NCBI GenBank assembly: GCA_030018415.1
Contig: JASEGC010000001.1
Coordinates: forward strand, 535,033-599,032
Length of the DNA stretch: 64,000 nucleotides
Origin: Candidatus Aenigmatarchaeota archaeon
GTDB lineage: Archaea > Aenigmatarchaeota > Aenigmatarchaeia > CG10238-14
Direction of reading: 5' to 3'
Shown: piece by piece, positions 1 through 64,000 of the stretch
How positions within the stretch are numbered: position 1 is the stretch's first letter
How the letters are laid out: each line of letters opens with the position of its first letter
The notes under the pieces: model-generated
What the model saw: the letters and a program-made list of their open reading frames with translations, nothing else
The model's database searches: none
What the model was told of the DNA's origin: nothing
Made by a program: the position numbers and the translations under genes

Positions 1-380
1 CGCTCCCTGAAAGCGAGCATGAAAAGAGTGTCGAACCCCATCTCATGTCCGAGTAAACCAAGCCACAGCAAATGGCTATGAAGTCTCTCAAGTTCAGAGA
101 CTATCACACGAATGAATTTTGCTTTGTCGGGAATTTCTATGTTTAGAAGTTTTTCGACTCCAAGAGTGTAGCAAGTTGAATGAGCCGAACTACAGATTCC
201 ACAAATTCTTCCAGAGAGAAAAACGTTCTTAAAGTAATCCGTTTCCTCTAAAGCTTTCTCAATTCCTTTGTGATTGTAACCCACAGAAAAATCAACATCT
301 TCAATTTCCTCACCATCTAAGAATAATTTAAGGTATACTGGCTCTGGTAGAGCAGGATGTGCTGGACCGAATGGTACCAT
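1..380 (-). CDS. mbhL: [NiFe] hydrogenase large subunit, group-4 membrane-bound type (MbhL/NuoD-like); 5' part only, as the gene runs off the window start
   Basis: Not in the ORF track because it is truncated. My minus-strand translation from the ATG at 380 reads MVPFGPAHPALPEPVYLKLFLDGEEIEDVDFSVGYNHKGIEKALE...GRICGICSSAHSTCYTLGVEKLL. RxCGxCxxxH is the N-terminal Ni-binding motif of [NiFe] large subunits. The gene follows mbhK in the canonical order. Confidence 0.85.
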   Translation of the reverse strand, partial: MVPFGPAHPALPEPVYLKLFLDGEEIEDVDFSVGYNHKGIEKALEETDYFKNVFLSGRICGICSSAHSTCYTLGVEKLLNIEIPDKAKFIRVIVSELERLHSHLLWLGLLGHEMGFDTLFMLAFRE

Positions 381-393
381 TAATTTGTGCATT

Positions 394-801
394 TCATCCC
401 TTCCTTAATGGCGGTTTTCCTTTCCAATTTTCTGGTAAGAATAATTTGCCAGGCTTTGGATGTCCGATTATTTTTATACCGAGCATCTCAGATAATTCTC
501 TTTCGAGTAGAAAAGCTCCTGGAAACAAATCAGTTATCGTCTCGATTTTATTCAATTTCTTCGGTACAAGAACCTTTATGTTGATCAGGGAATTATCTTT
601 CACAAAATGGTATATCACTTCAATCTCTTTTCCGTTGTCATAACCAGAAATCGATGATATTCTATTTATTCTTGAGAGAAAAACATCTTCGATCACATCT
701 CTAATTTTTTTGTAAGGCACGATGGACCAAACTTCCTTCTCTTCTTCTCTGTAGATTTTTCCTATCAGATTGAGCTCTTCTTTCAACTCCATTTTAACCA
801 C
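394..801 (-). CDS. mbhK: Membrane-bound hydrogenase subunit MbhK (NuoC/HycE-N-like)
   Basis: 135 aa. The NuoC-like pattern ..EVIYHF....LINIKV....ETITDLFPGAFLLERELSEMLGIKIIGHP is present. The gene sits between the NuoB-like and NuoD-like genes and overlaps mbhJ by 8 nt. Confidence 0.8.
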   Translation of the reverse strand: MVKMELKEELNLIGKIYREEEKEVWSIVPYKKIRDVIEDVFLSRINRISSISGYDNGKEIEVIYHFVKDNSLINIKVLVPKKLNKIETITDLFPGAFLLERELSEMLGIKIIGHPKPGKLFLPENWKGKPPLRKG

Positions 802-1270
802 TCTTCCTCGTCAGAATCTCAACTCCTTTTCTTATACCATCGATAATAGCTTCTGGTTTTGCAGGGCATCCAGAAATGTAAACATCAACTGGAATTATTT
901 TGTCTAAAGGGCCACATACACCGTAAGCATTCTGAAATATTCCTTTTGAAACGGCACAGGCTCCCATTGCGATCACGACCTTTGGTTCAGGTATTTGTTC
1001 ATATAGGTTCACGAGTCTATCTTTGCATTTTCTCGTTACCGGTCCTGTGACCAAGAAAATATCCGCATGTCTCGGAGAACCTTTCAACAAACATCCAAAC
1101 CTCTCAAAATCATACTTTGGGGACATCGCTGCTAACAATTCAATATCACAACCGTTACATGAACCAGTATCGAAATGAAATATCCAGGGTGATTTTCTCT
1201 GACAATATTTTCTGATCTTTTCGGCAATTTTCAAATCATCACCATAATCATCAACAATAACATGAAGCAA
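794..1270 (-). CDS. mbhJ: Membrane-bound hydrogenase small subunit MbhJ (NuoB-like, 4Fe-4S)
   Basis: 158 aa with the NuoB/HycG cluster-ligand pattern: GSCNGCDIE ... GACA ... ISGCPAKPE. Confidence 0.9.
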   Translation of the reverse strand: MLHVIVDDYGDDLKIAEKIRKYCQRKSPWIFHFDTGSCNGCDIELLAAMSPKYDFERFGCLLKGSPRHADIFLVTGPVTRKCKDRLVNLYEQIPEPKVVIAMGACAVSKGIFQNAYGVCGPLDKIIPVDVYISGCPAKPEAIIDGIRKGVEILTRKSG

Positions 1271-1497
1271 ATGAATATCATCAAGAGGTAATCGTCTAAA
1301 TTTCCTGTGTGTAATTTTTGTAATTTTTTTAACCTGAGAGTCTTCGTCAGTGTTCTGTAGAACAATTGCTCAGGTTTTTTAAATTTTATAGGTTCTCCAC
1401 AAGTATACACTGAATTTCTTTTAACTTTTTTGGACCTGATCGATATGAAGAAAACAATAGTGGAGATTATTATGATTGAAGATATCAGTAGATTCAT
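1231..1497 (-). CDS. mbhI: Small membrane subunit of the Mbh module (MbhI position)
   Basis: 88 aa with N- and C-terminal hydrophobic helices. It overlaps mbhH by 4 nt. Assigned by position in the cluster only. Confidence 0.5.
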   Translation of the reverse strand: MNLLISSIIIISTIVFFISIRSKKVKRNSVYTCGEPIKFKKPEQLFYRTLTKTLRLKKLQKLHTGNLDDYLLMIFICFMLLLMIMVMI

Positions 1498-2864
1498 GGT
1501 TTCAACACTCCTATAACATATTCATATCTGGCAAGTAAATCATCTTCTATCCCTTCAAAAAATTGTAGCCAAACAGGTGCGAAACTTAAAAGTAAAACAA
1601 ACGCGATTAAAATTATGACTGGCCAATAAATTCTTTTTTCACCTTTCTTGAACATAAAGTATACTTTCATGTAATAAAATAATGTTACGATCGATATCAA
1701 ACCTGAGATGATCGCATAAAGAAACAGTTTGTTTTCCAATAAACCAGCTATGATAAAAAATTTAGAGAAGAATGCGTTGAGTGGTGGGATCCCTGTTAAA
1801 GATAGAGCTCCTAACAAAAAACCATACATGCTGACCTTCTCTATCCTTTTTTTATGCAACGGTATCGTTCCTATCGATAAGAACAACAAAGTTTCTATGA
1901 TAGCATTGTTCGCTAAATGATATAAACCCTGGAAGATCAGGCTTGAAGAAAAAGCCAAAAAAATGTAACCGAGTTGAGATATGCTTCCATAAGCTAGAAT
2001 ACGTTTAATATCATCTTGAAGTAGAGCAAAGAACGCTCCGAGTCCCATCGTCATGATAGCTAAAACAGATAACCATGTTGAATAATATACTCCTAGGATT
2101 GTATAGAGGACTCGAATTATTACGTATACTGTCGTTGTACTCACAACTCCTACTAAAAATGTTGCCACTGGTTCTAAAGACCCTGAGATCACATCGGGCT
2201 TCCAGATGTAGAATGGGAATATTGCACTCTTCACACAAAAACTCAACAAGAACATCGAGAAAATTATTTTAAGAATTTTATCATTGAGGTTGATTTTAAC
2301 GATGATATCAGCCATGTTAAGTGTACCTAACTGAGAATACACGAGCACTATCGCGATCAACATGAAAGCAGTGGAGACTGAGCCGATGATGAGATACTTG
2401 AATGCCGCCTCTAAATTTTTTTTTCTTGTAGCGAACCCAACAAGAGCATAAGTAGCGACGCTCATTATCTCTGTGAAGACGAACATGTTAAAAATATCTC
2501 CTGTCATTACGATACCAAGAGAACCTGCGACTGCAAGCAGTAATAGGGTGTGAAATTCTTTTATTTTCTCTTTCACAAAATTTGAAGAAAATGCCACGAT
2601 CATAAGACTAAGGAATAAAATTAGAGAAGCTATACTTGAAGAAAATTTATCTAGAACTAGAACGATTCCGAATGGTGGCCTGAAACCACTCACAGCAAAC
2701 GTTCCAATACCAGAATAAAAAACGTTCACAGATGAAAATAATACAAAACACAAAGAAAAGAAAATCGATAAAATTGACAATGTCTTGATGATCTTTCCGT
2801 TCTTAAAAACCAGTAAGATAAATGAAACAGAAATGAGCAATGGAATCGAGTATGCAGCTATCAT
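1494..2864 (-). CDS. mbhH: Mrp antiporter-like subunit MbhH (MrpD/NuoL-M-N family)
   Basis: 456 aa polytopic membrane protein with NuoN/MrpD-like core helices (..FNMFVFTEIMSVATYALV.., ..KSAIFPFYIWKPD..). Confidence 0.85.
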   Translation of the reverse strand: MIAAYSIPLLISVSFILLVFKNGKIIKTLSILSIFFSLCFVLFSSVNVFYSGIGTFAVSGFRPPFGIVLVLDKFSSSIASLILFLSLMIVAFSSNFVKEKIKEFHTLLLLAVAGSLGIVMTGDIFNMFVFTEIMSVATYALVGFATRKKNLEAAFKYLIIGSVSTAFMLIAIVLVYSQLGTLNMADIIVKINLNDKILKIIFSMFLLSFCVKSAIFPFYIWKPDVISGSLEPVATFLVGVVSTTTVYVIIRVLYTILGVYYSTWLSVLAIMTMGLGAFFALLQDDIKRILAYGSISQLGYIFLAFSSSLIFQGLYHLANNAIIETLLFLSIGTIPLHKKRIEKVSMYGFLLGALSLTGIPPLNAFFSKFFIIAGLLENKLFLYAIISGLISIVTLFYYMKVYFMFKKGEKRIYWPVIILIAFVLLLSFAPVWLQFFEGIEDDLLARYEYVIGVLKP

Positions 2865-2867
2865 TCA

Positions 2868-3212
2868 CTATCCTCTCAGTGTCGATATTTTCTTGATGTT
2901 GAGTGTCTTGAAATTTTTAAAGAGTTTGTAACACAATACTAGGGCAAAAGCAGTAACACTCACATCAATCACAATAGAAGTCAGAACTAAAGCTTGTGGC
3001 AAAGGATCAACTGCTGATTTTAAAAAATAACCGATGTTTGAAGGCAAAGCGATTGCATCTATACCATCAGGCCTGTAACCAACTATTATCAATAACAGGT
3101 TGATTCCATTCGTCAGAACATTTAATCCCATAACTTTTTTTAAAATATTCCCTTTGAATAGAACTCCATAAAATCCTATAATAATCATGGTTATTGTAAA
3201 TATGTGCATCAT
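2868..3212 (-). CDS. mbhG: MbhG (MrpC/NuoK-like)
   Basis: 114 aa, 3 TM, with the NuoK-like pattern ..AVDPLPQALVLTSIVIDVSVTAFAL... Assignment also relies on cluster position. Confidence 0.7.
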   Translation of the reverse strand: MMHIFTITMIIIGFYGVLFKGNILKKVMGLNVLTNGINLLLIIVGYRPDGIDAIALPSNIGYFLKSAVDPLPQALVLTSIVIDVSVTAFALVLCYKLFKNFKTLNIKKISTLRG

Positions 3213-3589
3213 TTTTTCTCCACCATCGCATGCACTATCAAAACCAAGCTAGAGACAACAACAACTGCACAAAGAATGTTCAAAAACAGTATGTAATCCC
3301 CACTCCAAGCCCTGAACAATTCTTGTGATTCAACGAAAAAAGGTCGAAAAATCAATCCAAAAAATATCAGAAAGGCTATGCCAAAACCACCAAATGCTCT
3401 TACTATGTTTATTGCCCTTTCACCCCACAATTTTAATCCAATTACGATAAAAATTAACGCCAAACTTGTAGCTATGATAGCCCCTCCTTGGAATCCTCCT
3501 CCAGGCGTCAAGTGCCCAAAAATCGTTATGTTCAGACCAAATATTATAATTAATACTATTAACAGTTTACTCGTTGGTTTTTCTAGCAC
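3209..3589 (-). CDS. mbhF: MbhF (MrpB-like membrane subunit)
   Basis: 126 aa with the motif GHLTPGGGFQGGAI, typical of MnhB/MrpB. It has 4-nt overlaps with its neighbours. Confidence 0.65.
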   Translation of the reverse strand: MLEKPTSKLLIVLIIIFGLNITIFGHLTPGGGFQGGAIIATSLALIFIVIGLKLWGERAINIVRAFGGFGIAFLIFFGLIFRPFFVESQELFRAWSGDYILFLNILCAVVVVSSLVLIVHAMVEKK

Positions 3590-3836
3590 TTTTCATACCT
3601 CCTATCATTATAGCGACTACAGCGACTGCAGCCGCGAATAGAACAGTTTGCTCTCCTAGCGTATCATACCCTCTGTATTCCCATACTACAGAAGTCACGA
3701 CGTTGGCAGTTTTTATCGATGAAGGAGCATCTTTTAGATAGAATACTGCAACCCTTTTTTCAATCGGAATGTAACCTATACTCAACACTAAAATGAACCA
3801 AAATAAAACCAATAAGAGTAATGCTACAACTTTCAT
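3567..3836 (-). CDS. mbhE: MbhE (small membrane subunit)
   Basis: 89 aa, 2 TM, with an MnhB-N-like segment (VTSVVWEYRGYDTLGE). Assignment also relies on position. Confidence 0.55.
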   Translation of the reverse strand: MKVVALLLLVLFWFILVLSIGYIPIEKRVAVFYLKDAPSSIKTANVVTSVVWEYRGYDTLGEQTVLFAAAVAVVAIMIGGMKSARKTNE

Positions 3837-4063
3837 TCTTTAAACACCCCAATTTTTTTCAGGGCTATCACAAAAATCAACGTCGTTAAACCAGCTCCAA
3901 CAGCAGCCTCAGTCAATGCAACATCAGGGGCTCTGAGTAAAAAGTAAGAAAAGCTCATCAAAGTATTGCAAATTCCCAATAATATTAAAGCATAGATCAA
4001 ATTCTTGGTTTCGATTACTGCCAAAGAAAACACAACCAATAACAGAAGGACTATCAATATCAT
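3833..4063 (-). CDS. mbhD: MbhD (small membrane subunit)
   Basis: 76 aa, 2-3 TM, containing APDVALTEAAVGAGL, which matches the MrpA C-terminal-like or MbhD pattern. Assignment also relies on position. Confidence 0.55.
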   Translation of the reverse strand: MILIVLLLLVVFSLAVIETKNLIYALILLGICNTLMSFSYFLLRAPDVALTEAAVGAGLTTLIFVIALKKIGVFKE

Positions 4064-4335
4064 TTCTTTCCACTCATGTAATGTTTTACTTTACTTCTAT
4101 GTGCAGCGTGAGCAATCAAGGAATTTATTGCAGGCGAGACTATGAAAAGAATTCCAACAAGGATCAAAGATTTAGAGAAAAGAATCACAGGGCTTCCTAT
4201 TCCAAAAGACAATATGAGGATATAAATTCCATAAGATATGAGACCAGAGGCGTGAATCCTAGTGTACACATCTGGCATTCTGATTAAACCGAATGAACCG
4301 ATTATTATTAATGTCAATCCTATTAATTCTATCAT
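4060..4335 (-). CDS. mbhC: MbhC (MrpG/MnhG-like)
   Basis: 91 aa with the MnhG-like patterns RMPDVYTRIHASG ... SPAINSLIAHAAHR. Confidence 0.7.
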   Translation of the reverse strand: MIELIGLTLIIIGSFGLIRMPDVYTRIHASGLISYGIYILILSFGIGSPVILFSKSLILVGILFIVSPAINSLIAHAAHRSKVKHYMSGKK

Positions 4336-4568
4336 TTTTCTACCAAGTATTTCGTTAAAGCATAAATACCTAACATCGAAAGAAATGCGTAAACAAGCGA
4401 GATATCAGTCATTAAAGTATTTTGCTCCGATAAAGCTTGAACAAACATCATTGAAACAACGATGGAATTAATAATACTCATCATAAGAAGTCTGTCAAAT
4501 AATGTCGGTCCTCTGACCAACCTTATGCATGAGATGAGTATGCTTATTATCAGGATTTCATTTATCAT
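4332..4568 (-). CDS. mbhB: MbhB (MrpF/MnhF-like)
   Basis: 78 aa, 3 TM, with the MnhF-like segment RLVRGPTLFDRLLMMSIIN. Confidence 0.65.
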   Translation of the reverse strand: MINEILIISILISCIRLVRGPTLFDRLLMMSIINSIVVSMMFVQALSEQNTLMTDISLVYAFLSMLGIYALTKYLVEK

Positions 4569-5037
4569 TCTTTAGCCCCAATATTTGCAGTAAATAAGAT
4601 TCAAATTTTTTCACACCTTTAACGTAGTTTTGATCAAAGGCTATACTGTGAGAGATGAAGGATTTGTTTTTACTGGATATTGCTACAGATCCTGGTAGGT
4701 TTGTAATCATGAAAGCGATGCAGTCCTGAATTGTCTTGTATTTTGTTTTCAATTTAATCTCTTTTATGTTTGGTTGAATCCGTTTTGAAAGGATAAAGTA
4801 AATCATGTAAATGTTAGCTTTCATGATTTCGATAATATACAGAGGAATCAATACTAGAAATTTGATGAATTTAAACTTGTAGAATTTTTCAGAATAAATT
4901 ACCCTCAGGACAATTCCAGATACGATAAAACTCACGATTAAGCCGAATATAAAGATTTGCGTACTATATCCAGATATTAAAAGCCAAAATACTACTCCGC
5001 AAAGAGTTAGCACTAAAAATGATATCGTTTTGCTCAC
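4558..5037 (-). CDS. mbhA: MbhA (MrpE/MnhE-like), first gene of the cluster
   Basis: 159 aa with N-terminal TM helices and an MnhE-like C-terminal region (..TNLPGSVAIS..). A non-coding AT-rich region lies upstream. Confidence 0.6.
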   Translation of the reverse strand: MSKTISFLVLTLCGVVFWLLISGYSTQIFIFGLIVSFIVSGIVLRVIYSEKFYKFKFIKFLVLIPLYIIEIMKANIYMIYFILSKRIQPNIKEIKLKTKYKTIQDCIAFMITNLPGSVAISSKNKSFISHSIAFDQNYVKGVKKFESYLLQILGLKNDK

Positions 5038-5153
5038 AGAACTAAATTTGATTTTCAGAGCTTAAATTTAACTTTCATCAAAAGAGTTGAATTGAATCTT
5101 AAGATTACGTCAGACATTTAAAGTTAAATTGAAGAAAATTTTATTGAGGTTGT

Positions 5154-5414
5154 ATGGAGAGTAAACTGATAAAAGAATGGATGAAAAAGAGTTTACTACC
5201 AAGCAAACATTTTGAATTCTTTACTAGAAGAGAGAACCTTGTTATCGGTAAGCAATGGAATCAGCCTGCTCAAGTCGAATACAACTGTCCTTTTTGTGGT
5301 TTTTATGAGATAAAAATGATTGAAATAGAGAAAGGAAAGAAGAAATTTAAGAGACCTAAGTTCAATTGTTCTAAGTGCGGAAAGACTATACTAGTTCCTG
5401 ACCTGAGAAAATGA
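5154..5414 (+). CDS. Small zinc-ribbon protein, function unknown
   Basis: 86 aa with two CxxC pairs, CPFC and CSKC, spaced 27 residues apart. Confidence 0.5.
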   Translation: MESKLIKEWMKKSLLPSKHFEFFTRRENLVIGKQWNQPAQVEYNCPFCGFYEIKMIEIEKGKKKFKRPKFNCSKCGKTILVPDLRK

Positions 5415-5418
5415 TCCT

Positions 5419-5991
5419 ATGGACAGGAAAGAAGCAATTAGTTTAGTTAAAGAAAATATCAAAAAAAAGAGAATCTCTTTAAACATATTCTGACTGTAGA
5501 GGCGATAATGAGGGAAGTTGCCAAGCATCTTAACGAAGATGTTGATTCATGGAGTTTGTCAGGTTTACTCCATGACATAGATTATGAAAAGACTGAGAAT
5601 GATCCGAAAAATCAGGGATATTTACAGAAAATCTGCTCAAAGGGAAAGTCGACGATAATATAATTCTTTCTATAAAGTCTCATAACTTTGAGAATACCAG
5701 AGTTATACCAGAAAAGAAAATAGAAAAGGCTTTGATAGTGGCAGATGCTATTTCAGGGCTTATAGTCGCTACTGCCCTGATAATGCCATCTAAAAAATTG
5801 AAAGATGTTAAAGTAAAATCGATTAAAAGGAAATTCAAGCAGAAAGATTTTGCCAGGAGATGTAGTAGAGAAGAATCTTGGTGTGCGAGTATGTTGGAAT
5901 ACCAAAGAAAAAATTCTTTGAGATCGCTTTAGAAGCAATGCAGAGAATAAGTGAAGATGGGTTTGTGATAGACAAACTCTTTAAATATTAG
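5419..5991 (+). pseudogene. HD-domain (HDIG-type) phosphohydrolase, disrupted by at least 3 frameshifts
   Basis: Stitching three frames gives MDRKEAISLVKENIKK / NLFKHILTVEAIMREVAKHLNEDVDSWSLSGLLHDIDYEKTENDPKN / ..LIVADAISGLIVATALIMPSKKLKDVKVKSIKRKFKQKDFARRCSRE / ILVCEYVGIPKKKFFEIALEAMQRISEDGFVIDKLFKY*. The first shift is at the A8 run around 5461-5468. Confidence 0.65.
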
Positions 5992-6007
5992 CGACATATT
6001 CTAAACG

Positions 6008-7237
6008 ATGAGAATTCCTGTATGTGTGATCTGTAAGGGCGGAAAATTACTCTGCGGAAAGAAGGTTTGTCCTATCTTAGAGAGGGTCAAATTTTGGAAA
6101 AAAACGATCGAAAACGTTAAAGATTTTGTGGGCACCAGTCCGCCTTCGCTTTTTGTTGGAAGAGCCTTCTACCCCCGCGTTTTTGTCGGTATCCTATCTC
6201 CACCTCAACAGATGGAAAGTGCAGGTTTACTCGATTTCCCAGAGAAATGGTTCGAACAGAAATCGACTATAGACCAAATATTGAATTATCGTGGACAATT
6301 GGTCTATTCTAGGTTCAAGTCAGACGTTAAAAATCCAAAGGGAAAACTGATGGAAGTAACTCAAGAGTTGTCGATGAGTAAGAAACCGACTGATGTCGAG
6401 ATTCAGTTGAAGAAAAAACCAAGGTTCACGTTCAGCTTCGATCCTTGGGTCACTCCAATAGGAAACCCTGCTCCTGTTGTCAAAGCAGAATTAACAGAAA
6501 ATCCTTCTGTTGAAAGAAGAGTAGAATACTTGGTTAGTGACCATGACATCAAAGCGCAAGATGCTGTGTTAGAACTCTATAAACATAAATTACCAGTGAG
6601 TAGAATCCAGAAAATATTTTCTGCTGGTTTACTTGGAGTAACTATCCAAAGAAAACTTTGTCCGACTCGTTGGTCCATAACTGCAACAGATTCCATAATC
6701 TCTCGGTCATCAATAGACAAAATTAAAAATTATCCTGAATTGAATGAGATTCGGTTATTTTCCAACACTTATTTGGGCAATCATTTTGAAATCCTATTAA
6801 TTCCTGGGCCATGGAGGTTTGAAGTTATCGAAGCAAAGTTCCCTGGCTCTGTTTGGAATTTGACCGGAAGAAGAGTTGCAATTTATTCTGATTGGGAGAA
6901 TTATTGGGGAAGAAAAACTTATGCAGATAGAGTAGGTGGGGCTTATTATTCGGCACGTCTTGCGTGCAGCGAATACCTTCGCAGTATCAAAAGACAAGCT
7001 TCAGTCCTTGTGTTAAGAGAAGTTTATGAGGAATATTATGCTCCTATGGGCGTATTTGTTATAAGAGAAACTTGTAGAGAAGCTTTCAAAAAAAGTCATG
7101 AAACTTTTAGCGATCTAAGTCAAGCTTTAAACGTTGTTTCAAATAGAATGAAACTCCGAAAAGAATTTTGGTATAAGAATAGTAAGTTGCTTGAAGAATT
7201 TAGAGTTCAAAAATCACTTAAATATTATTGGACATGA
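6008..7237 (+). CDS. nreA: Nre-family archaeal DNA repair protein (NreA-like)
   Basis: 409 aa. The N-terminal Cys cluster MRIPVCVICKGGKLLCGKKVCPIL and the overall length fit the archaeal Nre (COG1602) family. Confidence 0.75.
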   Translation: MRIPVCVICKGGKLLCGKKVCPILERVKFWKKTIENVKDFVGTSPPSLFVGRAFYPRVFVGILSPPQQMESAGLLDFPEKWFEQKSTIDQILNYRGQLVYSRFKSDVKNPKGKLMEVTQELSMSKKPTDVEIQLKKKPRFTFSFDPWVTPIGNPAPVVKAELTENPSVERRVEYLVSDHDIKAQDAVLELYKHKLPVSRIQKIFSAGLLGVTIQRKLCPTRWSITATDSIISRSSIDKIKNYPELNEIRLFSNTYLGNHFEILLIPGPWRFEVIEAKFPGSVWNLTGRRVAIYSDWENYWGRKTYADRVGGAYYSARLACSEYLRSIKRQASVLVLREVYEEYYAPMGVFVIRETCREAFKKSHETFSDLSQALNVVSNRMKLRKEFWYKNSKLLEEFRVQKSLKYYWT

Positions 7238-7306
7238 ATCAACTTATTGAATTCGAGAAAATTATTTTTGTATATTTTTATATCCTAAAAAATCAAATTC
7301 ATTAAC

Positions 7307-7741
7307 ATGAGTTTGTTAAAAAAGTTTGCTCTAGTTTTTATTTTCTTCTTACTGGTTCCGATCGTCCAGAGCATTCCAATCTGTACTCATGAAACTGACG
7401 GCGGCAATGAACCCAAGATTCCTGGCTCGATCAGTATCTTTGAGACCACACTCAAGGATGATTGTAGAGACAGTAAAACCCTGAATGAATACTATTGTTT
7501 GTCGGATAGGGCAAGTGTCATCGAGACTTACGATTGCACTGAAGTATGCAATTCAAGACATGCTATATGCGTCCTGAACAAGAGAGACGAAGGCTATTGT
7601 TATTGCTCAATCCTGCCTTTAAATTTGATAAACGTTCTAACTTCTCCCGTCTTCGTTGTCATAGTCTTTGGTATGATAACTGTGATGGTCTACGCTACAT
7701 TCGTATTGATAAGAGAGAGAATGTTTGTCTCACGATCTTAG
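7307..7741 (+). CDS. Secreted Cys-rich protein with C-terminal TM anchor
   Basis: 144 aa with a signal peptide (MSLLKKFALVFIFFLLVPIVQS), a Cys-rich module (CTHETDGGNEP...LNEYYC...) and a C-terminal TM helix. Confidence 0.55.
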   Translation: MSLLKKFALVFIFFLLVPIVQSIPICTHETDGGNEPKIPGSISIFETTLKDDCRDSKTLNEYYCLSDRASVIETYDCTEVCNSRHAICVLNKRDEGYCYCSILPLNLINVLTSPVFVVIVFGMITVMVYATFVLIRERMFVSRS

Positions 7742-7743
7742 CG

Positions 7744-8007
7744 TTAACCAACTTTCTTAATCTCTCCTCTTTTGGGGACGTTGAGCTGCAAACCACCTCT
7801 AAATTCTCTTATGTAACCGTTCGTTATCTCGATGGTATCTCCTTCCCCTATCTCATCGATCTGTCTACCCCACAAAGTCAACTCTATTTTTCCAGTGTCA
7901 TCCTCTATCGTGGCAGTTGCAACTCGAGTTCGATAGCCCAATCTCGTCATCACCTCTCTAGGTTCAGAAACATCTATGATTTTAGCAGTTAGGCTGACAT
8001 TACTCAT
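7744..8007 (-). CDS. Single OB-fold nucleic-acid-binding protein (SSB/RPA-like)
   Basis: The OB-fold pattern MSNVSLTAKIIDVSEPREV......ATATIEDDTGKIELTLWGRQIDEI.EGDTIEITNGYIREFRGGLQLNV is present. I chose the Met35 start at 8007, because the longer ORF to 8109 would overlap the TRAM gene by 89 nt. Confidence 0.6.
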   Translation of the reverse strand: MSNVSLTAKIIDVSEPREVMTRLGYRTRVATATIEDDTGKIELTLWGRQIDEIGEGDTIEITNGYIREFRGGLQLNVPKRGEIKKVG

Positions 8008-8020
8008 TCCCAGCCTGAGT

Positions 8021-8326
8021 TCATTTATCTTCAATTTCTTCTCCCTCAAGTTCTTCGGTTGCTTCTTCTTCAACTTTTTTTTCTTTCCCAACTTTTTCAC
8101 CGATCGCAAACCTTCTGCTCACTTGGTTTATTCTTATTTTACATTTGTCTCCTTTCTTTGTATCAGGTACAAAGACGACAAAATTCTTAACTCTAGCTAT
8201 ACCATCTCCTCTAGACCCAACTTCATTTATCTCAACGTCGTATGTTTCGCCTTCTTTCACAGGTTTTTCAAACCTTCTTTCAAAGTCTCTTTCACCGAAT
8301 CTCGGTCTTGAGAACCTTCTTTCCAT
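8021..8326 (-). CDS. TRAM-domain protein
   Basis: 101 aa. The segment VKEGETYDVEINEVGSRGDGIARVKNFVVFVPDTKKGDKCKIRINQV is a classic stand-alone archaeal TRAM domain, followed by an acidic tail. Confidence 0.7.
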   Translation of the reverse strand: MERRFSRPRFGERDFERRFEKPVKEGETYDVEINEVGSRGDGIARVKNFVVFVPDTKKGDKCKIRINQVSRRFAIGEKVGKEKKVEEEATEELEGEEIEDK

Positions 8327-8447
8327 GTTTTAACCTCCTTAGTAACTACCCAGAAAAAACTGAGTAGAAATTTTAAGAATTAGACACTCTAAACTTCAAT
8401 CCTCCTGAATTCAATGAAAATGTATTCATGAATCACATTTAAATAAT

Positions 8448-11073
<2,626 letters not shown>

Positions 11074-11159
11074 CTAATCACTGTTAGTGTTTATTTACAC
11101 TATAACTATGTACGAAAAAATTTATAAAACTATCGAAATGCTTGTTTATCGATGTAGGG

Positions 11160-12254
11160 TCAAATTTTTCCCCATCTATCCTTAAGTTTTTTCATTATCT
11201 GAGGCATGCTCGTGTATTCCATATCATGTTCAGGCAACCTGTGTGGTTGGAATGGTCCATGCATTCTCATGTAATCGGCAATCTCATTCGCTCTTTCTCT
11301 AGCTCTGTCGAATGATACGTCCTTGAACAAATCTAATGGACCGATCAAATTTCCGTTGCTGACGATGAAACCCAAGGCAACAACTCTTGGCGGCCCATCA
11401 AACCTTGTTGGCATAGCATCTTCGAGACTGACAGGCATTAAAGGTCCAGTGTGACTTCCCCTGTTCCAACCTTCGACCAAATAGGGGAATGCGTAAGGCT
11501 CAGTAATTTCTCCTATATCTGGCAAATCATGCTGTGCTCTTACTATACAAACGGGATCATCTTTGCCAATATATTTTCCAGCGATGAGCGATAATCTTGT
11601 CGTGCTCGTCACAGCGCAGATCAAACCATCGTGGTTTCTGGTAATGCTTTTTATCACATATCTTCCAGGAGTTCCGACGAATGCGAGGAGTTCGTACATC
11701 TCATCTGGACATTTTAATTTTATAGATTTGTTCTCGACAACATCCTGAACTTCGAAAGTGAAACCTTCATTCATCACTGGTGATATGATTAGTCCCGGGT
11801 TTGTGAAAGGATCTGCAAAAGTCCTGAAAAGAGGAATGTTCCATGCACCTGGGCTTGTCTTATCTGCAGCCAGGATGACCACAGGCTCGCTCGGTCTCTC
11901 TTCGAAACTTATCTCTGCAACACCAGGTCCCATACCTTTAACATTTCCAGAGAATGTATCCTTCAACATATCCTGTCCTGCGCCATACAACTTCATTTCT
12001 TTGGCTTTTTTTGTACAAGAAGTGAAAATGTTCCATGCTAGACCATGTATCTTTGGGTTTTCAACAGGTTTCTTGTGCGACATTAAAAGCTCTAAATCAT
12101 CACCACAAGCAAAAACAAAATAATCTATAATTTCATTCTTTTTCTCCGCTTTTTCCAATTCTCGTTTAGCGATATTTATCAATTCAGGATGGACTTTGTT
12201 ATGACCGACATAAGAACCTATATCTGCTTTTATCACACTCAAAGTTATTTTCAT
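11160..12254 (-). CDS. fbp: Fructose-1,6-bisphosphate aldolase/phosphatase (class V FBPase)
   Basis: 364 aa. The N-terminus MKITLSVIKADIGSYVGH and the overall sequence are characteristic of the archaeal bifunctional FBP aldolase/phosphatase. Confidence 0.93.
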   Translation of the reverse strand: MKITLSVIKADIGSYVGHNKVHPELINIAKRELEKAEKKNEIIDYFVFACGDDLELLMSHKKPVENPKIHGLAWNIFTSCTKKAKEMKLYGAGQDMLKDTFSGNVKGMGPGVAEISFEERPSEPVVILAADKTSPGAWNIPLFRTFADPFTNPGLIISPVMNEGFTFEVQDVVENKSIKLKCPDEMYELLAFVGTPGRYVIKSITRNHDGLICAVTSTTRLSLIAGKYIGKDDPVCIVRAQHDLPDIGEITEPYAFPYLVEGWNRGSHTGPLMPVSLEDAMPTRFDGPPRVVALGFIVSNGNLIGPLDLFKDVSFDRARERANEIADYMRMHGPFQPHRLPEHDMEYTSMPQIMKKLKDRWGKI

Positions 12255-12339
12255 ACGAACACTTGGTAGAAAATTATCTCTTGAAATATTAATTTATATC
12301 TTTTTTGTTCAAACTTCACGACAGAATATAAAAGTTATT

Positions 12340-13162
12340 TTATAATTTAATTAATTTCTTCATCCTTTCTAAGAATTCTTCTGCGGTGTTTACAAGATAG
12401 GTGGCTGTATCGAGCGAGTATATGTATCTGTAATCTACATCTTCTCTAGATGAGGTAGCAGCTCTAAAATCGTTGATATATTTTGACTCCAACTTTCCAT
12501 CTCTACTCAATCTTTCTAAAATAATTCCAATTACAAAATATCTTCTTTCTTTAAACCTCATGGAAAATAAGACTGCTCTTGCAGCACGAAACATTGAATA
12601 GTATGCTTTAATTATACACCATTTAGTATCATCCTGTTTTAATGCAACCCTAGCTCTATCTAAATCATATTTTGCTTTTTATAATTTTTTGTCGACCAAT
12701 TTTTTATCGATTTTTACCTTTGTAATATATCCTTTTTCTACTAAATCTTCTACTCTCATACCAATCGGGTCTTTTCTGGCCATAGAACTCCATTCTAATT
12801 CTGTGTATATACTTGGTTTAATCCTTCTCCCGATTTTTTGTTCAATGTTTCTGATAACATCGAAGATGCCTTTCTCTTGTCTTCCTACCGTAAAGGAAGA
12901 TTTGTACATTTTTTATGTCTTTGAGATGAGGTAGTAGTTTAACGATGTTGAACAAAATTTTTAATTGTCTCGTCACAGCAAATTCTAGGTCTACTTTGTA
13001 TATTTTCATCCTACCTTTAGTTGTTTGAATGAGTAAGTTAAGGCTTGACAATATTTTTAGCCATTTATTGACAGTTGCTCTTGCCAGTTTTGTCTTTTTC
13101 CTTACTCCAGTTTCACTAAACTCTTGTTTAGGGTTTTCTAAGAAGAAATTTAAAATTTTCAT
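12340..13162 (-). pseudogene. Degraded wHTH-nucleotidyltransferase-HEPN gene (MNT/HEPN-type module)
   Basis: Three consecutive ORF pieces are present. 13162-12842 encodes a wHTH plus ..VQIFLYG. A frameshift leads to 12909-12679. An in-frame TAA at 12679-12681 is followed, in the same frame, by KAKYDLDRARVALKQDDTKWCIIKAYYSMFRAARAVLF..., a HEPN-like helix pair continuing to 12340. Confidence 0.45.
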
Positions 13163-13380
13163 CGGAGCTTCTTTATCTAGGATTTCATTCAGTTACATTA
13201 ATAAAAGCAATTTTATCGTTTTGGAATTTTTATCGTTCATCAAAATGTTTATATAGTGAAAAAAAACCAAAATTAGTTACATGAATATGGATTTCTTTAA
13301 TGAAGAAAAAAATTTTCTTCCAGAGATAAGCTTATGTATAAGCTTTTTGAAAGTATTAACATGGTTTTGGTGGTTACTCG

Positions 13381-16300
13381 ATGAAATTTATCCTGAATAG
13401 AAAGAGTTTAATGTTGTTTTCATTATTCTTGCTAGGGTTTTTTGTTGTCAATTTTGTTTTGCCAGTATTTGCAGAAATGTTTCCAGGAGCGGGACCATAT
13501 AGCAATGAGACCGGGAGTTTAATGCCAGTTTGGGTTAATACATCTGGGGCAGACGGAAAAATTGACATGTTCTTTGCAAACGGTAATACGGTTTATATCG
13601 TAGCTAATATTTCTTGTTCCCTTCCAGCTGTTTGTAATCAGAGTATAATTGCAGATGCTAACTTTACTGAGATAGGCATACTGGAATCGGGTGGGTTTAG
13701 ACAAGGTGTATACAAAACAAACGCTACTGACGGTAGTTGGGTTCTCTTTGAATTTAACGGGACAATTAATCTTACAAATATACAGATGATTCAGGTTAAG
13801 ATGGTTTATGTAAATGCAACTGCTGCTTATAATACAAGTGAAAATATTACACAAGGTCTCTTGGCTCCTGTTCTAGTAGTCAACATGTCAACATTCGGTT
13901 GCCCTCCAGCTGATGACCCGAATGTTCAATTCCCTGTTGTTCCGGGATGGAATATATCAAATCCTAGTCAGCCTGTTTTACCACCTGGCATACAAGCTCA
14001 GGGTTGTACTCAAAATACAACTTTATGTGCTAATATGGATACATTTGGACCAGGAACATGGGATGATGTTGCTAATCAATGGAAAGTCTGTGTACCAGAT
14101 TTTAGCAATAGTGCAACCACAAATCTAACTGCAATTGCTGACACTGGTGATTTCTCTAATATTTCGAGCTTTACTATAGAAGTTCCTGGAAAAGCTAAGA
14201 TTGTTTTCAACACAAACGTCAGTTTTGCCTCACGAACAGAATCTCAGGCAATAATGGAGTTTGCCATGAAATCTCTGATGACTGGTGGTAAAATAGGGAT
14301 GAACGATTCGGAATGGAATGGTGAGGGTGGTAGACCTAATCTAAATCGATCAGCCACACTCACGATTTACAATATTTCACAATATTTTCCAATAAATGGA
14401 AGACCACAAATTTTCAGGTACCCAACACACAGATCAACAATTGGTGGAGAAATATGTCCTGCAAATATATGTTCAGGTTTTCTTTGGGACGGAGAAAACA
14501 TCACTTTCACTGTTTTCAGTTTCTCTGACTATGGATTAGCAGATGCGATAAATGTAACTTTACAAAGTCCTGAGAATTTTACTTATGTTAATATAAGAAA
14601 TGTGAACTTTACTTACATTCCTGAGTGGGACGCTTCTGTAACTATGAAAAACTGTACTTTGTATGGAAATTTCACTGGTACATGGGCAGCTAACGCGACA
14701 AATCAGAGTGCTTTGGTTAATGGAACTGTTAATGGAATAAACAATACTGTTTCTTCTGATGGACCTTACCTATGGAATGTTTACTGTTATAATGAAACTG
14801 ACCAGTATGATTACTATTCACTCAACTGGACTGTAACTGTGGATACTGTCGAACCACAATGGTCAAATAATCAAACGGATATAGTAACAACTTATTCTCC
14901 ATCTACACTTTCTTACTTTAACATTTCATGGACAGATAGTAATGGTATATCTAAAGTTTTTATAGAAGGCAATTGGTCTGGCCCGCAAAACTATTCAATG
15001 TTCAATCTTGCAGGAGATGTCTATAGTTTTAACGTTACTTTACCCGCTGGAACATTCTATTGGAAATCTTACTCAAACGATTCTGCAAATAATTGGAATG
15101 TATCAGATACTTGGTATTTCACTATAAATAAAGCTCCAAACCCAGTAGATCTTTATTTCAATGGAACAAAAAACAGTAACAGAACTTACACATACCCAGA
15201 AGTAAGCAATGTCACTGGTACTACTTCAGTTGGAACAGCCTATCTGTATAGAGATTCCTCAAGCGTAACGAACCCAGAAATAATCACGTTGGGTAATGCT
15301 ACACATGCATATAAAGTAAACTCTACTGGAGATCAAAACTATACAGACAACTCAACTGGCTTAACTTATTATATTCTAGTAAACAAAGGGACTCCAGATG
15401 TAAAGACATTCATAGATGATTCTGCCTCCAACAAAACAGTAACTTATCCTACTACTGTGACAGTAAAAGGAAATTCTACTACAACAATAACTCCTCCAAC
15501 GTTTAACTTGTACATTTCATCTCTTAATTCTTCAGGGAATCCAGCAACGATAACAACTGAGCAGGGAGCAGGAACTTATGCAGTAATCTACAATACTTCA
15601 GGAAATGCAAATTGGACTACTGCAACTAACTCAACTTTATATTTAATCGTATCTCAAAATTCTACAAATCCTGTCGATCTCTATCTAAATAATCAACTCA
15701 ATACAAATGTTACAATCACTTACGGTATTCAATCTAACGCAACTGGAGTAGCTTTGTATGCTAATTCCGGAACTTTGTATCTGTATAGAGATGAAGTGGA
15801 TGTAACCTCAACCGAAAATGATCAATTAATAACATTGGCAGCAAAGCCAACTGGTTATGCTTACAAAGTAAATATAACAGGAAATGTCAACTATACCTCA
15901 AACAGTTCTGGTCTGACGTACTACCTATTCATTAATAAAGCTCCAACAGAGATAGCCCTCTCCTTAAACGGAACTAGAGGAAATAACTCTTATCAAGTCG
16001 GTCAAGTCGCTAATTTCACAGTTACTCTCAATGTTTCTGGAAAGTATGTTAACTTAACTACAAACATCTCTGGCTGGGTTGATCAAACTAACGTGACGCC
16101 ACTGATGAACTACACAACATTATCAACAGCAGGGACTTATAACATCACAGGCTATTGGCTTGGTGATGCGAACTATTCTTTCGATTCAGAAACTTGGTAC
16201 GCAACTGTAGTTACAACAACTACTACGACAACCACAACTATTACAATTCCATCAGGCGGTGGACGTGCACCAAGACCTCCTCAAGCATCTCGTATCTGGT

Positions 16301-16908
16301 CTAAGATAACTCCTGGTGTTGCAGAGATATGGCACGTGTTCAACCCTGAGATCGGTCTGAAACTCATAAACATTACAGTAAGAAATCCAGCTAACTTGGT
16401 TACGATAACTGTTACTAAGCTTGAGGATAAACCAGCTTCAGTCGTGCATGAGATAATTGGGAAAGTATACAAGTACATGGAGATAGAAGCAAAGAATCTT
16501 CCCGACGAGAACGTAGACAAAGCAAAAATACAATTCCAAGTTAACAAATCATGGATTGCAAACAACAACATCGACAGAACTACTATAGCTTTGAACAGAT
16601 ACCATGCTAACAGGTGGGATAAGTTACCGACCCAGGAAGTTGAAGAGGATGATGATTATGTTTATTATGAAGCTGAGAGTCCAGGCTTTTCAACGTTTGC
16701 TATAACTGGTGAGGAAAGAGTTTTAGCGACAACAACACTAGTTCCAACAACCACAGTTTTAACAACAACCACAGTTTTAACAACAACCACTATTCCACCA
16801 AAACCAGTAGTTGAGAAAGCACCATCTTGGGTTTTAGCAGTAATAATGCTGGTAGTTTTGGTAATAATCGTTGTATGGTTGTACCAAAGACGTCCTTCTA
16901 CCAAGTAG
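13381..16908 (+). CDS. Giant cell-surface glycoprotein: tandem Ig-like repeats, PGF-pre-PGF domain, poly-Thr linker, C-terminal TM anchor
   Basis: 1175 aa with a signal peptide and four ~90-aa repeats (NPVDLY.N......YLYRD....YAYKVN.TG..NYT.NS.GLTYY..(V/I)NK). The C-terminal WSKITPGVAEIW...YVYYEAESPGFSTFAITGE matches the PGF-pre-PGF domain. TTTVLT repeats, a TM helix and a QRRPSTK tail follow. Confidence 0.85.
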   Translation: MKFILNRKSLMLFSLFLLGFFVVNFVLPVFAEMFPGAGPYSNETGSLMPVWVNTSGADGKIDMFFANGNTVYIVANISCSLPAVCNQSIIADANFTEIGILESGGFRQGVYKTNATDGSWVLFEFNGTINLTNIQMIQVKMVYVNATAAYNTSENITQGLLAPVLVVNMSTFGCPPADDPNVQFPVVPGWNISNPSQPVLPPGIQAQGCTQNTTLCANMDTFGPGTWDDVANQWKVCVPDFSNSATTNLTAIADTGDFSNISSFTIEVPGKAKIVFNTNVSFASRTESQAIMEFAMKSLMTGGKIGMNDSEWNGEGGRPNLNRSATLTIYNISQYFPINGRPQIFRYPTHRSTIGGEICPANICSGFLWDGENITFTVFSFSDYGLADAINVTLQSPENFTYVNIRNVNFTYIPEWDASVTMKNCTLYGNFTGTWAANATNQSALVNGTVNGINNTVSSDGPYLWNVYCYNETDQYDYYSLNWTVTVDTVEPQWSNNQTDIVTTYSPSTLSYFNISWTDSNGISKVFIEGNWSGPQNYSMFNLAGDVYSFNVTLPAGTFYWKSYSNDSANNWNVSDTWYFTINKAPNPVDLYFNGTKNSNRTYTYPEVSNVTGTTSVGTAYLYRDSSSVTNPEIITLGNATHAYKVNSTGDQNYTDNSTGLTYYILVNKGTPDVKTFIDDSASNKTVTYPTTVTVKGNSTTTITPPTFNLYISSLNSSGNPATITTEQGAGTYAVIYNTSGNANWTTATNSTLYLIVSQNSTNPVDLYLNNQLNTNVTITYGIQSNATGVALYANSGTLYLYRDEVDVTSTENDQLITLAAKPTGYAYKVNITGNVNYTSNSSGLTYYLFINKAPTEIALSLNGTRGNNSYQVGQVANFTVTLNVSGKYVNLTTNISGWVDQTNVTPLMNYTTLSTAGTYNITGYWLGDANYSFDSETWYATVVTTTTTTTTTITIPSGGGRAPRPPQASRIWSKITPGVAEIWHVFNPEIGLKLINITVRNPANLVTITVTKLEDKPASVVHEIIGKVYKYMEIEAKNLPDENVDKAKIQFQVNKSWIANNNIDRTTIALNRYHANRWDKLPTQEVEEDDDYVYYEAESPGFSTFAITGEERVLATTTLVPTTTVLTTTTVLTTTTIPPKPVVEKAPSWVLAVIMLVVLVIIVVWLYQRRPSTK
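16747..16790 (+). repeat. 18-nt tandem repeat (about 2.5 copies) encoding TTTVLT in the Thr linker
   Basis: ACAACCACAGTTTTAACA occurs twice in tandem, at 16747-16764 and 16765-16782, followed by a partial third copy. Confidence 0.8.
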
Positions 16909-16983
16909 AAAAGTTTTTAAATCGACTTTTGCAAATTAACAATAAGTTTTAAAATTATCTATAAACGATGAACAGGGTGAGTC

Positions 16984-17343
16984 ATGAGTAGAAAATTGCT
17001 TTTTTTTGCTTTTTATTCCTGTTTTTCTTGGCTTAATGTTGAAAGTTAACACTCAACCTCCTCCTGGGGTGCAGGTGGTGTTGGTGTTCTAGCTATTGCG
17101 GGATGCTGGAATTATTACAATCAACAGGATTGTTTGAATACTACTCTCCACCCTTCCTTAACTTGTAATTGGCATCTTGGTGAGACTTGGGAATGGTGCG
17201 AAGAAAAAGGATGCTGGAGTTGGGACACAAACGAAACATGTGTTACTAACAACTGTACGTGGAACTCCCAATACAATTGTTGTTATAAAAAAGGTTGTTG
17301 GTGCTTTAGTTTCTGTTCTCATTCACAGGCGTGGAAGATCTAG
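16984..17343 (+). pseudogene. Small secreted Cys/Trp-rich protein, apparently frameshifted
   Basis: The ATG at 16984 gives MSRKLLFF and then hits a stop. Removing one T from the T8 run (17000-17007) gives the signal peptide MSRKLLFLLFIPVFLGLMLKV. A third frame encodes AGCWNYYNQQDCLNTTLHPSLTCNWHLGETWEWCEEKGCWSWDTNETCVTNNCTWNSQYNCCYKKGCW. Confidence 0.3.
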
Positions 17344-17433
17344 AAAGGAAAAGGATATAAGAGAAAGCTTTACTTTTTCGGAATGCAAATATGATGAGAA
17401 GTTTTTTTTGGGCGATTGAACAATATATTATTG

Positions 17434-20400
17434 ATGAGACAATCATTAGTGTTTTTGTTAACTCTTTCCATATCATTCCTTTTAATTACTTCAATTTCTC
17501 AACAGCTCTTCTCAAGAGGAGAACATTTGAAGAAGTTGGACTGGGAGTTAAAAGAATCGGTTTATTCCAAACCTAACGAAAAAGTTAGGGTTATTGTTTG
17601 GCTTGATAAAAGCAATGGATTAAGTGATCTGGAAAGAATTGGAAAAGTTAGGTATGATTATGATGTCATCTCAGCGGTGGCGATGGAATTATCGTCTGAT
17701 CAACTGGAAAATTTAGCGAGGGTGTCGAGCGTAAAAAAGATTGTCTTAGACAGAGAAATTAGAGCATTCAGAATAGAGAGCATGGCTATTATAAAGGCAA
17801 GCACGGCTGCTAGCAATTTTAACGTTAATGGTTCCAACATAAACATTTCAATAATCGACACTGGCATCTTCAACCATACAGAATTTCAGACTCCAAATAG
17901 GATAGTGAAACAGAAATGTTACTGTAACGTTGCACCAGGCAATTGTTGTCAAGGTTTAAAGGAGAGTGAAAATGCAACGGATGATCATGGTCATGGCACG
18001 CATTGCGCAGGAATTGCGGCAGGAGAGGGAAATGGCCATGGCCATGGTGTTGCCACGAACGTTTCATTGTTTGCCGTAAAAGTCTTGAATGCTTCTGGTT
18101 CAGGAACTGAGTCAGATTTGATAGCAGGTATTGATTGGGCTGTGAGGAATGGGACGAACATAATCTCTTTAAGTCTCGGAGCAACTTTTGATCAATTTAC
18201 AGATTGTTATGAAGTAACTTCCTCAGAGGTTGTGGACAATGCGACAAAACAAGGAGTTGTCGTCGTTGTTGCTGCGGGAAATGAGGGATCATACGGGAAT
18301 GAAACTATCGCAGCTCCTGGATGTGCGAAGAGAGCTATAACAGTAGGAGCTGTGGATGATGCAGATAGCATAGCATCATTCTCTTCTAGAGGTCCAACAA
18401 CAGATAACAGAACAAAACCAGATTTAGTTGCTCCAGGTGTGAGTATAACATCAACAACTAACGGTTTAACTTCTTATGGCTCTGCTTCAGGGACTTCTCA
18501 AGCAACTCCTCATGTAGCTGGAGTAGCTGCTTTGTTGATGCAGAGATTCCTACAAACTCATGGTTATTTGCCAGAACCAGATAGAGTTAAGGCTATACTC
18601 TTGACAGCTGTCAACACAACTGGGATGAATGCGAGCGGATATCAACAGAGGAATAACGTCTATGGAGCAGGAAGGATCGATGCATACGAGGCCTTGAGGA
18701 TAATAAATTTCACGAAAAACAAAACGATATCCCAAGGGCAAGAAGATGATTACAAAATAAATGTTACGAATAATGATTTCAAAGTGACTCTATATTGGCC
18801 AGAGGATGAGGATACAAACAACAATCTAGACTTGATAATCAGGAACTTCACCGATCCTACAAAAAACATTTCATTTTCAACCCATGCAAACGACTCGATC
18901 GAGCAGGTCTTTGTAAGAAATGCTAGCAATGGATTCTGGGAAGTTTTTGTTAGGGGTGTTGTAGGTACAAATCAAACTTATTACCTCGCTTCGAACGTGG
19001 AGATTCTTGAGGATGTGACACCTCCTAGCTTAGTTTTGGTTCGACCAGAGAATAAGACTTACACGAACAGAACGAACATTCCACTCAACTTTTCAACAGA
19101 TGAAACCAATCATACTGTATGGTATACTCTAGACGGTGAGAACGAGACTGTGATAACAGGTAACACAACTTTTAATGTGAGTTCGGATGGTCCACACAAC
19201 ATAACTCTTTATGTGAACGATTCTTACAACAACATTAACCAAAGCACTCAGTACTTTTCTGTTGATACAGTTCCACCTGTGATAAGCATAGTATCACCAG
19301 TTTCGAATGTGACGATGAATTACAGCACTAAGATGATCTGGTTTAACATATCTTTGAATGAACATGGCAACGTAAGTTTGTTTTCAGTCGATGCAGGCGA
19401 AAATTTTACTATGGATAGAATGAATGATACTTACTTCTACAATCTTTCAACTATACCGGAAGGATTTCATAGCGTAGCTTTCTATGTTAACGATAGTGTA
19501 GGCTGGACTAATAGCTCAAGCGTAAACTTCACTATCATGATCAATCCAAACATCACTGATTCGAGGGTTGATAAGAGATTGGTGCTCCTGAACGAAAGCG
19601 TGAACATAACTGCAAACATCTTTGACGATAATCTAGCTTCTGTCTTGACCAACATAACCTGGCCTAACGGGATTTATAGCTTAAGGAACATGTCTAATTC
19701 TTCTTCCATGTATTATTATCTTTTTAACGCGACTAACCAGACTGGAAAATATAACGTTTTGATTATCGTGAACGATACATTTGGTAATGAGAATAATGCA
19801 TCTCTTGAGTTTGAAGTGTCAGGAGCAGTTAATGTTTCTTCAAACGTGATGAATGGCACGACAGCAATAAATGTTTCTGTAATTGTTCTTTACAATGGAA
19901 CTAATCACGTGAGGAATGAGACTACTAATACAAGCTTTGAGTTCATCCTTCCTGCAGGATTATGGGATTTAAGATTTAACACAACACGATTGAACGTTAC
20001 GCTGTTCAGTACAAACTTGACTGAGAACTTAACGAGAGAGATAAGATTGAATGATGATGTACGGATGAGCTATGTACTTACAAATGTTAGGTCTATAAAG
20101 ACAGTCGCACTTAAGTTTGAAAATTTCACTTTTTCTTCGGCAAACTTAACCTTCTCCTTTGATTCAAGTCTTGTTAACAATCGAAGCAACTTAGAAGTTT
20201 ACAGATGTCAAGGTTGGAGTTTTGCTAATTCCGATTGTGAAAGTAGTTGGCAAAGGGATTCGAGCGACGATACTTTTAACGCAACCATCAACGAAAACAA
20301 CGTTACTTTGATTACTTCAAATTTCTCCTCTTTCTCTTTGGGTGAGAATGAAACAATTACGACAACTTCTACATCTACAACGACTACTATTTCTGGTGGA

Positions 20401-20712
20401 GGTGGGGCGATAACGACAACTTCTACGACAATCCCGATAACAACTTCTACCACAATCCCGATAACAACTTCTACGACAGTCTCAATAACAACTTCCACTG
20501 TTCTTGAAACCACAACCTTACCGATTGGGGTGAGCGAAAGAGAAATAAGTCATCTCTGGTTTTCACCTTTGATAGTTGTTTTTGTTGTTATTTTGGCTGT
20601 TGTCGTTTATTATTTAAGATTACGTAAGAAACCTGGAGTGGACGAAGTTTTTGAAGATTTGAAGGAGAAATGGAGTCAGCATACTTTTGTGGTGAGGCTC
20701 TCATTCACGTAG
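17434..20712 (+). CDS. Subtilisin-like serine protease (S8) with I9-like propeptide, multiple Ig-like domains, poly-Thr repeat and TM anchor
   Basis: The catalytic triad motifs are IIDTGI (Asp), HGHGTHCAG (His) and SGTSQATPHVAG (Ser). The signal peptide is MRQSLVFLLTLSISFLL. The ORF track starts at a TTG at 17416; I prefer the ATG at 17434. The C-terminus has TTSTTIPI repeats followed by a TM helix. Confidence 0.9.
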   Translation: MRQSLVFLLTLSISFLLITSISQQLFSRGEHLKKLDWELKESVYSKPNEKVRVIVWLDKSNGLSDLERIGKVRYDYDVISAVAMELSSDQLENLARVSSVKKIVLDREIRAFRIESMAIIKASTAASNFNVNGSNINISIIDTGIFNHTEFQTPNRIVKQKCYCNVAPGNCCQGLKESENATDDHGHGTHCAGIAAGEGNGHGHGVATNVSLFAVKVLNASGSGTESDLIAGIDWAVRNGTNIISLSLGATFDQFTDCYEVTSSEVVDNATKQGVVVVVAAGNEGSYGNETIAAPGCAKRAITVGAVDDADSIASFSSRGPTTDNRTKPDLVAPGVSITSTTNGLTSYGSASGTSQATPHVAGVAALLMQRFLQTHGYLPEPDRVKAILLTAVNTTGMNASGYQQRNNVYGAGRIDAYEALRIINFTKNKTISQGQEDDYKINVTNNDFKVTLYWPEDEDTNNNLDLIIRNFTDPTKNISFSTHANDSIEQVFVRNASNGFWEVFVRGVVGTNQTYYLASNVEILEDVTPPSLVLVRPENKTYTNRTNIPLNFSTDETNHTVWYTLDGENETVITGNTTFNVSSDGPHNITLYVNDSYNNINQSTQYFSVDTVPPVISIVSPVSNVTMNYSTKMIWFNISLNEHGNVSLFSVDAGENFTMDRMNDTYFYNLSTIPEGFHSVAFYVNDSVGWTNSSSVNFTIMINPNITDSRVDKRLVLLNESVNITANIFDDNLASVLTNITWPNGIYSLRNMSNSSSMYYYLFNATNQTGKYNVLIIVNDTFGNENNASLEFEVSGAVNVSSNVMNGTTAINVSVIVLYNGTNHVRNETTNTSFEFILPAGLWDLRFNTTRLNVTLFSTNLTENLTREIRLNDDVRMSYVLTNVRSIKTVALKFENFTFSSANLTFSFDSSLVNNRSNLEVYRCQGWSFANSDCESSWQRDSSDDTFNATINENNVTLITSNFSSFSLGENETITTTSTSTTTTISGGGGAITTTSTTIPITTSTTIPITTSTTVSITTSTVLETTTLPIGVSEREISHLWFSPLIVVFVVILAVVVYYLRLRKKPGVDEVFEDLKEKWSQHTFVVRLSFT
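20416..20500 (+). repeat. 24-nt tandem repeat (about 3.5 copies) encoding TTSTTIPI
   Basis: The units are ACAACTTCTACGACAATCCCGATA, ACAACTTCTACCACAATCCCGATA and ACAACTTCTACGACAGTCTCAATA, followed by a partial copy. Confidence 0.8.
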
Positions 20713-21191
20713 ATAGGCACGTTTGTCCTTACTGCTAGAGCTATCGCATCGCTCGGTCTTGAGTCGACGATCAAGAAACGATTCCCCCTCTGCAAAGTTA
20801 ATTCTGCATAGTAAGTGTTCTCTGAAAGCTTAGTTATCTTAACCATGATTGGCTTAACATCAAATCCTTCTAAAACATTCACGAATGTATCATGAGTCAT
20901 CGGTCTGAATTTCGTCACGTTAGATATTCCTTCTGATATGGCTGAAGCTTGATCTGGTGAGATGTAGAATGACAGTTCTGAACAGTCTGATTTTAACTGA
21001 ACGACTGCAAGTTTATCGACTGAGATAACTTTTTCTAACCTCATTTCAATAAAGCCCTCTGTTGCAAAAATTTTTCTAGTTTGTACATATCCGTAGAGTG
21101 AATAGATAGAAATCGCGATCAAGATCAAGATGATGATAGTTAAAGAATACATCAACCTTCTCTTTCTTCTAGAGCGTGTATACCAAATCAT
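20676..21191 (-). CDS. Bifunctional nuclease family (BFN/DUF151) protein with N-terminal TM anchor
   Basis: 171 aa. The N-terminus RSRRKRRLMYSLTIIILILIAISIYSLYGYV is a positive-inside signal-anchor. The BFN motifs RPMTHD ... VDSRPSDAIALAVRTNVPIYV are present. Confidence 0.7.
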   Translation of the reverse strand: MIWYTRSRRKRRLMYSLTIIILILIAISIYSLYGYVQTRKIFATEGFIEMRLEKVISVDKLAVVQLKSDCSELSFYISPDQASAISEGISNVTKFRPMTHDTFVNVLEGFDVKPIMVKITKLSENTYYAELTLQRGNRFLIVDSRPSDAIALAVRTNVPIYVNESLTTKVC

Positions 21192-21525
21192 CTATTGTTA
21201 ATTCGTGATGAAACTATAAATTTTTGTGGGTTAAGTTCGGCTATAATTTCTATAATGTAGAAAAAAATTTCCTATTTTTTGTCAACACTACTGAAAAATA
21301 GATATCCAATTATATACTAATTGATAGAAATCTTTTTCTCTTAACTTTTCAAAAAAGAATTTGTTAGACTTATTGGTCGTGAAAAAATGGAGGAAAAACA
21401 ATTCGACAAGTTCTGGGAAATTAAATGTCCTAAGTGCAACGAAACCATTGACCTGGAAATTCTTATCAATTTGTTAGGTAAAAAAATTGCCGATTCAAAA
21501 AAGAAAAAAAGCTAAAAAAATATGG

Positions 21526-22875
21526 ATGAAGTACATATTTTTTCTTATTCTTGTTTTTTTAATCAGCTTTTTCATATCTTATCAATTTGATATTGGTGGT
21601 CGTTATGTTCTTGTCATAAACGAAACAACAACTACTTCAACTGTTACTACAACTGTGAAGCCAAAGGTTAGAATTGAAACTGTTGAAGTCAAGGTCACAA
21701 CTACTGAAGCCACTACAACAACTAGGATTACAACCACAACATCAACTACAACTGTTTTAAAAACTACTACTACCGTCTCAAAGGCAGGGAGAGGCAGAGT
21801 AAAAGAAACGACCACAACTATACCAAAGCCTGTTGCAAAGATCATCATCAACGAGGTAATGTACGATCCTCCTGGTTCTGATCCAGGGGGTGAGTGGATT
21901 GAAATCTATAATAATGATACTTTTGATTGTGATATAGTCGACTGGAAATTTTTTGAGGATAATACAAACCATCGTTTGAATCTTGAGCAGGGTAGCATGA
22001 TAATTCCGGCGAAAGGATATGCGATAATAGCTGATAACGCGACTAACTTCATCGTCAACCATCCAGGTTTTAGCGGAACTGTAATAGACAGTGTATTTTC
22101 GTTGAGCAATATAGGTGAGTACATAGCTTTGAAAGATTACTCTTTGAGTGTAGTTGATGAAGTGACTTATAATAGTTCATGGGGTGGTAATGGGACGAAT
22201 AAGACACTAGAGAGGAAGGGAAATGAATGGTATGAGAGTTTGTTAGAGGGAGGGACACCTGGATATGAGAATAGTGTTTCTACTTTTGTGACAACTACAA
22301 CAACCTTGGCAACGACGACTACTACTGCTCCAACCACAACAGTTCCTGTTATTGCTGATCATGTGGTCATAAGTGAGATTTACTATGATCCTTTCAATGA
22401 AAGTTGTAGTGAATTCATTGAGTTATACAATCCAAAAAGTGAAGACGTTAATATCAGTGCTTGGACAATAGCCACCCCAACTTCTGCAAATGATGCTACT
22501 ATCCCGCCAAATTCTTTCATAAAATCTTATGGATTTTATTTGATTGTGGACAGTTGCTGGTATACAGGTAGAGATGAGTCTACTTGGCCTGAAGCTGATC
22601 ACAATGAAACAATAACACTGAGGAATGATGATGGCTGGATCATTTTAAAGAATAATCTCGGAACTATTGTAGATAAAGTTGGATGGGGAAATGCTACAAA
22701 TTATGAAGGAAATCAAACCCTTGATGTCAATGAAGGTAAGAGTATAGAGAGAAAACCAGGATACTTGAATTCAACAGCAGGAAATGGGTGGGATAGCGAT
22801 AACAACCTTGAAGACTTTATTTCCAGAGAAATACCAGAGCCTCAGAATTCTTCTTTTGTTGAGTTTCCAGGATGA
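21526..22875 (+). CDS. Membrane-anchored protein with two lamin-tail domains (LTD) separated by Thr-rich stalks
   Basis: There is an N-terminal TM helix (MKYIFFLILVFLISFFISY) and poly-Thr stretches. The two LTD signatures are IINEVMYDPPGSDPGGEWIEIYN and VISEIYYDPFNESCSEFIELYN, each followed by ..D.V.W(G). Confidence 0.8.
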   Translation: MKYIFFLILVFLISFFISYQFDIGGRYVLVINETTTTSTVTTTVKPKVRIETVEVKVTTTEATTTTRITTTTSTTTVLKTTTTVSKAGRGRVKETTTTIPKPVAKIIINEVMYDPPGSDPGGEWIEIYNNDTFDCDIVDWKFFEDNTNHRLNLEQGSMIIPAKGYAIIADNATNFIVNHPGFSGTVIDSVFSLSNIGEYIALKDYSLSVVDEVTYNSSWGGNGTNKTLERKGNEWYESLLEGGTPGYENSVSTFVTTTTTLATTTTTAPTTTVPVIADHVVISEIYYDPFNESCSEFIELYNPKSEDVNISAWTIATPTSANDATIPPNSFIKSYGFYLIVDSCWYTGRDESTWPEADHNETITLRNDDGWIILKNNLGTIVDKVGWGNATNYEGNQTLDVNEGKSIERKPGYLNSTAGNGWDSDNNLEDFISREIPEPQNSSFVEFPG

Positions 22876-22876
22876 A

Positions 22877-23095
22877 TTATTTCTTCCTCTTACTTTTCCT
22901 CAGATCCTCTCTTATGTATCTCATCTCTACTTCTAACTTACTGACAATACGCCATATTGCAAGAAGCTCTCCTTGACACAATAAACCTATAGCTAAAGCT
23001 GCTTCAGAAACTTCTGAAGAACCGAATAGAACCCAAATGGCTATAGCGATGATAAGAATAAACAATATCCAGAAAACAATTTCTTCATTCTTCAC
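22877..23095 (-). CDS. Small membrane protein, unknown function
   Basis: 72 aa with a GTG start and one or two TM helices. A frameshifted 28-codon paralogue of its N-terminus lies immediately upstream at 23096-23181. Confidence 0.4.
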   Translation of the reverse strand: MKNEEIVFWILFILIIAIAIWVLFGSSEVSEAALAIGLLCQGELLAIWRIVSKLEVEMRYIREDLRKSKRKK

Positions 23096-23603
23096 TCAAG
23101 CACCCCTTACAAGGATGTAAATGGCTAACCCTACGATTATAAGGAGCAAAATCCAAAAAAAACGATATCTTCTTTTTTCATATACTAGAGATTGTTTTTG
23201 TTATTCAAATTTTTTCGATCAGCAGAACCCTTCTCTTGAAAACTCTTTCTTTTATTGAAATTGTGTAGTTAAATTAATTTTTCGTCCCAAAAAAAGTTAG
23301 TAGGGAATTCACTTTTTCTAAGTACCTACTTTTGATTTGAGCACTAAATCTGGGTCTATTCCTGGTCTTTCTGTAGCTATAACCTCAGCGGAGGGTTCAA
23401 ATTTTCTATATTCCTCGTCAGCAACAGGATAGAGTGGTGTTTTGATACTTATGCTTCGATGAGATACTTTGAACGTTATTGTCCTGGATGAAAACTCGAT
23501 AGTAAATTTCTTTCTACTCTTGTGACATATCACTTGATGTTAGTAACATCTTCAACTATCGAATAAAAAATTACTTATTTTTTGATGTAAATAAAACTTA
23601 AGT

Positions 23604-23700
23604 AAGGTAGAAAATCTTTTTATTTTTAAAGAAAATAATTTTCTGATTAATAGAAGTTAAAATCTTAAATATTATGACAGATTTAAATTTAAATCTTTTA
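23604..23700 (+). promoter_or_regulatory. Bipartite upstream cassette, copy 1 (block A AAGGTAGAAAATCTTTTTATTTTT; block B TATGACAGATTTAAATTTAAATCTTTTA)
   Basis: Blocks A and B begin 69 nt apart. Block B is TATA-box-like. The GGAGGT Shine-Dalgarno and the ATG at 23740 follow. Three more copies occur in the window. Confidence 0.7.
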
Positions 23701-23739
23701 TTTCCTATCATATTACCATTAAAGATGGAGGTAGAATAA

Positions 23740-24762
23740 ATGAATAGTAAACTCTTTGTAGTAGTGACTTCAGCGATACTGCTCTTAACAGCAGTTCCAG
23801 TTTTTGCAGCAGACTTTCCAGTAGAAGCACCTGTGCCGAACCGTGAGCCAAGGGTCTTTGAATGCGGTAAATGGTTCGACATAGGAATTGAAGATACTGG
23901 AGTAGGCAGTGACGCAGGCGTAAACCCAACTGAATGGCGTCTTGGTATGTATGCTTTCACAGGAGAGAACATACACTGGATAGTGGTAGTCAGGGATTTG
24001 AATGGTGCAGAAGACATAAGTTATGCTAAAGTAACAGTTGATGGGCTAACAGAGGCTCTATGTCGACCAATAATTATGGGTGACGGAGAATGCTACGATG
24101 AGGTACCAGCATGGGAAACAGCACAAGACGGATTCGATTCAAGGTTTGACAAAGCCTTCGAATGTATAGTGACAGTAGAGCCACAATGGTACGGTGGCAG
24201 TTCAGTCAACATAGACGGATATGATCAAACAGGAGCATACAGCACGATGGATGTGGCAGAGCAATGGTTCTTCAACCCAGCAATTATAGTAGATCTTGAC
24301 ACGAACGATGGTGCTCCGAAGATTTGGTTTGAACAAAGACCGTTAGGACAAAAGGCACCATCAGGAAACAGACTAGAAATAACAAACCTAGCAGAAGGTG
24401 GAGTACTTCTTTGGCTATGGATTTCAGCGGACGACTTGACAGACCCAACAAACTCAGGTGCAATCTGCCCTGACAGCAATGTTCTAGATGTTGATCAATA
24501 TATGGAATACAAGGGTCAGATAGGTACTTTCATCGGTCCTTGGAGCTACATTACGAACCCAAGTGCGATAGATGGGTGCGAGATACCACCTGCGACATGT
24601 GAAGGAGCACAACCGCTATTAGGTCCGGGAACTGATCCACTAACAAATATCTTAGGCAACATGCTAACAGCAGAAGTACAATTTAGATTAGAGTATCCAA
24701 TACCATGTACACCAGGAACTTTCACGCAAGGATTGATCCACATAATAGTGAGAGCAGTCTAA
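23740..24762 (+). CDS. Secreted protein of unknown family, compositionally atypical
   Basis: 340 aa with the signal peptide MNSKLFVVVTSAILLLTAVPVFA and GGAGGT 7 nt upstream of the ATG. There is no TM anchor, no Thr linker and no valid N-x-S/T sequon. GC content is visibly higher than in the neighbouring genes. Confidence 0.75.
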   Translation: MNSKLFVVVTSAILLLTAVPVFAADFPVEAPVPNREPRVFECGKWFDIGIEDTGVGSDAGVNPTEWRLGMYAFTGENIHWIVVVRDLNGAEDISYAKVTVDGLTEALCRPIIMGDGECYDEVPAWETAQDGFDSRFDKAFECIVTVEPQWYGGSSVNIDGYDQTGAYSTMDVAEQWFFNPAIIVDLDTNDGAPKIWFEQRPLGQKAPSGNRLEITNLAEGGVLLWLWISADDLTDPTNSGAICPDSNVLDVDQYMEYKGQIGTFIGPWSYITNPSAIDGCEIPPATCEGAQPLLGPGTDPLTNILGNMLTAEVQFRLEYPIPCTPGTFTQGLIHIIVRAV

Positions 24763-24815
24763 GACCTTTAAAGAGCTGAAGAAAACTTTGGTCTCTTTTT
24801 CTTTTTATTTTTTAA
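24762..24815 (+). terminator. Possible terminator: short hairpin plus T-rich tract
   Basis: AGACC(ttt)AAAG ... CTTTGGTCT can pair, and CTTTTTCTTTTTATTTTTT follows immediately after the stop codon of the 340-aa gene. Confidence 0.35.
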
Positions 24816-24871
24816 AATTTCCGAAAAATTAAACGATACATTTACGTCTTTTTTCCACTTAAGTTAATACC

Positions 24872-26296
24872 ATGAAAAAATACATTCTTTTAGTAACAGG
24901 ATTAATAATAGCAACCGTTCTAGGTTCTATCGTATTCGCGTATGTTCCGAATAAAGACAAGATGGATGATTTTCTAAAGGAAAAACTCCAAGAATTAAAA
25001 GATGGCGAAAACATTTCTGTTATAATAGTTTTTGAAAAAGAACCTTTTCCAAGAATGGAAGGAGAGATAGAGAATAGATTCCACATCATTCCGGCTATTT
25101 CAGCAAAAATTTCTGCTAAAGAAATCCGAAAATTATCAGAATCGAAAGAAATCAAGAAAGTTTACCTTAACAAAAAAGTTCATATACTCTTAGACGATTC
25201 AGTCTCGATGATCAAAGCGGATAAAGTGCATTCAGAAGGAATTGATGGTACAGGAGTTAAAGTTTGCATCGTTGATACAGGTGTGGACGATTCTCATCCC
25301 TATTTAAAACGATTAATTGCAGAGTACGATTTTGTTAACAACGATAGCGATGCTACAGATGATAACGGACATGGTACACACATAGGAGGGATAATCGCAT
25401 CACAACATCCGACTTACAAAGGTGTTGCGCCAGGATCTTCATTGATAGCAGCAAAGGTTCTAGATGCAAGTGGTTCTGGAAATTACAATGATGTCATGGC
25501 AGGTATCGAGTGGTGTGTTGATAATGGAGCAAACGTAATTAGTCTAAGCCTAGGTGGAGAAAGGACGTACACCGGAAATTGTGATGATGACATCTTGGCT
25601 ATATTGGTTAATAATGTTGTTGCAGATGGCGTGATAGTCTCTGTTGCGGCAGGAAACTCTGGAAAATATGGAATAAGTAGTCCTGCTTGCGCTTCTAAAG
25701 CGATCGCTGTGGGTGCTGTGGATAAGAACAAAAGAGTGATAGGTTGGTCGAGTAAGGGTTCAGAACTTGACATAGTCGCGCCAGGAGTCGATATCTACTC
25801 TACTTACTTGAACAACGGATGGAGATCTCTATCAGGGACTTCTATGGCTACCCCGCATGTGGCAGGAGTGACAGCATTATTGTTGCAAACAAAACCTGGT
25901 GCAACAGTGGACGAAACAGCGGACCCAGTCAGCGCATGCTACGAATGTTTGTGGTGGGGGTCATGTTTGAATGGATACTATAGGAGGGTTTTATGTACAT
26001 CAAGTGTACAAGGAGCTGGAATAGTGGATGCTTACGAGGCATATCAATCGTTAAGACCATCACCTACACCTACAACTACTACAACATCGTCTACAACAAC
26101 CACGAGTACAACAATTGTGACTACCACAACGACAGCTCCAACGACAACCACGATTCCATCAACTTGGCAAGAATGTTACAACTACTGTAGAGATGGAATA
26201 ACAAACCTACCAAAAACTTGTTGCGCATATTCTTGGATAATTTTTCATGTCAAGTATGGTTACTGTCGAAACGAGCCAAGAGATATTTGCGATTAA
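24872..26296 (+). CDS. Secreted subtilisin-like serine protease (S8) with I9-like propeptide, Thr linker and C-terminal Cys-rich domain
   Basis: The triad motifs are VCIVDTGVD, DDNGHGTHIGG and SGTSMATPHVAG. The linker is PTPTTTTTSSTTTTSTTIVTTTTTAPTTTTIPS. The C-terminus is WQECYNYCRDG..CCAYS...CRNEPRDICD, with no TM helix. Confidence 0.9.
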   Translation: MKKYILLVTGLIIATVLGSIVFAYVPNKDKMDDFLKEKLQELKDGENISVIIVFEKEPFPRMEGEIENRFHIIPAISAKISAKEIRKLSESKEIKKVYLNKKVHILLDDSVSMIKADKVHSEGIDGTGVKVCIVDTGVDDSHPYLKRLIAEYDFVNNDSDATDDNGHGTHIGGIIASQHPTYKGVAPGSSLIAAKVLDASGSGNYNDVMAGIEWCVDNGANVISLSLGGERTYTGNCDDDILAILVNNVVADGVIVSVAAGNSGKYGISSPACASKAIAVGAVDKNKRVIGWSSKGSELDIVAPGVDIYSTYLNNGWRSLSGTSMATPHVAGVTALLLQTKPGATVDETADPVSACYECLWWGSCLNGYYRRVLCTSSVQGAGIVDAYEAYQSLRPSPTPTTTTTSSTTTTSTTIVTTTTTAPTTTTIPSTWQECYNYCRDGITNLPKTCCAYSWIIFHVKYGYCRNEPRDICD

Positions 26297-26347
26297 TCCT
26301 CTTCTTTTAAAATCAGACTTCTTCTAGATGAAAAATTAATTTCAATA

Positions 26348-26444
26348 AAGTAGTAAAATCTTTTCTTTTTATTATTAGAATCATTAAAAGGTAGTATAAG
26401 CTTAAAATAAATATTTTATGAAATTAATAATTTAAATCTCTAAT
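26348..26444 (+). promoter_or_regulatory. Bipartite upstream cassette, copy 2 (most divergent)
   Basis: The sequence is AAGTAGTAAAATCTTTTCTTTTTATT ... TATGAAATTAATAATTTAAATCTCTAAT. It shares the 5' extension GAAAATTAATTTCAATAA with copy 3 and lies upstream of the 778-aa gene. Confidence 0.6.
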
Positions 26445-26458
26445 ATTACAACATATTA

Positions 26459-28795
26459 ATGGTGAAAAACATGAAAAAAATCTTTTTCATCTCAGTGCTA
26501 TTAATTTTCCTAATTATACCGTCTGTCATCGCGTGCTCGAGTCCAGTCGTTTATAACGAGTATGGCGTCCCTATTTCTCTGTATGGGAATGGAATATTAA
26601 CGATCAACGGAAGCAAGTATGATTCAAGTATTTCCCTATTACAGTACAACTTAACAGTGAGCAACACGAACAATCAAAGTTTCACTATCAACTTTAATTC
26701 ATCTCCAGATCTCCTAAACTATGTTTTTGGCAACACTGCGACTCTTGACCCTAACGAGAAAAGGAAGGTTCCTATTTATGTATACATAGATGGCGATGAT
26801 AAAGTCGGAGAAATCAGAGTAACTGGCCAATGTGCAGATGGAATGAGTATGCCGTATTCCTCAACTTATTACTCGTTCTTTAAGTTAGTCATAGACGGCA
26901 GGAACATAAAACCGCCGAACGTGACTGGCTGTGAGAACATATACCAGATGAACGGATGCTACGATGGATACTACAGGAATTATTACTGCAGCAACAACAC
27001 TCCTCAATACTCTGAATCCTGCACTTCTTATTGCTGTCAGAAAAAGGCTGGAAAAGATGGATACTGTCAGAACAATGTTTGCATAGATCCTATAACTTGT
27101 GAGGATGAGTGTTCTTTCACAGGGAGAGAGTGTCGAGATGGCGATGCTTACTCTTGTGTTCTTGAGGAAGATGGTTGTTACCATCTTGTGTTAAAAGAGG
27201 AATGTGGAGATGATGTTTGTATAGACGGTCAATGCGTCAGCTCTTCTATACACGGAAAGATCGCATTCTTATGTCAAAGTGATGATTGTAACGATGGCAT
27301 TGAGAGTCAGTTGATATCCTGGTTGAATTCTAAAGGCTGGATTGTAGATACCAAGGCATACGATTCTTGGGATGATGAAGAGTTGGATGATTACGATGTC
27401 ATGATGTGTTCAGATCAACTGAAAGCTTGCAAGATTTCTCCAAAATCTCCTGTCTACATCGAGCATAAACTTCAGAATAAACCTTTCATCGAAATCTCAG
27501 ATTACAGAGAGGCTCAGTCTGCCTATGCTTTCAACTACGTCAAAACCCCTTATGGATACTTGGAGAAAGGTAAGAGCATTTTCATCACCAAGACCGAAGA
27601 CCCAATAACTGAGGTATTTTCCACCAAGACCAAGATATTCTCAGACGATAAAAAAATTACAGTCATGCCAGATTATCGTTTGACATCTCTCTCTGTAGAT
27701 TTAGCAGATGTGGAAGAGGATAAAGGCAGGTCGACTCTGTTCAAGGTTGACTCGCTAACAAGATATGCCTACGTAGGATGGTTCTACAAAGCATCAGTGT
27801 TTGATTTGACAGAAGACGGTAAAAAATTGCTTCTAAGAACTGTCCTTTGGGCAGCATGTGGCGATGAGTGTTTTGACCCTTCCAGTAGGAATCGTCCCCC
27901 GGTCGCGAAAGCTATGATAATACCGATCGCGTATGAAGGCATGATTGTTCTATTTGATGCATCGCAGTCTTATGACCCAGAAAACCAAACATTAACTTAT
28001 TACTGGGATTTTGGGGATGGTTCTAATTCAGGCTGGATTTCCGAGAGTATCACGACTCATGTTTACGATTCTCAAGGCATTTTTAACATTACTTTGATAG
28101 TCAGCGATGGCGAATTGGATTCGATTCCAGACATAAAAACACTCACCATACTTCCAAAGATCAAGAATAGGATTGCTTTTGTCTGTGGCAAGGAAGGTTG
28201 CATAAAAGATACAGAACAAGAATTGATGAAATTCTTGCAAGACAACGGATATTTTGTCGAGGGAAGAACACAGGATTCTTGGACAGATGAAGACTTGAAC
28301 AATTTTGACTTCATGGTATGCTCAGATGCTGTCAAGGGCTGTGGCATCAAATCATGGACTGCTGTTTTCGATAGACATGCTAACAAGATGATGGGATTCC
28401 TCGAGATTTCAGATTATCAATACATCAGGGCAGGCTACAAGTTCGGTTACACGAGTACTTATAGCGGCTATTATTCCAAGGACAGGAGTATAAAGATAGT
28501 GGGAAACGACCCGATAACGTCTGACCTTTCAGGTAAAGTTTATAATAGAGACGACATCATGGGTGGAATCTTCACTTCTTCTTTGGAGCCAGTCGCGATA
28601 AACTTAGTGAACATGAACAAGAAGGATGTGTCGGTCTTGTTTAAGGTTGATACAAACGAAAAACATGGGAGGTATGCTTATGTTGGTTGGTTCTATAGAT
28701 CTTCCATAAAAGACTTAACAGATGATGGCAAAAAAATGCTCTTGAGAACGATCAGATGGGTTCAGTGTGGAAATGTCGAAGGTTGTATTCAGTAA
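26459..28795 (+). CDS. Secreted multidomain protein: Ig-like N-domain, Cys-rich module, two copies of an unknown ~200-aa alpha/beta domain flanking a PKD domain
   Basis: 778 aa with a signal peptide; an alternative ATG at 26471 is preceded by GGTGA. The PKD signature is VLFDASQSYDPENQTLTYYWDFGDGS. The duplicated domain reads ..IAF(L/V)C......(E/T)(S/Q)(Q/E)L...L...G(W/Y).V......SW.DE(E/D)L(D/N).(Y/F)D.M.CSD...RYAYVGWFY..S..DLT.DGKK.LLRT..W. Confidence 0.8.
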   Translation: MVKNMKKIFFISVLLIFLIIPSVIACSSPVVYNEYGVPISLYGNGILTINGSKYDSSISLLQYNLTVSNTNNQSFTINFNSSPDLLNYVFGNTATLDPNEKRKVPIYVYIDGDDKVGEIRVTGQCADGMSMPYSSTYYSFFKLVIDGRNIKPPNVTGCENIYQMNGCYDGYYRNYYCSNNTPQYSESCTSYCCQKKAGKDGYCQNNVCIDPITCEDECSFTGRECRDGDAYSCVLEEDGCYHLVLKEECGDDVCIDGQCVSSSIHGKIAFLCQSDDCNDGIESQLISWLNSKGWIVDTKAYDSWDDEELDDYDVMMCSDQLKACKISPKSPVYIEHKLQNKPFIEISDYREAQSAYAFNYVKTPYGYLEKGKSIFITKTEDPITEVFSTKTKIFSDDKKITVMPDYRLTSLSVDLADVEEDKGRSTLFKVDSLTRYAYVGWFYKASVFDLTEDGKKLLLRTVLWAACGDECFDPSSRNRPPVAKAMIIPIAYEGMIVLFDASQSYDPENQTLTYYWDFGDGSNSGWISESITTHVYDSQGIFNITLIVSDGELDSIPDIKTLTILPKIKNRIAFVCGKEGCIKDTEQELMKFLQDNGYFVEGRTQDSWTDEDLNNFDFMVCSDAVKGCGIKSWTAVFDRHANKMMGFLEISDYQYIRAGYKFGYTSTYSGYYSKDRSIKIVGNDPITSDLSGKVYNRDDIMGGIFTSSLEPVAINLVNMNKKDVSVLFKVDTNEKHGRYAYVGWFYRSSIKDLTDDGKKMLLRTIRWVQCGNVEGCIQ

Positions 28796-28796
28796 A

Positions 28797-29078
28797 CTAC
28801 ATAGGAATTCCGAATGCTTCTGTTAACCTTTTTACTTTCCTAAGCTCGTTTATGTGATCATAACCCTTGGGCGTGAGTTTGTAGAACGTTCTATCATTCT
28901 TCTTAACTTCCTCTATAAAATCGTTAGATAAGAGTAAACTCAGGTATTCTTTAAGGGAAGAATGCGATAAGTTAGCACCGTACATGATATGCGTTGGCTT
29001 GGCTTTTCCATCCTCTCTCTGGATTATGTTCAGGATGTCCATCAATATAAGGAGTTTTGACCTTCGCTTCACTTGCAA
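28797..29078 (-). CDS. Small winged-helix transcriptional regulator (COG3432/HTH_45-like)
   Basis: 93 aa. The segment LILMDILNIIQ....AKPTHIMYGANLSHSSLKEYLSLLLSNDFIEE.....FYKLTPKGYDHINEL is the typical archaeal wHTH pattern. It overlaps the upstream 7TM gene by 10 nt. Confidence 0.65.
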   Translation of the reverse strand: MQVKRRSKLLILMDILNIIQREDGKAKPTHIMYGANLSHSSLKEYLSLLLSNDFIEEVKKNDRTFYKLTPKGYDHINELRKVKRLTEAFGIPM

Positions 29079-29698
29079 ACCACCCGGATAAGCATGTAGA
29101 GGAGGGAAACAAAGCCAGTGATCAAGAATATGTTAGCGACGAAGTACACCGACCCGCTAAACGGTGTTAACAACAAAAGGAGGTGAAATACTAGTATCGA
29201 CGTAAAAGCATAAGTCACAAGACCAGAATTCAAGTTTTTTTTCTCCTTCAGGTTGGCTGCGCATCTAAAAACGATGAAAGAAATTAACGCAACAGATAAC
29301 ACGTGGAACTCGAAGGAGCTAGCATACCAAATTGGAACGAAGAGTATGAAGAACTTACTCCTAAGTTTTTTCGGAAGGTACGACAGGAACAACATAAAAT
29401 AAGCAAACAATGAGACGATGTAGTAAAGCCTGAAACCGTAGTAGTTGATCAAGTTGATGCTTATACTCGAACCATGATACAATTCAAGAGTAGCATAAGT
29501 AAATAGGCTCGGGACGCTCAACACCAAAAATCCCAAACCAAGAGTTAGAAAACCTAAGAAAAGAAAAAGATGAGATTTTTCAGACGTTATCCTGTGGGCT
29601 TTAAAACCGAAGTAGCTGACGAGAAAACAGATTATCGCTGAGCAAGTATAGAAGATTGAGGTGACAGCATAGAACCAAAGAGGTATGAGTTCTGTCAT
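29069..29698 (-). CDS. Polytopic (about 7 TM) membrane protein, possible sensor partner of the wHTH
   Basis: 209 aa with about seven hydrophobic helices and no soluble domain. It is translationally coupled to the wHTH gene downstream. Confidence 0.55.
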   Translation of the reverse strand: MTELIPLWFYAVTSIFYTCSAIICFLVSYFGFKAHRITSEKSHLFLFLGFLTLGLGFLVLSVPSLFTYATLELYHGSSISINLINYYGFRLYYIVSLFAYFMLFLSYLPKKLRSKFFILFVPIWYASSFEFHVLSVALISFIVFRCAANLKEKKNLNSGLVTYAFTSILVFHLLLLLTPFSGSVYFVANIFLITGFVSLLYMLIRVVCK

Positions 29699-29883
29699 AC
29701 TTTACCATATAAAAACTCAATTTCAAATAGTTTGGTGCAGACTTAAAATCTAGATTTTTCCTTCATAAAAGAGATATCTCACTAAAGTATACTTATATCA
29801 CCGGATAAGAGTAGGCAGTGGGAAAACTACCTCCATCTGCTCTTTCTTTCTTTTTTTCATTCAAATAGAAAATTAATTTCAAT

Positions 29884-29980
29884 AAGGTAGAAAATATTTT
29901 ATTTTTTCCTAGAAAGATTTTTTAGAAGAGTACTAAGCAAAAGAAGGAATTTTATGACATATAAATTTAAATCTTTAACT
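29884..29980 (+). promoter_or_regulatory. Bipartite upstream cassette, copy 3
   Basis: The sequence is AAGGTAGAAAATATTTTATTTTTT ... TATGACATATAAATTTAAATCTTTAACT. AAGGTAG to TATGAC spans 69 nt. It lies in the divergent intergenic region between the 7TM/wHTH pair and the 624-aa gene. Confidence 0.7.
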
Positions 29981-30005
29981 ATTAAGTACTAATAATGTGT
30001 TGTGA

Positions 30006-31880
30006 ATGAAAAAAATTTTGTTCATCGCTACGTTAGCAACTCTATTCTTGATAACTTCGGTTATCTCAACTACGATTTACGTCCGTCCAGGAAAATTGAT
30101 AGTTCATGCAGATGATTATCCTAATGCAACCTCTGTCGTTTATAACTTAACGCTCAGGAATGATAACGAGTTTCCAGTCATAGTTTCTTTCGTCAAGTCA
30201 GGAAACATCCAAACCCTTATTACAATCTTAGAGGATGGGTTCACGATGGAACCTGCTGAAATGAAGGATGTAGGCTTAGAAATAAGTTTGACAGGTCCAG
30301 CCACGGCTTCGGGCACCATCACAGTTGGGTTTACCCCATCTGAAGGTCAAGGGATGCCAGTGACTTATGGAGTGGATGTCACGATCTACGGAAGGGGTGG
30401 AGGCACGACAAAGAAGTGTGCTGGGACGAAAACTTCTTGTGGAACTTATCCAGACTGTAAAGATCTGACGAAATTAGACGGATGTTACAACGGTTATAAA
30501 AGGAGTTATTATTGTTCGAACAACCAACCAAAATATTCTGAATCATGCACGGATTACTGTTGTCAACAATTCTACGGGAGCGTAGGGAAATGCCAGAGCG
30601 GGGTTTGTAAAGGCCAAGCTTCTCCACCACCAGTTAAACTAGTTCTTAACATAACAAATGGATTAGGAGGTACTAGATCTGCAAAGATCACTCTTTATAT
30701 CCCAGGTACTAGTACGATCGTGAACACTTCAACTATCAACGGTTACGGCACGATTCATTCTTCAAATTCAACCGTAGATTTCATGATGGAATTCGATTCT
30801 TCTATACTGATTGTTCTACTGAAAAGCTTAAACCTGACAAAATTATCTGGAACTTCACAGATAATCATAGATGTTGTACCTACTTCGATCCCGAACGTGT
30901 CTCTAATTAAAGCATACAAAATTTCAATCCCAAGTACTTTCTCGTTTACAGGAATAATCTTGAAGATCAAATATTCTACTCTGTCTTTTGGAAACGAGCA
31001 AGGTTTAGCCATCTACAAATGTGGTTCTTATAACGATTTAACGAATGTATGCAATGATAATTGGGTTAAAATCAGCGCAACAAGAGATACTGTCAACGAC
31101 ATAATATCAGCAGAACTTTCGAGTTTTTCTGTGTACGCTCTGGGAGAGTCACAACAAACAACTACCACGACCACGACTCTACAAACCACAACCACACAGT
31201 CATCTTCATCCAGCAGTAGAAGTAGCGGTGGAACAACCACAACGACAACAATCCCTGAAACTCAAGGGAGTTTAACTTGTTCTGATGACGATGGGACAAA
31301 CTATGAGAACAAGGGTACTTGCACTCTGGATGGTTCAACTTACACAGATTTTTGTTCGAGTAACACAGCTTTGAGAGAATTCTACTGTTCCGATAGTATT
31401 TGTGCGATGGAGGAAAAGGATTGTGATGCCTACTGTAAAGAAAAACACGGACAGAACCAAACAGGAACTTGTTCGCAGGGTGCATGCGTCTGTAAGGAGA
31501 TCGTTATAGTAGAAGAAGTGAAGGAAGAGGGTAAGAAACCAACAGGTTTGTTCATCGATATTTTGGGAGCTAGCATAGCATCCAATGCATTCACAATAGG
31601 AACAGTCGTAGTCTTAGCTTCATTCGGGATATTCGGATGGAGGTATCAGGACAGACTGAAACAATTTTTCACGAGTACGTCTCATGGCAAATCAAAAGGT
31701 TCTTACTCTATTACCAGAGAAACACCGAGAGTTGGGTATGTCGAGATAAAGCCAGTAAAGAAAGAAATTGAACAACCAAAAGAACAACCCAGAGCACCAC
31801 CGATCGGGAATGATGTCAAGAATAAAGTGATAGAAGAGATAAGAAAAAGGGCAATAGAAGAGGATAGGAAGTTCAAATAA
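30006..31880 (+). CDS. Membrane-anchored surface protein: Ig-like N-domain, Cys-rich module A, beta-domain ending SSFSVYALGE, Thr/Ser linker, Cys-rich module B, TM helix, K/E-rich cytoplasmic tail
   Basis: 624 aa. The signal peptide MKKILFIATLATLFLITSVIS is paralogous to that of the 778-aa protein. Module A reads DGCYNGYKRSYYCSNNQPKYSESCTDYCCQ. The TM helix is FTIGTVVVLASFGIFGW. Confidence 0.75.
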   Translation: MKKILFIATLATLFLITSVISTTIYVRPGKLIVHADDYPNATSVVYNLTLRNDNEFPVIVSFVKSGNIQTLITILEDGFTMEPAEMKDVGLEISLTGPATASGTITVGFTPSEGQGMPVTYGVDVTIYGRGGGTTKKCAGTKTSCGTYPDCKDLTKLDGCYNGYKRSYYCSNNQPKYSESCTDYCCQQFYGSVGKCQSGVCKGQASPPPVKLVLNITNGLGGTRSAKITLYIPGTSTIVNTSTINGYGTIHSSNSTVDFMMEFDSSILIVLLKSLNLTKLSGTSQIIIDVVPTSIPNVSLIKAYKISIPSTFSFTGIILKIKYSTLSFGNEQGLAIYKCGSYNDLTNVCNDNWVKISATRDTVNDIISAELSSFSVYALGESQQTTTTTTTLQTTTTQSSSSSSRSSGGTTTTTTIPETQGSLTCSDDDGTNYENKGTCTLDGSTYTDFCSSNTALREFYCSDSICAMEEKDCDAYCKEKHGQNQTGTCSQGACVCKEIVIVEEVKEEGKKPTGLFIDILGASIASNAFTIGTVVVLASFGIFGWRYQDRLKQFFTSTSHGKSKGSYSITRETPRVGYVEIKPVKKEIEQPKEQPRAPPIGNDVKNKVIEEIRKRAIEEDRKFK

Positions 31881-31915
31881 ACATCTTTATCTTCTCATAG
31901 AAAAAATATTTAGAA

Positions 31916-32011
31916 AAGGTAGAAAATTTTTTTATTTTGCCTATAAAAGGAGAAAAATTTTCTATCTTCTTTAAAAAAGCTTTTTATGACAGATTAAATT
32001 TAAATCTTTAT
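31916..32011 (+). promoter_or_regulatory. Bipartite upstream cassette, copy 4
   Basis: The sequence is AAGGTAGAAAATTTTTTTATTTTG ... TATGACAGATTAAATTTAAATCTTTATT. AAGGTAG to TATGAC spans 69 nt. It lies upstream of the operon encoding the 159-aa, 877-aa, wHTH and 213-aa proteins. Confidence 0.7.
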
Positions 32012-32065
32012 TCCTTCATAGTGATAATAGAAGAAAAATAACCTCCCAGTAGTAACGTGATTTAC

Positions 32066-32536
32066 ATGAAAATGCTGTTTGCAGTTTTTATTGTCGTTTC
32101 CTTACTGATGATTCAATCGACTCTTGCTCTGACAGCTTATCTACGTCCTCCCAAGATGACGATTCGTCTGAACACTTCCGATACGATAGAAAGATCCTTG
32201 GAGATTAAAAATTTTAACAACATCACGATAGGCATCGGTACAAGAATTGTTGGGAATTTATCGGAGGTAGTGCGAATAGAAGAGTCAAGTTTTTATTTAG
32301 AGCCGAACGAAACGAGAACTTTGGATTTCAAAACAAAAGCAAACGATCCTGGAGTTTATGTCGGTGAGATACAAGTGACTTATTCAGCAAACTCTGGTCT
32401 ACCAGTTACTCTACCAGCTGAGATAATTGTCGTGGCAACGGAGAAATCAACACAAAATTACAACAATATTTTTATTTTAATCGTCACCCTAATCGTTGTA
32501 GTTGCCGCTATCATATTTATGAAAAGAGGGAGATGA
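32066..32536 (+). CDS. Small Ig-like (NEW3/CARDB-like) surface protein with signal peptide and C-terminal TM anchor
   Basis: This is the ORF-track entry 32057-32536, which starts at a GTG; the first ATG is at 32066. The protein is paralogous to the N-domain of the 624-aa protein (..[11 protein letters not shown]...[11 protein letters not shown]...[11 protein letters not shown]......[10 protein letters not shown]) and ends with a TM helix plus KRGR. Confidence 0.6.
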
Positions 32537-35166
32537 AGTCCATGTTTTGGCTCAAAAACGTCCTCTGCGGAATTTTTTTCATTCTTGTATTGACCTTAAC
32601 ATTCTCCGCAGTTCATGCTGTAAAAGTTGCCCTCGTCGTCAAGAACGTGAGCAGTTTATCTTACGTTCACGAAAAGAAAATCAGTAACGTTTTAGCACAG
32701 ATGAATCTAGAAGTCATTCCGATCGATAAGGATTCAGTAGTTAACTATTCAGAATTTGACCTCATAGTCGTTGCTGGTAGGCCAGGAAACGTCTATTCTT
32801 ACGAACATCTAGACAGTTTTGTGGCTCAGCTTCCAGTGAACGATTACCCCACGATAGCGATAGATGCAGCCTATCCAGACGATTGGGGCTGGTGTTTACC
32901 CGGTGGAATAAGTACTGTTTCTTCGACTGGTATACAAAAGATAAAGATCGTTAATAACACTCTTCCGATAACTTCAAAGTACAAAATTGGAGACATAATC
33001 CAAGCTCATATCATAGAAGGGAAAACGATGGTCGATCTAGTTGAGGGAAAGTACAAGTTGACCTCACTCGCATCTTTAACCAGCAACGATAAAAACACTG
33101 TGATAGCTGTTGCTGAACCGAAAACAAGTCTGTACAAAAATCAGACAACGAAAGCTAGGATAGTCTTCTTCGGTATAACAAATCCTTTATACTGGACTGA
33201 TGAAGCCCTTCAACTCTTCAAGAATTCTGTCGATTGGGTTTTATCTGACGTTGACGGAGATGGAGTCTTCGACTTTAAGGATAACTGTCCCCTTGTTTAC
33301 AACCCTGACCAAGCAGATCTAGACAAAGATGGTATAGGAGATGTTTGCGACAACTGTCCCCTTGTTTACAACCCTGACCAAGCAGATCTAGACAAAGATG
33401 GTATAGGAGATGTTTGCGATGACGATGTCGACGGTGACGGCATTCCAAACGATGTAGATAATTGCCCTCTAAAATACAACCCCGACCAATCCGACAAGGA
33501 TGGGAATGGAATCGGAGATGTTTGTGAAATACTTCCTTACCAAGTCTTTCTTGACGTTGATGATGACAGTATAAATGAAACAGCTATCAACGCTAACAAT
33601 ATAACAGACGATGGTTTTGAAATCTATCAAGACCCAAGCTCAAACTCCAAAGCCATAGCAATAGACGGAGATTTTGACGGAATGACAGATTGGCTGATCG
33701 ATATAACGCCTTATGGGACATACGACAAGTACTGGGATCCTGATGACATGATCTTAACGAAAGTCAACAGGACAGATTACGATTACTACATCGATGCGAA
33801 CGGTGATAACGTAACTGATGTCATATACAACTCAAAGTATAAAGCGTTCATAACAAGGCTTGATGTTGATTTTGACTCTAAATTTGAAATAGCTCTGGAT
33901 AAGGATTTTGATGGATCTTATGACGATTATAAAGATTTAGACTCATCCTCTACGCTTCTGGATAAAGTTGACGGCGACAGAGACAGGAAGAAAGATTTCA
34001 TCATCATGAAGGATAAGATCACAAAACCAGTAAAGTACTGGGATCCTGATGACAAAATACTGACTGATATCTTAGAAAAAGATGTGGATAATGATGGAGA
34101 TTTGGAATTCGCGATCGATGTGAATGGGGATAATAAATTCGACAGAATTTACGATAAAGGCATACTATACGATCTGTCAGACATAACTGTCTATTCCGTC
34201 TCGATAACCCCAACTTCCCCTGTCGAAGGTGATAGTGTGGAAATTATTGCAATGGTTAAGAACATCGGAGGTTACGATGCCACTAATTTTACGGTAGAAT
34301 GTATAGTTGATGGAAACAGCATAGCAAACAAGACCATTTCTTTGTCTGCTAGTAGCTCGACAGACCTAAAATTTGTTTGGAGTGCTCAAATAGGCTCTCA
34401 CACTATAAAAGTAAACGCTGATTCGGATGGTTTCATACTAGAATCTGATGAAGAAAACAACATGAAATCAACGAGTGTATCAGTATCTACCCGTATCCCA
34501 ATTGTTAGAGACATATTAAGAGATCCAATTTTAATACCATCAGGGAATGCGAGTTTCAGAGATTTCCCAGTGAAAGTTGAAATAGAGGTCGGAAGCAACA
34601 TCACGGTATCAGGCAAGTTTGGTAACAATTTAAATTACGACCTTTATAACGTCACTTTCAACCTGGAAGCAGAGGGATTGAACCCAGAATGGTATTCGAT
34701 CCATCCAAAAAAATACGATAGGATAGCAAAGAAGGAATCGAAAGATGTTTCTATCAAGTTTTACATACCGGAAAATGCTGAAATTTACACTTACACTATC
34801 ACTCTAAAGGCTGATGCAAATTCGATCGATGGTAAAAAGAGCTATTCACATAAATTTGCCTTGATGTTGAAAGAGAGGATCGAGATAACAACCACTACAA
34901 CAATCGAAGAAACAACAACAACGATTCCTCCTGTGGAAGAACCTTCTCCATTAACAGGCTTTTACGCATTTGTTAAGGAGAATCTACTGTCAGTAGTAAT
35001 AATAATCATAATAGTTATCATCGTGATCGTCTGGAAAGTATTCAAGATAAAAATCGAGTTTGTCGGTAAAAAAGGACAATACATCTATGGCAAGGGTTGG
35101 GTTTCTGTACAAAGGTTTAAATCCTTTTCTGTTTCAAGCTTAAAAGATTTACTTACTAAATGGTAA
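32533..35166 (+). CDS. Large surface protein: unknown alpha/beta domain, thrombospondin type-3 (Ca-binding) repeats, Asp-rich repeats, CARDB domain, Thr linker, TM anchor
   Basis: 877 aa. The TSP3 repeats read [24 protein letters not shown] twice, then [24 protein letters not shown]. The CARDB domain reads [38 protein letters not shown]...ESDEENN. The C-terminus has [14 protein letters not shown] followed by a TM helix. It overlaps the preceding gene by 4 nt. Confidence 0.85.
33283..33420 (+). repeat. Near-perfect 2 x 69-nt tandem duplication inside the TSP3 repeats
   Basis: AACTGTCCCCTTGTTTACAACCCTGACCAAGCAGATCTAGACAAAGATGGTATAGGAGATGTTTGCGA(C/T) occurs at 33283-33351 and again at 33352-33420. 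The copies differ only at the last base. Confidence 0.9.
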
Positions 35167-35171
35167 TTAAT

Positions 35172-35507
35172 ATGAAACCTCAAACAATCAAAGACATCTT
35201 TGATGTGAGTCAAGCCTTTGCTTCTGGAAAAAGATTACTTTTGCTGTTCATCCTGAAGAACGAGCCTATGGGTTATACAATCATAACCAAATACTTCGAG
35301 AGGATGGGTATTCCCATAGGAAGTAGCGAAGTCTACAAGCATATAAAACAACTGATTAATGGAGGATATATCACCAAGAAAAGTAATGCTTACGTCCTGA
35401 CTTTGAAGGGTTTGAGAGCTGTTGAGAATACGATCGACATAATAAACACGCCACCAACTACCCCAGAAGTGAAGTTATCCTTCAGAGAAGGCAAGAAGAG
35501 TAAATAA
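35172..35507 (+). CDS. Small winged-helix regulator (ArsR/PadR-like)
   Basis: About 111 aa. The wHTH pattern is KRLLLLFILKNEPMGYTIITKYF......SSEVYKHIKQLINGGYITKK.NAYVLTLKG. It abuts and overlaps the end of the 877-aa gene, consistent with one operon. Confidence 0.55.
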   Translation: MKPQTIKDIFDVSQAFASGKRLLLLFILKNEPMGYTIITKYFERMGIPIGSSEVYKHIKQLINGGYITKKSNAYVLTLKGLRAVENTIDIINTPPTTPEVKLSFREGKKSK

Positions 35508-35523
35508 TATTTAAAGTGGGAAA

Positions 35524-36165
35524 ATGGGATGGGAAAAGAATCCTTGGAAGACTGATTTCAGTAAAAAATACAGCTGGAATGGGTCAAGTTTGAAAATTCC
35601 TATAAACAAATCTCTGTTCATTACCTTGATACTAATCATTGTAATCGGGTTCTTATCGTACATAAATTACACTACAAGCAATTACGTTGCAATCCTAGAA
35701 ATCAATAAAACCAGCCTTGAAAATCATCTGAGTACATGCAAGAACGAGATACAATCCCTCTCTTCTGACTTGAACACATGCAACACAAACTTCGGCATAT
35801 GCAGAGAGAGTTTGTCGAATAGAACCTTATCCCTGAACAAATGCGAGAATGAAAAGAGTAGTTTAGACAGTGCTCTCTCTACTTGCAACGATAACCTGGA
35901 GGTTTGTGAAGATGACCTGAACGATTTCTATCATTTTTTGAATGAAAGAAACCTAGACGATCTGAACGATTTGAGGTACTACATAAGCGATTTGAAGAAC
36001 GATAAGAGTGATTGTGAGAGTAGCCTGAGTGCTTGCAATAACGATAAAAATACTCTGATAAGCAATTATGCAAAAGATTATTGTTGTTCTTTGAACAAGA
36101 CTCACTATACTGTTAGTAACAACAGAGTGATATGCGGTGCTTCAGGAACAGCCTTAACCTGTTAA
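35524..36165 (+). CDS. N-terminally anchored coiled-coil protein with periodic Cys
   Basis: 213 aa with a TM helix (LFITLILIIVIGFLSYI) followed by repeats of L(S/N)(T/K)C(K/N/E)NE-like heptads (LSTCKNE, LNTCNTN, LNKCENE, LSTCNDN, LSACNND). Confidence 0.5.
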   Translation: MGWEKNPWKTDFSKKYSWNGSSLKIPINKSLFITLILIIVIGFLSYINYTTSNYVAILEINKTSLENHLSTCKNEIQSLSSDLNTCNTNFGICRESLSNRTLSLNKCENEKSSLDSALSTCNDNLEVCEDDLNDFYHFLNERNLDDLNDLRYYISDLKNDKSDCESSLSACNNDKNTLISNYAKDYCCSLNKTHYTVSNNRVICGASGTALTC

Positions 36166-38216
36166 CTTTTCTGAACTTCTTTTGTAGGACATCTCATGTT
36201 CGTGCAGGAATTATACCATCTTCTCTTGAATTTAACAGCTATCATCGGGTAACCGCATACATCACATTGTTTATTCAAACCTTTCACTACACCTGTTTGG
36301 GGTAGAGGAGTCGAGAACTTGCAACCTTTGCTGTAATTTGAACATCCACAAAAACGTTTACCGCTCTTTCTCGAGACGATTATCTTTATATCACCACCGC
36401 ATTCAGGACATTTACCGATGATTTTTTCATTCTTCTTGAAGGAGATGTAAGCTTCTGAGAGCGCTTGACCAACCTTCTCTTCATTATTCTTGAAATCAAC
36501 CAAGATTTCATTTAGAACATCTTTAGCTTCGTTTATCACAGCGTCCATCTTCTTCTCTCTTTGCAATACCATTTCCATCTCCTCTTCAAACTTTCTTGTC
36601 AACTCTTCACTCACGATCTTCGGGCAGTATTTACTCAACACTTTCACGACTTTCTCACCAAAATCAGTGACTTCTATACTCTTTCCTTTTATGTATCCCC
36701 TATCATAAAGCGTCTGAAGTATCTCATGTCTTGTTGCTTTTGTCCCCAACCCTCTCTTCTCCATCTCCTTGATTATTGAAGCTTGCGTGTATCTGTTGGG
36801 AGGCTGCGTCTCTTTCTGGATCATCTTCAATTCTTTCACTCTCAACACTTGTCCTTTTTCTAACTTAGGTAGAATCCTCTCTTCAAGTTTAATGAAATCA
36901 TCATAATATTTTATCCATCCAGGATCTAAGGTCTTGACTCCAACTACTATGAAATCATGACCGTTTATACTTAGAGTTACTCTTGACATTTCTCTGATCG
37001 CAGGATCTCCGAACAAAGAGAAAAAGCGTTTCACTATCAATGCATATAACTTCATTTGTTGACTTGTTAGCCTTTTCGGTACTTCTCCTGTAGGGTAGAT
37101 TGCTATGTGTGCAGGGTCGACTTTCTTCCCTTCTCTCGGTTTCAGTATACTTCTAGACAATAATTCTTGACTAATATTATTGAAGGCATTTATCTGAGAC
37201 AACCCTTGTAAAATTTTCCTGTAGTCAATCTTCACTGGTAATTTCTGAGAAGCAGTCCTGGGATAAGATATCAAGGCTTGGTTGTAGAGTGCTTCGGCAA
37301 TGTTCAAAGTTTGATTTGGTGAAAAACCAAAGCACCTGTAAGCTTCTGTTTGTAGAGTCGTTGTGTCGAAGGGTAAAGGTTGTAGAACTTTGTATTTCTT
37401 GCTCTCCAAGTTCTTGACTATCGCATCCTTGCCTTCGCAATCTTTGAAAATTTCTTGAGCTTCATCCTTCTTCCAAATCTTATCTTTTATGTACAGAGCG
37501 ACTATAACTTTTCCATCCACAAAACAATGTAACTCCAATTGCCAGTATGGGATTGGAACAAAATTCTTGATCTCAAGTTCTCTATCAGTTAGTATTTTCA
37601 ATGTGGGACTTTGAACTCTTCCACTAGAAACGACTATGAAAGCATTCCTCATGAATTTTTTCATGGCTTGAGTCAATGCCCTACTAGTGTTAACTCCCCA
37701 AAAAAAGTCCAGATAATGGCGTGTTAAACCAGCTTCTGCTTGACCAATTTCTATATGCTCCATCATGTTTTCATATGCCTCGATGATATCAGGTTTCGTT
37801 AGGGTCGAGAATCTCATTCTTTTGGCATCTTTTTGGTCACAGATAAAGCGTATTATGTTGTAACCTATCACTTCCCCCTCTATATCGAAGTCTGTTGAGA
37901 CTATGAAACTGTCAGCATTTTTGCTCAGGAATTTGATGTTAGCGAAATACTTTTTCATGAACTCAGACCCTTTCTTGGTAAAAGTCGGAACCCATTCCAC
38001 ATCAAAAATAGGATAATCCCATCCATCTCCTTTTTTTGTATCCAGGACAAACAAATGACCCACAGCTGGCACGATTATGTGTTTTTTATTCTTTCTTACG
38101 AACTCCAACCAGTAAGCCCCACCCTTCCCGACCTTTTTCACACCATCTTCGGCCAGTGCAGAAGCTATCCTTAACGCAGCCTGAGGCTTTTCGGATATGA
38201 GAAGAGTGTAAGTCAT
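36162..38216 (-). CDS. topA: DNA topoisomerase, type IA
   Basis: 684 aa with a Toprim N-terminus (LLISEKPQAA), the catalytic region ..LISYPRTASQKLP and C-terminal zinc ribbons (CPECGG...CGCSNY, CDVCGYPM...C). Confidence 0.9.
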   Translation of the reverse strand: MTYTLLISEKPQAALRIASALAEDGVKKVGKGGAYWLEFVRKNKKHIIVPAVGHLFVLDTKKGDGWDYPIFDVEWVPTFTKKGSEFMKKYFANIKFLSKNADSFIVSTDFDIEGEVIGYNIIRFICDQKDAKRMRFSTLTKPDIIEAYENMMEHIEIGQAEAGLTRHYLDFFWGVNTSRALTQAMKKFMRNAFIVVSSGRVQSPTLKILTDRELEIKNFVPIPYWQLELHCFVDGKVIVALYIKDKIWKKDEAQEIFKDCEGKDAIVKNLESKKYKVLQPLPFDTTTLQTEAYRCFGFSPNQTLNIAEALYNQALISYPRTASQKLPVKIDYRKILQGLSQINAFNNISQELLSRSILKPREGKKVDPAHIAIYPTGEVPKRLTSQQMKLYALIVKRFFSLFGDPAIREMSRVTLSINGHDFIVVGVKTLDPGWIKYYDDFIKLEERILPKLEKGQVLRVKELKMIQKETQPPNRYTQASIIKEMEKRGLGTKATRHEILQTLYDRGYIKGKSIEVTDFGEKVVKVLSKYCPKIVSEELTRKFEEEMEMVLQREKKMDAVINEAKDVLNEILVDFKNNEEKVGQALSEAYISFKKNEKIIGKCPECGGDIKIIVSRKSGKRFCGCSNYSKGCKFSTPLPQTGVVKGLNKQCDVCGYPMIAVKFKRRWYNSCTNMRCPTKEVQKS

Positions 38217-38249
38217 AAATCAAAACTAATGAAATGATGCTTATAAACT

Positions 38250-39620
38250 TTACTCGAGAACAAAAGGTTTTGTCCTTCTCACTCTGCTCAATTCTTTCTC
38301 TATTTCGCCGATCTTCTTCTCAATCGTACTCAATCTTGCGGCAAAATCGACGAACACGTCAGAAGTTATCATCTGCATCTGGTTTATCCTCATATCTCTT
38401 ACTATTTTCTTAAAGTCCTCGTTCTCCAGGGATATGCGAGAAAGTATGTTCTTAAGGGAACTAATCTCATCGGCCAAATTCTTTGGAATTTCTTTTTCTT
38501 TCCCGACTTTTGGTGATTCTATCATTCTTCGGTATTCAAATAAAAGCTTGTCTATATTCTGGATGGATTTTTCCAGATCTTCAACACGATTCTTTAATTC
38601 TTCGATCTCTACTGGTGTCGTCTCGACAAAACCCCTACCTTCAAGTCTACTCATTCTCTCTTTCAGATCCTCGATCGTATTCTTAATTTCCAGTGGCAAT
38701 TCAGTTTTTTTAATCTTTTCTTCCAGTTCGCTTATCTTTGCTTGATAGTCTACTGGAACCTTACTTTCAATAGGAGTTTCTTCTGGTTTAATTCCTTCCT
38801 CAACCTTGCTTGGAAGTTTTATTTCCAAACGTTCAGCTTTTTTTGTCAAATCTTCTAAGAAGGCCATCTTTTTGTTGATGTTTATCTCAAACTCATTCAT
38901 CCTACTCAGAGTATCCATGACAGTCGAGCTCGTCTCTTTCAACTTCTTCTTCAGGATTTCTACGTCACCAACTGTCATCGACAAATCAGGAATGAGGTAT
39001 CTGAACTTTTCCACCTCATTCTCAACGTTTATCATCTTCCTGTCAAGAGAGTCAAAGCGTCTTATTATGTCATCTAAGTTGGTTAATTCGATCGTTCTCT
39101 CGAACGATTTTAAGGCTAGAGAAAAACCATCTAAATCGCTTTTAAGATGCTCTATTTCCACTCTGTTATATTCTATGTCCTTTTCCAATTCATCAACTTT
39201 TGAGGATATAGTCTCCTCTATGCTCTTTGCTATATCTTCCTTTAGTTTATTTAGCACTTCTAGGCTGGCAGACATCGTTTTAAAATTCTCGTTGATATCT
39301 TTCATCTTGTTTTCAAGGTTTAGCCTGATACTACTGATGGCATCTGGCAATTGCGAAAATTCAGAAATTTGGGCATTCATTCTTTCAAAAGCCTTTTTGT
39401 ATTCCACTAGACCCAGATTAACGACATTCAGAATATCTTCGATCTCAGCAGCCCTTTCTTTCAGTTTTGGGAATTCTGTTGCTATTTCATTCAGTTTATT
39501 GCTAAGTTGCCCTATTTTCAGTTCCAAATCTGCAAACCTTTTTTCTGCGATTAAATTGCCCAATCTTATCTTATCCTCGAACTTCTCGACTTTTTCTGCT
39601 ATCTCGTCTATTCTGGACAA
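38250..39620 (-). CDS. Long coiled-coil protein, unknown function
   Basis: 456 aa, rich in K, E, L and I with heptad character throughout. There are no TM helices and no nucleotide-binding motifs. Confidence 0.55.
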   Translation of the reverse strand: MSRIDEIAEKVEKFEDKIRLGNLIAEKRFADLELKIGQLSNKLNEIATEFPKLKERAAEIEDILNVVNLGLVEYKKAFERMNAQISEFSQLPDAISSIRLNLENKMKDINENFKTMSASLEVLNKLKEDIAKSIEETISSKVDELEKDIEYNRVEIEHLKSDLDGFSLALKSFERTIELTNLDDIIRRFDSLDRKMINVENEVEKFRYLIPDLSMTVGDVEILKKKLKETSSTVMDTLSRMNEFEININKKMAFLEDLTKKAERLEIKLPSKVEEGIKPEETPIESKVPVDYQAKISELEEKIKKTELPLEIKNTIEDLKERMSRLEGRGFVETTPVEIEELKNRVEDLEKSIQNIDKLLFEYRRMIESPKVGKEKEIPKNLADEISSLKNILSRISLENEDFKKIVRDMRINQMQMITSDVFVDFAARLSTIEKKIGEIEKELSRVRRTKPFVLE

Positions 39621-39646
39621 ACCTTCACCTATATATTATTTTCTCT

Positions 39647-40156
39647 CTATTTAATTTTCCTTTTTTTAAGCCATATGTAAAAAATGACTATTAAAACAAC
39701 AATCATCACTTCTTGCCAAAAAAAAGTATGGATGAATTCTAGGTATTGCATGCCAAAATTTAAACCAACGAGCAATGTAATGAGTACTCTCAGTATGTTG
39801 ATTACGAATAACATCGGAATCCAAACAATGAGAAACCTCAGCTTATCTTTTGTTTTTCCATTTGTGGCGAATACTAAGGCAAAGAGTGAATAAATACTCT
39901 TCCAACCCAAACAATCCATCGAAATATCGATAGGAAACTCGTCTCTACCGATAAAAAGGTAAAATTCACTTATCCTGACTGGGTGGTCCAGTAATTTTAA
40001 AATCGTGGCGATAAAATTCGCAAAAGTTACTTGCAAAGGATAGAAAGATAAGTCAAAATAGATTATCGCATAGAAAGGTATCAACAGCAGGTTGAATTTC
40101 AAGAGAAAAAACAATACTTTGCTTACAATTTCCTTTTTCTGTATGACTCTAACCAT
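39647..40156 (-). CDS. Small archaeosortase/exosortase-family protein (candidate)
   Basis: 169 aa polytopic membrane protein. It carries the family's Cys/Arg/His pattern in the right order and context: DISMDCLGWKS (CxGxxS), VINILRVL (NxxR) and EFIHTFFW (His). Confidence 0.5.
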   Translation of the reverse strand: MVRVIQKKEIVSKVLFFLLKFNLLLIPFYAIIYFDLSFYPLQVTFANFIATILKLLDHPVRISEFYLFIGRDEFPIDISMDCLGWKSIYSLFALVFATNGKTKDKLRFLIVWIPMLFVINILRVLITLLVGLNFGMQYLEFIHTFFWQEVMIVVLIVIFYIWLKKRKIK

Positions 40157-41271
40157 TGAACAAGCCCTATTTTTCTGATATCCATCAATCTATTTTCTAA
40201 CTCATCTCTATCGATGACTAAAGTATCTTTAACTTTCTTGATGGAAATATCTTTTTTAACGATGATCGGAAAATCAACTTTTTCTATGACCCTTTTACTA
40301 GGCTCTACCGAGGTTACCAATGCTTTGATCCTGTAATCATTTAGGATTTGAGCGTTATCAATATTTTCAACAAGGATAATCCTATTCTCAAGGTCGAATG
40401 CATCATTCAAATCTTTGATCGGACCATCCCTTATTTCTTTCACCTCCAAAAGAGGAATATAACCTTCCAATTCTAAGCTTCGAAAAGTTTTCAACATCTC
40501 GATCAAAGATTCTTTTTTCTTCAACTCATCCTTCAGTATATCCAATTCTCTTTTCATTTTTCCCAAGGAATTCAAGTCTATTTTTTCAGTAAGGTTTTTC
40601 CTGTAAAACTCAAACTTTCTTTCATAATCCCTTAACCTATCCTTCAAGCTTTGATTGTATTTTCTCAGTATTGTAACATCTCTTTCTAAACCTTTGATCT
40701 TGTCTTGCAGCCTGTTAATAGTTTTTTGCAAAGACTTCTTTTCATCATCTTCTTTTACACTTATTTCAGGAATCTTCTGTTTTTTCTCAGCCGTCAACTT
40801 GTTAATAGCTTCATTGATGTTCTCGACTTCATTGCGTAGAATCAAATCTACAACCTTCTCATACAACTCAGACAAACCCAAGGATGAGAGTAAATTTTTC
40901 GTTTTCTCGAATAATCTTGAATGAACTTTGAATGCCTTTATTGCTGAAGCTAAAGCATCCTTTTCATGGTCATCCTCAACCCTCTCCACGAATTCGTGAA
41001 CGAGTTCCTCTTTTTCAGAGGTGGACAATGTTTTTGTTGGATGAAACGTCTTACAGCCTAAAGAACTCGCTAACTTCTCCACACTCTTTGGAAGTGGACA
41101 CCTATCTCCCGCTATCATCAACGGTTTACCAATCCTTGTTATGGTATCGACGATTTCACCCTTCTTAAAGCCTCTCTCACTCTTCAGGAATAGAATTTGA
41201 CCTTTTGTATCCAGTATTGCCAAAGCAGCAGTAGTGCCAGGATCATAACCAACTATTATCGGCTTCTTCAC
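40123..41271 (-). CDS. DUF460 (COG2433) protein: RNase-H-like N-domain plus coiled coil
   Basis: 382 aa. The N-terminus IIVGYDPGTTAALAILDTKGQIL is the DUF460 signature. The centre is a coiled coil. It overlaps the XPF gene by 4 nt. Confidence 0.7.
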   Translation of the reverse strand: MKKPIIVGYDPGTTAALAILDTKGQILFLKSERGFKKGEIVDTITRIGKPLMIAGDRCPLPKSVEKLASSLGCKTFHPTKTLSTSEKEELVHEFVERVEDDHEKDALASAIKAFKVHSRLFEKTKNLLSSLGLSELYEKVVDLILRNEVENINEAINKLTAEKKQKIPEISVKEDDEKKSLQKTINRLQDKIKGLERDVTILRKYNQSLKDRLRDYERKFEFYRKNLTEKIDLNSLGKMKRELDILKDELKKKESLIEMLKTFRSLELEGYIPLLEVKEIRDGPIKDLNDAFDLENRIILVENIDNAQILNDYRIKALVTSVEPSKRVIEKVDFPIIVKKDISIKKVKDTLVIDRDELENRLMDIRKIGLVQWLESYRKRKL

Positions 41272-41939
41272 GCATTGCCTCCGTATTCTTCGTTCAACAA
41301 TTTATGTAGACGTTTAGCTAATGTTTTGCCTATACCCTTTACTTTAGATAATTCGCTTTCTTCCGCATTTGCAAAATTCCTGATCGTTTTGAACTTCTCT
41401 AGTATCCTCTTAGACAAAACTACTGAAATTCCAGGTAAACCAGAAATAAAATGTTCTTGTAGATCTTTTAACTTTTTCGGTTTTTTTTCTCCCTTTATCC
41501 CTATTCCTCTTTTTGACACCATTTGCTCTCTCTTCGCTAGCCAGAATATTGTCCTAGCGGTTTCTTCTTCATCTCTAGTCATGATAATAGGAATCTCGTA
41601 ATTGAGGATGATCGTAGCTAAAGCAGCTTTTATAGCATTCTCGTTCATACCGCCTGGATAATAATTGCCTTCAACTAGAATGATGGGTTTGGAAAAATTA
41701 TCTTTCAGTTCTTCTGCTTGTTGGAATAGCCTGCCGTCGACTATAGAAGATATAAAATCGTTTGCCGTCTTCTTTTCCAAACAAACTCTCTCCGAGCAAA
41801 TATAATCTCCTACTTTTAACGGTATCACTTTGACCACAGCGCCTAGATCTTCTAAGTAACTCTTTACAGAACACTTATTCTCCCTGATGTCAGTAATGAT
41901 AACAGGTTTATCTTTTGGTTTTAGGATTCTTTGGATCAT
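41268..41939 (-). CDS. xpf: ERCC4/XPF-family nuclease with C-terminal (HhH)2, short stand-alone form
   Basis: 223 aa. The ERCC4 motifs are VGDYI......LEKKTANDFISSIVDGRLFQQ and ..PIILVEG... The HhH region is LPGISVVLSKRILEKF....NFANAEESELSKVKGIGKTLAKRL. Confidence 0.8.
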   Translation of the reverse strand: MIQRILKPKDKPVIITDIRENKCSVKSYLEDLGAVVKVIPLKVGDYICSERVCLEKKTANDFISSIVDGRLFQQAEELKDNFSKPIILVEGNYYPGGMNENAIKAALATIILNYEIPIIMTRDEEETARTIFWLAKREQMVSKRGIGIKGEKKPKKLKDLQEHFISGLPGISVVLSKRILEKFKTIRNFANAEESELSKVKGIGKTLAKRLHKLLNEEYGGNA

Positions 41940-42213
41940 CGATACACACTCTATATTTTCATTAAAGGAATTAATATCTTAAAATTAATGAGCGAAGGTA
42001 GGCGGAGAAATTTTTGCGAGCCAGAATATGTTATTTTTTTCATACGCTTATATGGATTTCTTCTGAATAAAAAACTGTCTAATTCCATTGATTGAAAGAT
42101 TTAAAAATCAAAATCCAAATTAGTATCATGACGACACCTAGGATAAACCTGTTTTTTCCTTTATTAATTTTCTTCTTGATTAGTTTTTTGTTCCACTATT
42201 CGTTATCTGGTTA

Positions 42214-42534
42214 ATGCTAAGGTTTGAGAAAATTAAAATAAAAATATCTAGATTTTTTAAATCAACTTTTATCTACATAATCGTGTTTGAGGTGACAGAA
42301 CTGATTCTATTTATTGTTACTACTTTTGTTACAGAGGCAATTTTTAGAGACGATCTTTTACTTTTATTTTTGTTATATGGAATTTTTTCATTTGTAGGAA
42401 TATTTCTAATTTTTAAGACGTTAATGCCCTGGCTAATGGATTTAGATAAGAAAAAAGTGAATAAATATGCTTTAATCATGAGTATAGTGACCAATCCAGG
42501 TTTTGCACTTATTGTATTAAATTTCTTTTTCTGA
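42214..42534 (+). CDS. Small membrane protein, unknown
   Basis: 106 aa with three hydrophobic helices and no recognisable motif. Confidence 0.35.
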   Translation: MLRFEKIKIKISRFFKSTFIYIIVFEVTELILFIVTTFVTEAIFRDDLLLLFLLYGIFSFVGIFLIFKTLMPWLMDLDKKKVNKYALIMSIVTNPGFALIVLNFFF

Positions 42535-42735
42535 CGATCAGAACAATAAAATCCCCAACTTTTAGGATATCAATTTAACTAATGCACCCAAGCTTTCTAG
42601 ATCTTTCACGGAGGAATTGGTCTCTCTACGATCGATTAGTATGATGAGTTTCTTGCTGAGTTTGAGGATTGTTTGCATCTATTCACATTATTTAATCGTA
42701 AAAGATAATTTATTTATAAGATTGAAAGTGAAACC

Positions 42736-43314
42736 ATGAGGCTCAAACATTTTATTCTATTATTTTTGATTCTGTCGATGACAACAGTAACTTCACAAAA
42801 CGTAGCCATAATCACATTTTCTATGCCAAGATCTTATGATGTTTATCAGGATGGAGATAATACATTTATGATAACAGTAAAGAATGAGGGATTTGTAACT
42901 CTTCACAACGTTACTGTTCTTTTGTCTGGTATAACAGAAGATTCTTATTCAATTCAACCAAGCTCCGTTGATACCTTGGAAATAGGTCAATCCACTCATT
43001 TCTCAGTTTCAATGGACCCTAAAAAAATCAATCCCGGAGTCTATTCTTTATCAGTAACGATGAAGAGTGATGAAACATCCGAACTCGTTATGATGACTTT
43101 GAATGTCAAGGAAACTACGAGGGAAATAGGAGAGATGATAAAGAGGCATGAAGAGGCTAAGCGAGCATTAGAAACAATGAAGAACACTTTGATAGGTATA
43201 ATGGTATTATCCGGTTTTATCTTGATAATCACTGGTATAAGGTTCTTCTTTAAATCGAGTTACCTGAAAGAAAAGAATAAATGTGATAAAGGACTAATAG
43301 AATATGAGGACTAA
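42736..43314 (+). CDS. Small Ig-like (NEW3/CARDB-like) surface protein with C-terminal TM anchor
   Basis: 192 aa with a signal peptide. The segment ..FMITVKNEGFVTLHNVTVLLSGI....YSIQPSSVDTLEIGQSTHFSVSM....NPGVYSLSVTM.. is paralogous to the 159-aa protein and to the N-domain of the 624-aa protein. Confidence 0.55.
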   Translation: MRLKHFILLFLILSMTTVTSQNVAIITFSMPRSYDVYQDGDNTFMITVKNEGFVTLHNVTVLLSGITEDSYSIQPSSVDTLEIGQSTHFSVSMDPKKINPGVYSLSVTMKSDETSELVMMTLNVKETTREIGEMIKRHEEAKRALETMKNTLIGIMVLSGFILIITGIRFFFKSSYLKEKNKCDKGLIEYED

Positions 43315-43699
43315 CATGAAGATTGGATTGAAGATTGTCTCGACGTTTGTATTTGTAATACTGGGAATCTTCATCATAGCATTCTTCGCTCAATACATAA
43401 CTACAGGCACGAATTTCTTCGAAACCTTAGGGATGATTTTCAGTGAGAAATGCCGAGCCTCTCTCTCATTAGAGACTGTGAGTGGTTGCACGATGAAGGC
43501 AAGAATTCTATCTTCAAACTGTCTCGGTAAAGAATACAAGATAAGTGAAGATTCTTGCTCTAGCGATGCAAGATGTTATGGCACGATAAACTACGATTCT
43601 TTCCAGGCTAGTTGTGCTTGGACTGATTTGTCTGGTAGTCATGATTATATCCTTTGCGTTGATGGTAAAAAAAAGGATTCTAAATCCATAACTTGCTAG
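43304..43699 (+). CDS. N-terminally anchored Cys-rich protein, unknown
   Basis: 131 aa with a TM helix followed by 10 Cys. It overlaps the preceding gene by 11 nt. Confidence 0.45.
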   Translation: MRTNMKIGLKIVSTFVFVILGIFIIAFFAQYITTGTNFFETLGMIFSEKCRASLSLETVSGCTMKARILSSNCLGKEYKISEDSCSSDARCYGTINYDSFQASCAWTDLSGSHDYILCVDGKKKDSKSITC

Positions 43700-45253
43700 C
43701 TATTTGATCCAGTCCATCAATGTCTTATTCTCTAAACCCCTTTCTTTCATATCGTACAATATTCTCTTCATTCTTCGTTCTCTATGTACTGCACTCCAAT
43801 AATAACTCTCATCCCTAGTGCCTTTAGTTATTAAAAATATAACTCTTCCTGGGACTTGCCTTCCAACGCGCCCCCTACGCTGAATAAGGCGTATCTCTGA
43901 ACTAACTTCATCGTAAAAAATTGCCACATCCGTCGCAACAACATCCAAGCCTTCTTCGCCAATACTGGTTGATACGAGGACGTTAAATAATTCATATCTA
44001 AATTCATTGAGAATCTCGATCTGTTCTTTCTGTTTTAATCCTTTACCGCCTTTTATCGTCTGACCAATAAATTCTCTTGCTTCTATCCCATTTGATTGTA
44101 ACATCTTTACAATCTTCTCAACGCTGGATCGATAATTCGCAAAAGTTATGATTTTTGTGTTGGGTTTTTTCCTTATTTCTTCTTTTATTATCTCGATCAA
44201 TTTCTCTTGTTTAGGATGTTCTACTCCCTTGATGAATAATTCTTTCGTTTCTTTTATCGCATTTATTACGTCTGAGTCATTAAGTAAGTTTCTTGTCGCG
44301 TATGATTTCTTACTTTTCTCCAGGTCGAGAAAATACTTGTACAGAGGAGTAATGCCCTGCGTTTCCAGCAATTCCATGGCATGTTCTATCTTAATGGCTT
44401 GTGCGCAAGTTGTCAAAGCTCTAGCAACCATGAAGTCTCTTGTCTGTTCATACATTTTACCTATCTCTTTCTGCAACTCAAGCAATTCTCTCTTCATCGT
44501 TTTTATTGAAAATATGAGCTTTGAGCTGATAAGCCATTCTAACCTCTTTTTGTAAGCTTTTTCCAAGTATCTTCTTACCCTTTGCAATTCTTCCGGCAAT
44601 TCAACATAAACTCTCTCTATTTTCATCTCTTGGATGTATGGCTTTACATCTTCGTCTTTCTCAGTCCTTATTTCTACTGCCTCTATGTGTAGGTTTTTCT
44701 TGACTTCTTCTATCTTATCCCTAATTCCGCCAGGAGAAGCTGTTAATCCGAGGATTAATGGGTTAGAAGATTGTTTGATGTAATAATCAGCCACGAAAGT
44801 ATAGGAATACCGCTTGACTGAACGATGAGTTTCATCTACTATCAATAAATTGTAAGGAGCCAAATGAAGAATTTTATTTTCGATGTCGTTCTGAATGCAT
44901 TGTGGAGTCGATACTACTACTCTCGCTCTTTCATACAAAACTTTCCTATCTTCAGGTCTAACTTTTCCAGTTATGAGTATTATCTCTTTTGGATCAATGT
45001 TTAGGTAGTGCTGGAAAGTCTTTTGATGTTGCGCAGATAAAGGTCGCGTAGGTGCAATCATGAGGACTTTGCTGTTTGGTTTTTCATACAATCTATGAGC
45101 AGCGACCATTATCCCCACCAAAGTCTTACCCATACCAGTTGGAAGCACGACTAAGCAATTTTTCTTTATCGCTGTAGTTGCTATCGTTTCCTGGTAGAGT
45201 CTTGGTTTTAATGTATTAGGTTTGATTAGAGGATGCTCTATGAATCTTTCCAT
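43700..45253 (-). CDS. hef: Hef/FANCM-type SF2 helicase, helicase portion only with no nuclease domain
   Basis: 517 aa. It contains PRLYQE, Walker A LPTGMGKT, the DEAH box IVDETH, the inserted helical domain and motif VI QRRGRVGR. It ends about 40 aa after motif VI. Confidence 0.85.
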   Translation of the reverse strand: MERFIEHPLIKPNTLKPRLYQETIATTAIKKNCLVVLPTGMGKTLVGIMVAAHRLYEKPNSKVLMIAPTRPLSAQHQKTFQHYLNIDPKEIILITGKVRPEDRKVLYERARVVVSTPQCIQNDIENKILHLAPYNLLIVDETHRSVKRYSYTFVADYYIKQSSNPLILGLTASPGGIRDKIEEVKKNLHIEAVEIRTEKDEDVKPYIQEMKIERVYVELPEELQRVRRYLEKAYKKRLEWLISSKLIFSIKTMKRELLELQKEIGKMYEQTRDFMVARALTTCAQAIKIEHAMELLETQGITPLYKYFLDLEKSKKSYATRNLLNDSDVINAIKETKELFIKGVEHPKQEKLIEIIKEEIRKKPNTKIITFANYRSSVEKIVKMLQSNGIEAREFIGQTIKGGKGLKQKEQIEILNEFRYELFNVLVSTSIGEEGLDVVATDVAIFYDEVSSEIRLIQRRGRVGRQVPGRVIFLITKGTRDESYYWSAVHRERRMKRILYDMKERGLENKTLMDWIK

Positions 45254-45612
45254 ACCACCACTTCAGTACTATTTATGAATTTTAGTTGTTCCATACCATC
45301 AAGAATTTTATTCTATAAAGATTTACTCTTAAGTTTATCTTTTCTTTTTTCTCCCTAACAAATAAAAATTTCATTCTATTATAAATCCAAGAAATTAAAG
45401 AAGAATGAATAAGACAAAACAAAATCAAATAAAAAAGTAGGAGCATGACCTAAAAAACCTTCTGGCAAATCCCACATCATGTATTTTGTTATAAAAAAGA
45501 ACAGCAGGCATGATTACTTGATTGGGATAAAGAAGAAAATCAATAAGAATAAAATAATCTTCATCAGGATTGGTTTCATAGACAAGATTTGTTTTTTTGA
45601 GGATAAAAATCT

Positions 45613-46048
45613 TCAATCTATTCTTTTGGACATTACCCTCTTCTTTTTACTTCCAGCTATTTCTTTAAAACCATTTTTTATGTGGAAGAAAGAAGCTTCA
45701 TAATTTCTACTTTCTTTGTCGTCACCCAAAATACCTTGTGGTCAAGATAATCGAAGAGAAGCCAGACTTCTTCGCTTCGTCTTCAAATTTCTTTAATAGG
45801 GTACTTGCAATTCTTTTTTTCTTTCATCTTGTTCAACTGCTATTGGGCCTAGGCAAATTATCTTCGTCCCATTTTCCACCCATCACAAATCCTATTTTTC
45901 CATTCTTTTTAAGAACGAAGCAGTGATTTGGAGAATGGTAAAATTGTTGTTCTAATTCTTTCTTAGCTTCATCTACATTCATAACAAATTTTGGTGCGAA
46001 AGCATTAGCCCATATAGATACTGCTCCATCTAAATCTTTTTCGTCCAT
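45613..46048 (-). pseudogene. GNAT-family N-acetyltransferase, frameshifted at least twice
   Basis: Frame 1 gives MDEKDLDGAVSIWANAF...HCFVLKKNGKIGFVMGGKWDEDN. A shift then gives LGPIAVEQDERKK. A second shift at an A7 run gives (G)IASTLLKKFEDEAKKSGFSSIILTT...FHIKNGFKEI. Together these make the acetyl-CoA motif A. Confidence 0.55.
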
Positions 46049-46137
46049 TCTTCTGATTTTTCAAACATTTGAGAATTCTCTAAATACCGTACTTAATTTT
46101 TTTAAATGTTTTATTTTTATATTTCTCTTTATTTTTT

Positions 46138-47109
46138 ATGTATAACACAGTGATAGTAGGAGGAACTTTTGATAGATTTCATGTTGGACATGAAGCTTTC
46201 TTGGATAAAGCTTTCCAATCTGCTAAAAAAGTACTGATAGGCTTGACGACTCATTCTATGTTAAAAAAGATAGTATTCCAAAACTCTATCTGGCCATACG
46301 AAAGAAGAAAAAAAGCTGTAGAAGATTTTGTAAAAAAATATGGAAAGGAATTCGTGATTTTTTCTATTGAAGACATATTTGGACCTTCTATTGAGATAGA
46401 AGATTTGGATGCTATAGTCGCGACAGAAGAAACTAGGCAAACTTGTGAAAGAATTAATCAAATAAGAAAAAGAAAGGGATTAAAACCTTTAGAAATAATC
46501 CACGTTCCTTACGTTTATTCAGAAGATTGTAGAGTTATTTCTTCATCTAGAATAAGGAAGGAGGAGATAGATAGAGAAGGAAGAGTGCTCGTCGATTACT
46601 TAATTACTGAAAGACTAAAGGAAGAGTTGAGGAGGCCATCTGGCAAAATCTTCGAGGGAGATAACGTTACCGTAACGAAAGATTTGATATCTTACATCCA
46701 AGAAGAGGGTTTTAAAGACGTTGTCTGTATTGGGGATGAAGTAGTTCATGATTTGTTGAGTCTAGGCTTTAAACCAAAGAACATTATCGTTGATGGAAAA
46801 GTAATGAGAAAGCCGATAGATTACTTGGGTGATATACTCAAGCCTTACGCAAAAAAATTCAAGTTGAAGAACCCAGCAGGCTTTATATCAAGGCATGCAT
46901 GGAAAACTATAAAAGAAGCTTTGGAAAAAGAGAGTGCAGTACTCGTGAAGGGCGAAGAAGATCTTCTAACTATCCCAACTCTTCTACTCGCAAAAAACAA
47001 CATAGCAATAATCTATGGTCAGCCTGGTAGAGGCAAAGTAATAATAAAAGTAGATGATGAAAAGAAAGAAAATTGGAGAAAAAGATTAGCAGAATTCGAA
47101 ACTGCTTAA
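46138..47109 (+). CDS. Fusion of archaeal phosphopantetheine adenylyltransferase (N) and GTP-dependent dephospho-CoA kinase, DUF359 type (C)
   Basis: 323 aa. The N-terminal half has VIVGGTFDRFHVGHEAFL...ISSSRIR, the cytidylyltransferase/PPAT signature. The C-terminal half has VVCIGDEV...IIVDGK..R......NPAG.I.......VKGEEDLLTIP......IIYGQPGRGKV, the DUF359 signature. Confidence 0.8.
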   Translation: MYNTVIVGGTFDRFHVGHEAFLDKAFQSAKKVLIGLTTHSMLKKIVFQNSIWPYERRKKAVEDFVKKYGKEFVIFSIEDIFGPSIEIEDLDAIVATEETRQTCERINQIRKRKGLKPLEIIHVPYVYSEDCRVISSSRIRKEEIDREGRVLVDYLITERLKEELRRPSGKIFEGDNVTVTKDLISYIQEEGFKDVVCIGDEVVHDLLSLGFKPKNIIVDGKVMRKPIDYLGDILKPYAKKFKLKNPAGFISRHAWKTIKEALEKESAVLVKGEEDLLTIPTLLLAKNNIAIIYGQPGRGKVIIKVDDEKKENWRKRLAEFETA

Positions 47110-47495
47110 AATTTTATCTAGAAAAACAAATTATTCATTGAAAGACAATGAAAAAATCAATTACTCCAGTTTTTTATATCTTTCCTTTTATTAATTTCAA
47201 TTTCTTTAGCTCTATCTTTTAAAGAAATTCCTTCGGGTATTGTTTCTAGCTTCTTCAATACTCTTATAAGAAGTTTATGGACATCCTTCGGTTACTGTTT
47301 ATCCAACAACTTGTGATTCTCGATGTAAATCACAAAGATATACTTCTGGGAGTTGTAGAGCAGGAACTTCTCTTATTGGGATGGAAGGAGCAAATATGCC
47401 AGCAAATCAACTCATTTCAGGATCTTCTACATATCCTATAGCTTATTGGTTATATCCAGGAACAGGTTATGCCTGGAAAAAATTGAATTTAAAAA

Positions 47496-47918
47496 CTATT
47501 CTCCTATAACTGTCACGGTAACTTCTCTTCTTCTTGGCTCTAACAGCTCTAGTAAAAATACTTGTTGCCATGTCCCCAAAAAAAGTCTTCCATCTTTTAC
47601 TGGTATCGCTAAGTTAGAGTTTCCAAGCAACTGATTTTTTATATGGCTTGCTGCGTTAATAACTCCTTCATAATTGTGCCGATACTTTCTGTTCAAAGGA
47701 ACCAATTCTTCTATGATCTCTTTCGTGTCTTCATGTATGCTTGAGTCATCTTCTTGTAGGATAACTGTTGCAGTGTTGTGTGCTGCGTTGACGAAAACGA
47801 TGCCATCTTTGATCTTAGATTTATTCACTATATCTTGCACTCTATCAGTGATGTTTATGTACTGAAAGTTCTTCTGTGTTTTTAACTCTATACTGTCTCG
47901 ATAGAATTTCATCTGCAC
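47496..47918 (-). CDS. yjbQ: YjbQ/UPF0047 family protein (secondary thiamine-phosphate synthase family)
   Basis: 140 aa with AHNTATVILQEDD....D........P....YRHNYEG..NAASHIKNQLLGNS..IPV.DGRL.LGTWQQVFLLE....RRR.V.V. Confidence 0.8.
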   Translation of the reverse strand: MQMKFYRDSIELKTQKNFQYINITDRVQDIVNKSKIKDGIVFVNAAHNTATVILQEDDSSIHEDTKEIIEELVPLNRKYRHNYEGVINAASHIKNQLLGNSNLAIPVKDGRLFLGTWQQVFLLELLEPRRREVTVTVIGE

Positions 47919-48190
47919 TCACTCAAAACTTTTTCTATAGCTTTTTTAAGGAAGAGTTGCTGAGTCAAGCCTATAAACCTCTCCCTTTCTTTACCATCAC
48001 ACTCGATGATTATAGTGGGCAATTCTCTGATCTTGTACTTGGATACTTGTCCTTCGTTTTCCTTCGCGTACAAATATTCGAATTCGACCCTCCCCCTGAA
48101 CCTGTTCTCCAATTCTTTCACTAACGAGGTCTGAAGATCAGATGTCCCAGAATTTTCCTCTAAAAAATTCTTAACGAGCACTCTTGGCAT
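47909..48190 (-). CDS. Small thioredoxin-fold-like protein without CxxC (tentative)
   Basis: 93 aa. The length and the ..LPTIII......ERFIG.. pattern resemble a thioredoxin-like fold, but there is no redox motif. Confidence 0.3.
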   Translation of the reverse strand: MPRVLVKNFLEENSGTSDLQTSLVKELENRFRGRVEFEYLYAKENEGQVSKYKIRELPTIIIECDGKERERFIGLTQQLFLKKAIEKVLSECR

Positions 48191-48272
48191 CTTATCACTT
48201 AATTATTTGTACACCAAATTTAAAAATTCAGATTCTGTAAAACTTATATTGCGAGTCTTTAAATTAATAATC

Positions 48273-49055
48273 ATGGTAACAGAAGAAATTCCTCTAAAAG
48301 AAGAGCATTCGTCCATCAAGGAGTTTACAGCGACTGACCAAACCTTTAAAGAGATCATGGAAAAGTCTGTTGGGCCAGAAATTAAAAAAATAGACAGAGT
48401 CCCATCTGGTATTCCTGGATTGGATGAGCTGATAGAAGGGGGTTTTGTTCAGAATTCCGTCATCATGGTTGCTGGAGAGTCAGGGACTGGAAAGACCATC
48501 TTTTGTACTCAATTCATCTGGAATGCTCTATGCATAGGTGATAACGGTGTTTATGTTACATTACAACAAACTGCTGATGAAGTAAGAGACGATGTTGCCA
48601 TGTTTGGTCGTGACTTCAGGAGAGCAGAAGAACTCAACCAATGCAGGATCATTTTTATCGAGCCGCAAGACATCAAAAAAATCATACAAATAATCCTGAA
48701 GAATGTCAAAGAAATTAAGGCTAAAAGATTGGCAATAGATTCTATTTCAATGATATGTGAGTATGCTGAAAAGCGTAGAGATATAAGGTACAATCTAGGT
48801 TATCTGCTCAGGCAACTCAAAAAAATGGGTGTAACTACAGTAATATCTTCTGAAGTCGAAGAGGGCTCGAACTTGTTAAGCAGGTATGGCATCGAAGAAT
48901 TCCTTGTTGATGGTGTTATCGTTCTGAAATGCGGAGTGGACGTGGTTGGCGGAAAACCCAGAAGCTTGTATATCAAGAAGATGAGGAGAACTAAGCACGA
49001 TTTAAATACTCATCCTTTTGAGATAACGGAAAGAGGCATAAGGATTATTGAATAG
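48273..49055 (+). CDS. KaiC/RadA-like single-domain RecA-superfamily ATPase
   Basis: The segment VPSGIPGLDELIEGGFVQNSVIMVAGESGTGKTIFCTQF provides Walker A, and RLAIDSIS provides Walker B. I chose the ATG at 48273; the ORF track begins at an upstream TTG at 48207. Confidence 0.8.
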   Translation: MVTEEIPLKEEHSSIKEFTATDQTFKEIMEKSVGPEIKKIDRVPSGIPGLDELIEGGFVQNSVIMVAGESGTGKTIFCTQFIWNALCIGDNGVYVTLQQTADEVRDDVAMFGRDFRRAEELNQCRIIFIEPQDIKKIIQIILKNVKEIKAKRLAIDSISMICEYAEKRRDIRYNLGYLLRQLKKMGVTTVISSEVEEGSNLLSRYGIEEFLVDGVIVLKCGVDVVGGKPRSLYIKKMRRTKHDLNTHPFEITERGIRIIE

Positions 49056-49554
49056 TCTTTATCTCGAAAGTGCAGACTTTGTTGCCCATAGCGATACAAC
49101 TCGTTTCTTTAGCTTCAACCTTTTTCCCGCTAGTCTTTTCGATGAAGTTCTTGAACATACCAACGATGATATGACAGACTGGTTCTTTCTGCATCCCATA
49201 CTTCTCCGCGTATAGCTTGGCGAAATTATTCTTCCCTATCTTCAAGATTGTTTTATCTTTTGTTATATCCACGACTTCAACTTTACCGAAGCCGCTCATG
49301 TCGAACAAGTTAGTCCATAAGTTTGATATCTTTTTCTCTTCTATCGCAAATCTTTTCTTGAAGTGAGAGATTATGGATTCTGAGATAAGATAACCGAGTC
49401 TTTCCATCAATTTTTTATCTGTTATTTCCTTCTGGAATTCTACTAAGCTTGGTAAAGGTTGCATGCTGAAGTTCAAGTCGAATATGTCTATTCCTTCCTC
49501 AGTGAAAGAGGCTTGTCTAGTAGTTAGAAGCTTTGATAAGAATGCAGAGATCAT
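49045..49554 (-). CDS. V4R (4-vinyl reductase) domain protein
   Basis: 169 aa. The C-terminal pattern EPVCHIIVGMFKNFIEKTSGKKVEAKETSCIAMGNKVCTFEI is the C...G..G......E..C...G...C.F signature of V4R. Confidence 0.65.
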   Translation of the reverse strand: MISAFLSKLLTTRQASFTEEGIDIFDLNFSMQPLPSLVEFQKEITDKKLMERLGYLISESIISHFKKRFAIEEKKISNLWTNLFDMSGFGKVEVVDITKDKTILKIGKNNFAKLYAEKYGMQKEPVCHIIVGMFKNFIEKTSGKKVEAKETSCIAMGNKVCTFEIKTIQ

Positions 49555-50030
49555 TCTGATACCAGACCTCTTATCTTCGTTAATTTAGTCCATTTTTCAT
49601 AGGTTAATGGTTCTTCTTTTTCTGAGTTGACTTCGATTAAATTCTTGAGAATCATCTTGACTTTTTCTTCTTTTACAGTTTCATCTATGACTTTTTCTAA
49701 TGCTCTGGCGAAAGCTTTGGCTCTATCTAACTCGATGAAATGACCTATTAATGCTGCTGGCGGTTGATACATGATCTCCAGAAAACCACCTTTTGGGAAT
49801 AAAAATCTTTTGTAGAATTTTTCACCTATTATGTCTTCACCGATAAAACTGAATTCTTCTTTGAACTGCTTTTCAAGTCTTGTTACAAATTTAAACAGTT
49901 CTTCTTCTGATTTTTTTGATACATGATCAAGCTCTTTTAATTCTCCTGGTTTGGTCTTGGTTAATTTAAATTCGAACGGCAATGCTTCAGGTAAATCGAT
50001 TAGGACTACATACGTGTGTTTAGATTTCAA
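49551..50030 (-). CDS. Hypothetical protein, coupled to the V4R gene
   Basis: 159 aa with a 4-nt overlap with the V4R gene and no recognisable motif. Confidence 0.4.
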   Translation of the reverse strand: MKSKHTYVVLIDLPEALPFEFKLTKTKPGELKELDHVSKKSEEELFKFVTRLEKQFKEEFSFIGEDIIGEKFYKRFLFPKGGFLEIMYQPPAALIGHFIELDRAKAFARALEKVIDETVKEEKVKMILKNLIEVNSEKEEPLTYEKWTKLTKIRGLVSE

Positions 50031-50093
50031 GTTAACACCTAAAGAAATAATAGTTTTCTTAATATTTCAATTTACTGAAAATATGATATGGTA

Positions 50094-51530
50094 TTATCTC
50101 TCAATGGAGACCCATCTTGTAATCAAATCTCTAAGGCCATATGATCCATCGTGAGGTATACCAACCCCAGGAACACCCATTTTACCTACTTGTCTTATAT
50201 TTGTAGCTCCTATTCTTCCCATTTCATCCGAAAACCTCAGCAGTCTATCTTCATACAATGCCACACCTATAGTTTGTAAGTACTCTGCAATTGGCATCAC
50301 CAACCCTCTTACTTCACTAACATCATCAACCGGTTTAACTCTAACAAATCTATAAGAACACGAAGGTTCAAACTCCTCCTTTTCATCGTAAATTACTGTC
50401 CAGTCTGTACTTCTCTGAGAGCAAAATATTTTAACATTATCTTTAAATTCATACGTGCCTCTAAGTTGTTGGATTTCAGAAGATTTACCAACATTTATTT
50501 TTCCTCTTGGCAATTTCTGGTTAACTTTTTCCATTTCTTCTGCTAAAAACTCTGCAAACTTTTCTGGACTTATATTGCCATTTTTTTCTACATACCAAAG
50601 CTGAGGAGATAAACAGCCTTGTTGATCGTATAATGATGTATCGAGAGCTGCCAATTCTGCAACCTCTCTTGCTGTTGATTCATCAATTAAATACTCTTTT
50701 CCAATCACACCAAAACTCATTTTATGACCATAAGGAATAAGTTTGGTTTTGTGTGGTATCCTTTTTTTAATACTCTCTATTGTTTTCACGCCACCATAGG
50801 CGACGACTACATCCGCTTCAGCGAAAGCTACATTTTCTACGGATTCATCGCCCCCCTTCCAATAAGTAAGAGCAATAGAATTTGCTATTTCCTCATCTAC
50901 ATCTCTTATGGATTTGACGAATAGATTTGCAAAATATGGCTCTTCTGATGCGACTTTTCCTAACTGAGCCGATTTAACTAACAGGCCCCTAGTTAAACTG
51001 ACAATAGGCAAAGCTGGCACATTTCCTGAAAATATATTTACTATAAATTCAGGGCCATATGCTCTAACTAAGTAATCACAACCCCTTTTTGGTATAAATT
51101 CATCGAGACATTTTGGATCGTTATCCAATTCAGCCCATAGCATTCGAGTTAAGTTACTTTTATTATCTTTACGTTTAAACATCTCAAGAACACCATTAAT
51201 ACTAACTTCTATCATTTGTGGAGAAAATCGAGTTATTTTCGGTAATACAGCTAAAGCCTTTTTCCTTAACTCATAATTTCTATCTTCCCAATTCGATCCA
51301 ACTTGGTCTAGAACTTCAACAATTTCACCTACAGATCTTTTCGATAAATTTTGTTTTCTTGATTCCTTTACAGAAATAATTACTTTCTTTAAAACTTCTG
51401 GTGTCATTATGGGAACTCTTACTGATACTTCTTCTTTGTCTCCATAAACCACTTCTTCGTATTTAACTTCTGATTCAGAAATACCGGGTAGAAAAAAAGC
51501 ATCAAAAGTATATTTTAGCGTAGATACCAT
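50094..51530 (-). CDS. LuxC-like acyl-CoA/acyl-protein reductase family protein
   Basis: 478 aa. The segments NIFSGNVPALPIVSLTRGLLVKSAQLGKVASEEP......ALTYWKGGDE ... YGHKMSFGVI ... DQQGCLSPQ match the LuxC (ALDH-like) family pattern. Confidence 0.75.
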   Translation of the reverse strand: MVSTLKYTFDAFFLPGISESEVKYEEVVYGDKEEVSVRVPIMTPEVLKKVIISVKESRKQNLSKRSVGEIVEVLDQVGSNWEDRNYELRKKALAVLPKITRFSPQMIEVSINGVLEMFKRKDNKSNLTRMLWAELDNDPKCLDEFIPKRGCDYLVRAYGPEFIVNIFSGNVPALPIVSLTRGLLVKSAQLGKVASEEPYFANLFVKSIRDVDEEIANSIALTYWKGGDESVENVAFAEADVVVAYGGVKTIESIKKRIPHKTKLIPYGHKMSFGVIGKEYLIDESTAREVAELAALDTSLYDQQGCLSPQLWYVEKNGNISPEKFAEFLAEEMEKVNQKLPRGKINVGKSSEIQQLRGTYEFKDNVKIFCSQRSTDWTVIYDEKEEFEPSCSYRFVRVKPVDDVSEVRGLVMPIAEYLQTIGVALYEDRLLRFSDEMGRIGATNIRQVGKMGVPGVGIPHDGSYGLRDLITRWVSIER

Positions 51531-51536
51531 TTTTAT

Positions 51537-52694
51537 CTACTTCTGTACAATCACAAATTCATTGTAATCTAAGGAGCAGCCACGAGGTTCACCACCCTTA
51601 ACTCTTCCGATAATCTCAAAACCACTACCTACTTCGTAGCCTAAATCATCTGTTTGCACTGCCATCACGCTACTTCTGTTCGCTAGATCATAATGTCTCA
51701 AAAGTCCAATTTTTCCTTTTGGTAATCTTTCTAGAGTCTCAGGGTCTACTGCTATTGTTCGTGTCCATGGATGATTTGGTTTGTATCTGAGTTCTGATTT
51801 ACCTTCAAGGCTATTTAGTAAAGTATTATCGAAAAATTGTGTTGCGTTTTCTGTTAGGCCCAATAAATTAACACAATATGCCTCATGAATTCCAGTTGTT
51901 TCTTTCAAACTAGAATACAATTCCTCTTTCGTTAATTCTCTTGATTTGCCTTTGTATCCTCCACCATCAAGTGACCTACTACCTTTGGGGAGATTAAACT
52001 TCAAACCAATATTTTTACACTGATCGAGAAAGTGTACGCAACCAAAAGAAGAACTTACGATAGCTACTGGTTCACCTGTTTTTTCAGATTCTTTAAGTAG
52101 TTCAACAAACCGTCTACCATTTACATCTATACCACGTTCGCCAACTCTTGCTAGATATTCACTATTTTCGGTTCCAAAATTCTCGACCCACTCACCTATT
52201 CCTACTGCCATAGACATATCGTAAGGCATCGTTTCGGGTGGCGGTGAAAGAGCAAGAATTTTCATTTTATCAACATCAGGAAAGAAATAATGTTTAGCTG
52301 TTACATAAACACTTCTGCGCCAAAAATGCATACCAACCGCATCAATATAATGTAACCCTCTCTTCCCAGGGTTTTTAGTCCCACTAGTCATAAATTTTCT
52401 TTCAGCCCTTTCAACTGGAAAACATGTCAAGGGAATATCTTTAAATACATCAGCTACTACTCCAGGGATTTCTTCCCACGAAGTAATATTATCAGGGTTT
52501 ATACCTTTCCTTTGAATGTATTTTTGTAGAGGTTTATTAGCACTATATTGAAATTGGAACAATCTTATGGCCATGTCATTAAATTCAGATTCACTTACAC
52601 CTCTTTCATAACCATGTTCAATTGCTTCAAGAATATCTTCATCTAATTTTCTTATAAATTCAGAATCAATACCACTCATTTCATACACCTCCAT
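51537..52694 (-). CDS. LuxE-like acyl-protein synthetase (adenylate-forming) family protein
   Basis: 385 aa. The segments LFQFQYSANKPLQKYIQ......I.SWEEIPGV.ADVFKD....F.TSGT are typical of the LuxE family. Confidence 0.72.
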   Translation of the reverse strand: MEVYEMSGIDSEFIRKLDEDILEAIEHGYERGVSESEFNDMAIRLFQFQYSANKPLQKYIQRKGINPDNITSWEEIPGVVADVFKDIPLTCFPVERAERKFMTSGTKNPGKRGLHYIDAVGMHFWRRSVYVTAKHYFFPDVDKMKILALSPPPETMPYDMSMAVGIGEWVENFGTENSEYLARVGERGIDVNGRRFVELLKESEKTGEPVAIVSSSFGCVHFLDQCKNIGLKFNLPKGSRSLDGGGYKGKSRELTKEELYSSLKETTGIHEAYCVNLLGLTENATQFFDNTLLNSLEGKSELRYKPNHPWTRTIAVDPETLERLPKGKIGLLRHYDLANRSSVMAVQTDDLGYEVGSGFEIIGRVKGGEPRGCSLDYNEFVIVQK

Positions 52695-52696
52695 AA

Positions 52697-54085
52697 TTAT
52701 TCAGTAACTAATTTATCAGTTATCACTCCTACCGATACTGTGGTCGAATTCGCCATCGGTCCCGATTTTCTGTCAAAGGTAAACTCTCCCATCGACCCAA
52801 AACCTATTATTTGTGTATCTGGATATTTTTTCTTTATCGATTCAATAATTTTTTCTAATTTTTCTTCACCTAATGAAAATATTTTTCTCAACGAACAATC
52901 AAAAATAAATAGAATTTTCGGATCAGCAGTAGCATCATTTTTTGCTCCAATAATGGCATTCTCCTCAGCTTCTACTACTTTTTTAGGATCAATTTCTAGT
53001 TTATTCAATACCATATTTTCAGGAACCTTTTCGACAAATAACAAATTTTTACCTCCTCCTACTCTTAATGGTAATCTGATCGCTATATTACCATGGATGT
53101 CAAAAATTCCAAAGGGATTTGTAGTTACAATACTTAAGAATGGAATTGCTTTGGGGTCCATCTTACCAGAAAAAAATTTAGTTGCCAACTTTGCAAATGG
53201 AGCCATTTTCATCATGATGTCTTCCTTAGGAGTCCATAGTTCATCAACTTTCATCTTGAGTATTTTTGCATAAATTTCTACAGCAGGTCTTCCATCAAGT
53301 TCATGAACAACATAATCTTTTGATTTTGTTACAACACACGTTTCATCTGTCAAAGTGTAGCCATGACCAAATTCAAATCCAGTTCTTAAACCTGTGTATA
53401 TTGCCATTGCAATTGCTGCGTCTTTGTAGACTTTCCCATCTGCAAACTCATAGTTTTTAATAAGTCTAGCGTCATCCCCAGCCGTACCTCCTATGATGGG
53501 AGTTTGTTTTCCTATTACTTCACATACTCCTTCAAGTACCCCATCTTCCATACCATTTACGTCCATTACAAGCCCAGGAGAAAATAACAAAATAAAATAT
53601 GAATACATCCTCATTAACTCAGCAGAGGTTTTCCTTTTTTCGGCAATATAACGTAAATAAGGAGTAACAATTTTTTCTCTTCGAAGATTTTTTACAGCTT
53701 GTTGTGCTGCAGTTCTACCTGCTTTCATAGGATCTTTATGAACCTCATTACCTATCCCAATACCAATTTGTAAGTAATCTGATGAAATTACACAAGCCAC
53801 ACAAGAGTTTTCAGTGGCACCATAATTAGAAATTTCTCCACAAGTAGTACATCCAACCCATGGCGTGTCACCAAAAACTAAATGGGCACCATCAACTAAT
53901 TTCTGAACAGTTTTATCATCTTTTCCGTATTTTCCACCGGAGCAAAAAACCAGACCAAATGTAGGGTTTTTACCACCCTGTTTTTTCATTTCTTGCATAG
54001 CCATCTCAACAGCTTCTTTTCCAGCAGTAAAAGCATCATCAGCTTTACTAATCCCAACCCCAGCAAAAATATTCTTTGGCATCAT
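52697..54085 (-). CDS. FIST-domain (FIST_N + FIST_C) sensory protein
   Basis: 462 aa. The FIST layout is present: ..A.EA...A.......NPTFGLVFCSGG ... PIIGGTAGD ... GFGSMGEF. Confidence 0.7.
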   Translation of the reverse strand: MMPKNIFAGVGISKADDAFTAGKEAVEMAMQEMKKQGGKNPTFGLVFCSGGKYGKDDKTVQKLVDGAHLVFGDTPWVGCTTCGEISNYGATENSCVACVISSDYLQIGIGIGNEVHKDPMKAGRTAAQQAVKNLRREKIVTPYLRYIAEKRKTSAELMRMYSYFILLFSPGLVMDVNGMEDGVLEGVCEVIGKQTPIIGGTAGDDARLIKNYEFADGKVYKDAAIAMAIYTGLRTGFEFGHGYTLTDETCVVTKSKDYVVHELDGRPAVEIYAKILKMKVDELWTPKEDIMMKMAPFAKLATKFFSGKMDPKAIPFLSIVTTNPFGIFDIHGNIAIRLPLRVGGGKNLLFVEKVPENMVLNKLEIDPKKVVEAEENAIIGAKNDATADPKILFIFDCSLRKIFSLGEEKLEKIIESIKKKYPDTQIIGFGSMGEFTFDRKSGPMANSTTVSVGVITDKLVTE

Positions 54086-54339
54086 AACCCTCTCACAAAC
54101 TCATGCACAACTCTAAGCCTTTCTATCTCAGCTGGCCAAGCCACAAGAGCACGATCTATCCTCTTGACTCTTATCCTACCTTCCCTAGCCAGCTGGTCGA
54201 AGTGATATTTAACTTTCGTCACGTTAGATATATTCTCCCTATCCCATCCCAACTCTTCTATCACACCACGAACATAAGTCGGCCATTTAGTAGAAATTAT
54301 CTCAAAAATCTTTTCTCTTAACTCATCTCCTCTTAACAC
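54082..54339 (-). CDS. Small winged-helix DNA-binding protein, first gene of the FIST-LuxE-LuxC operon
   Basis: 85 aa. The wHTH-like pattern is IFEIIS.KWPTYVRGVIEELG......NVTKVKYHFDQLAREGRIRVKR. It overlaps the FIST gene by 4 nt. Confidence 0.5.
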   Translation of the reverse strand: MLRGDELREKIFEIISTKWPTYVRGVIEELGWDRENISNVTKVKYHFDQLAREGRIRVKRIDRALVAWPAEIERLRVVHEFVRGL

Positions 54340-54510
54340 TAACCATCACCATTTTGCAATTATTTTTAAAAGTTCAATTTATTCAATGTCTCTTATACTT
54401 ATTATTTAACGCCATTTATAATAAATCTATCGAATATATTTTAAAAACCAGTTGCAAATTTTTTCCTTTGAAAAATATAAATTAAATACCACTAAAATGA
54501 AAGTGTGTTT

Positions 54511-54672
54511 ATGAAATGCCCAAAGTGTAAAGCAAAGATGGAAAAAGTCGAGCATGATATAGATTTTGGAGTATCTGTGGATAGTTTTACTTGCCTTGAT
54601 TGTATGTTGAACATAACTGATGAGAAAAAATTGGATGAAGCAATGCATAAACTCAGAGAAAAACTGCTCTAA
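54511..54672 (+). CDS. Small zinc-ribbon protein
   Basis: My translation is MKCPKCKAKMEKVEHDIDFGVSVDSFTCLDCMLNITDEKKLDEAMHKLREKLL*, with two CxxC pairs. It is below the ORF-track size cut-off. The antisense track ORF 54427-54648 is judged spurious. Confidence 0.45.
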   Translation: MKCPKCKAKMEKVEHDIDFGVSVDSFTCLDCMLNITDEKKLDEAMHKLREKLL

Positions 54673-54683
54673 GAATCAGAGTT

Positions 54684-54806
54684 GTGAGAATCGGAACTGG
54701 TATTGGAATTAGGTTCCCGAATGAATTGGTAGAAAAAATGAACCTGAAATATGGACAAGAAATTGAGATTATTCCACAGAACGATCAATTGCTGATAAAA
54801 AAATAG
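54684..54806 (+). CDS. AbrB/SpoVT (MazE-like) swapped-hairpin domain peptide
   Basis: The GTG-started sequence (V)RIGTGIGIRFPNELVEKMNLKYGQEIEIIPQNDQLLIKK* fits the AbrB/MazE antitoxin-like fold pattern. It may be fused to the upstream zinc ribbon if a 1-nt shift near the A5 run at about 54660 is an error. Confidence 0.4.
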   Translation: MRIGTGIGIRFPNELVEKMNLKYGQEIEIIPQNDQLLIKK

Positions 54807-54908
54807 ATCATCTCTTCTGGAATAGTATTTCATTGAAGAGAGTTATGTTTTATTAAGAAGGAAATTAAATTTAAGTTAAAGAATATCAAAAAATTATTTG
54901 GTGTTTGA

Positions 54909-55514
54909 ATGATATTCGGTAAAAAGAAAGAAAAGAAGGAAGATGTTTTTAAAGAGAGTTTTGATATACCAATAGGAATCCCAGAAACAAGAGAAGAATT
55001 CAAGCCACTCGGTGAAGAAACAAGACAGGAATTCAAGTCAATGAGTGAAGAGATTTTACCTTTGCCAATGGAAGAAAAGAAAAAAGTCTCTGAACTAAAA
55101 GAGGGTACAGGTAGGATTGAACTAGAAGAACTCTCTCAAAAAGTTGAAAACGAGCTTGGAAAGATTGACAGAAGAATCAAGAGTCTAGAGAAGAAAGCCG
55201 ATGTGATAACTATTGACAGCCAAGAGATCGTAGATTTGATAAGATTGTACGCTGCCACTAACAACAAATTCCAAGAATTCATCGATGAGATGCACAGGCT
55301 AGAAGGGAGAGGATGGGGAATTGATGAAAACATCGCAGCGTTCTACAAATTCAGGATAGGTAAAGCCCTTTCAAACATAAAGAGACAATCCATAAAAGTA
55401 GAGGGAATGTGTGAGAGAGTTGGTTTCACTCCTTCAAAGATAAGAGAAATACTAGATTCCTCGATAGAAGAATTAGTCGATTCACTGATGAGACAGGGAA
55501 GTAGAAGAAGATAG
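54909..55514 (+). CDS. Hypothetical soluble protein (acidic/K-rich N-terminus, helical C-domain)
   Basis: 201-aa ORF with no recognisable motif. Confidence 0.45.
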   Translation: MIFGKKKEKKEDVFKESFDIPIGIPETREEFKPLGEETRQEFKSMSEEILPLPMEEKKKVSELKEGTGRIELEELSQKVENELGKIDRRIKSLEKKADVITIDSQEIVDLIRLYAATNNKFQEFIDEMHRLEGRGWGIDENIAAFYKFRIGKALSNIKRQSIKVEGMCERVGFTPSKIREILDSSIEELVDSLMRQGSRRR

Positions 55515-55524
55515 TTAGCAAAAA

Positions 55525-56688
55525 TCATCTCTTGAACAGAATTTCGATGACATCGTTATTCTTTAGAGTATAGTCTGCTCCAAGTTTTCTTTTTGTTTTT
55601 GCTTCCAATCCACCAATAAATCTTTCTCCTATCTCTGAATGAATGGAAAAGGCAAACTCCTTTAACGTGGTCCCATTCTTCACTAAGAATGCATCGGGCA
55701 AAACATTTCCTTTTTTATCACTCAGTTTGTTTATGTCAGCAACAGGATACACAACGATATAATCGAGAACAGAGAAAACAGCCTTGTTCAAGCATTCTTG
55801 TACTCCAGCTGAGCCATACTTCTTTATCACTTCATTCTTTATGGTTTCCAAGCCTTTCCTCTGTTCTTCGTCTAATCTAGACTGATCAAGAATCTTGAAA
55901 TCATCTCCAGGTAAATATTCTATCAGTCCTTTCTCAGATGCTTTCTTCAACGCAATCTCAGCCTCCGCACTCGTTGGTATTATGAGCAAATCTTTGTACT
56001 TCTCTTTCAACTTCTCAAAATTTTCCTGCGAAGATTTCAAGTCTATTTTATTTGCCGCAATGACGATTGGTTTCGAGATTCTTCTTATCACATTTGCGAA
56101 TCTCTCCACATTCCCAATAGAACTTTTTTCTAGGGCTAAGCTGATATGCTCTTTTGTTATACCAAGCCCACTCAGATTTTCTGTTAACACCTGAATGAGG
56201 TCAGATTTAGATGAAGTAGAGATTCTCGCAAATTTTTCAATCGCTCTCTTAATAACGCCAGCAAACCAAAGATCTATTTCTTTCTCTAGGAATTCAACAT
56301 CAAAACTGGGGTCATAATTTGTGGTAATCTTACCTTCAGCATCCCTTGTTCCTGAGCAGTCGACGATGTGAATCAAAACAGACGCTTGTCTTAAATCGTC
56401 CAAGAATTTGTTGCCTAAACCTCGACCTTCATGCGCCCCAGGTACAAGACCAGCAACGTCTATGAGCTTTACAGGAATAAACCTTTTCCCATCTTTACAA
56501 ATGCTGTTTTGAGGGTTACATTTTACTCCATACTTCTTGCAAACGCAATCAGTTGTGATATAACCTATTCCAACGTTCGGTTCTATCGTGCAGAATGGTA
56601 TTCCAGTTATTTTGACGTCTATCAACGTTGCAGCCTTGAAGAAACTCGATTTTCCACATGAGGGTTTTCCTACCAAGCCTATCTGCAT
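55525..56688 (-). CDS. Obg-like (YchF/DRG-type) GTP-binding protein with C-terminal TGS domain
   Basis: 387 aa with G1 [10 protein letters not shown]3 DVAGLV, G4 NKID and a C-terminal TGS-like segment ..[13 protein letters not shown]. Confidence 0.85.
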
Positions 56689-56727
56689 TCGACCAACAAT
56701 AAAATGTTTTTCAATCTTAAATAAAAG

Positions 56728-57129
56728 TTAAGTTACTTGAGAATAGCCGAAATCAGCTGAAACATCCGGACAATTCGTCTTTATCGTCCCAGAGTTAAAG
56801 CCATCTCTTACTCTAGGTATGTTGAAAGACTTGAGTATATTCCCCTCCAATGTTTTATTGAGTTCGAACGTTTCGATCGCATTAGGATAGAATAAGTATA
56901 ATTTTTCCAGCTTCAAATCGATAGACCTCTGATTTTCAAGAATGAGATAGAGGTTCATGTTGTTCTTGTCGTATCTTCCAGAATAGAATCTGAACGATGC
57001 TGAAGCACAGATTTCTATCGATGTATTCTCGGTTGTATTCAACCTCTGCCTGATAAGGTTACTACCCCATAGAGTGAAAATTCCTGCGATACTCATGATT
57101 ACAGCTGTCAGCATGTAAACAGTTCTCAT
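56728..57129 (-). CDS. N-terminally anchored hypothetical protein
   Basis: 133 aa with a single N-terminal hydrophobic helix (MLTAVIMSIAGIFTLWG). The remainder is predicted to lie outside the cell. Confidence 0.4.
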   Translation of the reverse strand: MRTVYMLTAVIMSIAGIFTLWGSNLIRQRLNTTENTSIEICASASFRFYSGRYDKNNMNLYLILENQRSIDLKLEKLYLFYPNAIETFELNKTLEGNILKSFNIPRVRDGFNSGTIKTNCPDVSADFGYSQVT

Positions 57130-57208
57130 CCGTATACCTTTAGGCTATTATTAATTATTTTCTCGAAACTAAATAAATATTAAAACTTTCAAAATCTAAG
57201 GATTTCTT

Positions 57209-57709
57209 ATGAGATTTCCCATCTGTAGCGTTTGTTTGAAGAGCAACATACTCTGTAACGCTTGTGCGGAGAGGGTAGGGAATGAAGAGATAAAAATCGA
57301 TGAAATAGAGATGTTTAGACGTTTGAACGAGTTCTTGGGCGATCAGAGATCGTTGAGGGATGTAGAGATAAAAAGGGCTGTCGGAAGGAAGATACTCATG
57401 ATCATCGTAAACAAGGGTGATATGTCAAAGTTGATAGGAAAAGACGGCAGGATCGTGAAGAAAATATCCAAAGAATTAGAAAGACCAGTGAGGATAGTAG
57501 AATACATGCCAGATTTGAATGGTTTTATCAGGGAAGTTTTCTTCAACATTCCTGTTATCGGCATAAACATTGTGTACAAACCAGAAGGAAAACTTTATAA
57601 AATCAGGGTGCCAGAATCAGAGAGGACAAATTTGCCCATATCTTCAGAGATATTGGCAAGCATTTCTCGTTCTCTTTTTCATGCAGATGTTGATGTTGTC
57701 TTCGAATAA
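57209..57709 (+). CDS. Zinc-ribbon plus KH-domain RNA-binding protein (archaeal NusA-like)
   Basis: 166 aa with CSVC...CNAC at the N-terminus and the KH GxxG motif LIGKDGRIVKKISKEL. Confidence 0.65.
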   Translation: MRFPICSVCLKSNILCNACAERVGNEEIKIDEIEMFRRLNEFLGDQRSLRDVEIKRAVGRKILMIIVNKGDMSKLIGKDGRIVKKISKELERPVRIVEYMPDLNGFIREVFFNIPVIGINIVYKPEGKLYKIRVPESERTNLPISSEILASISRSLFHADVDVVFE

Positions 57710-57788
57710 TTTTAAATCAATCTCCCAATTTTTATCATGGATCAGATAAAAAATCTTAAGAATCAATGGGATTGTCTAGGGTTATAGA

Positions 57789-59552
57789 ATGAAAAGAGTA
57801 GTTGTCATTGATAAGGATAAGTGTAGACCAAGTAAATGTGGAAACTATCTATGTCAGAGAATTTGCCCCAAAAATCGGGCTGGAGAGAAGTGTGTAACAG
57901 TTGGGGAAGATGATAAACCATTAATTGATGAAGATATCTGTATTGGTTGCGGCATTTGCGTGAAAAAATGCCAGTTCGATGCAATAAAGATCGTGAATTT
58001 ACCAGAACAACTGAGGGAAAAACCCATCCACCGGTTCGGTAGGAATCAGTTTGTCCTTTTCAGGTTACCTTATCCTATTCCTGGTCAAGTAGTCGGCTTA
58101 GTTGGGTCAAATGGTCTTGGAAAGACTACCGCTCTAATGATTCTTTCTGGTCAAATCAAACCAAACCTTGGTGGATCTAGAAAAATCGATTTTTCAGAGT
58201 TGATAACCCTATTCAGAGGCACAGAAGTACAGAATTACCTGGAAAAGTTGAAGGATAAAGAGATAAGAGTTTCTTTCAAGCCACAGAGAGTCGATAAAAT
58301 TCCTGAGAAGTATTCTGGAAAAGTATCGAAGCTGTTGAATAAAACAGACGAGAGAGGTATTTTAAGCGGTCTCATAGCAAGGTTTGCGTTAGAAGAGATA
58401 CTAGATGATGATATCGACAGGATATCAGGCGGGGAGTTGCAGAGAGTTGCGATAGCAGCTTGTCTGGCAAAGGATGCTGATATTTACTACTTTGACGAGC
58501 CAACGAGTTTTTTGGATGTTTTTCAAAGGTTAGAAGTATCCAAAACAATAAGAGAATTCTGTCAAAACAGGTCAGTTATGGTCACTGATCACGACCTCGC
58601 TACTCTTGATTTTCTTGCTGATAGGATTCACGTATTCTATGGCACGCCTGGTGTGTATGGCATAGTGTCAAGTCCTTATTCGGTTCGTAATGGCATAAAC
58701 ACCTTCCTCGATGGCTACATTCGAGAAGATAACGTGAGGATAAGGCCCACGCCTATAAAATTTGAGTCAAGCTATGTTCAATCGACGAGAGGAGGCAGTG
58801 TACTGTTGGAGTTCAGTGACATTAAAAAAACACTAGGCGATTTCAGTCTCACGATAAAAAAAGGAGAACTTTATAAACAAGAAGTTTTAGGGATACTAGG
58901 GGCTAATGCTCTAGGAAAGACTACTTTTGCGAGGATTTTAGCCGGAGAAATAAAGCAAGATTCTGGAGATATAAATAGAAAGGTTAAGATTGCCTACAAG
59001 TCACAGTATCCTCGAACAGATTTCGATGGGACAGTAAGGGAACTCTTGAAGTCTGTGTCTGATGTTAAAACAGAAAGTTACAAGGCAGAAGTCATCAGGC
59101 CTTTGGAACTAGAGAAGCTGCTAGAAAGAGAGGTGAAAAAACTTTCTGGCGGAGAATTGCAGAGAGTTGCGATAGCAGTTGCTTTGAGTCAAGAGTCGGA
59201 TGTTTATTTGCTTGATGAGCCTTCTGCTTTCTTGGACGTGGAGATGAGGCTTTCTCTGGCGAGCATGATTAGAAGGTTGGTTGAGAAAAGAGAATGTTCT
59301 GCGATGATCGTGGATCATGATTTGCTGTTCTTGAGTCGGATTGCTGACAGAGGAATGGTTTTCTTCGGAAAACCAGGAAAGGAAGGATATGTTGAAGAAC
59401 CTATGAGCGTTGAAGAAGCTTTCGATAGATTCTTAAAAGAGGTTGGTGTTACCTTCAGGACTGATAAAACTAGTGGAAGACCGAGAGCAAACAAACTGGG
59501 ATCAAAATTGGATAGAGAGCAGAAAGATAGAGGAAAGTATTACATGAGTTGA
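57789..59552 (+). CDS. abcE1: ABCE1/RLI ribosome-recycling ATPase
   Basis: 587 aa with an N-terminal FeS domain (C..C..C...CP; CIGCGICVKKC) and two ABC cassettes (GSNGLGKTT and GANALGKTT; LSGGELQRVAIA twice). Confidence 0.95.
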   Translation: MKRVVVIDKDKCRPSKCGNYLCQRICPKNRAGEKCVTVGEDDKPLIDEDICIGCGICVKKCQFDAIKIVNLPEQLREKPIHRFGRNQFVLFRLPYPIPGQVVGLVGSNGLGKTTALMILSGQIKPNLGGSRKIDFSELITLFRGTEVQNYLEKLKDKEIRVSFKPQRVDKIPEKYSGKVSKLLNKTDERGILSGLIARFALEEILDDDIDRISGGELQRVAIAACLAKDADIYYFDEPTSFLDVFQRLEVSKTIREFCQNRSVMVTDHDLATLDFLADRIHVFYGTPGVYGIVSSPYSVRNGINTFLDGYIREDNVRIRPTPIKFESSYVQSTRGGSVLLEFSDIKKTLGDFSLTIKKGELYKQEVLGILGANALGKTTFARILAGEIKQDSGDINRKVKIAYKSQYPRTDFDGTVRELLKSVSDVKTESYKAEVIRPLELEKLLEREVKKLSGGELQRVAIAVALSQESDVYLLDEPSAFLDVEMRLSLASMIRRLVEKRECSAMIVDHDLLFLSRIADRGMVFFGKPGKEGYVEEPMSVEEAFDRFLKEVGVTFRTDKTSGRPRANKLGSKLDREQKDRGKYYMS

Positions 59553-61280
59553 TTAGTAGGGATTAGAAACTTTGTAAAGAGTATATGAGTGTCTACCTTC
59601 ATCAACAGCTACTGATGTTAATTCTGTCATGTTGTATTTATCGAACATGTATTTGCAAACAGATGATTTGTAAGGCTCAATGTTACACCAGAAACCATCA
59701 TCGAATATCACACAATCTGTCTTCTCGAACAATTCCTTCATTATATTCTCGTTCTGTCCGTTCCAAGTCTGCAATGAACCTATGTCTAGTATTAAATACA
59801 TGCTTGGAACATGGGACATTATGTAACAGTTCTTGTCCAACTTACTCGCATACTCAACGAAACGATCATGATATATTCTTGCTTGATTGGCTTCTACTAT
59901 TTTCTCAGCCGGTGTGCTTACTGATGGAAGATAGAAGTAGAAAGTCAGCATCACTACAAAAATCAATAAGGCGAAGATGAGCATTTCTTTCCTTATTTTT
60001 TTCATGAGTAGTTTGTGTATGAAATAAAGACCAAAACCTCCAAGTAATACAAAAGGAGGATAACCGCTCAGGGAATATCTCACATCTGTCCCATACCTAA
60101 CGCTGCCTGCGTAGAAGAATGCATAAATCGTGAAAAAAATCAAGAACCAAAGACCTAGGAAAATGGAAATCTTTCTTTCTTTTATCGCAACATAAATTAA
60201 GCCGATGATAGCAAATACAGTAAAAACGAAGGGGTGTTCTATAGTATCATAGCCTTTAATCCAGAATAAAGCGTTTTCTGCCGCATTCTTTATTACATAA
60301 TCAAACCCAAACTTTTTTCCAGAGGATCCCCAAGGATCTGTCTTTGAGGAATGATATACATGAATCACATACGGGGTTATTAAGACAAATAGGATGAGAT
60401 ATGAAATCAAGAATCTAGTAGATTTTGTCCTCATTTTAAATTTCTCATCGAACAAAAACATTATGAGAGCGATTAAAGCTATTACAGCACCACTCTCTGC
60501 TTTGAACTGAGATGCGAATGCAACACTACTTGCAGCGAGTAAGTTTGTGTTCCATTTATCTGTTTCGATCATCAACAAAAAAGAAAAAACTGCCAGCAAG
60601 GTATAGAATATAAAGAATGGTTCAGCCGCAACTGTCCCCGACCAAACGACAATCATCGGAACAAAAGCAAACAATAAGGCAGAGTACAAGCCGATTTCTA
60701 CTTTTTTAGAGATGAGATAACCAACTAAAAAAAGTAATAAAATCGATAAAGTTCCTAACAAGACTGAAAGGTTGTGAGCAACAACCTCGCTTATACCAAA
60801 GAACAAGAATGCAATCGCGAAAGTGAAAGGATGACCATTAGGCCACTTCATCAAGATGCATTCGTAGCAACCCTTATGATCACCATAATTGCACAGGCAA
60901 GCCTTTCTCTCAGTCAAGATTTCTTTTCCTATGTCTAAGTAAATGTCTTCATCGAAGTAAACTCTATGAGTGTGAGGAGTGAAATACATTCTCAGAATGA
61001 AGCCCATAAGTAGAATCAAAAACAAAATTATCCAGGTACTTTTTTTAACTGTTTTTAAAACTTTTTTTATATCTTTTAGACTTAATGATAAGGAGATTAT
61101 GATCAACGCAAAATTTACAGTCAAGAATATCGGTTCGATTGTTATGAGCATTTCTTCTAATGTTTTTTGTGCGGGATAAGTGATAGAATAGTAAATTATG
61201 ATGAAGAAGAAATTAGCGATTAAAATCAAAGGCAGAATTCTAAAAAACCATTCCTTCATCGAGTTAATTTTTTTCTTCAT
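59553..61280 (-). CDS. GT-C fold glycosyltransferase (ArnT/PMT-like, GT39/GT83-type)
   Basis: 575 aa with at least 11 TM helices. The first-loop acidic motif is RVYFDEDIYLD and there is a soluble C-terminal domain. No WWDYG motif is present, so it is not a canonical AglB. Confidence 0.65.
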   Translation of the reverse strand: MKKKINSMKEWFFRILPLILIANFFFIIIYYSITYPAQKTLEEMLITIEPIFLTVNFALIIISLSLSLKDIKKVLKTVKKSTWIILFLILLMGFILRMYFTPHTHRVYFDEDIYLDIGKEILTERKACLCNYGDHKGCYECILMKWPNGHPFTFAIAFLFFGISEVVAHNLSVLLGTLSILLLFLVGYLISKKVEIGLYSALLFAFVPMIVVWSGTVAAEPFFIFYTLLAVFSFLLMIETDKWNTNLLAASSVAFASQFKAESGAVIALIALIMFLFDEKFKMRTKSTRFLISYLILFVLITPYVIHVYHSSKTDPWGSSGKKFGFDYVIKNAAENALFWIKGYDTIEHPFVFTVFAIIGLIYVAIKERKISIFLGLWFLIFFTIYAFFYAGSVRYGTDVRYSLSGYPPFVLLGGFGLYFIHKLLMKKIRKEMLIFALLIFVVMLTFYFYLPSVSTPAEKIVEANQARIYHDRFVEYASKLDKNCYIMSHVPSMYLILDIGSLQTWNGQNENIMKELFEKTDCVIFDDGFWCNIEPYKSSVCKYMFDKYNMTELTSVAVDEGRHSYTLYKVSNPY

Positions 61281-61289
61281 ACAAATACA

Positions 61290-62981
61290 TTATTTTAATT
61301 CAATAAAAAAGTTACCCAAAGCCATGTATTTAGTTCTAGTCTTTACCATCGTTTCTAAAGCATCTTTTGGTGTACAGACAATAGGCTCTCCATGCAAGTT
61401 AAAGCTCGTGTTCAAGATTATCCCATCTCCAGTGTTCTTCTTTACTTGTTCGATCAATCTTCTGTATCTTGGGTTTTCATCTTCGAGCATCTGCGGTCTT
61501 GCAGAACCGTCTATGTTTATGACAGCCTTAACTCTTTCCCTAACTTCTGGTCTTGTCCTGTAACCCATAGTCATGAATTTATCATAACCTTTAATGTCGA
61601 CGAAAAATTTTTCTGCTTCTTCTTTCAATAGGGAAGGACAAAAAGGTTGGAACCAATTTCTCTTTTTGATATGAAGGTTTAATTCATCTTTTATCTCTAA
61701 GGAAAAAGCTGGGGCTAGAATAGACCTATTGCCTAAAGCTCTCGGTCCGATTTCCATCCTACCTTGATACCACAACACAAAATTTTTATTCGATATAAAA
61801 TCCCCGACGAATCTTGCTATATCATCTCTCTCTTCGAACTTCACTTTTTCCTTCACATTCTTTAAGGATTTCTCGATCTCATCTTCTGGATACTCAGGAC
61901 CAAGGAAGACATCGTCCAATTTGCAGTTGTTTGACCCATTCAATTCATGGTTAACGTACAAGGCTGCTCCTATCGCCAGTCCACCATCACCCATGTGCGG
62001 AAAAATAAACCATCTCTTCAAGTCAGGCAAATCCTTTATCTTCATGTTAGCTTTAATGTTCGATGCCACACCTCCAGCCCAACAGACATCACTCAAGCCT
62101 GTCTCTTCTATTGCATTCTGGAATAATTGAACAACATTTTTCTCTAGAGTCCTTTGAGCCATGTAAGAGAATTCCTCTCTCGGTGTGTTCCACAAGATTT
62201 TGTTCAAGAGTTTGTACCTACTTGCAGTTGTTTGGTTAGATTGAATCCTTAACCCATTGACTGTGAACAGGTTTAGAAGTTTATTCTCTTCATCTGGAAC
62301 TGTATACGCATAGTCCGATAAAGCCATTACTTTTCCTTCATCCTCCAACTCTCTGAAACCAAGGAGATTTGTCACTTGCTCGAAGAATATGCCTATGGAA
62401 TCCTTTGCTAGAGTTTCTGATAATCTCTCTATTTCACCATCGTTATAAACATTGACTGTTGCTGAAAGACCATCACCAACTCCATCCATCGTTATGATTA
62501 AAGCCTTCTTGAACCCGCTACAGTAAGAAGCCGTAACGGCATGAGCTAAGTGATGTTCAACGATATGGATGTCAAAATCTTCAAACCCCATCTTTTTAAG
62601 GTTCTTCTTAAAATACCATTTTGTGATTCTTCGACAGAGAGGTTTTTCATTCAGTTCAGTAGTTCTGTACTTTATGTTTCTTCTAAAGTGTTCGAACCTA
62701 GGTTTCTCCATTCTTCTTCTGAAGAGATAGTAACTTTCTTTCATGCTTGGAAAAATTCTTGTCAAAGTTTTTGCAAAATCTGTTGTTGTTATAGCAATGT
62801 GAGAGATATCTGTAGGTTTGAGTTCTAGAAAATCTAAACAGCATTTAATAGAATTTTCAGGGAAGCCAACTTCTAATTTTCTCCTTGTGAATCTTTCTTC
62901 GTTTACAGCTACTTTGATCTCATCATCTTCTACTATTGCTGCTCCACAGTCGTGACCGTCCCAGATGCCTAAAATGTACAT
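61290..62981 (-). CDS. NodU/CmcH-family carbamoyltransferase
   Basis: 563 aa. The N-terminus MYILGIWDGHDCGAAIVEDDEIKVAVNEERFTRRK, the segment HHLAHA and the C-terminal ..NTSFNLHGEPIV are family hallmarks. Confidence 0.85.
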   Translation of the reverse strand: MYILGIWDGHDCGAAIVEDDEIKVAVNEERFTRRKLEVGFPENSIKCCLDFLELKPTDISHIAITTTDFAKTLTRIFPSMKESYYLFRRRMEKPRFEHFRRNIKYRTTELNEKPLCRRITKWYFKKNLKKMGFEDFDIHIVEHHLAHAVTASYCSGFKKALIITMDGVGDGLSATVNVYNDGEIERLSETLAKDSIGIFFEQVTNLLGFRELEDEGKVMALSDYAYTVPDEENKLLNLFTVNGLRIQSNQTTASRYKLLNKILWNTPREEFSYMAQRTLEKNVVQLFQNAIEETGLSDVCWAGGVASNIKANMKIKDLPDLKRWFIFPHMGDGGLAIGAALYVNHELNGSNNCKLDDVFLGPEYPEDEIEKSLKNVKEKVKFEERDDIARFVGDFISNKNFVLWYQGRMEIGPRALGNRSILAPAFSLEIKDELNLHIKKRNWFQPFCPSLLKEEAEKFFVDIKGYDKFMTMGYRTRPEVRERVKAVINIDGSARPQMLEDENPRYRRLIEQVKKNTGDGIILNTSFNLHGEPIVCTPKDALETMVKTRTKYMALGNFFIELK

Positions 62982-62991
62982 TTATTCACCA

Positions 62992-63756
62992 TTAATGAGA
63001 CGTAAATTTTAATAAATTTAAAGTTTTTTGAAATACTTTTGAATAAAATTTTAACCATAAAATCAAACTCAATTTTACATACATGAATCCTACCTTAATA
63101 ACGGCAAAAAATGAACCAAACTTCGATTTACCTTCTCTTCTTCCACTCCAAGATACAGGTACCTCCGTAATTTTAAAACCCATTATATGGGCTTTAAGTA
63201 TAATTTCTGAAGTTATTTCAAATCCTTTTGATTTTGGTTTAATTGTATCTATTACCTTTCTTTTATATGCTTTAAACGCATTTGATATATCTTTAATGTG
63301 TAGAAAAAAGATCAGTCTGAAGAATTCGTTATATAATCTATTGCAGACAAGTTTTATTGGGGGGTATCCTACGAGTTTCGATCCATCGATAAACCTAGAG
63401 CCAACAACAACATCATAACCCTCGTTGATTTTTTTTATGAGCTTCACGATGTCTCTTGGATCGTCTGACAAATCTCCCATAAATGGGATGAGTACTGAGC
63501 CATGAGCATGAGAAAAACCATATCTTAGAGCGGAACCCAATCCAGTCGGTCCTGACTTCAAGTGAATTTTATGGAAAACCTTGACTTTTGTGTGTTTTTT
63601 TGATAATACATTTAGAATTTTACCAGTCGAATCATCACTATTATCATTAACTGCTATGATTTCATAATCATAATTTTTTAATTCATTAAGTACACTTATA
63701 ATAGCTTTTTTAATGTTCAATTCTTCGTTATGTGCAAGTATAATGATTGAAATCAT
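62992..63756 (-). CDS. Family-2 glycosyltransferase (dolichyl-phosphate sugar synthase-like)
   Basis: 254 aa with ISIIILAHNEE...IIAVNDNSDDST (DxD context) ...GDLSDDP and a C-terminal TM helix. Confidence 0.85.
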   Translation of the reverse strand: MISIIILAHNEELNIKKAIISVLNELKNYDYEIIAVNDNSDDSTGKILNVLSKKHTKVKVFHKIHLKSGPTGLGSALRYGFSHAHGSVLIPFMGDLSDDPRDIVKLIKKINEGYDVVVGSRFIDGSKLVGYPPIKLVCNRLYNEFFRLIFFLHIKDISNAFKAYKRKVIDTIKPKSKGFEITSEIILKAHIMGFKITEVPVSWSGRREGKSKFGSFFAVIKVGFMYVKLSLILWLKFYSKVFQKTLNLLKFTSH

Positions 63757-63809
63757 TTTAACACTTCATATTATTTCTCAAAACTAAATACTCGAAGTTA
63801 GAAAGATAT

Positions 63810-64000
63810 TTAAGGGACATAGTAGATTTGGGGATCGAAAAGACTATAAATACTGATATTGCTCCCAGATATAACTTTTATTAATATCCAATCTCCCGGT
63901 GGATTCTTCAAAAATTCAGGTAAATTATCGATCAATTTTTTATTTTGTATTGCTATCCCTTTAGAGCTATTTATAATAACATATGAATCAGTAATTTCAT
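63810..64000 (-). CDS. 3' end of an unidentified gene that continues beyond the window
   Basis: The minus-strand frame is open from the window end to a TAA at 63810-63812 and reads ...EITDSYVIINSSKGIAIQNKKLIDNLPEFLKNPPGDWILIKVISGSNISIYSLFDPQIYYVP*. Function is unknown. Confidence 0.3.
   Translation of the reverse strand, partial: EITDSYVIINSSKGIAIQNKKLIDNLPEFLKNPPGDWILIKVISGSNISIYSLFDPQIYYVP

Follow-up and report, generated by a model that had tools for sequence, protein, structure and literature searches.

A two-part upstream cassette, probably a composite promoter, shared by surface-protein genes of Aenigmarchaeota

What does a repeated noncoding sequence do in front of four different genes or operons of one archaeal locus? 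In the window, the 64-kb stretch analyzed here from a metagenome-assembled genome (MAG) of an uncultivated Aenigmarchaeota archaeon, four cassettes were found, all on the + strand and each directly 5' of a signal-peptide gene. Their conserved parts are a distal box (block A, ATAAGGTAGnAAAT..TTTATT) and, in the proximal half (block B), a tGAcAgA box and a TATA element, TTTAAATCTTTA. Copy 1 (23585–23711; nhmmer E 1e-14, block A HMM E 7e-7) carries block A at 23604–23629, with GGTAG at 23606, a TGACAGA box at 23675–23681, and an 18-nt palindrome, AGATTTAAATTTAAATCT, at 23679–23696 that encloses the TATA-like TTTAAATC at 23688–23695; a Shine-Dalgarno sequence, GGAGGT (23727–23732), precedes the ATG at 23740. 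Copy 2 (26328–26454, E 6e-11) is the most divergent of the four, its block A (26348–26373) reading AGTAGT with one T inserted between GTAG and AAAAT. TATGAAA follows at 26417–26423, then TTTAAATC at 26431–26438, a likely Shine-Dalgarno GGTGA at 26461–26465, and a likely ATG at 26471 (26459 in the ORF list). In copy 3 (29865–29978, E 1.5e-18), a TAGAAAAT box at 29866 is followed by block A at 29884–29909 (GGTAG at 29886), a third TAGAAA at 29910, TATGACA at 29953–29959, TTTAAATC at 29966–29973, and the ATG at 30006. Copy 4 (31897–32022, E 1.3e-19) consists of TAGAAAAA at 31898, block A at 31916–31941 (GGTAG at 31918), an inverted box, ATTTTCTATC, at 31957–31966 that is conserved in 159-type orthologues, TATGACA at 31985–31991, and TTTAAATC at 31999–32006, with GTG 32057 or ATG 32066 as the start.

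TATGAC or TATGAA begins at 23673, 26417, 29953, and 31985. In copies 1, 3, and 4, GGTAG lies 67 nt from TATGA; counted from AAGGTAG to TATGAC, this is the same 69 nt that a sequence-only reading of this locus had taken as a fixed interval. It is fixed in those three copies, but small indels occur between TATGACA and AATTTAAATCT among the window copies, and the more invariant distance runs from GGTAG to TTAAATC (83, 83, 81, and 82 nt in copies 1 to 4). The window has exactly three occurrences of AAGGTAGAAAAT (23604, 29884, and 31916). A strict bipartite pattern matched three times against 0.00 expected from 100 dinucleotide shuffles, and a looser GTAG-N74-84-TTAAATCT four times against 0.25. 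Separate profile HMMs for blocks A and B each matched only the four cassettes in 64 kb (E 7e-7 to 3e-5 for block A, whose next match, E 0.19, was the inverted box within copy 4), confirming, together with direct reading, the four places first reported. Across 596 Gb of GTDB genomes, the strict pattern matched just 27 times, always singly and scattered; bacterial records accounted for all but one of these matches, and no relative of the source organism had any. Viral contigs likewise yielded only single, scattered matches. By the shuffles and the 596-Gb scan, the window cassettes are far beyond chance, and the refuting outcome that the earlier reading had named for such a scan did not come about.

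The TTTAAAT(C) of block B matches TATA-like boxes of other window genes, e.g., gTTAAATTTAAG upstream of 4558–5037 (− strand) and 54909–55514, and, in copies 2 and 3, lies 33 nt before the likely start codon, compared with 44 nt in copy 1 and at least 50 nt in copy 4. Both features uphold the TATA half of the earlier proposal that block B is a BRE/TATA region, whereas the BRE half is not clear-cut, the sequence there being noncanonical (AGATAAG or ACAGAT, not an A-rich RNWAAW-type element). TTTAAAT(C)TTTA forms, in many copies, the center of a palindrome, AAGATTTAAATCTT. A GGAGGT or GGTGA Shine-Dalgarno sequence stands between TATA and start in copy 1, probably in copy 2, and in most relatives; in copy 3 the sole similar sequence, GTGA, abuts the ATG. 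TAAATCTTT is present at a few further window positions, and part of block B may therefore be generic promoter sequence.

Copy 1 is followed by a gene (23740–24762, +) for a 340-aa secreted protein that has no Pfam match and is predicted to fold (AF2 pLDDT 85.5) into tandem beta-sandwiches, weakly like bacterial adhesin and matrix proteins (Foldseek TM 0.27 to 0.33). Its 89 homologues come, for the minority with a named source, only from Aenigmarchaeota/Aenigmatarchaeota. Behind copies 2 and 3 lie genes for paralogous secreted proteins of 778 aa (26459–28795, +; Cys-rich region and PKD domain) and 624 aa (30006–31880, +; N-terminal Ig-like domain and Cys-rich region), and behind copy 4 an operon (32057–35166, +), syntenic in relatives, for a 159-aa Ig-like protein with a C-terminal membrane anchor (32057–32536) and an 877-aa CARDB/thrombospondin-type-3 repeat protein (32533–35166). 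The 624-aa protein has its Ig-like domain in common with the 159-aa protein, to which it is homologous (E 2e-10), and its Cys-rich region in common with the 778-aa protein. Only two of the downstream proteins had been considered paralogous; in fact three of them (778, 624, and 159 aa) share a homologous N-terminal domain. The term surface apparatus, used in the earlier reading, was likewise too strong, as the products look, from fold and domain predictions, like beta-sandwich adhesin-like proteins, not a recognizable machine.

We scrutinized 683 kb of related Aenigmarchaeota loci with nhmmer and obtained 48 matches, equivalent to 35 nonredundant full copies, the cassette being present in about 13 related metagenome contigs. 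All copies in relatives were on the gene strand and oriented towards the gene, with an ORF within about 60 nt downstream for 33 of the 35; most such ORFs start with a signal peptide. Behind the cassette were the 340-aa, 624-aa, and 159-aa families, a family whose long hydrophobic N terminus is signal-anchor-like, and a giant CBM96 protein. Nowhere in those 683 kb was it found before any other gene, and this recurrence before the same families across the contigs supports the dedicated regulon first proposed.

The proteins downstream of the relatives' cassettes are only 34 to 50% identical to those of the window, so that neutral DNA would be saturated. In an alignment of 31 sequences, ATAAGGTAG, TGACA, and TTAAATCTTTA are conserved, ATAAGGTAG being the most information-rich part, and TTAAATC follows GGTAG at 82 nt (n = 19), 83 nt (n = 11), or 81 nt (n = 2) in 32 of 32 full copies measured. 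These data support the view of block A as an upstream site at a fixed distance; the helical phase that the earlier reading joined to it would depend on where protein actually touches the DNA. The spacers between the blocks fall into 10 sequence groups, all 42 to 43 nt long, with an identity between groups of 0.45 vs. 0.34 for shuffled sequence. That the spacer is not conserved, as had been claimed, is true among the four window copies, yet it is kept between orthologous copies in other genomes and includes semiconserved A-runs at alignment columns 44–48 and 71–75. Similarly, copies 2 and 3 have a 5' extension in common that is not peculiar to them but part of the conserved cassette in all relatives. 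GRYAGRAAW or TAGAAAA boxes are repeated at constant positions, with the strand alternating; in 8 of 29 copies, for instance, TAGAAAA stands 22 nt before block A. Several sites for a single factor would produce this pattern. The boxes number 3.4 per kb against a background of 0.6 per kb, for a loose motif in A/T-rich DNA and with orthologous promoters as nonindependent samples. The 82-nt rule is not universal, since the 778-gene promoters of three relatives keep block A with a different proximal half, where a TATA-like sequence is only about 57 to 67 nt away.

It is likely, in our judgment, that the cassette is a composite archaeal promoter, with block B as core and block A as an upstream protein-binding module, common to a surface-protein cluster of Aenigmarchaeota. 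The same design and spacing are kept before the same families in numerous distant relatives, which on comparative grounds makes the cassette almost certainly a real regulatory switch. It is of a known kind, the archaeal promoter with an upstream regulatory site, in a two-part variant not yet described. The cassette, about 130 to 150 bp, would act as DNA, not RNA. Block B would be the core promoter with TTTAAAT(C)TTTA as its putative TATA box; transcription probably starts about 25 nt further downstream, giving a short leader with a Shine-Dalgarno sequence, and the tGAcAgA box lies just upstream of the TATA, at the place expected for a BRE-proximal regulator. Block A (ATAAGGTAGnAAAT then TTTATT), 81 to 83 nt upstream of the TATA and roughly at −110 from the predicted start, would be the high-information site of a sequence-specific DNA-binding protein. 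Because the interval varies by no more than ±1 bp even as the spacer drifts, we infer a fixed-geometry contact of the block A protein with a block B protein or the basal machinery, and the best reading of the A-to-TATA distance is that it is under selection. Such contact would be made by bending, looping, or wrapping the approximately 80 bp between the blocks and would switch the whole surface-protein gene set together. In five relatives, the promoter of the 624 gene retains the TATA core without the approximately 83-nt upstream module (the window has both), which argues that the upstream part is a separable unit added to the basal promoter.

Block A could instead be a second BRE/TATA (AGAAAA with TTTTTATTTT, or TTTAAATA just upstream of GGTAG) giving a longer transcript or a short upstream RNA, with the spacing set by two adjacent preinitiation complexes. 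AGAAAA, with a T-rich run after it, fits a purine-rich BRE, and the alignment has a perfect TTTAAATA directly 5' of AGGTAG in about half of the 31 copies. However, TTTTTATTTT departs at three positions from the TTTAWATA-type boxes of other window genes, and both the window and contigs L052–L055 have TTTCAATA, CTTAAGTA, or TTTAGAAA in place of the relatives' TTTAAATA, which thus, unlike GGTAG, is not conserved as a TATA. No part of the cassette is less conserved than the would-be transcript, which also lacks a conserved fold, and we regard tandem promoters as unlikely.

For the composite promoter, two HTH_45 winged-helix proteins, encoded at constant positions within the conserved cluster, are candidate factors only; the third winged-helix gene put forward by the sequence-only reading lies outside that cluster. 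The first belongs to a gene pair (28797–29698, −) divergent from copy 3 and conserved in position in six related loci; the pair encodes a 93-aa Sso10a/AspA-like protein (28797–29078; HTH_45 by Pfam, with Sso10a, 1e-6, and AspA, 2e-4, as sequence matches in the PDB) and a DUF7521-like membrane protein (29069–29698; below the Pfam cut-off). The second is a 115-aa (probably 111-aa) HTH_45/PadR-like protein (35160–35507, +), 79 to 89% identical in relatives, with its own conserved TATA-like TTTAAATCC at 35116–35124. The 115-aa family adjoins topoisomerase I in lineages with no detectable cassette within 10 kb, and the 93-aa gene was not seen near the L052–L055 cassettes; neither candidate is therefore strictly colocated with the cassette.

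Both proteins are of the Sso10a/AspA family, whose members are known to bridge or coat DNA, a kinship that would also suit an architectural role with no dedicated regulator: approximately 80 bp of alternating A- and T-runs bent or wrapped by an abundant protein (Sso10a-like HTH_45, histone, or Alba), block A merely anchoring a structure that boosts a strong promoter. Length constrained without sequence constraint, the semiconserved A-runs, and a very conserved 115-aa protein more widespread than the cassette all agree with such a role. Against it, the most conserved elements are the G/C-containing GGTAG and TGACA, which point to base-specific recognition, the cassette is limited to a few gene families and does not extend to every strong promoter, and an approximately 30-nt period in profile self-similarity was not significant (best 2.8 SD above the mean in 6903 comparisons). 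We hold this, too, to be improbable.

Still less probable is a promoter module copied by duplication and gene conversion among paralogues, its spacing inherited and block A without function of its own. Some of the similarity is indeed copying, not independent selection, since the near-identical, overlapping contigs L052–L055 and L063 carry nearly identical cassettes within one genome; the domain common to the 778-, 624-, and 159-aa proteins, the 5' extension of copies 2 and 3, and the presence or absence of the upstream module at the 624 promoter as a unit can be read likewise. But drift after copying would erode block A like the spacer, whereas blocks A and B are kept across the lineages of 34 to 50% protein identity and spacers of 10 groups are unchanged in length, and the 340-aa family, unrelated to the other downstream proteins, has the cassette in most lineages. 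A 5'-UTR structure, sRNA, leader peptide, or MITE-like repeat is the least credible alternative and largely refuted: in copy 4 and its orthologues, block A and the inverted box can fold into a 19-pair hairpin (a subthreshold miRNA-like Rfam match, 26 bits vs. a gathering score of 88) and TATGAC contains an ATG, but RNAalifold found zero consensus pairs over 31 copies, the 159-type hairpin lacks compensatory changes, the Rfam search of the cassette gave nothing credible, the ATG-led frames of 21, 5, 12, and 3 codons in copies 1 to 4 are broken by indels, the cassettes have no shared terminal inverted repeats (transposon-like ends), orientation is always towards the gene, and viral matches are single and scattered.

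As a composite promoter, the cassette resembles the EarA sites of the Methanococcus maripaludis fla operon and the ArnR/ArnR1 boxes of the Sulfolobus flaB promoter. These are sequence-specific sites, in several short copies, upstream of BRE/TATA that switch cell-surface-structure genes and have small helix-turn-helix regulators encoded nearby; the likeness noted here is one of arrangement, not of demonstrated homology between boxes or regulators. They adjoin the BRE on its upstream side (about −40 to −80) and serve a single operon, whereas the main box of the cassette is approximately 82 bp from the TATA, ±1 bp, at four or more separate promoters. The GvpE-UAS of gvp promoters, the Bat-UAS of the bop regulon, and the Ptr2 sites of Methanocaldococcus jannaschii similarly mark small sets of coregulated promoters with a common upstream element, with an activator presumed to recruit TBP/TFB. 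These haloarchaeal and methanogen elements, from organisms unrelated to Aenigmarchaeota, abut the BRE, and we know of none with a distal element at a rigid distance of about 80 bp or a conserved architecture of about 130 bp. Bacterial DNA-loop operators with helical-phase-dependent spacing, such as lac O1-O3 at 92 bp, also have two sites about 80 to 90 bp apart whose distance matters while the intervening sequence does not. There, however, a bacterial repressor binds two copies of one operator, while the cassette blocks differ and would be joined by a putative loop. Mycoplasma vsp, vlp, and vlhA genes resemble this locus in that many surface-protein genes with differing coding regions have a near-identical noncoding upstream cassette. 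Those Mycoplasma systems, however, are switched through a hypermutable repeat or by site-specific inversion; here, the near-identical contigs L052–L055 and L063 showed no tract of variable length, and no recombinase gene lies in the conserved cluster. On the best reading, the cassette is the mark of a surface-protein regulon.

Both parts of the cassette, the distal GGTAG-containing box (block A) and the proximal TATGAC/TGACA box with its TATA-like element (block B), were read at all four places in the window, namely 23585-23711, 26328-26454, 29865-29978 and 31897-32022 on the plus strand (copies 1 to 4). Exact AAGGTAGAAAAT occurred at three places in the 64 kb (23604, 29884 and 31916), block A of copy 2 at 26348 carried one inserted T (GTAG-T-AAAAT), and TATGAC or TATGAA stood at 23673, 26417, 29953 and 31985, bearing out the positions claimed for the two blocks in the sequence-only reading. 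From GGTAG to TATGA there were 67 nt in copies 1, 3 and 4. Because small indels fell between TATGACA and AATTTAAATCT, the distance from GGTAG to TTAAATC was the steadier measure of spacing, at 83, 83, 81 and 82 nt in copies 1 to 4, respectively.

That reading had also allowed for the blocks being as frequent as chance predicts. The strict bipartite pattern matched three times in the window (G+C content 33-41%) against 0.00 expected from dinucleotide shuffles, the looser GTAG-N74-84-TTAAATCT matched four times against 0.25 expected, and profile HMMs of block A and block B, each run alone, matched these four window places only. Across 596 Gb of GTDB genomes, the strict pattern matched only 27 times, each match standing alone and the lengths scattered; apart from one, the records concerned were bacterial, and relatives of the source were not among them. 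These are chance matches, and the scan serves as a null for the strict pattern. Recurrence within one genome was in fixed orientation, with four copies in the window and two to four at each related locus, always on the same strand as the gene, and a 16.5-kb Logan contig had the same stretch as the window cluster. As a cassette-specific signature, TAAATCTTT was rejected, since it occurred 11 times in the window against 4.6 expected and is therefore partly generic.

To define relatives, a metagenome scan for homologs of the 340-aa protein was used, which gave 78 loci that with flanks of up to 10 kb amounted to 683 kb. A profile of the four window copies, iterated once over these sequences with nhmmer, gave 48 matches, with 35 non-redundant full copies on about 13 distinct contigs. 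All copies in relatives lay on the strand of the genes, an ORF began within about 60 nt after the cassette in 33 of the 35, and most such ORFs had a signal peptide at their start. The downstream families comprised the 340-aa, 624-aa, and 159-aa proteins, a family with a long hydrophobic, signal-anchor-like N terminus, and a 1712-aa CBM96 protein. Gene order was conserved as 340, 778, (HTH_45 and DUF7521-like, on the other strand), 624, 159, 877, 115-aa winged-helix, 213-aa, and topoisomerase I, where genes are named by the length of their products in amino acids. With the cassette found on the gene strand upstream of a few secreted-protein families in about 13 contigs, the proposal of a dedicated regulon was supported.

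In an alignment of 31 copies from about 13 contigs, ATAAGGTAG and TGACA were at least 90% conserved. The distal part read TAkAAA..TTTnAATAAGGTAGnAAAT...TTTATT, with most information in ATAAGGTAG, and was followed by a spacer with only a few semi-conserved A-runs and a TA. After the spacer came a proximal tGAcAgA box and then TTTAAATCTTTA(A/T)T, which in many copies formed the center of the palindrome AAGATTTAAATCTT; window copy 1 had a perfect 18-nt palindrome, AGATTTAAATTTAAATCT, at 23679-23696. The 3' stretch of the cassette was specific to the gene family and in most copies ended with a GGAGGT or GGTGA Shine-Dalgarno (SD) sequence before the start codon. GGTAG and TTAAATC were 82 nt apart in 19 copies, 83 in 11, and 81 in two, and the claim of a fixed spacing thus held in 32 of 32 full copies (81-83 nt). 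The 42-43-nt spacers themselves fell into 10 sequence groups with a mean between-group identity of 0.45, compared with 0.34 for shuffled sequence, suggesting that spacer sequence has drifted nearly to saturation with a change in length of one base at most. Given this drift at constant length, and downstream proteins only 34-50% identical to those of the window, we read blocks A and B and the distance between them as being under selection. An internal repeat relating block A to block B, or a period of ~30 nt, was rejected, the best of 6903 profile self-comparisons lying 2.8 SD above the mean.

In its properties, block B resembles a core promoter. TTTAAATC was present in all four window copies and TTAAATC, or a one-base variant of it, in 32 of 32 measured copies, and the TTTAAAT of block B, in TATA-like elements starting at 23688, 26431, 29966 and 31999, resembles the TATA-like boxes of other window genes, e.g., gTTAAATTTAAG. 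In archaea, the center of the TATA box is expected about 26-27 nt before the site where transcription starts. In the window, the gap from the end of the TATA to the probable start codon was 33 nt for copies 2 and 3, 44 nt for copy 1, and at least 50 nt for copy 4, with an SD sequence in between in copy 1 and in most relatives, distances that appear compatible with archaeal core-promoter geometry. The 6-7 nt upstream of the TATA (AGATAAG, ACAGAT, or ACATAT) were purine rich but differed from the GAAAG/GGAAA of other window promoters. Of the earlier proposal that block B is a BRE/TATA region, the TATA part was supported, and the BRE position was purine rich but atypical. TGACA lies just upstream of the BRE position, the usual binding place of archaeal activators that aid TFB/TBP. 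Transcription would start about 25 nt downstream of the TATA, giving a leader of ~10 nt with an SD sequence, and copies 2 and 3 have room for both.

Block A would lie at roughly -110 from this predicted start. Because it has a G/C-containing core, strict orientation, and a fixed distance, we infer that it is bound by a sequence-specific protein, which agrees with the earlier suggestion of an upstream site. Such a protein would have to contact the proximal complex in a defined arrangement, with ~80 bp of DNA bent, looped, or wrapped between them. Related boxes recurred in the window copies, where TAGAAA(AT) had a phasing of 21-22 nt: at 23609 and 23630, and inverted at 23638, in copy 1; at 29866, 29888, and 29910 in copy 3; and at 31898 and 31920, and inverted at 31957, in copy 4. 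Across relatives, GRYAGRAAW boxes occupied fixed alignment columns on alternating strands, and extra TAGAAAA boxes had a density of 3.4 per kb, against 0.6 per kb for the remainder of the 683 kb. Both the phasing and the recurrence would fit a factor that binds multiple sites, evidence to which we give moderate weight because the motif is loose, the DNA A/T rich, and the orthologs non-independent.

Another Aenigmarchaeota lineage, represented by eight loci, had a different conserved promoter at 340-family genes, consisting in order of an rTAGrAA box, GTTAATACyAT, GAGTrGCAT, TATAAATAG, a T-run, and AGTGATAAGATG. There the TAG box is about 56 nt from the TATA, which suggests that a TAGAAA-type box predates the 82-nt architecture. 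A further exact GGTAGAAAAT (inside TTGGTAGAAAAT) was found in inverted orientation at 12263-12274, where it stands between the TATA-like GATATAAATTAA and the start codon (ATG) of the minus-strand gene for class V fructose-1,6-bisphosphatase (11160-12254). This is a repressor-type position, and the occurrence may be due to chance.

Comparison of orthologous promoters pointed to a modular construction. At the 624 gene of five relatives, the core (ATAAATCTTTAACTAT...) was kept, and ~83 nt with block A, the spacer, and TGACA were absent compared with the window; the alignment of the extra upstream module of copy 3 with these relatives had many gaps. The lineage of the near-identical, overlapping contigs L052-L055 (and L063) had a full cassette at a 624-like gene, the spacer of which grouped with that of window copy 3, and all cassettes within L052-L055 were nearly identical. 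At the 778 gene of three relatives, block A was kept and the proximal half differed, its TATA-like sequence lying at a distance of just 57-67 nt. The upstream module is therefore separable from the basal promoter, and these patterns indicate that it can be gained, lost, or homogenized; the 82-nt rule would hold only for promoters that have both blocks. It is conceivable, if rather doubtful, that the cassette is an enhancer-like promoter, in which a distal element ~110 bp upstream of the start acts only at a rigid distance, with ~80 bp of DNA looped or wrapped and kept so by protein, possibly by the winged-helix proteins of the Sso10a/AspA type from the cluster, and in which the ~83-nt portable module is gained and lost at surface-protein promoters, rewiring regulon membership.

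Cassette 1 precedes the gene for the 340-aa secreted protein (23740-24762; locus tag QMD36_03365), which had no Pfam match, cassette 2 that for a 778-aa Cys-rich/PKD protein (26459-28795), cassette 3 that for its 624-aa paralog (30006-31880; QMD36_03390), and cassette 4 those for a 159-aa Ig-like anchored protein and an 877-aa CARDB/TSP3 protein (32057-35166). The N-terminal domains of the 159-aa and 624-aa proteins were homologous (E 2e-10), and so three of the four promoters drive genes with a common domain; the claim that only two of the downstream proteins are paralogous did not survive. The 340-aa protein, as modeled with AlphaFold (pLDDT 85.5), consisted of beta-sandwiches, for which Foldseek gave weak likeness (TM about 0.3) to AgI/II, MSCRAMMs, RbmA, and TasA, which are adhesin and matrix proteins of bacteria. 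The target proteins, which are secreted and have beta-sandwich, PKD, CARDB, and Cys-rich features, likely mediate attachment. In the HMM scan, the cassette was absent at the other secreted proteins of the window (1175 aa, 1098 aa, a 474-aa S8 protease, and a 462-aa LTD protein). Flanking the cassette genes at 17416-26296 are a lamin-tail-domain protein and two subtilisin-like proteases of family S8 (1098 and 474 aa); each of the three has long Thr-rich linkers, and none has the cassette. The window contained no tRNA genes. Adjoining the surface cluster across Aenigmarchaeota was a conserved block (36162-41939, and the loci L107-L112) of topoisomerase I, a 456-600-aa coiled-coil protein, Exosortase_EpsH, DUF460, and an ERCC4 nuclease; its archaeosortase-like Exosortase_EpsH gene (39647-40156) may encode an enzyme that processes anchored surface proteins.

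Two HTH_45 winged-helix proteins of the cluster are the only candidates for cassette factors, both tentative, and their co-location with the cassette was imperfect. The first, a 93-aa relative of Sso10a and AspA encoded at 28797-29078 on the minus strand, has its gene beside that of a DUF7521-like membrane protein in a position conserved in six loci, and this 93-aa gene was not found near the L052-L055 cassettes. The 115-aa HTH_45-like protein (35160-35507) shared 79-89% identity with its counterparts in relatives that have the cluster, and the family seems restricted to Aenigmarchaeota. Its gene also adjoined topoisomerase I in four more distant lineages, where the cassette was undetectable within 10 kb, and had a conserved promoter and leader of its own (AAAGnTTAAATyCTTTTC...TTACTCACTAAAnGGTAATTAnATG), at 35116-35124, within the 3'-terminal part of the 877-aa gene. 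As this promoter and leader were kept in distant lineages with a different upstream gene, the 115-aa gene is more than just the final member of the cassette-4 operon, and its own promoter together with its presence in four lineages without a detectable cassette led us to reject co-distribution as grounds for calling it a dedicated regulator.

The promoter region of the minus-strand DUF7521-like/HTH_45 operon contained a perfect 14-nt palindrome, AAAATCTAGATTTT, at 29745-29758, which was invariant or nearly so in six lineages (the window and five relatives) and in relatives lay about 20 nt downstream of minus-strand TTTAAATA. It looks like a putative autoregulatory operator. Its half-sites, AAATCT/AGATTT, are the hexamers of the block B palindrome in swapped order. 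Between the divergent DUF7521-like and 624 genes, a ATGGAGGTAGAT-like element (minus-strand ATGGAGGTAG, 29827-29836) was conserved in six lineages. The element contains GGTAG, matches the SD-region 12-mer of 340-type 5' leaders, and is followed by a frame of only 12-14 codons; it could be a block-A-like box placing the winged-helix operon in the same regulon.

Several other explanations of the cassette were considered. As to an RNA element, block A of the 159-type subset could pair with an inverted TAGAAAAT box in a weak 19-pair hairpin, but none of the 19 pairs had changed on both sides, and the inverted box is better read as a putative second, inverted DNA site. RNAalifold gave zero consensus pairs over 31 copies, and the one Rfam match in 21000-36000, to a miRNA precursor model (26 bits, below the gathering score of 88; E 0.26), sat on a hairpin peculiar to copy 4. 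Copy 4 and its orthologs also had a long imperfect dyad (31886-31998) with 53-nt arms that were 72% complementary, taking in block A, the spacer, and the first part of block B and specific to 159-type promoters. Phase variation of the Mycoplasma type was rejected, as the near-identical cassettes of L052-L055 and L063 differed by substitutions only; no recombinase domain was present among the cluster proteins scanned. As to a MITE or other mobile repeat, no terminal inverted repeats common to the four copies were found, and the orientation was always toward the same few gene families. Upstream ORFs from the ATG in TATGAC gave frames of 21, 5, 12, and 3 codons, broken by indels. A viral association was dismissed, the looser pattern giving only 51 single matches of scattered length in IMG/VR, taken as chance.

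By analogy, the cassette would belong to a known kind of archaeal promoter, in which a regulatory site upstream marks out a regulon; the EarA and ArnR sites of archaellum promoters and the UAS elements of GvpE, Bat, and Ptr2 are examples. Unlike these, its main box is distal, its spacing of ~82 bp is rigid and kept across a wide lineage, and the whole is larger (~130 bp) and modular in behavior. It resembles bacterial loop operators in its spacing rule, and Mycoplasma vsp/vlhA promoters in that one non-coding cassette is common to different surface-protein genes, in contrast to which the cassette sequences compared had no phase-variation device. A full-text literature search of incomplete coverage, and hence weak evidence of novelty, returned no description of the cassette or of Aenigmarchaeota promoter motifs.

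Since hardly any DPANN archaea have been cultivated, next to nothing is, to our knowledge, established about how they regulate their genes. For the unstudied phylum Aenigmarchaeota, the cassette provides a regulon that is solid and testable, with a proposed mechanism; this regulon comprises an element of ~130 bp, defined target genes, and two candidate regulators in the same conserved cluster. Its profile is usable for annotating surface-protein regulons in Aenigmarchaeota MAGs and for choosing promoters for genetic tools. Archaeal activator sites known so far abut the BRE, and a distance of 81-83 bp from distal box to TATA is unusual for archaea and could reveal control by looping or wrapping. 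If the cassette were merely a strong promoter with an ordinary upstream site, the regulon motif would still be useful, if unsurprising. Were the enhancer-like reading true, the cassette would represent long-range, geometry-dependent control, a mode undocumented in archaea, and the first regulatory circuit defined for Aenigmarchaeota, one that probably controls the attachment of these tiny cells to surfaces or hosts.

Follow-up and report, generated by a model that had tools for sequence, protein, structure and literature searches.

The 340-aa protein encoded at positions 23740 to 24762 (plus strand) of the stretch of DNA analysed here (64,000 nucleotides, referred to as the window) represents the stand-alone version of an extracellular module that had not been described before, and its gene is native to the genome of a tiny symbiotic archaeon, a Candidatus Aenigmarchaeota (DPANN), and not imported. 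Large anchorless adhesin-like relatives end in the same module, and the protein is therefore likely to be an abundant cell-surface component that serves in building or attachment. More specifically, we give an even chance to the reading that the protein acts, in quantity and without an anchor of its own, as a structural or retention subunit of an extracellular assembly, which may be a fibre, a lattice, or a ligand anchor. New here is the module family itself, which is undescribed, sequon-avoiding and all-beta and has no match among Pfam, NCBIfam or PDB sequences. The Aenigmarchaeota are uncultured DPANN archaea that are thought to live attached to a host, and to our knowledge almost nothing is known about their cell surface. 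A lineage-wide and seemingly highly expressed module would provide a molecular handle on this surface. Likewise, the presence of the same module at the end of dozens of anchorless adhesin-like proteins offers a concrete target for the study of the surface and of host attachment.

Searches of the 340-aa protein against Pfam, NCBIfam and the PDB, the last both with phmmer and with a profile, returned no match, in agreement with the initial annotation, which had recognised no family. Homology to an enzyme family, an outcome which that annotation had considered fatal to its own view, was not seen in Pfam, NCBIfam or the PDB either. The best PDB sequence match, an Fc-gamma receptor at E = 0.035, was dismissed as spurious. 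Homologues numbered 89 in a single-sequence search and 130 in a profile search, all of them annotated as "hypothetical", and an exhaustive search yielded 238 homologue clusters at 50% identity. The organism names attached to the homologues are those of Aenigmarchaeota only, the taxonomic range amounting to two names, and a scan of GTDB genomes with alignment A2 found four loci only.

The longer relatives reveal how the module is used. In 43 of 45 it reaches the C terminus, with 0 or 1 residues left, and the passengers ahead of it include, according to Pfam, VWA, right-handed beta-helix, DUF4215/MopE Cys-repeat, and disintegrin domains. Further relatives carry their passengers as large insertions in a hypervariable loop of the module. 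The fusion proteins possess a signal peptide and no other TM segment, and they contain the N-terminal motif of the module in cis, which identifies the 340-aa protein as the bare module. Relatives with a C-terminal module are large, anchorless, and adhesin-like. By analogy, this arrangement of one conserved module at a fixed end, with varied passengers and without a membrane anchor, may be compared to that of SLH, CWB2, and the C-terminal domain of T9SS cargo, which are shared surface-retention modules at a fixed protein end. In contrast to these, however, the module described here is archaeal, unrelated in sequence and fold, and far larger than a sorting tag, and it also exists in a free-standing and apparently highly expressed form.

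The native origin of the gene had to be reconciled with its unusual composition. As the initial annotation had noticed, the GC content is atypically high, at 44.6% (44.7% in a second computation) versus 37.0% for the window, making this the most GC-rich of the 39 window ORFs of at least 150 aa; the next-ranked ORF reaches 42.0%, and the mean of the other window genes is 37.4 +/- 2.7% (z = 2.8). Synonymous codon usage also deviates, ranking second in the window by deviance (z = 6.3), with a preference for NNA at 4-fold sites and NNC at 2-fold sites and the highest NNA share in the window. Taken together, the GC maximum and the deviating codons could suggest a recent foreign acquisition that inherited its composition from a donor genome, and horizontal acquisition had indeed been raised in the initial annotation. 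We nevertheless regard this origin as hardly credible. The GC excess sits in codon positions 1 (55.7%) and 2 (43.7%), while GC3 is an ordinary 34.3%, inside the window range, and amino-acid composition combined with pooled codon usage predicts a GC content of 44.4%, so the composition of the protein fully accounts for the excess. Orthologues with 38 to 50% identity are syntenic in other Aenigmarchaeota-type genomes, within a gene cluster that is conserved in at least eight loci. In nine other AT-rich genomes or loci, the orthologue is again the top-GC gene of its own locus and keeps the same codon bias, the A-ending share at 4-fold sites being 0.51 to 0.64. Moreover, the gene shares a promoter module with native neighbour genes (see below), a 610-kb contig of a Ca. 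Aenigmarchaeota MAG carries an annotated protein that is 100% identical, and a scan of viral contigs found no copies of the family. For genome scanning in general, the lesson is that amino-acid composition alone can create a GC outlier. The codon bias was scored against the window genes; the window contains no ribosomal-protein genes and no tRNA genes, and a 6-kb extension added glycosylation genes only. The NNA bias is absent from the window housekeeping genes CDC48 and FBPase. The five antisense ORFs that had been noted across the gene are all present (23598 to 24017, 23708 to 23929, 23785 to 23976, 24225 to 24479, and 24546 to 24743).

Several signals around the gene suggest strong expression. 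Three copies of a promoter module some 120 nt long occur in the window, before the 340-aa gene, before a 624-aa gene, and before an operon of 159- and 877-aa genes, versus 0.00 to 0.03 copies expected by chance. Its distal box, AAGGTAGAAAATCTTTTTATTT (23604 to 23625, plus strand), lies about 136 nt before the ATG and is conserved in orthologous loci; its three window occurrences (at 23604, 29884, and 31916) are all on the plus strand, 120 to 140 nt before a start codon, compared to 0.03 expected by chance. The proximal box, TTATGACAGATTTAAATTTAAATCTTTTATTTCC (23672 to 23705, plus strand), forms an invariant block in seven orthologous upstream regions and also precedes the 624-aa and 159-aa genes. 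Within it, a TATA-like element, TTTAAATC (23688 to 23695, plus strand), is embedded in the near-palindrome AGATTTAA-AT-TTAAATCT, an arrangement that would suit a TATA box overlaid by an operator. The same organization of the promoter module is found in L009, L011, and L016; repeated promoter motifs sought in the distant loci L002 and L010 gave nothing clear. Between genomes, the 135 nt upstream of the 340-aa gene are 73% identical, versus 66% for its coding sequence and 50 to 58% for the regions that precede neighbouring genes. RNAalifold detected no covarying structure in the conserved leader and Rfam gave no match, and we therefore read the leader as promoter/operator DNA.

The strong consensus Shine-Dalgarno sequence reported in the initial annotation holds up: GGAGGT is located at 23727 to 23732 (plus strand), 7 nt before the ATG, and is retained in the orthologues of L001, L004, L008, L009, L011, L012, and L016. 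Such a signal is rare in the window, where only one further gene among 40 shows a match of at least 6 nt. On the 3' side of the stop codon, an oligo-T tract, TCTTTTTCTTTTTATTTTTT (24794 to 24813, plus strand), probably serves as an archaeal terminator, which would render the gene monocistronic; a tract of the TTTTTTCTTTTCTTTTTT type lies downstream of six of seven orthologues. Judged from sequence, the strong Shine-Dalgarno, the codon bias, the conserved promoter and leader, and the oligo-T tract are consistent with high expression of the 340-aa protein.

The immediate downstream neighbour, as had been pointed out before, is a secreted S8 subtilase (24872 to 26296, plus strand; Pfam E = 1.7e-51) with a Tk-SP N-propeptide, an I9 inhibitor domain, a Thr linker, and a Cys-rich tail. 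Secreted proteases mature RbmA-type matrix proteins, and one may ask whether the function of the 340-aa protein is tied to the subtilase, either as a substrate requiring maturation by proteolysis or as an inhibitor or chaperone of S8. The S8 gene begins only 110 nt downstream, also adjoins the orthologue in L008, and lies close by, on the upstream side, in L013 and L007. However, no S8 gene is found beside the orthologue in L001, L004, L009, L011, L012, L002, L010, or L016, the 340-aa gene is preceded by a promoter of its own and set apart from S8 by the probable oligo-T terminator, and the protease already comes with an I9/Tk-SP propeptide. The specific link between the two is weak, given that S8 neighbours the orthologue in a minority of loci, and we consider such a function very improbable.

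The conserved partners of the gene are instead a PKD protein and the 624-, 159-, and 877-aa genes. The 778-aa PKD-domain protein (26459 to 28795, plus strand; Pfam PKD_4) is the most conserved downstream neighbour, with 44 to 50% identical orthologues in L001, L004, L006, L008, L011, and L012. It has a lipobox-like signal-peptide end (VIAC|SSP), the Cys of which is kept in 8 of 8 cases, and it lacks an anchor at the C terminus. The second promoter-module copy (distal box at 29884 to 29905, proximal box at 29950 to 29979, plus strand) precedes the gene for a Cys-rich, TM-anchored 624-aa surface protein with a Thr linker (30006 to 31880, plus strand). The third (31916 to 31937 and 31988 to 32009, plus strand) precedes the operon that encodes a 159-aa TM-anchored beta-sandwich protein (32057 to 32536, plus strand) and an 877-aa TM-anchored protein with TSP3 and CARDB domains (32533 to 35166, plus strand). 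The 159/877-aa gene pair is found near family members in L002, L006, L009, L010, L011, and L016, even where these members are only 32 to 40% identical. On the minus strand, an operon (28797 to 29698) encodes a 209-aa protein with six to seven TM segments (29069 to 29698) and an HTH_45 winged-helix protein (28797 to 29078; Pfam E = 1.8e-20). This gene pair is conserved in L004, L008, L009, L011, L012, and L013, and we infer that it represents a candidate sensor and regulator of the gene island. With three transcription units, conservation across genomes, and a candidate regulator, the promoter module marks a small surface regulon.

The protein itself carries the hallmarks of export. Residues 1 to 23 (23740 to 23808, plus strand) form a predicted Sec-type signal peptide, consisting of MNSK and a hydrophobic core with predicted cleavage at VFA|AD; both this core and the A|D junction are maintained across the family in alignment A1, which lends weight to the clean signal peptide proposed earlier. 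The mature product has a mass of 34.7 kDa, a pI of 4.05, and 8 Cys. It contains no Thr linker and no TM segment, as had been stated. A C-terminal sorting signal of the PGF-CTERM/archaeosortase or LPXTG type is likewise absent, the end of the protein (...GLIHIIVRAV) being modelled as a beta-strand of domain 2. At 39647 to 40156 the window contains an archaeosortase-like gene; the possibility that the 340-aa protein is a PGF-CTERM substrate was rejected for want of a TM tail. The initial annotation also described the protein as low in K, N, and I, which applies to K (2.1%) and, to a lesser extent, N (4.4%) but not to I (7.6%).

The absence of N-glycosylation sites deserves closer consideration. 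It had been noted that the protein has no valid N-x-S/T sequon, and we find only N62-P-T and N273-P-S. For the single protein, a count of 0 versus 1.55 expected is not significant (P(0) = 0.19), but at the family level the deficit is. The observed/expected ratio is 0.23 for the 89 closest homologues (45 versus 198.8, with 61 of the 89 lacking any sequon), 0.39 for 187 stand-alone members, and 0.43 for modules within fusion proteins, compared to 0.74 for the passengers of those same fusion proteins, 1.11 for cytoplasmic window proteins, and 1.3 to 2.9 for anchored surface proteins. As the passengers are not sequon-rich either, the contrast between module and passenger in one protein is only about two-fold. 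Sequons are likewise scarce in the other secreted proteins nearby, namely the S8 protease and the PKD protein, and the sequon density of the heavily glycosylated neighbours is one per 16 to 17 residues, lower than the one per 11 residues estimated for adjacent surface proteins in the initial annotation. By these counts, N-glycosylation sequons are avoided in the module family, and this in genomes whose membrane-anchored surface proteins are heavily glycosylated. Family-wide avoidance of this kind is a natural experiment that marks where N-glycans are not tolerated.

An abundant and exported protein without an anchor might be a canonical S-layer protein, in other words, the one protein whose lattice encloses the cell. 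The signals suggestive of very high expression, the signal peptide, and the acidic pI would fit, and the combination of an anchorless, beta-rich extracellular protein of lineage-specific sequence with co-regulated TM-anchored partners is reminiscent of SlaA/SlaB and of the DPANN S-layer candidates NEQ300, Micr_00292, and MJ1_0160. Furthermore, no S-layer protein is known from Aenigmarchaeota, and DPANN S-layer candidates lack sequence homology to known ones, as reported in the literature. Nonetheless, we think this identity improbable. Archaeal S-layer proteins are typically 40 to 200 kDa, have few or no Cys, and are usually N-glycosylated (10.1101/2021.04.28.441871); the small, Cys-rich, and sequon-free protein departs from these properties in mass, Cys, and sequons, its acidic pI does fit, and it differs likewise from the large and heavily N-glycosylated SlaA/SlaB-type proteins. 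Pfam and NCBIfam gave no S-layer family match and the PDB no sequence match, no S-layer structure is among the best Foldseek matches, and neither sequence nor fold could be matched to SlaA/SlaB or to the DPANN candidates. Besides, a more classical candidate is encoded in the window at 13381 to 16908, with a signal peptide, 70 sequons, a Thr stalk, and a C-terminal TM segment.

Structural modelling shows the module as a tail followed by two beta-sandwich domains, all-beta and about 315 residues long. The AF2 model of the 340-aa protein has a pLDDT of 88.7 (domain 2 alone: pLDDT 92.3, pTM 0.87), and DCA contacts agree with it. The module starts with the conserved motif ADFP...PRVFEC; its N-terminal tail (residues 24 to 37) and domain 1 (residues ~38 to 181) are together encoded at 23809 to 24282 (plus strand) and delineated by AF2 and DCA, with contacts 42-83, 85-137, 105-147, 72-146, and 80-174 in domain 1. 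Contacts 27-182, 31-224, and 39-195 place the tail on edge strands of domain 2 (182 to 195 and 224), where covariation does not separate contacts within a chain from those between chains. Domain 1 displays the hypervariable loop (residues 109 to 136; 24064 to 24147, plus strand), which is indel-rich in A1 and is the site at which relatives carry insertions of 200 to 950 aa, beta-helix domains included. The loop is flanked by C108 and C142, the third strongest DCA pair, which are predicted to form a disulfide; further disulfides are inferred for C280-C287 and, probably, for C243-C323. Domain 2 (residues 182 to 340; 24283 to 24759, plus strand) is modelled by AF2 as a beta-sandwich with a jelly-roll-like fold. 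It contains the most conserved polar stretch of the protein (residues 208 to 250, N.L.VTNLAEGG...AADDLTDP...CP.SNVLD) and ends in the conserved strand IHIIVRAV. An autotransporter-like beta-barrel was rejected, as the predicted fold consists of two soluble, disulfide-bonded sandwiches.

Searching PDB and BFVD by Foldseek with the whole protein yielded nothing beyond generic matches to tandem beta-sandwiches (TM 0.17 to 0.3). The best of these (E = 2e-5 to 1e-3, 6 to 12% identity) were C-terminal domains of AgI/II adhesins, RbmA, and MSCRAMMs, and an Ig and galactose-binding module of a sialidase was matched as well. With streptococcal AgI/II adhesins such as BspA, AspA, SpaP, and SspB, with other adhesin regions of the tandem Ig-like type, and with the secreted and anchorless RbmA, the module shares a tandem beta-sandwich extracellular architecture. 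It differs from the AgI/II adhesins in that it lacks LPXTG and an invariant isopeptide Lys and seems to rely on disulfides instead; an isopeptide adhesin of the AgI/II C-terminal or CnaB type was rejected because no Lys is invariant among 48 aligned members (K138, for instance, gives way to R or L in several), which have conserved Cys pairs. For domain 2 alone no match reached E <= 1e-3, and the matches included GH123 N-terminal domains and CUB domains. No significant match to a catalytic domain emerged from Pfam, NCBIfam, or the PDB, and the GH123 matches cover a non-catalytic N-terminal domain (TMt 0.13 to 0.15).

These matches invite the view that the module binds a ligand on the host cell or in a matrix, be it a glycan, a lipid, or a protein, and forms the targeting end of the passenger proteins, the free form being a secreted binder or cross-linker like RbmA of Vibrio cholerae. 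The 45-residue, nearly invariant polar stretch in domain 2 is typical of a binding site, the whole-protein matches are binding regions of adhesins, those of domain 2 include GH123 N-terminal and CUB domains, and the VWA, beta-helix, and disintegrin passengers are interaction domains. DPANN archaea are described in the literature as living attached to hosts, and an unglycosylated state would benefit a lectin that binds N-glycans. The conserved polar patch would, however, fit an assembly interface as well as a ligand-binding site. Moreover, an abundant free domain would compete with its passenger-bearing paralogues for the ligand, the genes with which it is clustered and co-regulated encode membrane-anchored proteins of the archaeon itself, the TM scores of all structural matches are low, and Pfam revealed no CBM or lectin family. 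We treat ligand binding as possible and rather unlikely.

The reading that we prefer, a structural or retention subunit, could operate as follows. The 340-aa protein would be exported by Sec and its signal peptide cleaved, after which disulfides would stabilise the module. Produced at a high level, it would act as the major, passenger-less subunit of an assembly on the surface of the archaeon, in which the modules may associate with each other into a fibre or lattice or, alternatively, dock onto the co-regulated membrane-anchored 624-, 159-, and 877-aa proteins and the putative PKD lipoprotein. A minority of passenger-bearing paralogues might be retained in the assembly via the same module and so display their adhesive domains, and the avoidance of sequons would keep packing or binding surfaces free of glycans. 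The shared promoter module, with its near-palindrome over the TATA-like box, may co-regulate the set, with the conserved HTH_45 protein and the multi-TM protein encoded beside it as candidate regulators.

Self-association brings to mind fibres formed by donor-strand exchange. A Foldseek search for donor-strand or jelly-roll folds had been proposed in the initial annotation, and its outcome is mixed: domain 2 is modelled as jelly-roll-like, and 20 of its best 50 matches are protomers of donor-strand-exchange fibres, but these matches are sub-threshold (E = 2e-3 to 0.1, TM 0.3 to 0.51), and such protomers are absent from the best 50 matches of the whole protein. FimH is a minor subunit that combines an N-terminal adhesive passenger with a C-terminal subunit domain, beside one abundant major subunit. 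The family would resemble such systems in having an abundant major form together with minor forms in which a passenger precedes a C-terminal subunit domain. Like the subunits of chaperone-usher pili (CfaB, FimA/FimG/FimH, PapA), of TasA fibres, of the Sulfolobus threads, and of the TLP-1 fibril, the module appears to be a Sec-exported beta-sandwich subunit with a functional N-terminal segment, the tail that DCA positions on the edge strands of domain 2. TLP-1a, an environmental example, is a donor-strand-exchange fibril (PMC11494351). In contrast to these subunits, which have one domain of 130 to 230 residues, the module has two, its N-terminal strand motif is also present in cis in fusion proteins, and the neighbourhood of the 340-aa gene shows no conserved gene for a chaperone, an usher, a dedicated signal peptidase, or another assembly factor.

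Speculatively, and in our judgement improbably as a complete scheme, the family may define a new, machinery-free extracellular polymer of DPANN archaea, a donor-strand-type fibre or a lattice. Its subunit would be the unglycosylated two-domain protein, and co-regulated membrane proteins would tether it to the cell. Minor subunits with VWA, beta-helix, or Cys-repeat passengers, fused at the N terminus or inserted in a loop, would be co-assembled for attachment to host cells. Such a polymer would be pilus-like and unrelated to type IV pili, threads, cannulae, and TasA-like pili. Kinship with TasA/camelysin (Peptidase_M73) was rejected, with an hhalign probability of 0.6% against the M73 proteins of L014 and no Pfam match, the latter holding for pilin families too. 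As a separate observation, these M73 proteins of L014 neighbour distant paralogues of the 340-aa protein.

The 340-aa ORF at 23740 to 24762 (+) is present as described in the initial annotation, together with all five of the antisense ORFs listed there, and its product is a member of a new family that folds as two sandwiches. It matches the hypothetical protein QMD36_03365, encoded on a 610-kb contig of a Candidatus Aenigmarchaeota MAG, at 100% identity and has no match in Pfam, NCBIfam, or PDB sequences. A single-sequence search returned 89 homologues, a profile search with the 48-member family alignment A1 returned 130, and an exhaustive HMMER search yielded 238 clusters at 50% identity. The homologues are labeled solely "hypothetical," "YegL," or "cysteine-rich repeat protein," the latter two labels referring to fused passenger domains, and they carry only the organism names Aenigmarchaeota and Aenigmatarchaeota; a scan of viral contigs found no family members. 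The analysis delineates a clearly defined surface-protein family, so far undescribed, in an uncultured archaeal lineage; the family combines several coherent, unusual properties and is of a kind already known, the secreted beta-sandwich surface modules. The target has the expected three-part Sec-type signal peptide (MNSK, LFVVVTSAILLLTAVPVF, A/AD), whose A/D junction is kept across the family alignment, and a mature part of 34.7 kDa (pI 4.05, 8 Cys) that indeed lacks both a Thr linker and a TM segment. Its isoleucine content, described as low, is not.

The elevated GC content that had drawn attention to the gene was borne out (44.6% compared with 37.0% for the window), being the highest among 39 ORFs of at least 150 aa (other window genes, mean 37.4 ± 2.7%; z = 2.8). 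Horizontal acquisition had been proposed as one explanation. The excess, however, is located at codon positions 1 (55.7%) and 2 (43.7%), GC3 is an ordinary 34.3%, and when the protein is re-encoded using codon frequencies pooled over the other genes, the predicted GC is 44.4%, compared with 44.7% observed. The excess thus stems from the amino-acid composition, in which G, A, P, D, E, and V are frequent and K is rare. Synonymous codon usage is itself deviant (z = 6.3, rank 2 in the window), with A-ending codons making up 56% of the four-fold families, more than in any other of the 39 genes, and NNC codons 55% of the two-fold pyrimidine families. Nine further loci, AT-rich and from different genomes, encode proteins 38 to 50% identical to the target, and in all nine the orthologue is the highest-GC gene of its locus (0.40 to 0.425 versus 0.31 to 0.37), with an A-ending share of 0.51 to 0.64. 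Since these features are kept over such divergence, they are maintained by selection and not imported, and the gene is native, not foreign. In other words, the finding is real and beyond chance, yet its most striking aspect has an ordinary cause. At silent sites, the window's real outlier is the operon of FIST, LuxE (acyl-protein synthetase), and LuxC (acyl-CoA reductase) at 50094 to 54085 (−), with a GC3 of ~0.23 and an NNC share of 0.16 to 0.21; it is a better candidate for horizontal transfer than the target.

The module that defines the family is placed strictly at the C terminus of longer proteins. When the family HMM was run over 232 members, 45 were at least 450 aa long, and in 43 of these the module ends at the C terminus with 0 to 1 residues left. 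N-terminal passengers comprise VWA, DUF4215 and MopE Cys-repeat, disintegrin, right-handed beta-helix, and TSP_3+LTD domains; insertions of 200 to 950 aa, beta-helix domains among them, occupy the hypervariable loop between C108 and C142, and a few proteins carry two or three tandem modules. Because the N-terminal signal peptide is the only hydrophobic segment of the fusion proteins, these are anchorless apart from the module. The opening motif (D/E)FPPxIWxCDxR directly follows the passenger in fusions, so that the target, whose mature N terminus (ADFP...) is the exact module start, is the bare module. The presence of this motif in the fusions also speaks against a scheme with tip subunits devoid of the N-terminal strand.

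Avoidance of N-x-S/T sequons is likewise a family property. The target has none, as annotated, N62-P-T and N273-P-S being the only near-forms; taken alone, this is not significant (1.55 expected, P = 0.19). Among the 89 closest homologues, 45 sequons were observed where 198.8 were expected (ratio, 0.23), and 61 proteins were without any; the 187 stand-alone members contained 189 (480.3 expected; ratio, 0.39). Modules inside fusion proteins had 69 (160.3 expected; ratio, 0.43), and the passengers of the same proteins had 181 (244.9 expected; ratio, 0.74). The ratio was 1.11 for cytoplasmic window proteins (33 observed, 29.7 expected) and 1.3 to 2.9 for membrane-anchored surface proteins. Hyperglycosylated neighbours carry one sequon per 16 to 17 residues, a lower density than the one per 11 first estimated.

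The expression signals of the target are conserved and common to neighbouring genes. Identity among seven genomes is 73% over the 135 nt upstream, compared with 45% for a shuffled baseline, 66% for the target CDS, and 50 to 58% upstream of neighbouring conserved genes; conservation reaches ~−230, and six of seven orthologues have an oligo-T tract after the stop codon. The conserved leader showed no covarying RNA structure and matched no Rfam family. An ATG at 23675 starts a 21-codon upstream ORF (23675 to 23739, +) that closes at a TAA directly before the main ATG; it is probably fortuitous, since this ATG occurs in the window copy only (AAG or AGA in orthologues). A promoter module of ~120 nt, with a distal box (AAGGTAGAAAAT..TTTTATTT) 120 to 140 nt before the start codon and a proximal box (..ATGACAGATT(T)AAATTTAAATCTTT) in which a near-palindrome encloses a TATA-like element, has three copies in the window, all on the + strand (chance expectation, 0.00 to 0.03): one at 23604 to 23705 before the target, one at 29884 to 29979 before the 624-aa gene, and one at 31916 to 32009 before the 159/877-aa operon. 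The same arrangement is found in two other loci, L009 and L011, and in the divergent L016. This shared module would define a small regulon of the anchorless target and three membrane-anchored proteins. A further copy precedes a giant surface-protein gene in L011, and the two copies of L016 are ~96% identical. The Shine-Dalgarno sequence GGAGGT is found as annotated (23727 to 23732, ATG 7 nt further on), and just one further gene of 40 in the window has a match of at least 6 nt. Within the regulon, a consensus Shine-Dalgarno sequence and strong codon bias are combined in the target only, as would be expected if it were needed in far greater amount than its partners.

We infer that the target is abundant and, lacking a passenger, serves as a subunit of an assembly outside the cell. 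Its module would either self-associate or dock on the co-regulated anchored proteins, and it would retain passenger-bearing paralogues at the surface, with glycans excluded from its packing or binding faces. An AF2 model built with 48 homologues is all-beta and confident (pLDDT, 88.7; pTM, 0.78; for residues 178 to 340 alone, 92.3 and 0.87). Mean-field DCA (196 sequences; Neff, 171) recovered sandwich contacts in both halves and the Cys pairs 108-142 and 280-287, and placed the mature N-terminal tail (residues 27 to 39) against domain-2 strands at 182 to 195 and 224, and residue 42 against residue 83 in domain 1. With the whole protein, Foldseek matched tandem Ig-like adhesin regions at a TM of just 0.2 to 0.3 (AgI/II C-terminal domains, sialidase Ig plus galactose-binding module, PrgB, RbmA, MSCRAMMs, and, in BFVD, DUF11). 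Domain 2 alone gave no Foldseek match at an E value of ≤1e-3; donor-strand-exchange fibre protomers made up 20 of its 50 top matches (TM, 0.3 to 0.51), namely CfaB, FimA/F/G/I, PapA, the PapG pilin domain, CsuA/B, DraD, TasA, the Sulfolobus thread, and TLP-1a, itself a donor-strand-exchange fibril (PMC11494351). We regard these model-based matches as a lead, not as membership. The assembly may be a fibre, to which these matches and the N-terminal tail point, or a lattice; the module may also be a pure ligand-binding anchor, to which a conserved polar patch points. It is less likely that the family builds a novel kind of archaeal surface polymer whose minor subunits carry adhesins. In L014, a TasA-like gene set at 8307 to 13589 (−), consisting of a Peptidase_M73 + LTD protein, a Laminin_G_3 protein, an S24/S26 signal peptidase, and a second M73 protein, adjoins two distant family paralogues (P0074 and P0083), an arrangement that recalls tapA-sipW-tasA and archaeal bundling-pilus loci; profile comparison of its M73 proteins with the family was negative.

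The gene order common to close orthologues begins with a huge glycosylated surface protein and the target, followed by an S8 protease (in some loci only), a 780-aa PKD protein, HTH_45 (−) and a 209-aa multi-TM protein (−), and finally three TM-anchored proteins (614 to 624 aa, Cys-rich; 159 aa; and 877 aa with TSP3+CARDB). A 159/877-type pair also lies near family members merely 32 to 40% identical to the target (L002, L010, and L016), and passenger-bearing paralogues occur within the same cluster in L004 and L016. The S8 subtilase gene does follow the target (24872 to 26296), but its patchy occurrence lends no synteny support to the suggested dedicated link between the two. Comparison of the PKD protein (26459 to 28795, +) with its orthologues in L001, L004, L006, L008, L011, L012, and L013 revealed a conserved lipobox-like signal-peptide end, [LIV]x[AS]C (e.g., VIAC/SSP), and there is no C-terminal anchor, making it a candidate archaeal lipoprotein with an N-terminal lipid anchor. 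The 624-aa protein (30006 to 31880) shares with it the N-terminal domain and the Cys-rich CYDGYYRNYYCSNN motif. The overlapping genes at 28797 to 29698 (−), for the 209-aa protein (6 to 7 TM segments, weak DUF7521 match) and the HTH_45 winged-helix protein, are kept in six related loci at mid-position within the surface-protein regulon; they may encode a membrane sensor with its regulator, and by location they are the obvious candidate to regulate the regulon.

A canonical S-layer protein is an unlikely identity for the target. A more classical candidate is encoded at 13381 to 16908 (+), a protein of 1175 aa that has no match in Pfam and combines a signal peptide and a C-terminal TM segment with a Thr-rich stalk and 70 sequons, one for every 17 residues. 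This combination is the classical architecture of archaeal S-layer glycoproteins, and the protein is the better S-layer candidate of the two. The target, small, Cys-rich, and unglycosylated, is moreover unlike the DPANN S-layer candidates (10.1101/2021.04.28.441871, 10.1101/2023.10.27.564410).

Elsewhere in the window, a gene for a bifunctional-nuclease-domain (BFN) protein lies amid surface-protein genes at 20676 to 21191 (−); the protein has an N-terminal TM segment, and the 3' end of the gene overlaps the end of the S8 gene at 17416 to 20712. At 39647 to 41271 (−), a DUF460 gene comes after one that is archaeosortase-like (Exosortase_EpsH, 169 aa), and the same pair is present in L014 (693 to 1837), 3 kb from distant family members. 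A glycosylation cluster at 59553 to 63756 (−) encodes a PMT_2 mannosyltransferase-like protein, a carbamoyltransferase, and a GT2 protein; in L015 it runs past the window end with two more PMT genes, a radical-SAM/SPASM gene, and another GT2 gene.

Follow-up and report, generated by a model that had tools for sequence, protein, structure and literature searches.

Seven neighbouring genes in the window (the whole stretch of 64,000 nucleotides that was analysed) probably form one functional unit, with a probability of roughly 0.55. This unit would be a sensory-metabolic module of DPANN archaea, to which this tiny archaeon of symbiotic type belongs. It would have KaiC at its centre, be built around aldehyde production and be locally autoregulated. 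Six of the genes are located on the minus strand, and a KaiC-like gene converges on them:

54082-54339, minus strand: wHTH gene, 85 aa, first gene of the operon (ORF)
52697-54085, minus strand: FIST gene, 462 aa (ORF and Pfam)
51537-52694, minus strand: LuxE gene, 385 aa (ORF and Pfam)
50094-51530, minus strand: LuxC gene, 478 aa (ORF and Pfam)
49551-50030, minus strand: unk159 gene, a 159-aa orphan (ORF; no Pfam domain)
49045-49554, minus strand: V4R gene, 169 aa (ORF and Pfam)
48207-49055, plus strand: KaiC-like gene (ORF and Pfam); translation may actually begin at the ATG at 48273

All seven reading frames are present where the first-pass annotation had placed them, and the spacing it described follows from their coordinates. 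wHTH/FIST and unk159/V4R overlap by 4 nt each, the gaps are 2 nt (FIST/LuxE), 6 nt (LuxE/LuxC) and 63 nt (LuxC/unk159), and the 3' ends of the V4R and KaiC-like genes overlap convergently by 11 nt. The FIST, LuxE, LuxC, V4R and KaiC labels, originally read from the letters, each score above the Pfam cut-off. The wHTH label lacks Pfam support but is upheld at the fold level by an AlphaFold model and Foldseek, and the gene called unknown has no Pfam domain and belongs to a small orphan family. Overall, the initial observation is confirmed and its interpretation is supported, with refinements. With the exception of KaiC, each component has a single copy in the genome.

The linkage of the enzymes to FIST, V4R, unk159, a small HTH protein and KaiC, whose conservation had been named as a point to check, recurs in many other genomes. 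Starting from LuxC, the cluster was found in at least five Aenigmarchaeota families (f1, f2, f14, f20 and f28), and an independent search from unk159 recovered it in Aenigmatarchaeota, Micrarchaeota and unclassified Nanobdellati MAGs. A chance neighbourhood is excluded because the gene order is kept across phyla. One genome (G194) carries unk159-V4R-KaiC without any LuxC, and the clusters of family f20 are without unk159-V4R. By gene content, the cluster consists of two sub-modules, wHTH-FIST-enzymes and unk159-V4R, each of which can join KaiC without the other. No such cluster was described in the literature searched by full text for LuxE/LuxC together with FIST or KaiC. Within that scope, it appears to be new as a conserved DPANN cluster uniting a bioluminescence-style acid-to-aldehyde pair with ligand-binding proteins, a small putative repressor and a KaiC-like ATPase; further new points are the core replacement, the alternative enzymes in the slot, the TTGCAA candidate operator and the Gln-Gln pair of KaiC.

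LuxE matches PF04443 (E 2.3e-20, 73.3 bits against a cut-off of 24.9, model positions 17-388 of 391) and LuxC matches PF05893 (E 1.3e-94, 317.8 bits against a cut-off of 21, model positions 3-400 of 401), and the profile searches did not reassign them to PaaK or ordinary ALDH, an outcome that had been considered. The LuxC-LuxE fatty acid reductase of Photobacterium phosphoreum (PDB 7XC6; PMC9157457) is composed of the same two Pfam families, encoded by adjacent genes in the order E then C. Its LuxE uses the Lys238/Arg355 pair for adenylation and carries a C-terminal Cys364 motif, and the acyl-accepting cysteine of its LuxC is Cys296 in the numbering of PMC9157457. In the window, GGGYK248, Arg364 and the C-terminal RGC373SL swinging-cysteine motif of LuxE align with 7XC6_E (TRxxKGCxLS there, GEPRGCSLDY here), and LuxC Cys306 in YDQQGC aligns with the YDQQAC of 7XC6_A. 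The catalytic cysteine of LuxC, a residue singled out earlier for inspection, is kept in 26 of 26 homologues, and the C-terminal GC/Cys of LuxE in all 26 LuxE-LuxC pairs examined. LuxE is a truncated ANL enzyme that ends 12 residues past its cysteine motif and, like its P. phosphoreum counterpart, has no CoA-binding C-terminal lid domain. As judged by alignment, the two proteins retain every residue that the Lux thioester relay needs. LuxE would adenylate a carboxylic acid and load the thioester on its own Cys373, after which Cys306 of LuxC would accept the acyl group and NAD(P)H-dependent reduction would release an aldehyde, without CoA.

The similarity to the solved pair is remote (PDB E-values 3e-30 and 2.5e-11), and LuxC stops about 29 residues short of 7XC6_A. 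The missing C-terminal segment forms the exit of the C14 acyl cleft in the solved enzyme (PMC9157457). Orthology to the luminescence enzymes was rejected. The NCBIfam equivalogs NF052251 for LuxC (147 bits, cut-off 750) and NF052244 for LuxE (56.6 bits, cut-off 550) are missed by far, and a profile search found no luciferase-family (PF00296) or LuxD (PF02273) gene anywhere in the 1.19-Mb assembly, which extends to the genome the earlier remark that luxA, luxB and luxD are missing. In contrast to the P. phosphoreum lux genes, this pair has FIST, V4R, KaiC and the ArsR-like and orphan proteins around it, in an archaeal (DPANN) host. Carboxylic acid reductases unite their A, T and R domains on one polypeptide, which carries a phosphopantetheine arm and has a reductase domain of the SDR type. 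The same net chemistry is predicted here (acid, ATP and NADPH to aldehyde, via a protein-bound thioester), but two proteins would share it, the acyl group passing on a cysteine tail from one to the other, which is a reductase of the ALDH fold.

FIST is a stand-alone FIST_N plus FIST_C protein of 462 aa, with both domains over the cut-off (FIST_N 7.7e-42, 143.8 bits; FIST_C 3.8e-16, 59.9 bits). It scores 95 bits against a cut-off of 450 for the equivalog of NosP, a haem-based NO sensor, and this match covers the N-terminal half only; a sequence search with this protein found no solved FIST structure. In NosP-NahK-type systems, a stand-alone FIST-FIST_C protein is the auxiliary sensor of a signalling ATPase or kinase, while ligand binding by FIST is poorly understood (PMC8846402). 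The arrangement here is similar in that a FIST gene lies beside a signalling partner that the ligand-bound protein may modulate, and it differs in that FIST has enzymes and a KaiC-like protein as partners, with no histidine kinase or c-di-GMP enzyme. Since FIST is always encoded directly upstream of the enzymes and is mostly swapped with them, it may be a ligand-binding partner matched to their specificity that recognises the substrate, the product or the cofactor state.

V4R matches PF02830 (E 1.1e-12, 48.3 bits against a cut-off of 31) and was aligned with 5kbe, 5fru and MJ1460/2osd. Its Cys127, Glu150, Cys153 and Cys161 align with C155, E178, C181 and C189 of 5kbe, which we take to be the Zn ligands of the MopR V4R domain. 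The protein therefore resembles the V4R domains of the phenol sensors MopR, PoxR and DmpR (5kbe, 5fru) in having Cys, Glu, Cys and Cys at the four positions, and the small stand-alone protein MJ1460 (PDB 2osd) in format. Unlike MopR, PoxR and DmpR, it has no AAA+/HTH output domains and is always translationally coupled to unk159. Family precedent suggests sensor roles for both FIST and V4R, and the invariant pair of unk159 and the Zn-type V4R may form a second ligand-binding unit. Both units would report to the KaiC-like protein.

The same components could belong to an ordinary substrate-inducible salvage or catabolic operon, a reading that is possible but rather doubtful. The symbiont would import an acid from its host or environment (e.g. 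fatty or aromatic), LuxE and LuxC would make an aldehyde for unlinked dehydrogenases or an aminotransferase, and FIST, V4R and wHTH would merely sense the substrate and so induce the genes, which is the role of V4R in regulators of the MopR/XylR type. The V4R domains of MopR and PoxR do bind a substrate-like effector. Bacterial close homologues of LuxC (40-44% identity) have plain metabolic gene contexts, the nearest bacterial LuxE-LuxC pairs adjoin transporters and an SDR, and archaeal pairs without FIST have an Fe-ADH, an SDR, an acyl-CoA synthetase and sugar-nucleotide enzymes as neighbours. The aldehyde could be consumed by enzymes encoded elsewhere in the genome (Fe-ADH, Zn-ADH, ALDH and class-III aminotransferase, one of each), and cassette differences between species could mirror hosts or niches. 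However, sensor-linked and metabolic pairs fall in separate clades of the LuxC tree, and neither this cluster nor the other sensor-linked loci contain a transporter or downstream enzyme. Four non-enzymatic partners for two enzymes are too many for simple induction, and the conserved KaiC partner and the invariant orphan protein are left unexplained.

The local autoregulation proposed for the KaiC-centred module rests on the wHTH protein (85 aa, no Cys, GTG start), which belongs to a conserved family of 55 clusters. Its AF2 model (pLDDT 92.7, topology a1-a2-a3-b-b-a4) matches ArsR, CzrA, CadC, SmtB and NolR in Foldseek with probability 1.00 and TMq 0.53-0.65 (best E 1.9e-3, none at or below 1e-3). 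Profile matches are weak (HTH_5/HTH_20, PDB 5duk): the protein in the window has no Pfam match, and HTH_5 is touched by 2 of 21 relatives (E=0.018). The wHTH label is supported at the fold level because the model matches the ArsR, CzrA, CadC and SmtB repressors. In the model, the protein is an ArsR/SmtB-type winged helix that includes the C-terminal dimerisation helix of this fold and has no metal- or thiol-sensing Cys. Two blocks lie upstream of its gene:

54354..54372, minus strand: proximal promoter/operator, a TATA-like CTTTTAAAAATA at 54372-54361 followed directly by a TTGCAA palindrome at 54359-54354
54437..54457, plus strand: distal mirror-image block, TTGCAA at 54457-54452 adjoining a TATA-like A/T run at 54448-54437

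The proximal TTGCAA is located 20 nt ahead of the GTG start, and the two closest relatives share the TATA plus TTGCAA block letter for letter. A different family (L028-L030) has the same layout with three TTGCAA copies, and the wHTH proteins of the two families are just 44-48% identical. At a genome frequency of 0.39/kb, the probability of at least three TTGCAA in 170 nt is 5e-5. The regions ahead of the wHTH genes in L040, L057 and L059 contain no TTGCAA. Motif conservation in two lineages makes the palindrome a candidate operator and wHTH a candidate autorepressor acting there. The distal block, kept in the window and in two further loci (L033 and L046), faces divergently transcribed genes and probably completes a pair of divergent promoters with a common operator motif. 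The ArsR-like wHTH would then act at the TTGCAA sites beside the TATA boxes and repress the divergent promoter as well as the operon that encodes it.

The centre of the cluster differs from its flanks in that a sister species has a very different version of it:

50030..53795, no strand: replaceable core, 3.77 kb, comprising LuxC, LuxE and FIST residues ~97-462

In a genome of the same genus (L033), the flanking proteins are 76-89% identical to those of the window, while its version of the core is 27-43% identical. In blastn both flanks align at 75-80%, and the core has no detectable DNA similarity. The breakpoints are sharp, and one of them lies inside the FIST gene at 53796, such that FIST residues 1 to ~95 belong to the conserved flank and the identity to the genus-mate drops along the protein from ~80% to 13-47%. 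Three members of the genus have LuxC from three deep clades of the tree. Across loci the identities of FIST, LuxE and LuxC are weakly correlated (rho 0.23-0.44), which makes the core a mosaic in which FIST does not strictly travel with the enzymes. In other loci the slot for the enzymes is filled by an ALDH together with either an AMP-binding-like enzyme or a neighbouring 2-oxoacid:ferredoxin oxidoreductase, i.e., different thioester-forming types that always occur with an ALDH-type reductase. Because this thioester reductase is always retained, an aldehyde, or a thioester/aldehyde redox step, would be the constant output. The enzymes and FIST may form a replaceable cassette, with lineages keeping the signalling chassis and exchanging the chemistry.

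A hypervariable centre between conserved flanks is also known from the staphylococcal agr pherotype locus. By analogy, the FIST-LuxE-LuxC core could make a lineage-specific aldehyde-derived molecule for chemical communication or recognition, with the variable part of FIST as the matched receptor of each specificity type. We consider this unlikely. As in agr, the variable centre spans synthesis genes and part of a putative receptor gene, inside which one breakpoint falls, and the regulatory flanks are conserved. The three cassette types in one genus, the patchy, accessory distribution (unk159 in 12 of 301 genomes), the missing downstream pathway and a regulon that appears local, suggesting an autoinduction-like loop, all point the same way. 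Nevertheless, there is no homology to agr, no peptide signal and no exporter or other export function in the cluster, the variation is between species and not among strains of one population, and FIST and the enzymes do not vary strictly together.

The unk159 family comprises 72 clusters without a Pfam domain, is confined to DPANN and is represented just 90 times among 1.84 billion proteins. It is always paired with V4R. Its AF2 model (pLDDT 86) gave no significant match in a PDB fold search, and H5, D12, E15, K71, Y73, R75, E85, H97 and R154 are invariant in the alignment. These invariant polar residues in a protein with no known fold, and the definition of LuxE as an acyl-protein synthetase acting via protein-bound thioesters, would fit a post-translational modification switch in which a carboxylate on a partner protein (e.g. 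on unk159, or on the C-terminus or a side chain of KaiC) is adenylated by LuxE and reduced by LuxC. Such protein-directed chemistry is very improbable, given that it has no precedent in the LuxE/LuxC family, the C-terminus of unk159 is not conserved and the f20 family clusters do without unk159.

The KaiC-like protein (PF06745, E 9.3e-61, 205.6 bits) is a single-domain protein with intact Walker A (GESGTGKT) and Walker B (RLAID) motifs. It lacks the marks of the circadian clock protein KaiC: the equivalog score is 152.8 against a cut-off of 408, the duplicated CI-CII architecture is lacking and the catalytic Glu-Glu is absent. VTLQ120Q121T aligns with VTFEES/FAYEES of KaiC structures, and the Gln120-Gln121 replacement is confined to this genus, with Glu-Glu elsewhere. 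Without the catalytic glutamates, the protein of this genus is probably a nucleotide-bound switch or scaffold and not an ATPase. Makarova, Galperin and Koonin (2017, mBio 8:e01959-17) reportedly proposed archaeal KaiC-like ATPases as signal-transduction hubs, some of them with inactivated ATPase sites; the present protein is likewise a single-domain homologue tied to predicted input and output domains. An anti-virus defence island or a chance neighbourhood, to which the patchy distribution, the exchanged cassettes and a weak KaiC match to the PADLOC candidate protein mad8 (8.4e-6) might point, is the least credible reading and already disfavoured, as the other six proteins have no match among the PADLOC anti-phage profiles, no nuclease or other effector domains occur in the cluster and its order persists between phyla. 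The KaiC gene is part of the system and not a mere neighbour: the convergent overlap with V4R (4-11 nt) is kept in 7 further loci, and the linkage survives rearrangement, being tandem upstream in two loci (L036 and L037) and convergent elsewhere.

The gene cluster is best read as a KaiC-centred sensory-metabolic module, the best-supported interpretation of the evidence. This reading draws on the conservation of the unit, the competence of the enzyme pair at the sequence level, the replacement of its cassette (FIST from about residue 97, LuxE and LuxC), the conservation of motifs and a substitution in KaiC. FIST and the unk159-V4R pair would bind the substrate or product of the enzymes and would signal through KaiC, and the small ArsR-like protein would autoregulate the operon. 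The genes concerned are the following.

49045-54339, minus strand: operon of wHTH, FIST, LuxE, LuxC, unk159 and V4R
54082-54339, minus strand: wHTH, an 85-aa ArsR/SmtB-like protein
49551-50030, minus strand: unk159, a 159-aa orphan protein
48207-49055, plus strand: convergent KaiC-like gene

All seven ORFs, six on the minus strand and the convergent one on the plus strand, lie exactly where the first-pass annotation had placed them, and the coordinates reproduce its junctions: wHTH/FIST and unk159/V4R each overlap by 4 nt, the gaps are 2 nt (FIST/LuxE), 6 nt (LuxE/LuxC) and 63 nt (LuxC/unk159), and V4R and the KaiC-like gene overlap 3'-3' by 11 nt. The window (G000:C8:535033-599032) is part of a 1.19-Mb assembly that is 89% complete. 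Pfam matches were obtained for FIST (FIST_N 7.7e-42, FIST_C 3.8e-16), LuxE (2.3e-20, full length), LuxC (1.3e-94, full length), V4R (1.1e-12) and the KaiC-like protein (9.3e-61). All five scored far below the cut-offs of the NCBIfam equivalogs for luminescence LuxC/LuxE, NosP, MsvR and circadian KaiC; judged by these profiles, they are family members and not orthologues of characterised proteins. The 85-aa protein, which lacks both a Pfam match and cysteines, is a member of a conserved 55-cluster family. Its AlphaFold model (pLDDT 92.7, topology a1-a2-a3-b-b-a4) matches ArsR, CzrA, CadC, SmtB and NolR (probability 1.00, TMq up to 0.65, best E 1.9e-3), and the earlier wHTH label is therefore supported at the level of the modelled fold.

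LuxC homologues are present in 19 of the 301 genomes that were sampled from the phylum. The loci were compared after extending their flanks, with ORFs classified by iterated profiles. In 16 loci, spread over five GTDB families, FIST directly precedes LuxE-LuxC. The complete order, wHTH-FIST-LuxE-LuxC-unk159-V4R with convergent KaiC, is seen in L033, the locus of the same-genus genome G043, and in L046, that of another close relative. Family f20 (L027-L030) lacks unk159-V4R; there KaiC converges directly on FIST-LuxE-LuxC, and L028-L030 have wHTH upstream. In family f28 (L036/L037), two tandem KaiC genes precede FIST-LuxE-LuxC. An independent test started from unk159 and scanned one genome per prokaryotic species. 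It returned 18 loci, all from DPANN (Aenigmat-, Micr-, Woese- and Nanoarchaeota and unclassified Nanobdellati). unk159 and V4R are adjacent at every locus with sequence available, except the divergent Woesearchaeota locus L063, and FIST lies within a few kb wherever the contig is long enough. The linkage to FIST and V4R thus recurs in both scans, and the possibility raised in the first-pass annotation, that no other genome conserves it, is refuted.

The KaiC gene belongs to the system. It is convergent on V4R with an overlap of 4-11 nt in seven further loci of the unk159 scan. In genome G194, which has no LuxC, the unk159-V4R-KaiC trio stands alone among sugar-nucleotide genes, and KaiC therefore appears to act as a hub for two sub-modules that can be separated. 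The stop-codon overlap, found in eight loci of different DPANN lineages (49045-49055 in the window, the others within L048-L060), leaves no space for a terminator of each gene; either the transcripts overlap or both end at a common site.

The LuxE-LuxC pair was aligned to the solved P. phosphoreum LuxC-LuxE complex 7XC6, for which residue roles have been described (PMC9157457). LuxC Cys306 (YDQQGC) occupies the position of the acyl-accepting cysteine, LuxE GGGYK248 that of Lys238, and LuxE Arg364 that of Arg354/355. The C-terminal GEPRGC373SLDY of LuxE matches the flexible thioester-carrying motif TRxxKGCxLS. Both relay cysteines are kept in 26/26 LuxC and 26/26 LuxE homologues collected, which settles the check on the LuxC catalytic cysteine that had been proposed earlier. 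The LuxE chain stops 12 residues past Cys373 and therefore has no CoA-binding lid of the kind found in ordinary acyl-CoA ligases. At the sequence level the pair is catalytically competent. The lack of luxA, luxB and luxD, first noted from the window, extends to the whole genome, where no luciferase-family or LuxD gene was found. With Lux-type residues aligned and these genes missing, the pair should carry out a Lux-type relay for a purpose other than light: an acid and ATP would give acyl-AMP, then LuxE-S-acyl, then LuxC-S-acyl and finally the aldehyde. The window LuxC is shorter than the solved enzyme by about 29 C-terminal residues, which in that enzyme help to form the exit of the 40-Å acyl cleft (PMC9157457), and a long-chain substrate is therefore not to be assumed. 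Candidates for consuming the aldehyde elsewhere in the genome are one Fe-ADH, one Zn-ADH, one ALDH and one aminotransferase, and their presence favours neither this module nor a rival reading.

Other enzymes can occupy the slot between FIST and unk159-V4R. In L057 (Micrarchaeota) it holds a 400-aa AMP-binding-like enzyme and an ordinary ALDH (PF00171), in L055 (an Aenigmatarchaeota single-cell genome) an ALDH adjoining a two-subunit 2-oxoacid:ferredoxin oxidoreductase, and in L060 an SDR-like protein added before LuxE-LuxC. What the slots have in common is a means of making an acyl-thioester together with an ALDH-superfamily thioester reductase, which suggests that aldehyde formation is the output being conserved.

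The main rival to the sensory-metabolic module is a plain substrate-inducible salvage pathway, and related LuxE-LuxC pairs do sit in metabolic contexts. FIST-less archaeal pairs (L031, L032, L034, L035, L039) form a separate clade in the LuxC tree; their neighbours at L031, L034 and L039 are an acyl-CoA synthetase and Fe-ADH, or SDR, hexapeptide acyltransferase and UDP-glucose dehydrogenase. Bacterial homologues, 40-44% identical to the window LuxC, neighbour SDR and transporters. The window pair, however, belongs to the sensor-linked class, whose clusters lack any transporter or downstream enzyme and include four conserved non-enzymatic partners, two points that weaken the salvage reading. 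Bacterial sequences are nested among archaeal ones in the LuxC tree, and the three members of the window's genus fall in three different deep clades. A further case of Lux-type pairs adjoining signalling-type domains, outside the DPANN chassis (the conserved components other than the cassette), is L045 (GCA_965649265.1 contig, 1-8434), where three LuxC/LuxE sets within 8 kb are interleaved with STAS-domain proteins and small unknowns.

Among the partners, unk159 is rare, with only 90 representatives in 1.84 billion proteins. Its family comprises 72 clusters (identity 42-91%), none with a Pfam domain, and a Pfam check of 30 members found no family consistently present. H5, D12, E15, K71, Y73, R75, E85, H97 and R154 are invariant in the alignment. 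The predicted model is confident (pLDDT 86) and has no fold match in the PDB at E<=1e-3; the best matches, to SirA and AdoMetDC-like sandwiches, reached TMq <=0.42 and were not accepted. Rare fusions of unk159 to large proteins contain no informative domains. In Woesearchaeota and Nanoarchaeota MAGs (L064 3774-7230, L065 3-2401), a unk159-like domain is C-terminal in a 710-815-aa protein without a Pfam domain. Downstream of this protein lies another unk159-like ORF, a short one, and in L064 V4R is next. Cys127, Glu150, Cys153 and Cys161 of V4R align with MopR Cys155, Glu178, Cys181 and Cys189, which we take to be the Zn ligands of MopR. The nearest solved protein to this V4R is the stand-alone V4R protein MJ1460. 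The ligand chemistry of FIST is poorly understood, and its only experimental precedents are NosP-/CdpA-type haem/NO-linked sensors acting on partner proteins (PMC8846402).

Both Walker motifs of the KaiC-like protein, A (GESGTGKT) and B (RLAID), are intact. Gln120-Gln121 align at the position of the catalytic Glu-Glu of KaiC CI and CII. This substitution is common to the three members of the genus; cluster-linked KaiCs in other families retain Glu-Glu. The protein of this lineage is probably an ATP-binding switch or scaffold and not an ATPase. Each cluster component is single-copy in the genome, except KaiC. Its further copy (G000:C8:519310-519981, 223 aa, 64 kb upstream and outside the window) is a stand-alone gene unlinked to the other components, and its catalytic pair reads Glu-Gln (SLEQEP).

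A 125-nt stretch ahead of the wHTH gene is conserved between the window and its close relatives L033 and L046, and it contains two mirror-image blocks. The proximal block has a TATA-like CTTTTAAAAATA followed by TTGCAA, 20 nt ahead of the GTG start. The distal block, some 95 nt farther upstream, has TTGCAA followed by a TATA-like run, oriented to the divergent genes. In family f20, whose wHTH proteins are only 44-48% identical, the operon TATA box is again flanked by TTGCAA, in three copies at -51, -41 and -18. At the genome frequency of TTGCAA, 0.39 per kb, three copies in 170 nt have P of about 5e-5. The motif is read as a candidate operator of the ArsR-like protein, sited to block pre-initiation complex assembly; it is missing from three more distant loci. 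Genome-wide TATA+TTGCAA composites are few, and the only convincing ones at gene starts are the two at this locus, which suggests a local autoregulatory loop and speaks against a wider wHTH regulon. Rfam gave no RNA families within the window, and terminator and sigma-70 scans, whose models are not applicable to archaea, stayed at or below shuffled expectation.

The core was mapped by blastn of the window against G043 (L033). Alignments cover the left flank (47489-48224, 76% identity), KaiC, V4R and unk159 (48396-50029, 77%), the first ~97 FIST codons with wHTH and the promoter (53796-54464, 80%) and the right flank (55233-56684, 75%); nothing aligns across 50030-53795. The protein identities are as follows.

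Protein identity to the window, in L033 and L046
wHTH: 89%, 85%
FIST: 43%, 88%
LuxE: 27%, 81%
LuxC: 33%, 84%
unk159: 87%, 86%
V4R: 76%, 79%
KaiC: 57%, 64%

FIST of the window and L033 are ~80% identical at residues 1-60, falling to 13-47% past residue 150. Accelerated evolution cannot explain this pattern, because by their flanks L033 and L046 are mutually nearest (unk159 93%, V4R 93%), yet the L046 core is 81-88% and the L033 core 27-43% identical to the window. The core of L033 was replaced in situ. One breakpoint is the LuxC/unk159 gap, the sole long gap of the operon, and the other lies inside the FIST gene; the replacement proteins are still bona fide FIST, LuxE and LuxC. The identities of the core genes correlate weakly, with several discordant pairs (L033-L041: LuxE 57% but LuxC 26%; L033-L025: FIST 73%, LuxC 45%). 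The three core genes are thus a mosaic across loci, and strict co-inheritance of FIST with LuxE/LuxC is rejected. There is no compositional sign of recent transfer (GC 0.355 in the core, 0.34-0.37 in the flanks). In L026 (G025:C38, 1-6846), one contig has two FIST-LuxE(-LuxC) sets in a row that differ in type, so multiple cassettes can be neighbours within a single genome.

A more far-reaching proposal, which we consider unlikely, is an undescribed KaiC-based system of DPANN chemical sensing or communication. A constant chassis (ArsR-like repressor, FIST N-terminus, unk159, V4R and KaiC-like switch) would be combined with interchangeable chemistry cassettes, in which a thioester-forming enzyme and an ALDH-type reductase accompany the ligand-binding part of FIST. 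Each cassette would make, and be matched to, a lineage-specific aldehyde-derived molecule. If so, specificity types akin to bacterial pherotypes would arise when one cassette replaces another, and they might serve in symbiont-host or symbiont-symbiont recognition.

Signal transduction is poorly understood in archaea, and more so in DPANN symbionts with their reduced genomes. A role as hubs has been proposed for KaiC-like ATPases, of which there are almost no worked examples, and Lux-type CoA-independent acid reduction is known only from bioluminescence. The sensory-metabolic module would extend this reduction to archaea and to a regulatory setting. It offers a compact, testable case with two enzymes of predictable reaction, three candidate ligand-binding proteins, a KaiC-like switch, and a repressor with a candidate operator, and the exchange of the enzyme and FIST core on a kept chassis is a natural experiment in how specificity is encoded. 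The ~6 kb given to the cluster in a 1.2-Mb genome argue that it matters to the organism. The searchable literature on LuxE/LuxC with FIST, KaiC or archaea gave no description of it, and Makarova 2017 may contain a prior mention. The breakpoint mapping, the three LuxC clades in one genus, the TTGCAA operator candidate, the genus-specific Gln-Gln and the V4R residue match are new in this analysis.

Beyond the promoter, a family-less 201-aa protein (54909-55514, plus strand) is a conserved divergent neighbour in L033 and L046 (46% identity). Its gene faces the distal TATA+TTGCAA block and may therefore be co-regulated with the operon. Between it and the wHTH gene, two small plus-strand ORFs occupy 54505-54806: a 55-aa CxxC...CxxC zinc-ribbon protein (54505-54672) and a 40-aa AbrB/MazE-like protein (54684-54806; PF04014 E=5.6e-4, below cut-off). 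The gap at this site is only ~180-200 nt in the two close relatives, too short for these ORFs, and the pair therefore looks like a small unit of two genes that was inserted in the window alone. On the other side of the cluster, a neighbouring 323-aa gene (46138-47109, plus strand) encodes CTP_transf_like and DUF359 domains, and the same domains occur in L046 at 12729-13709.
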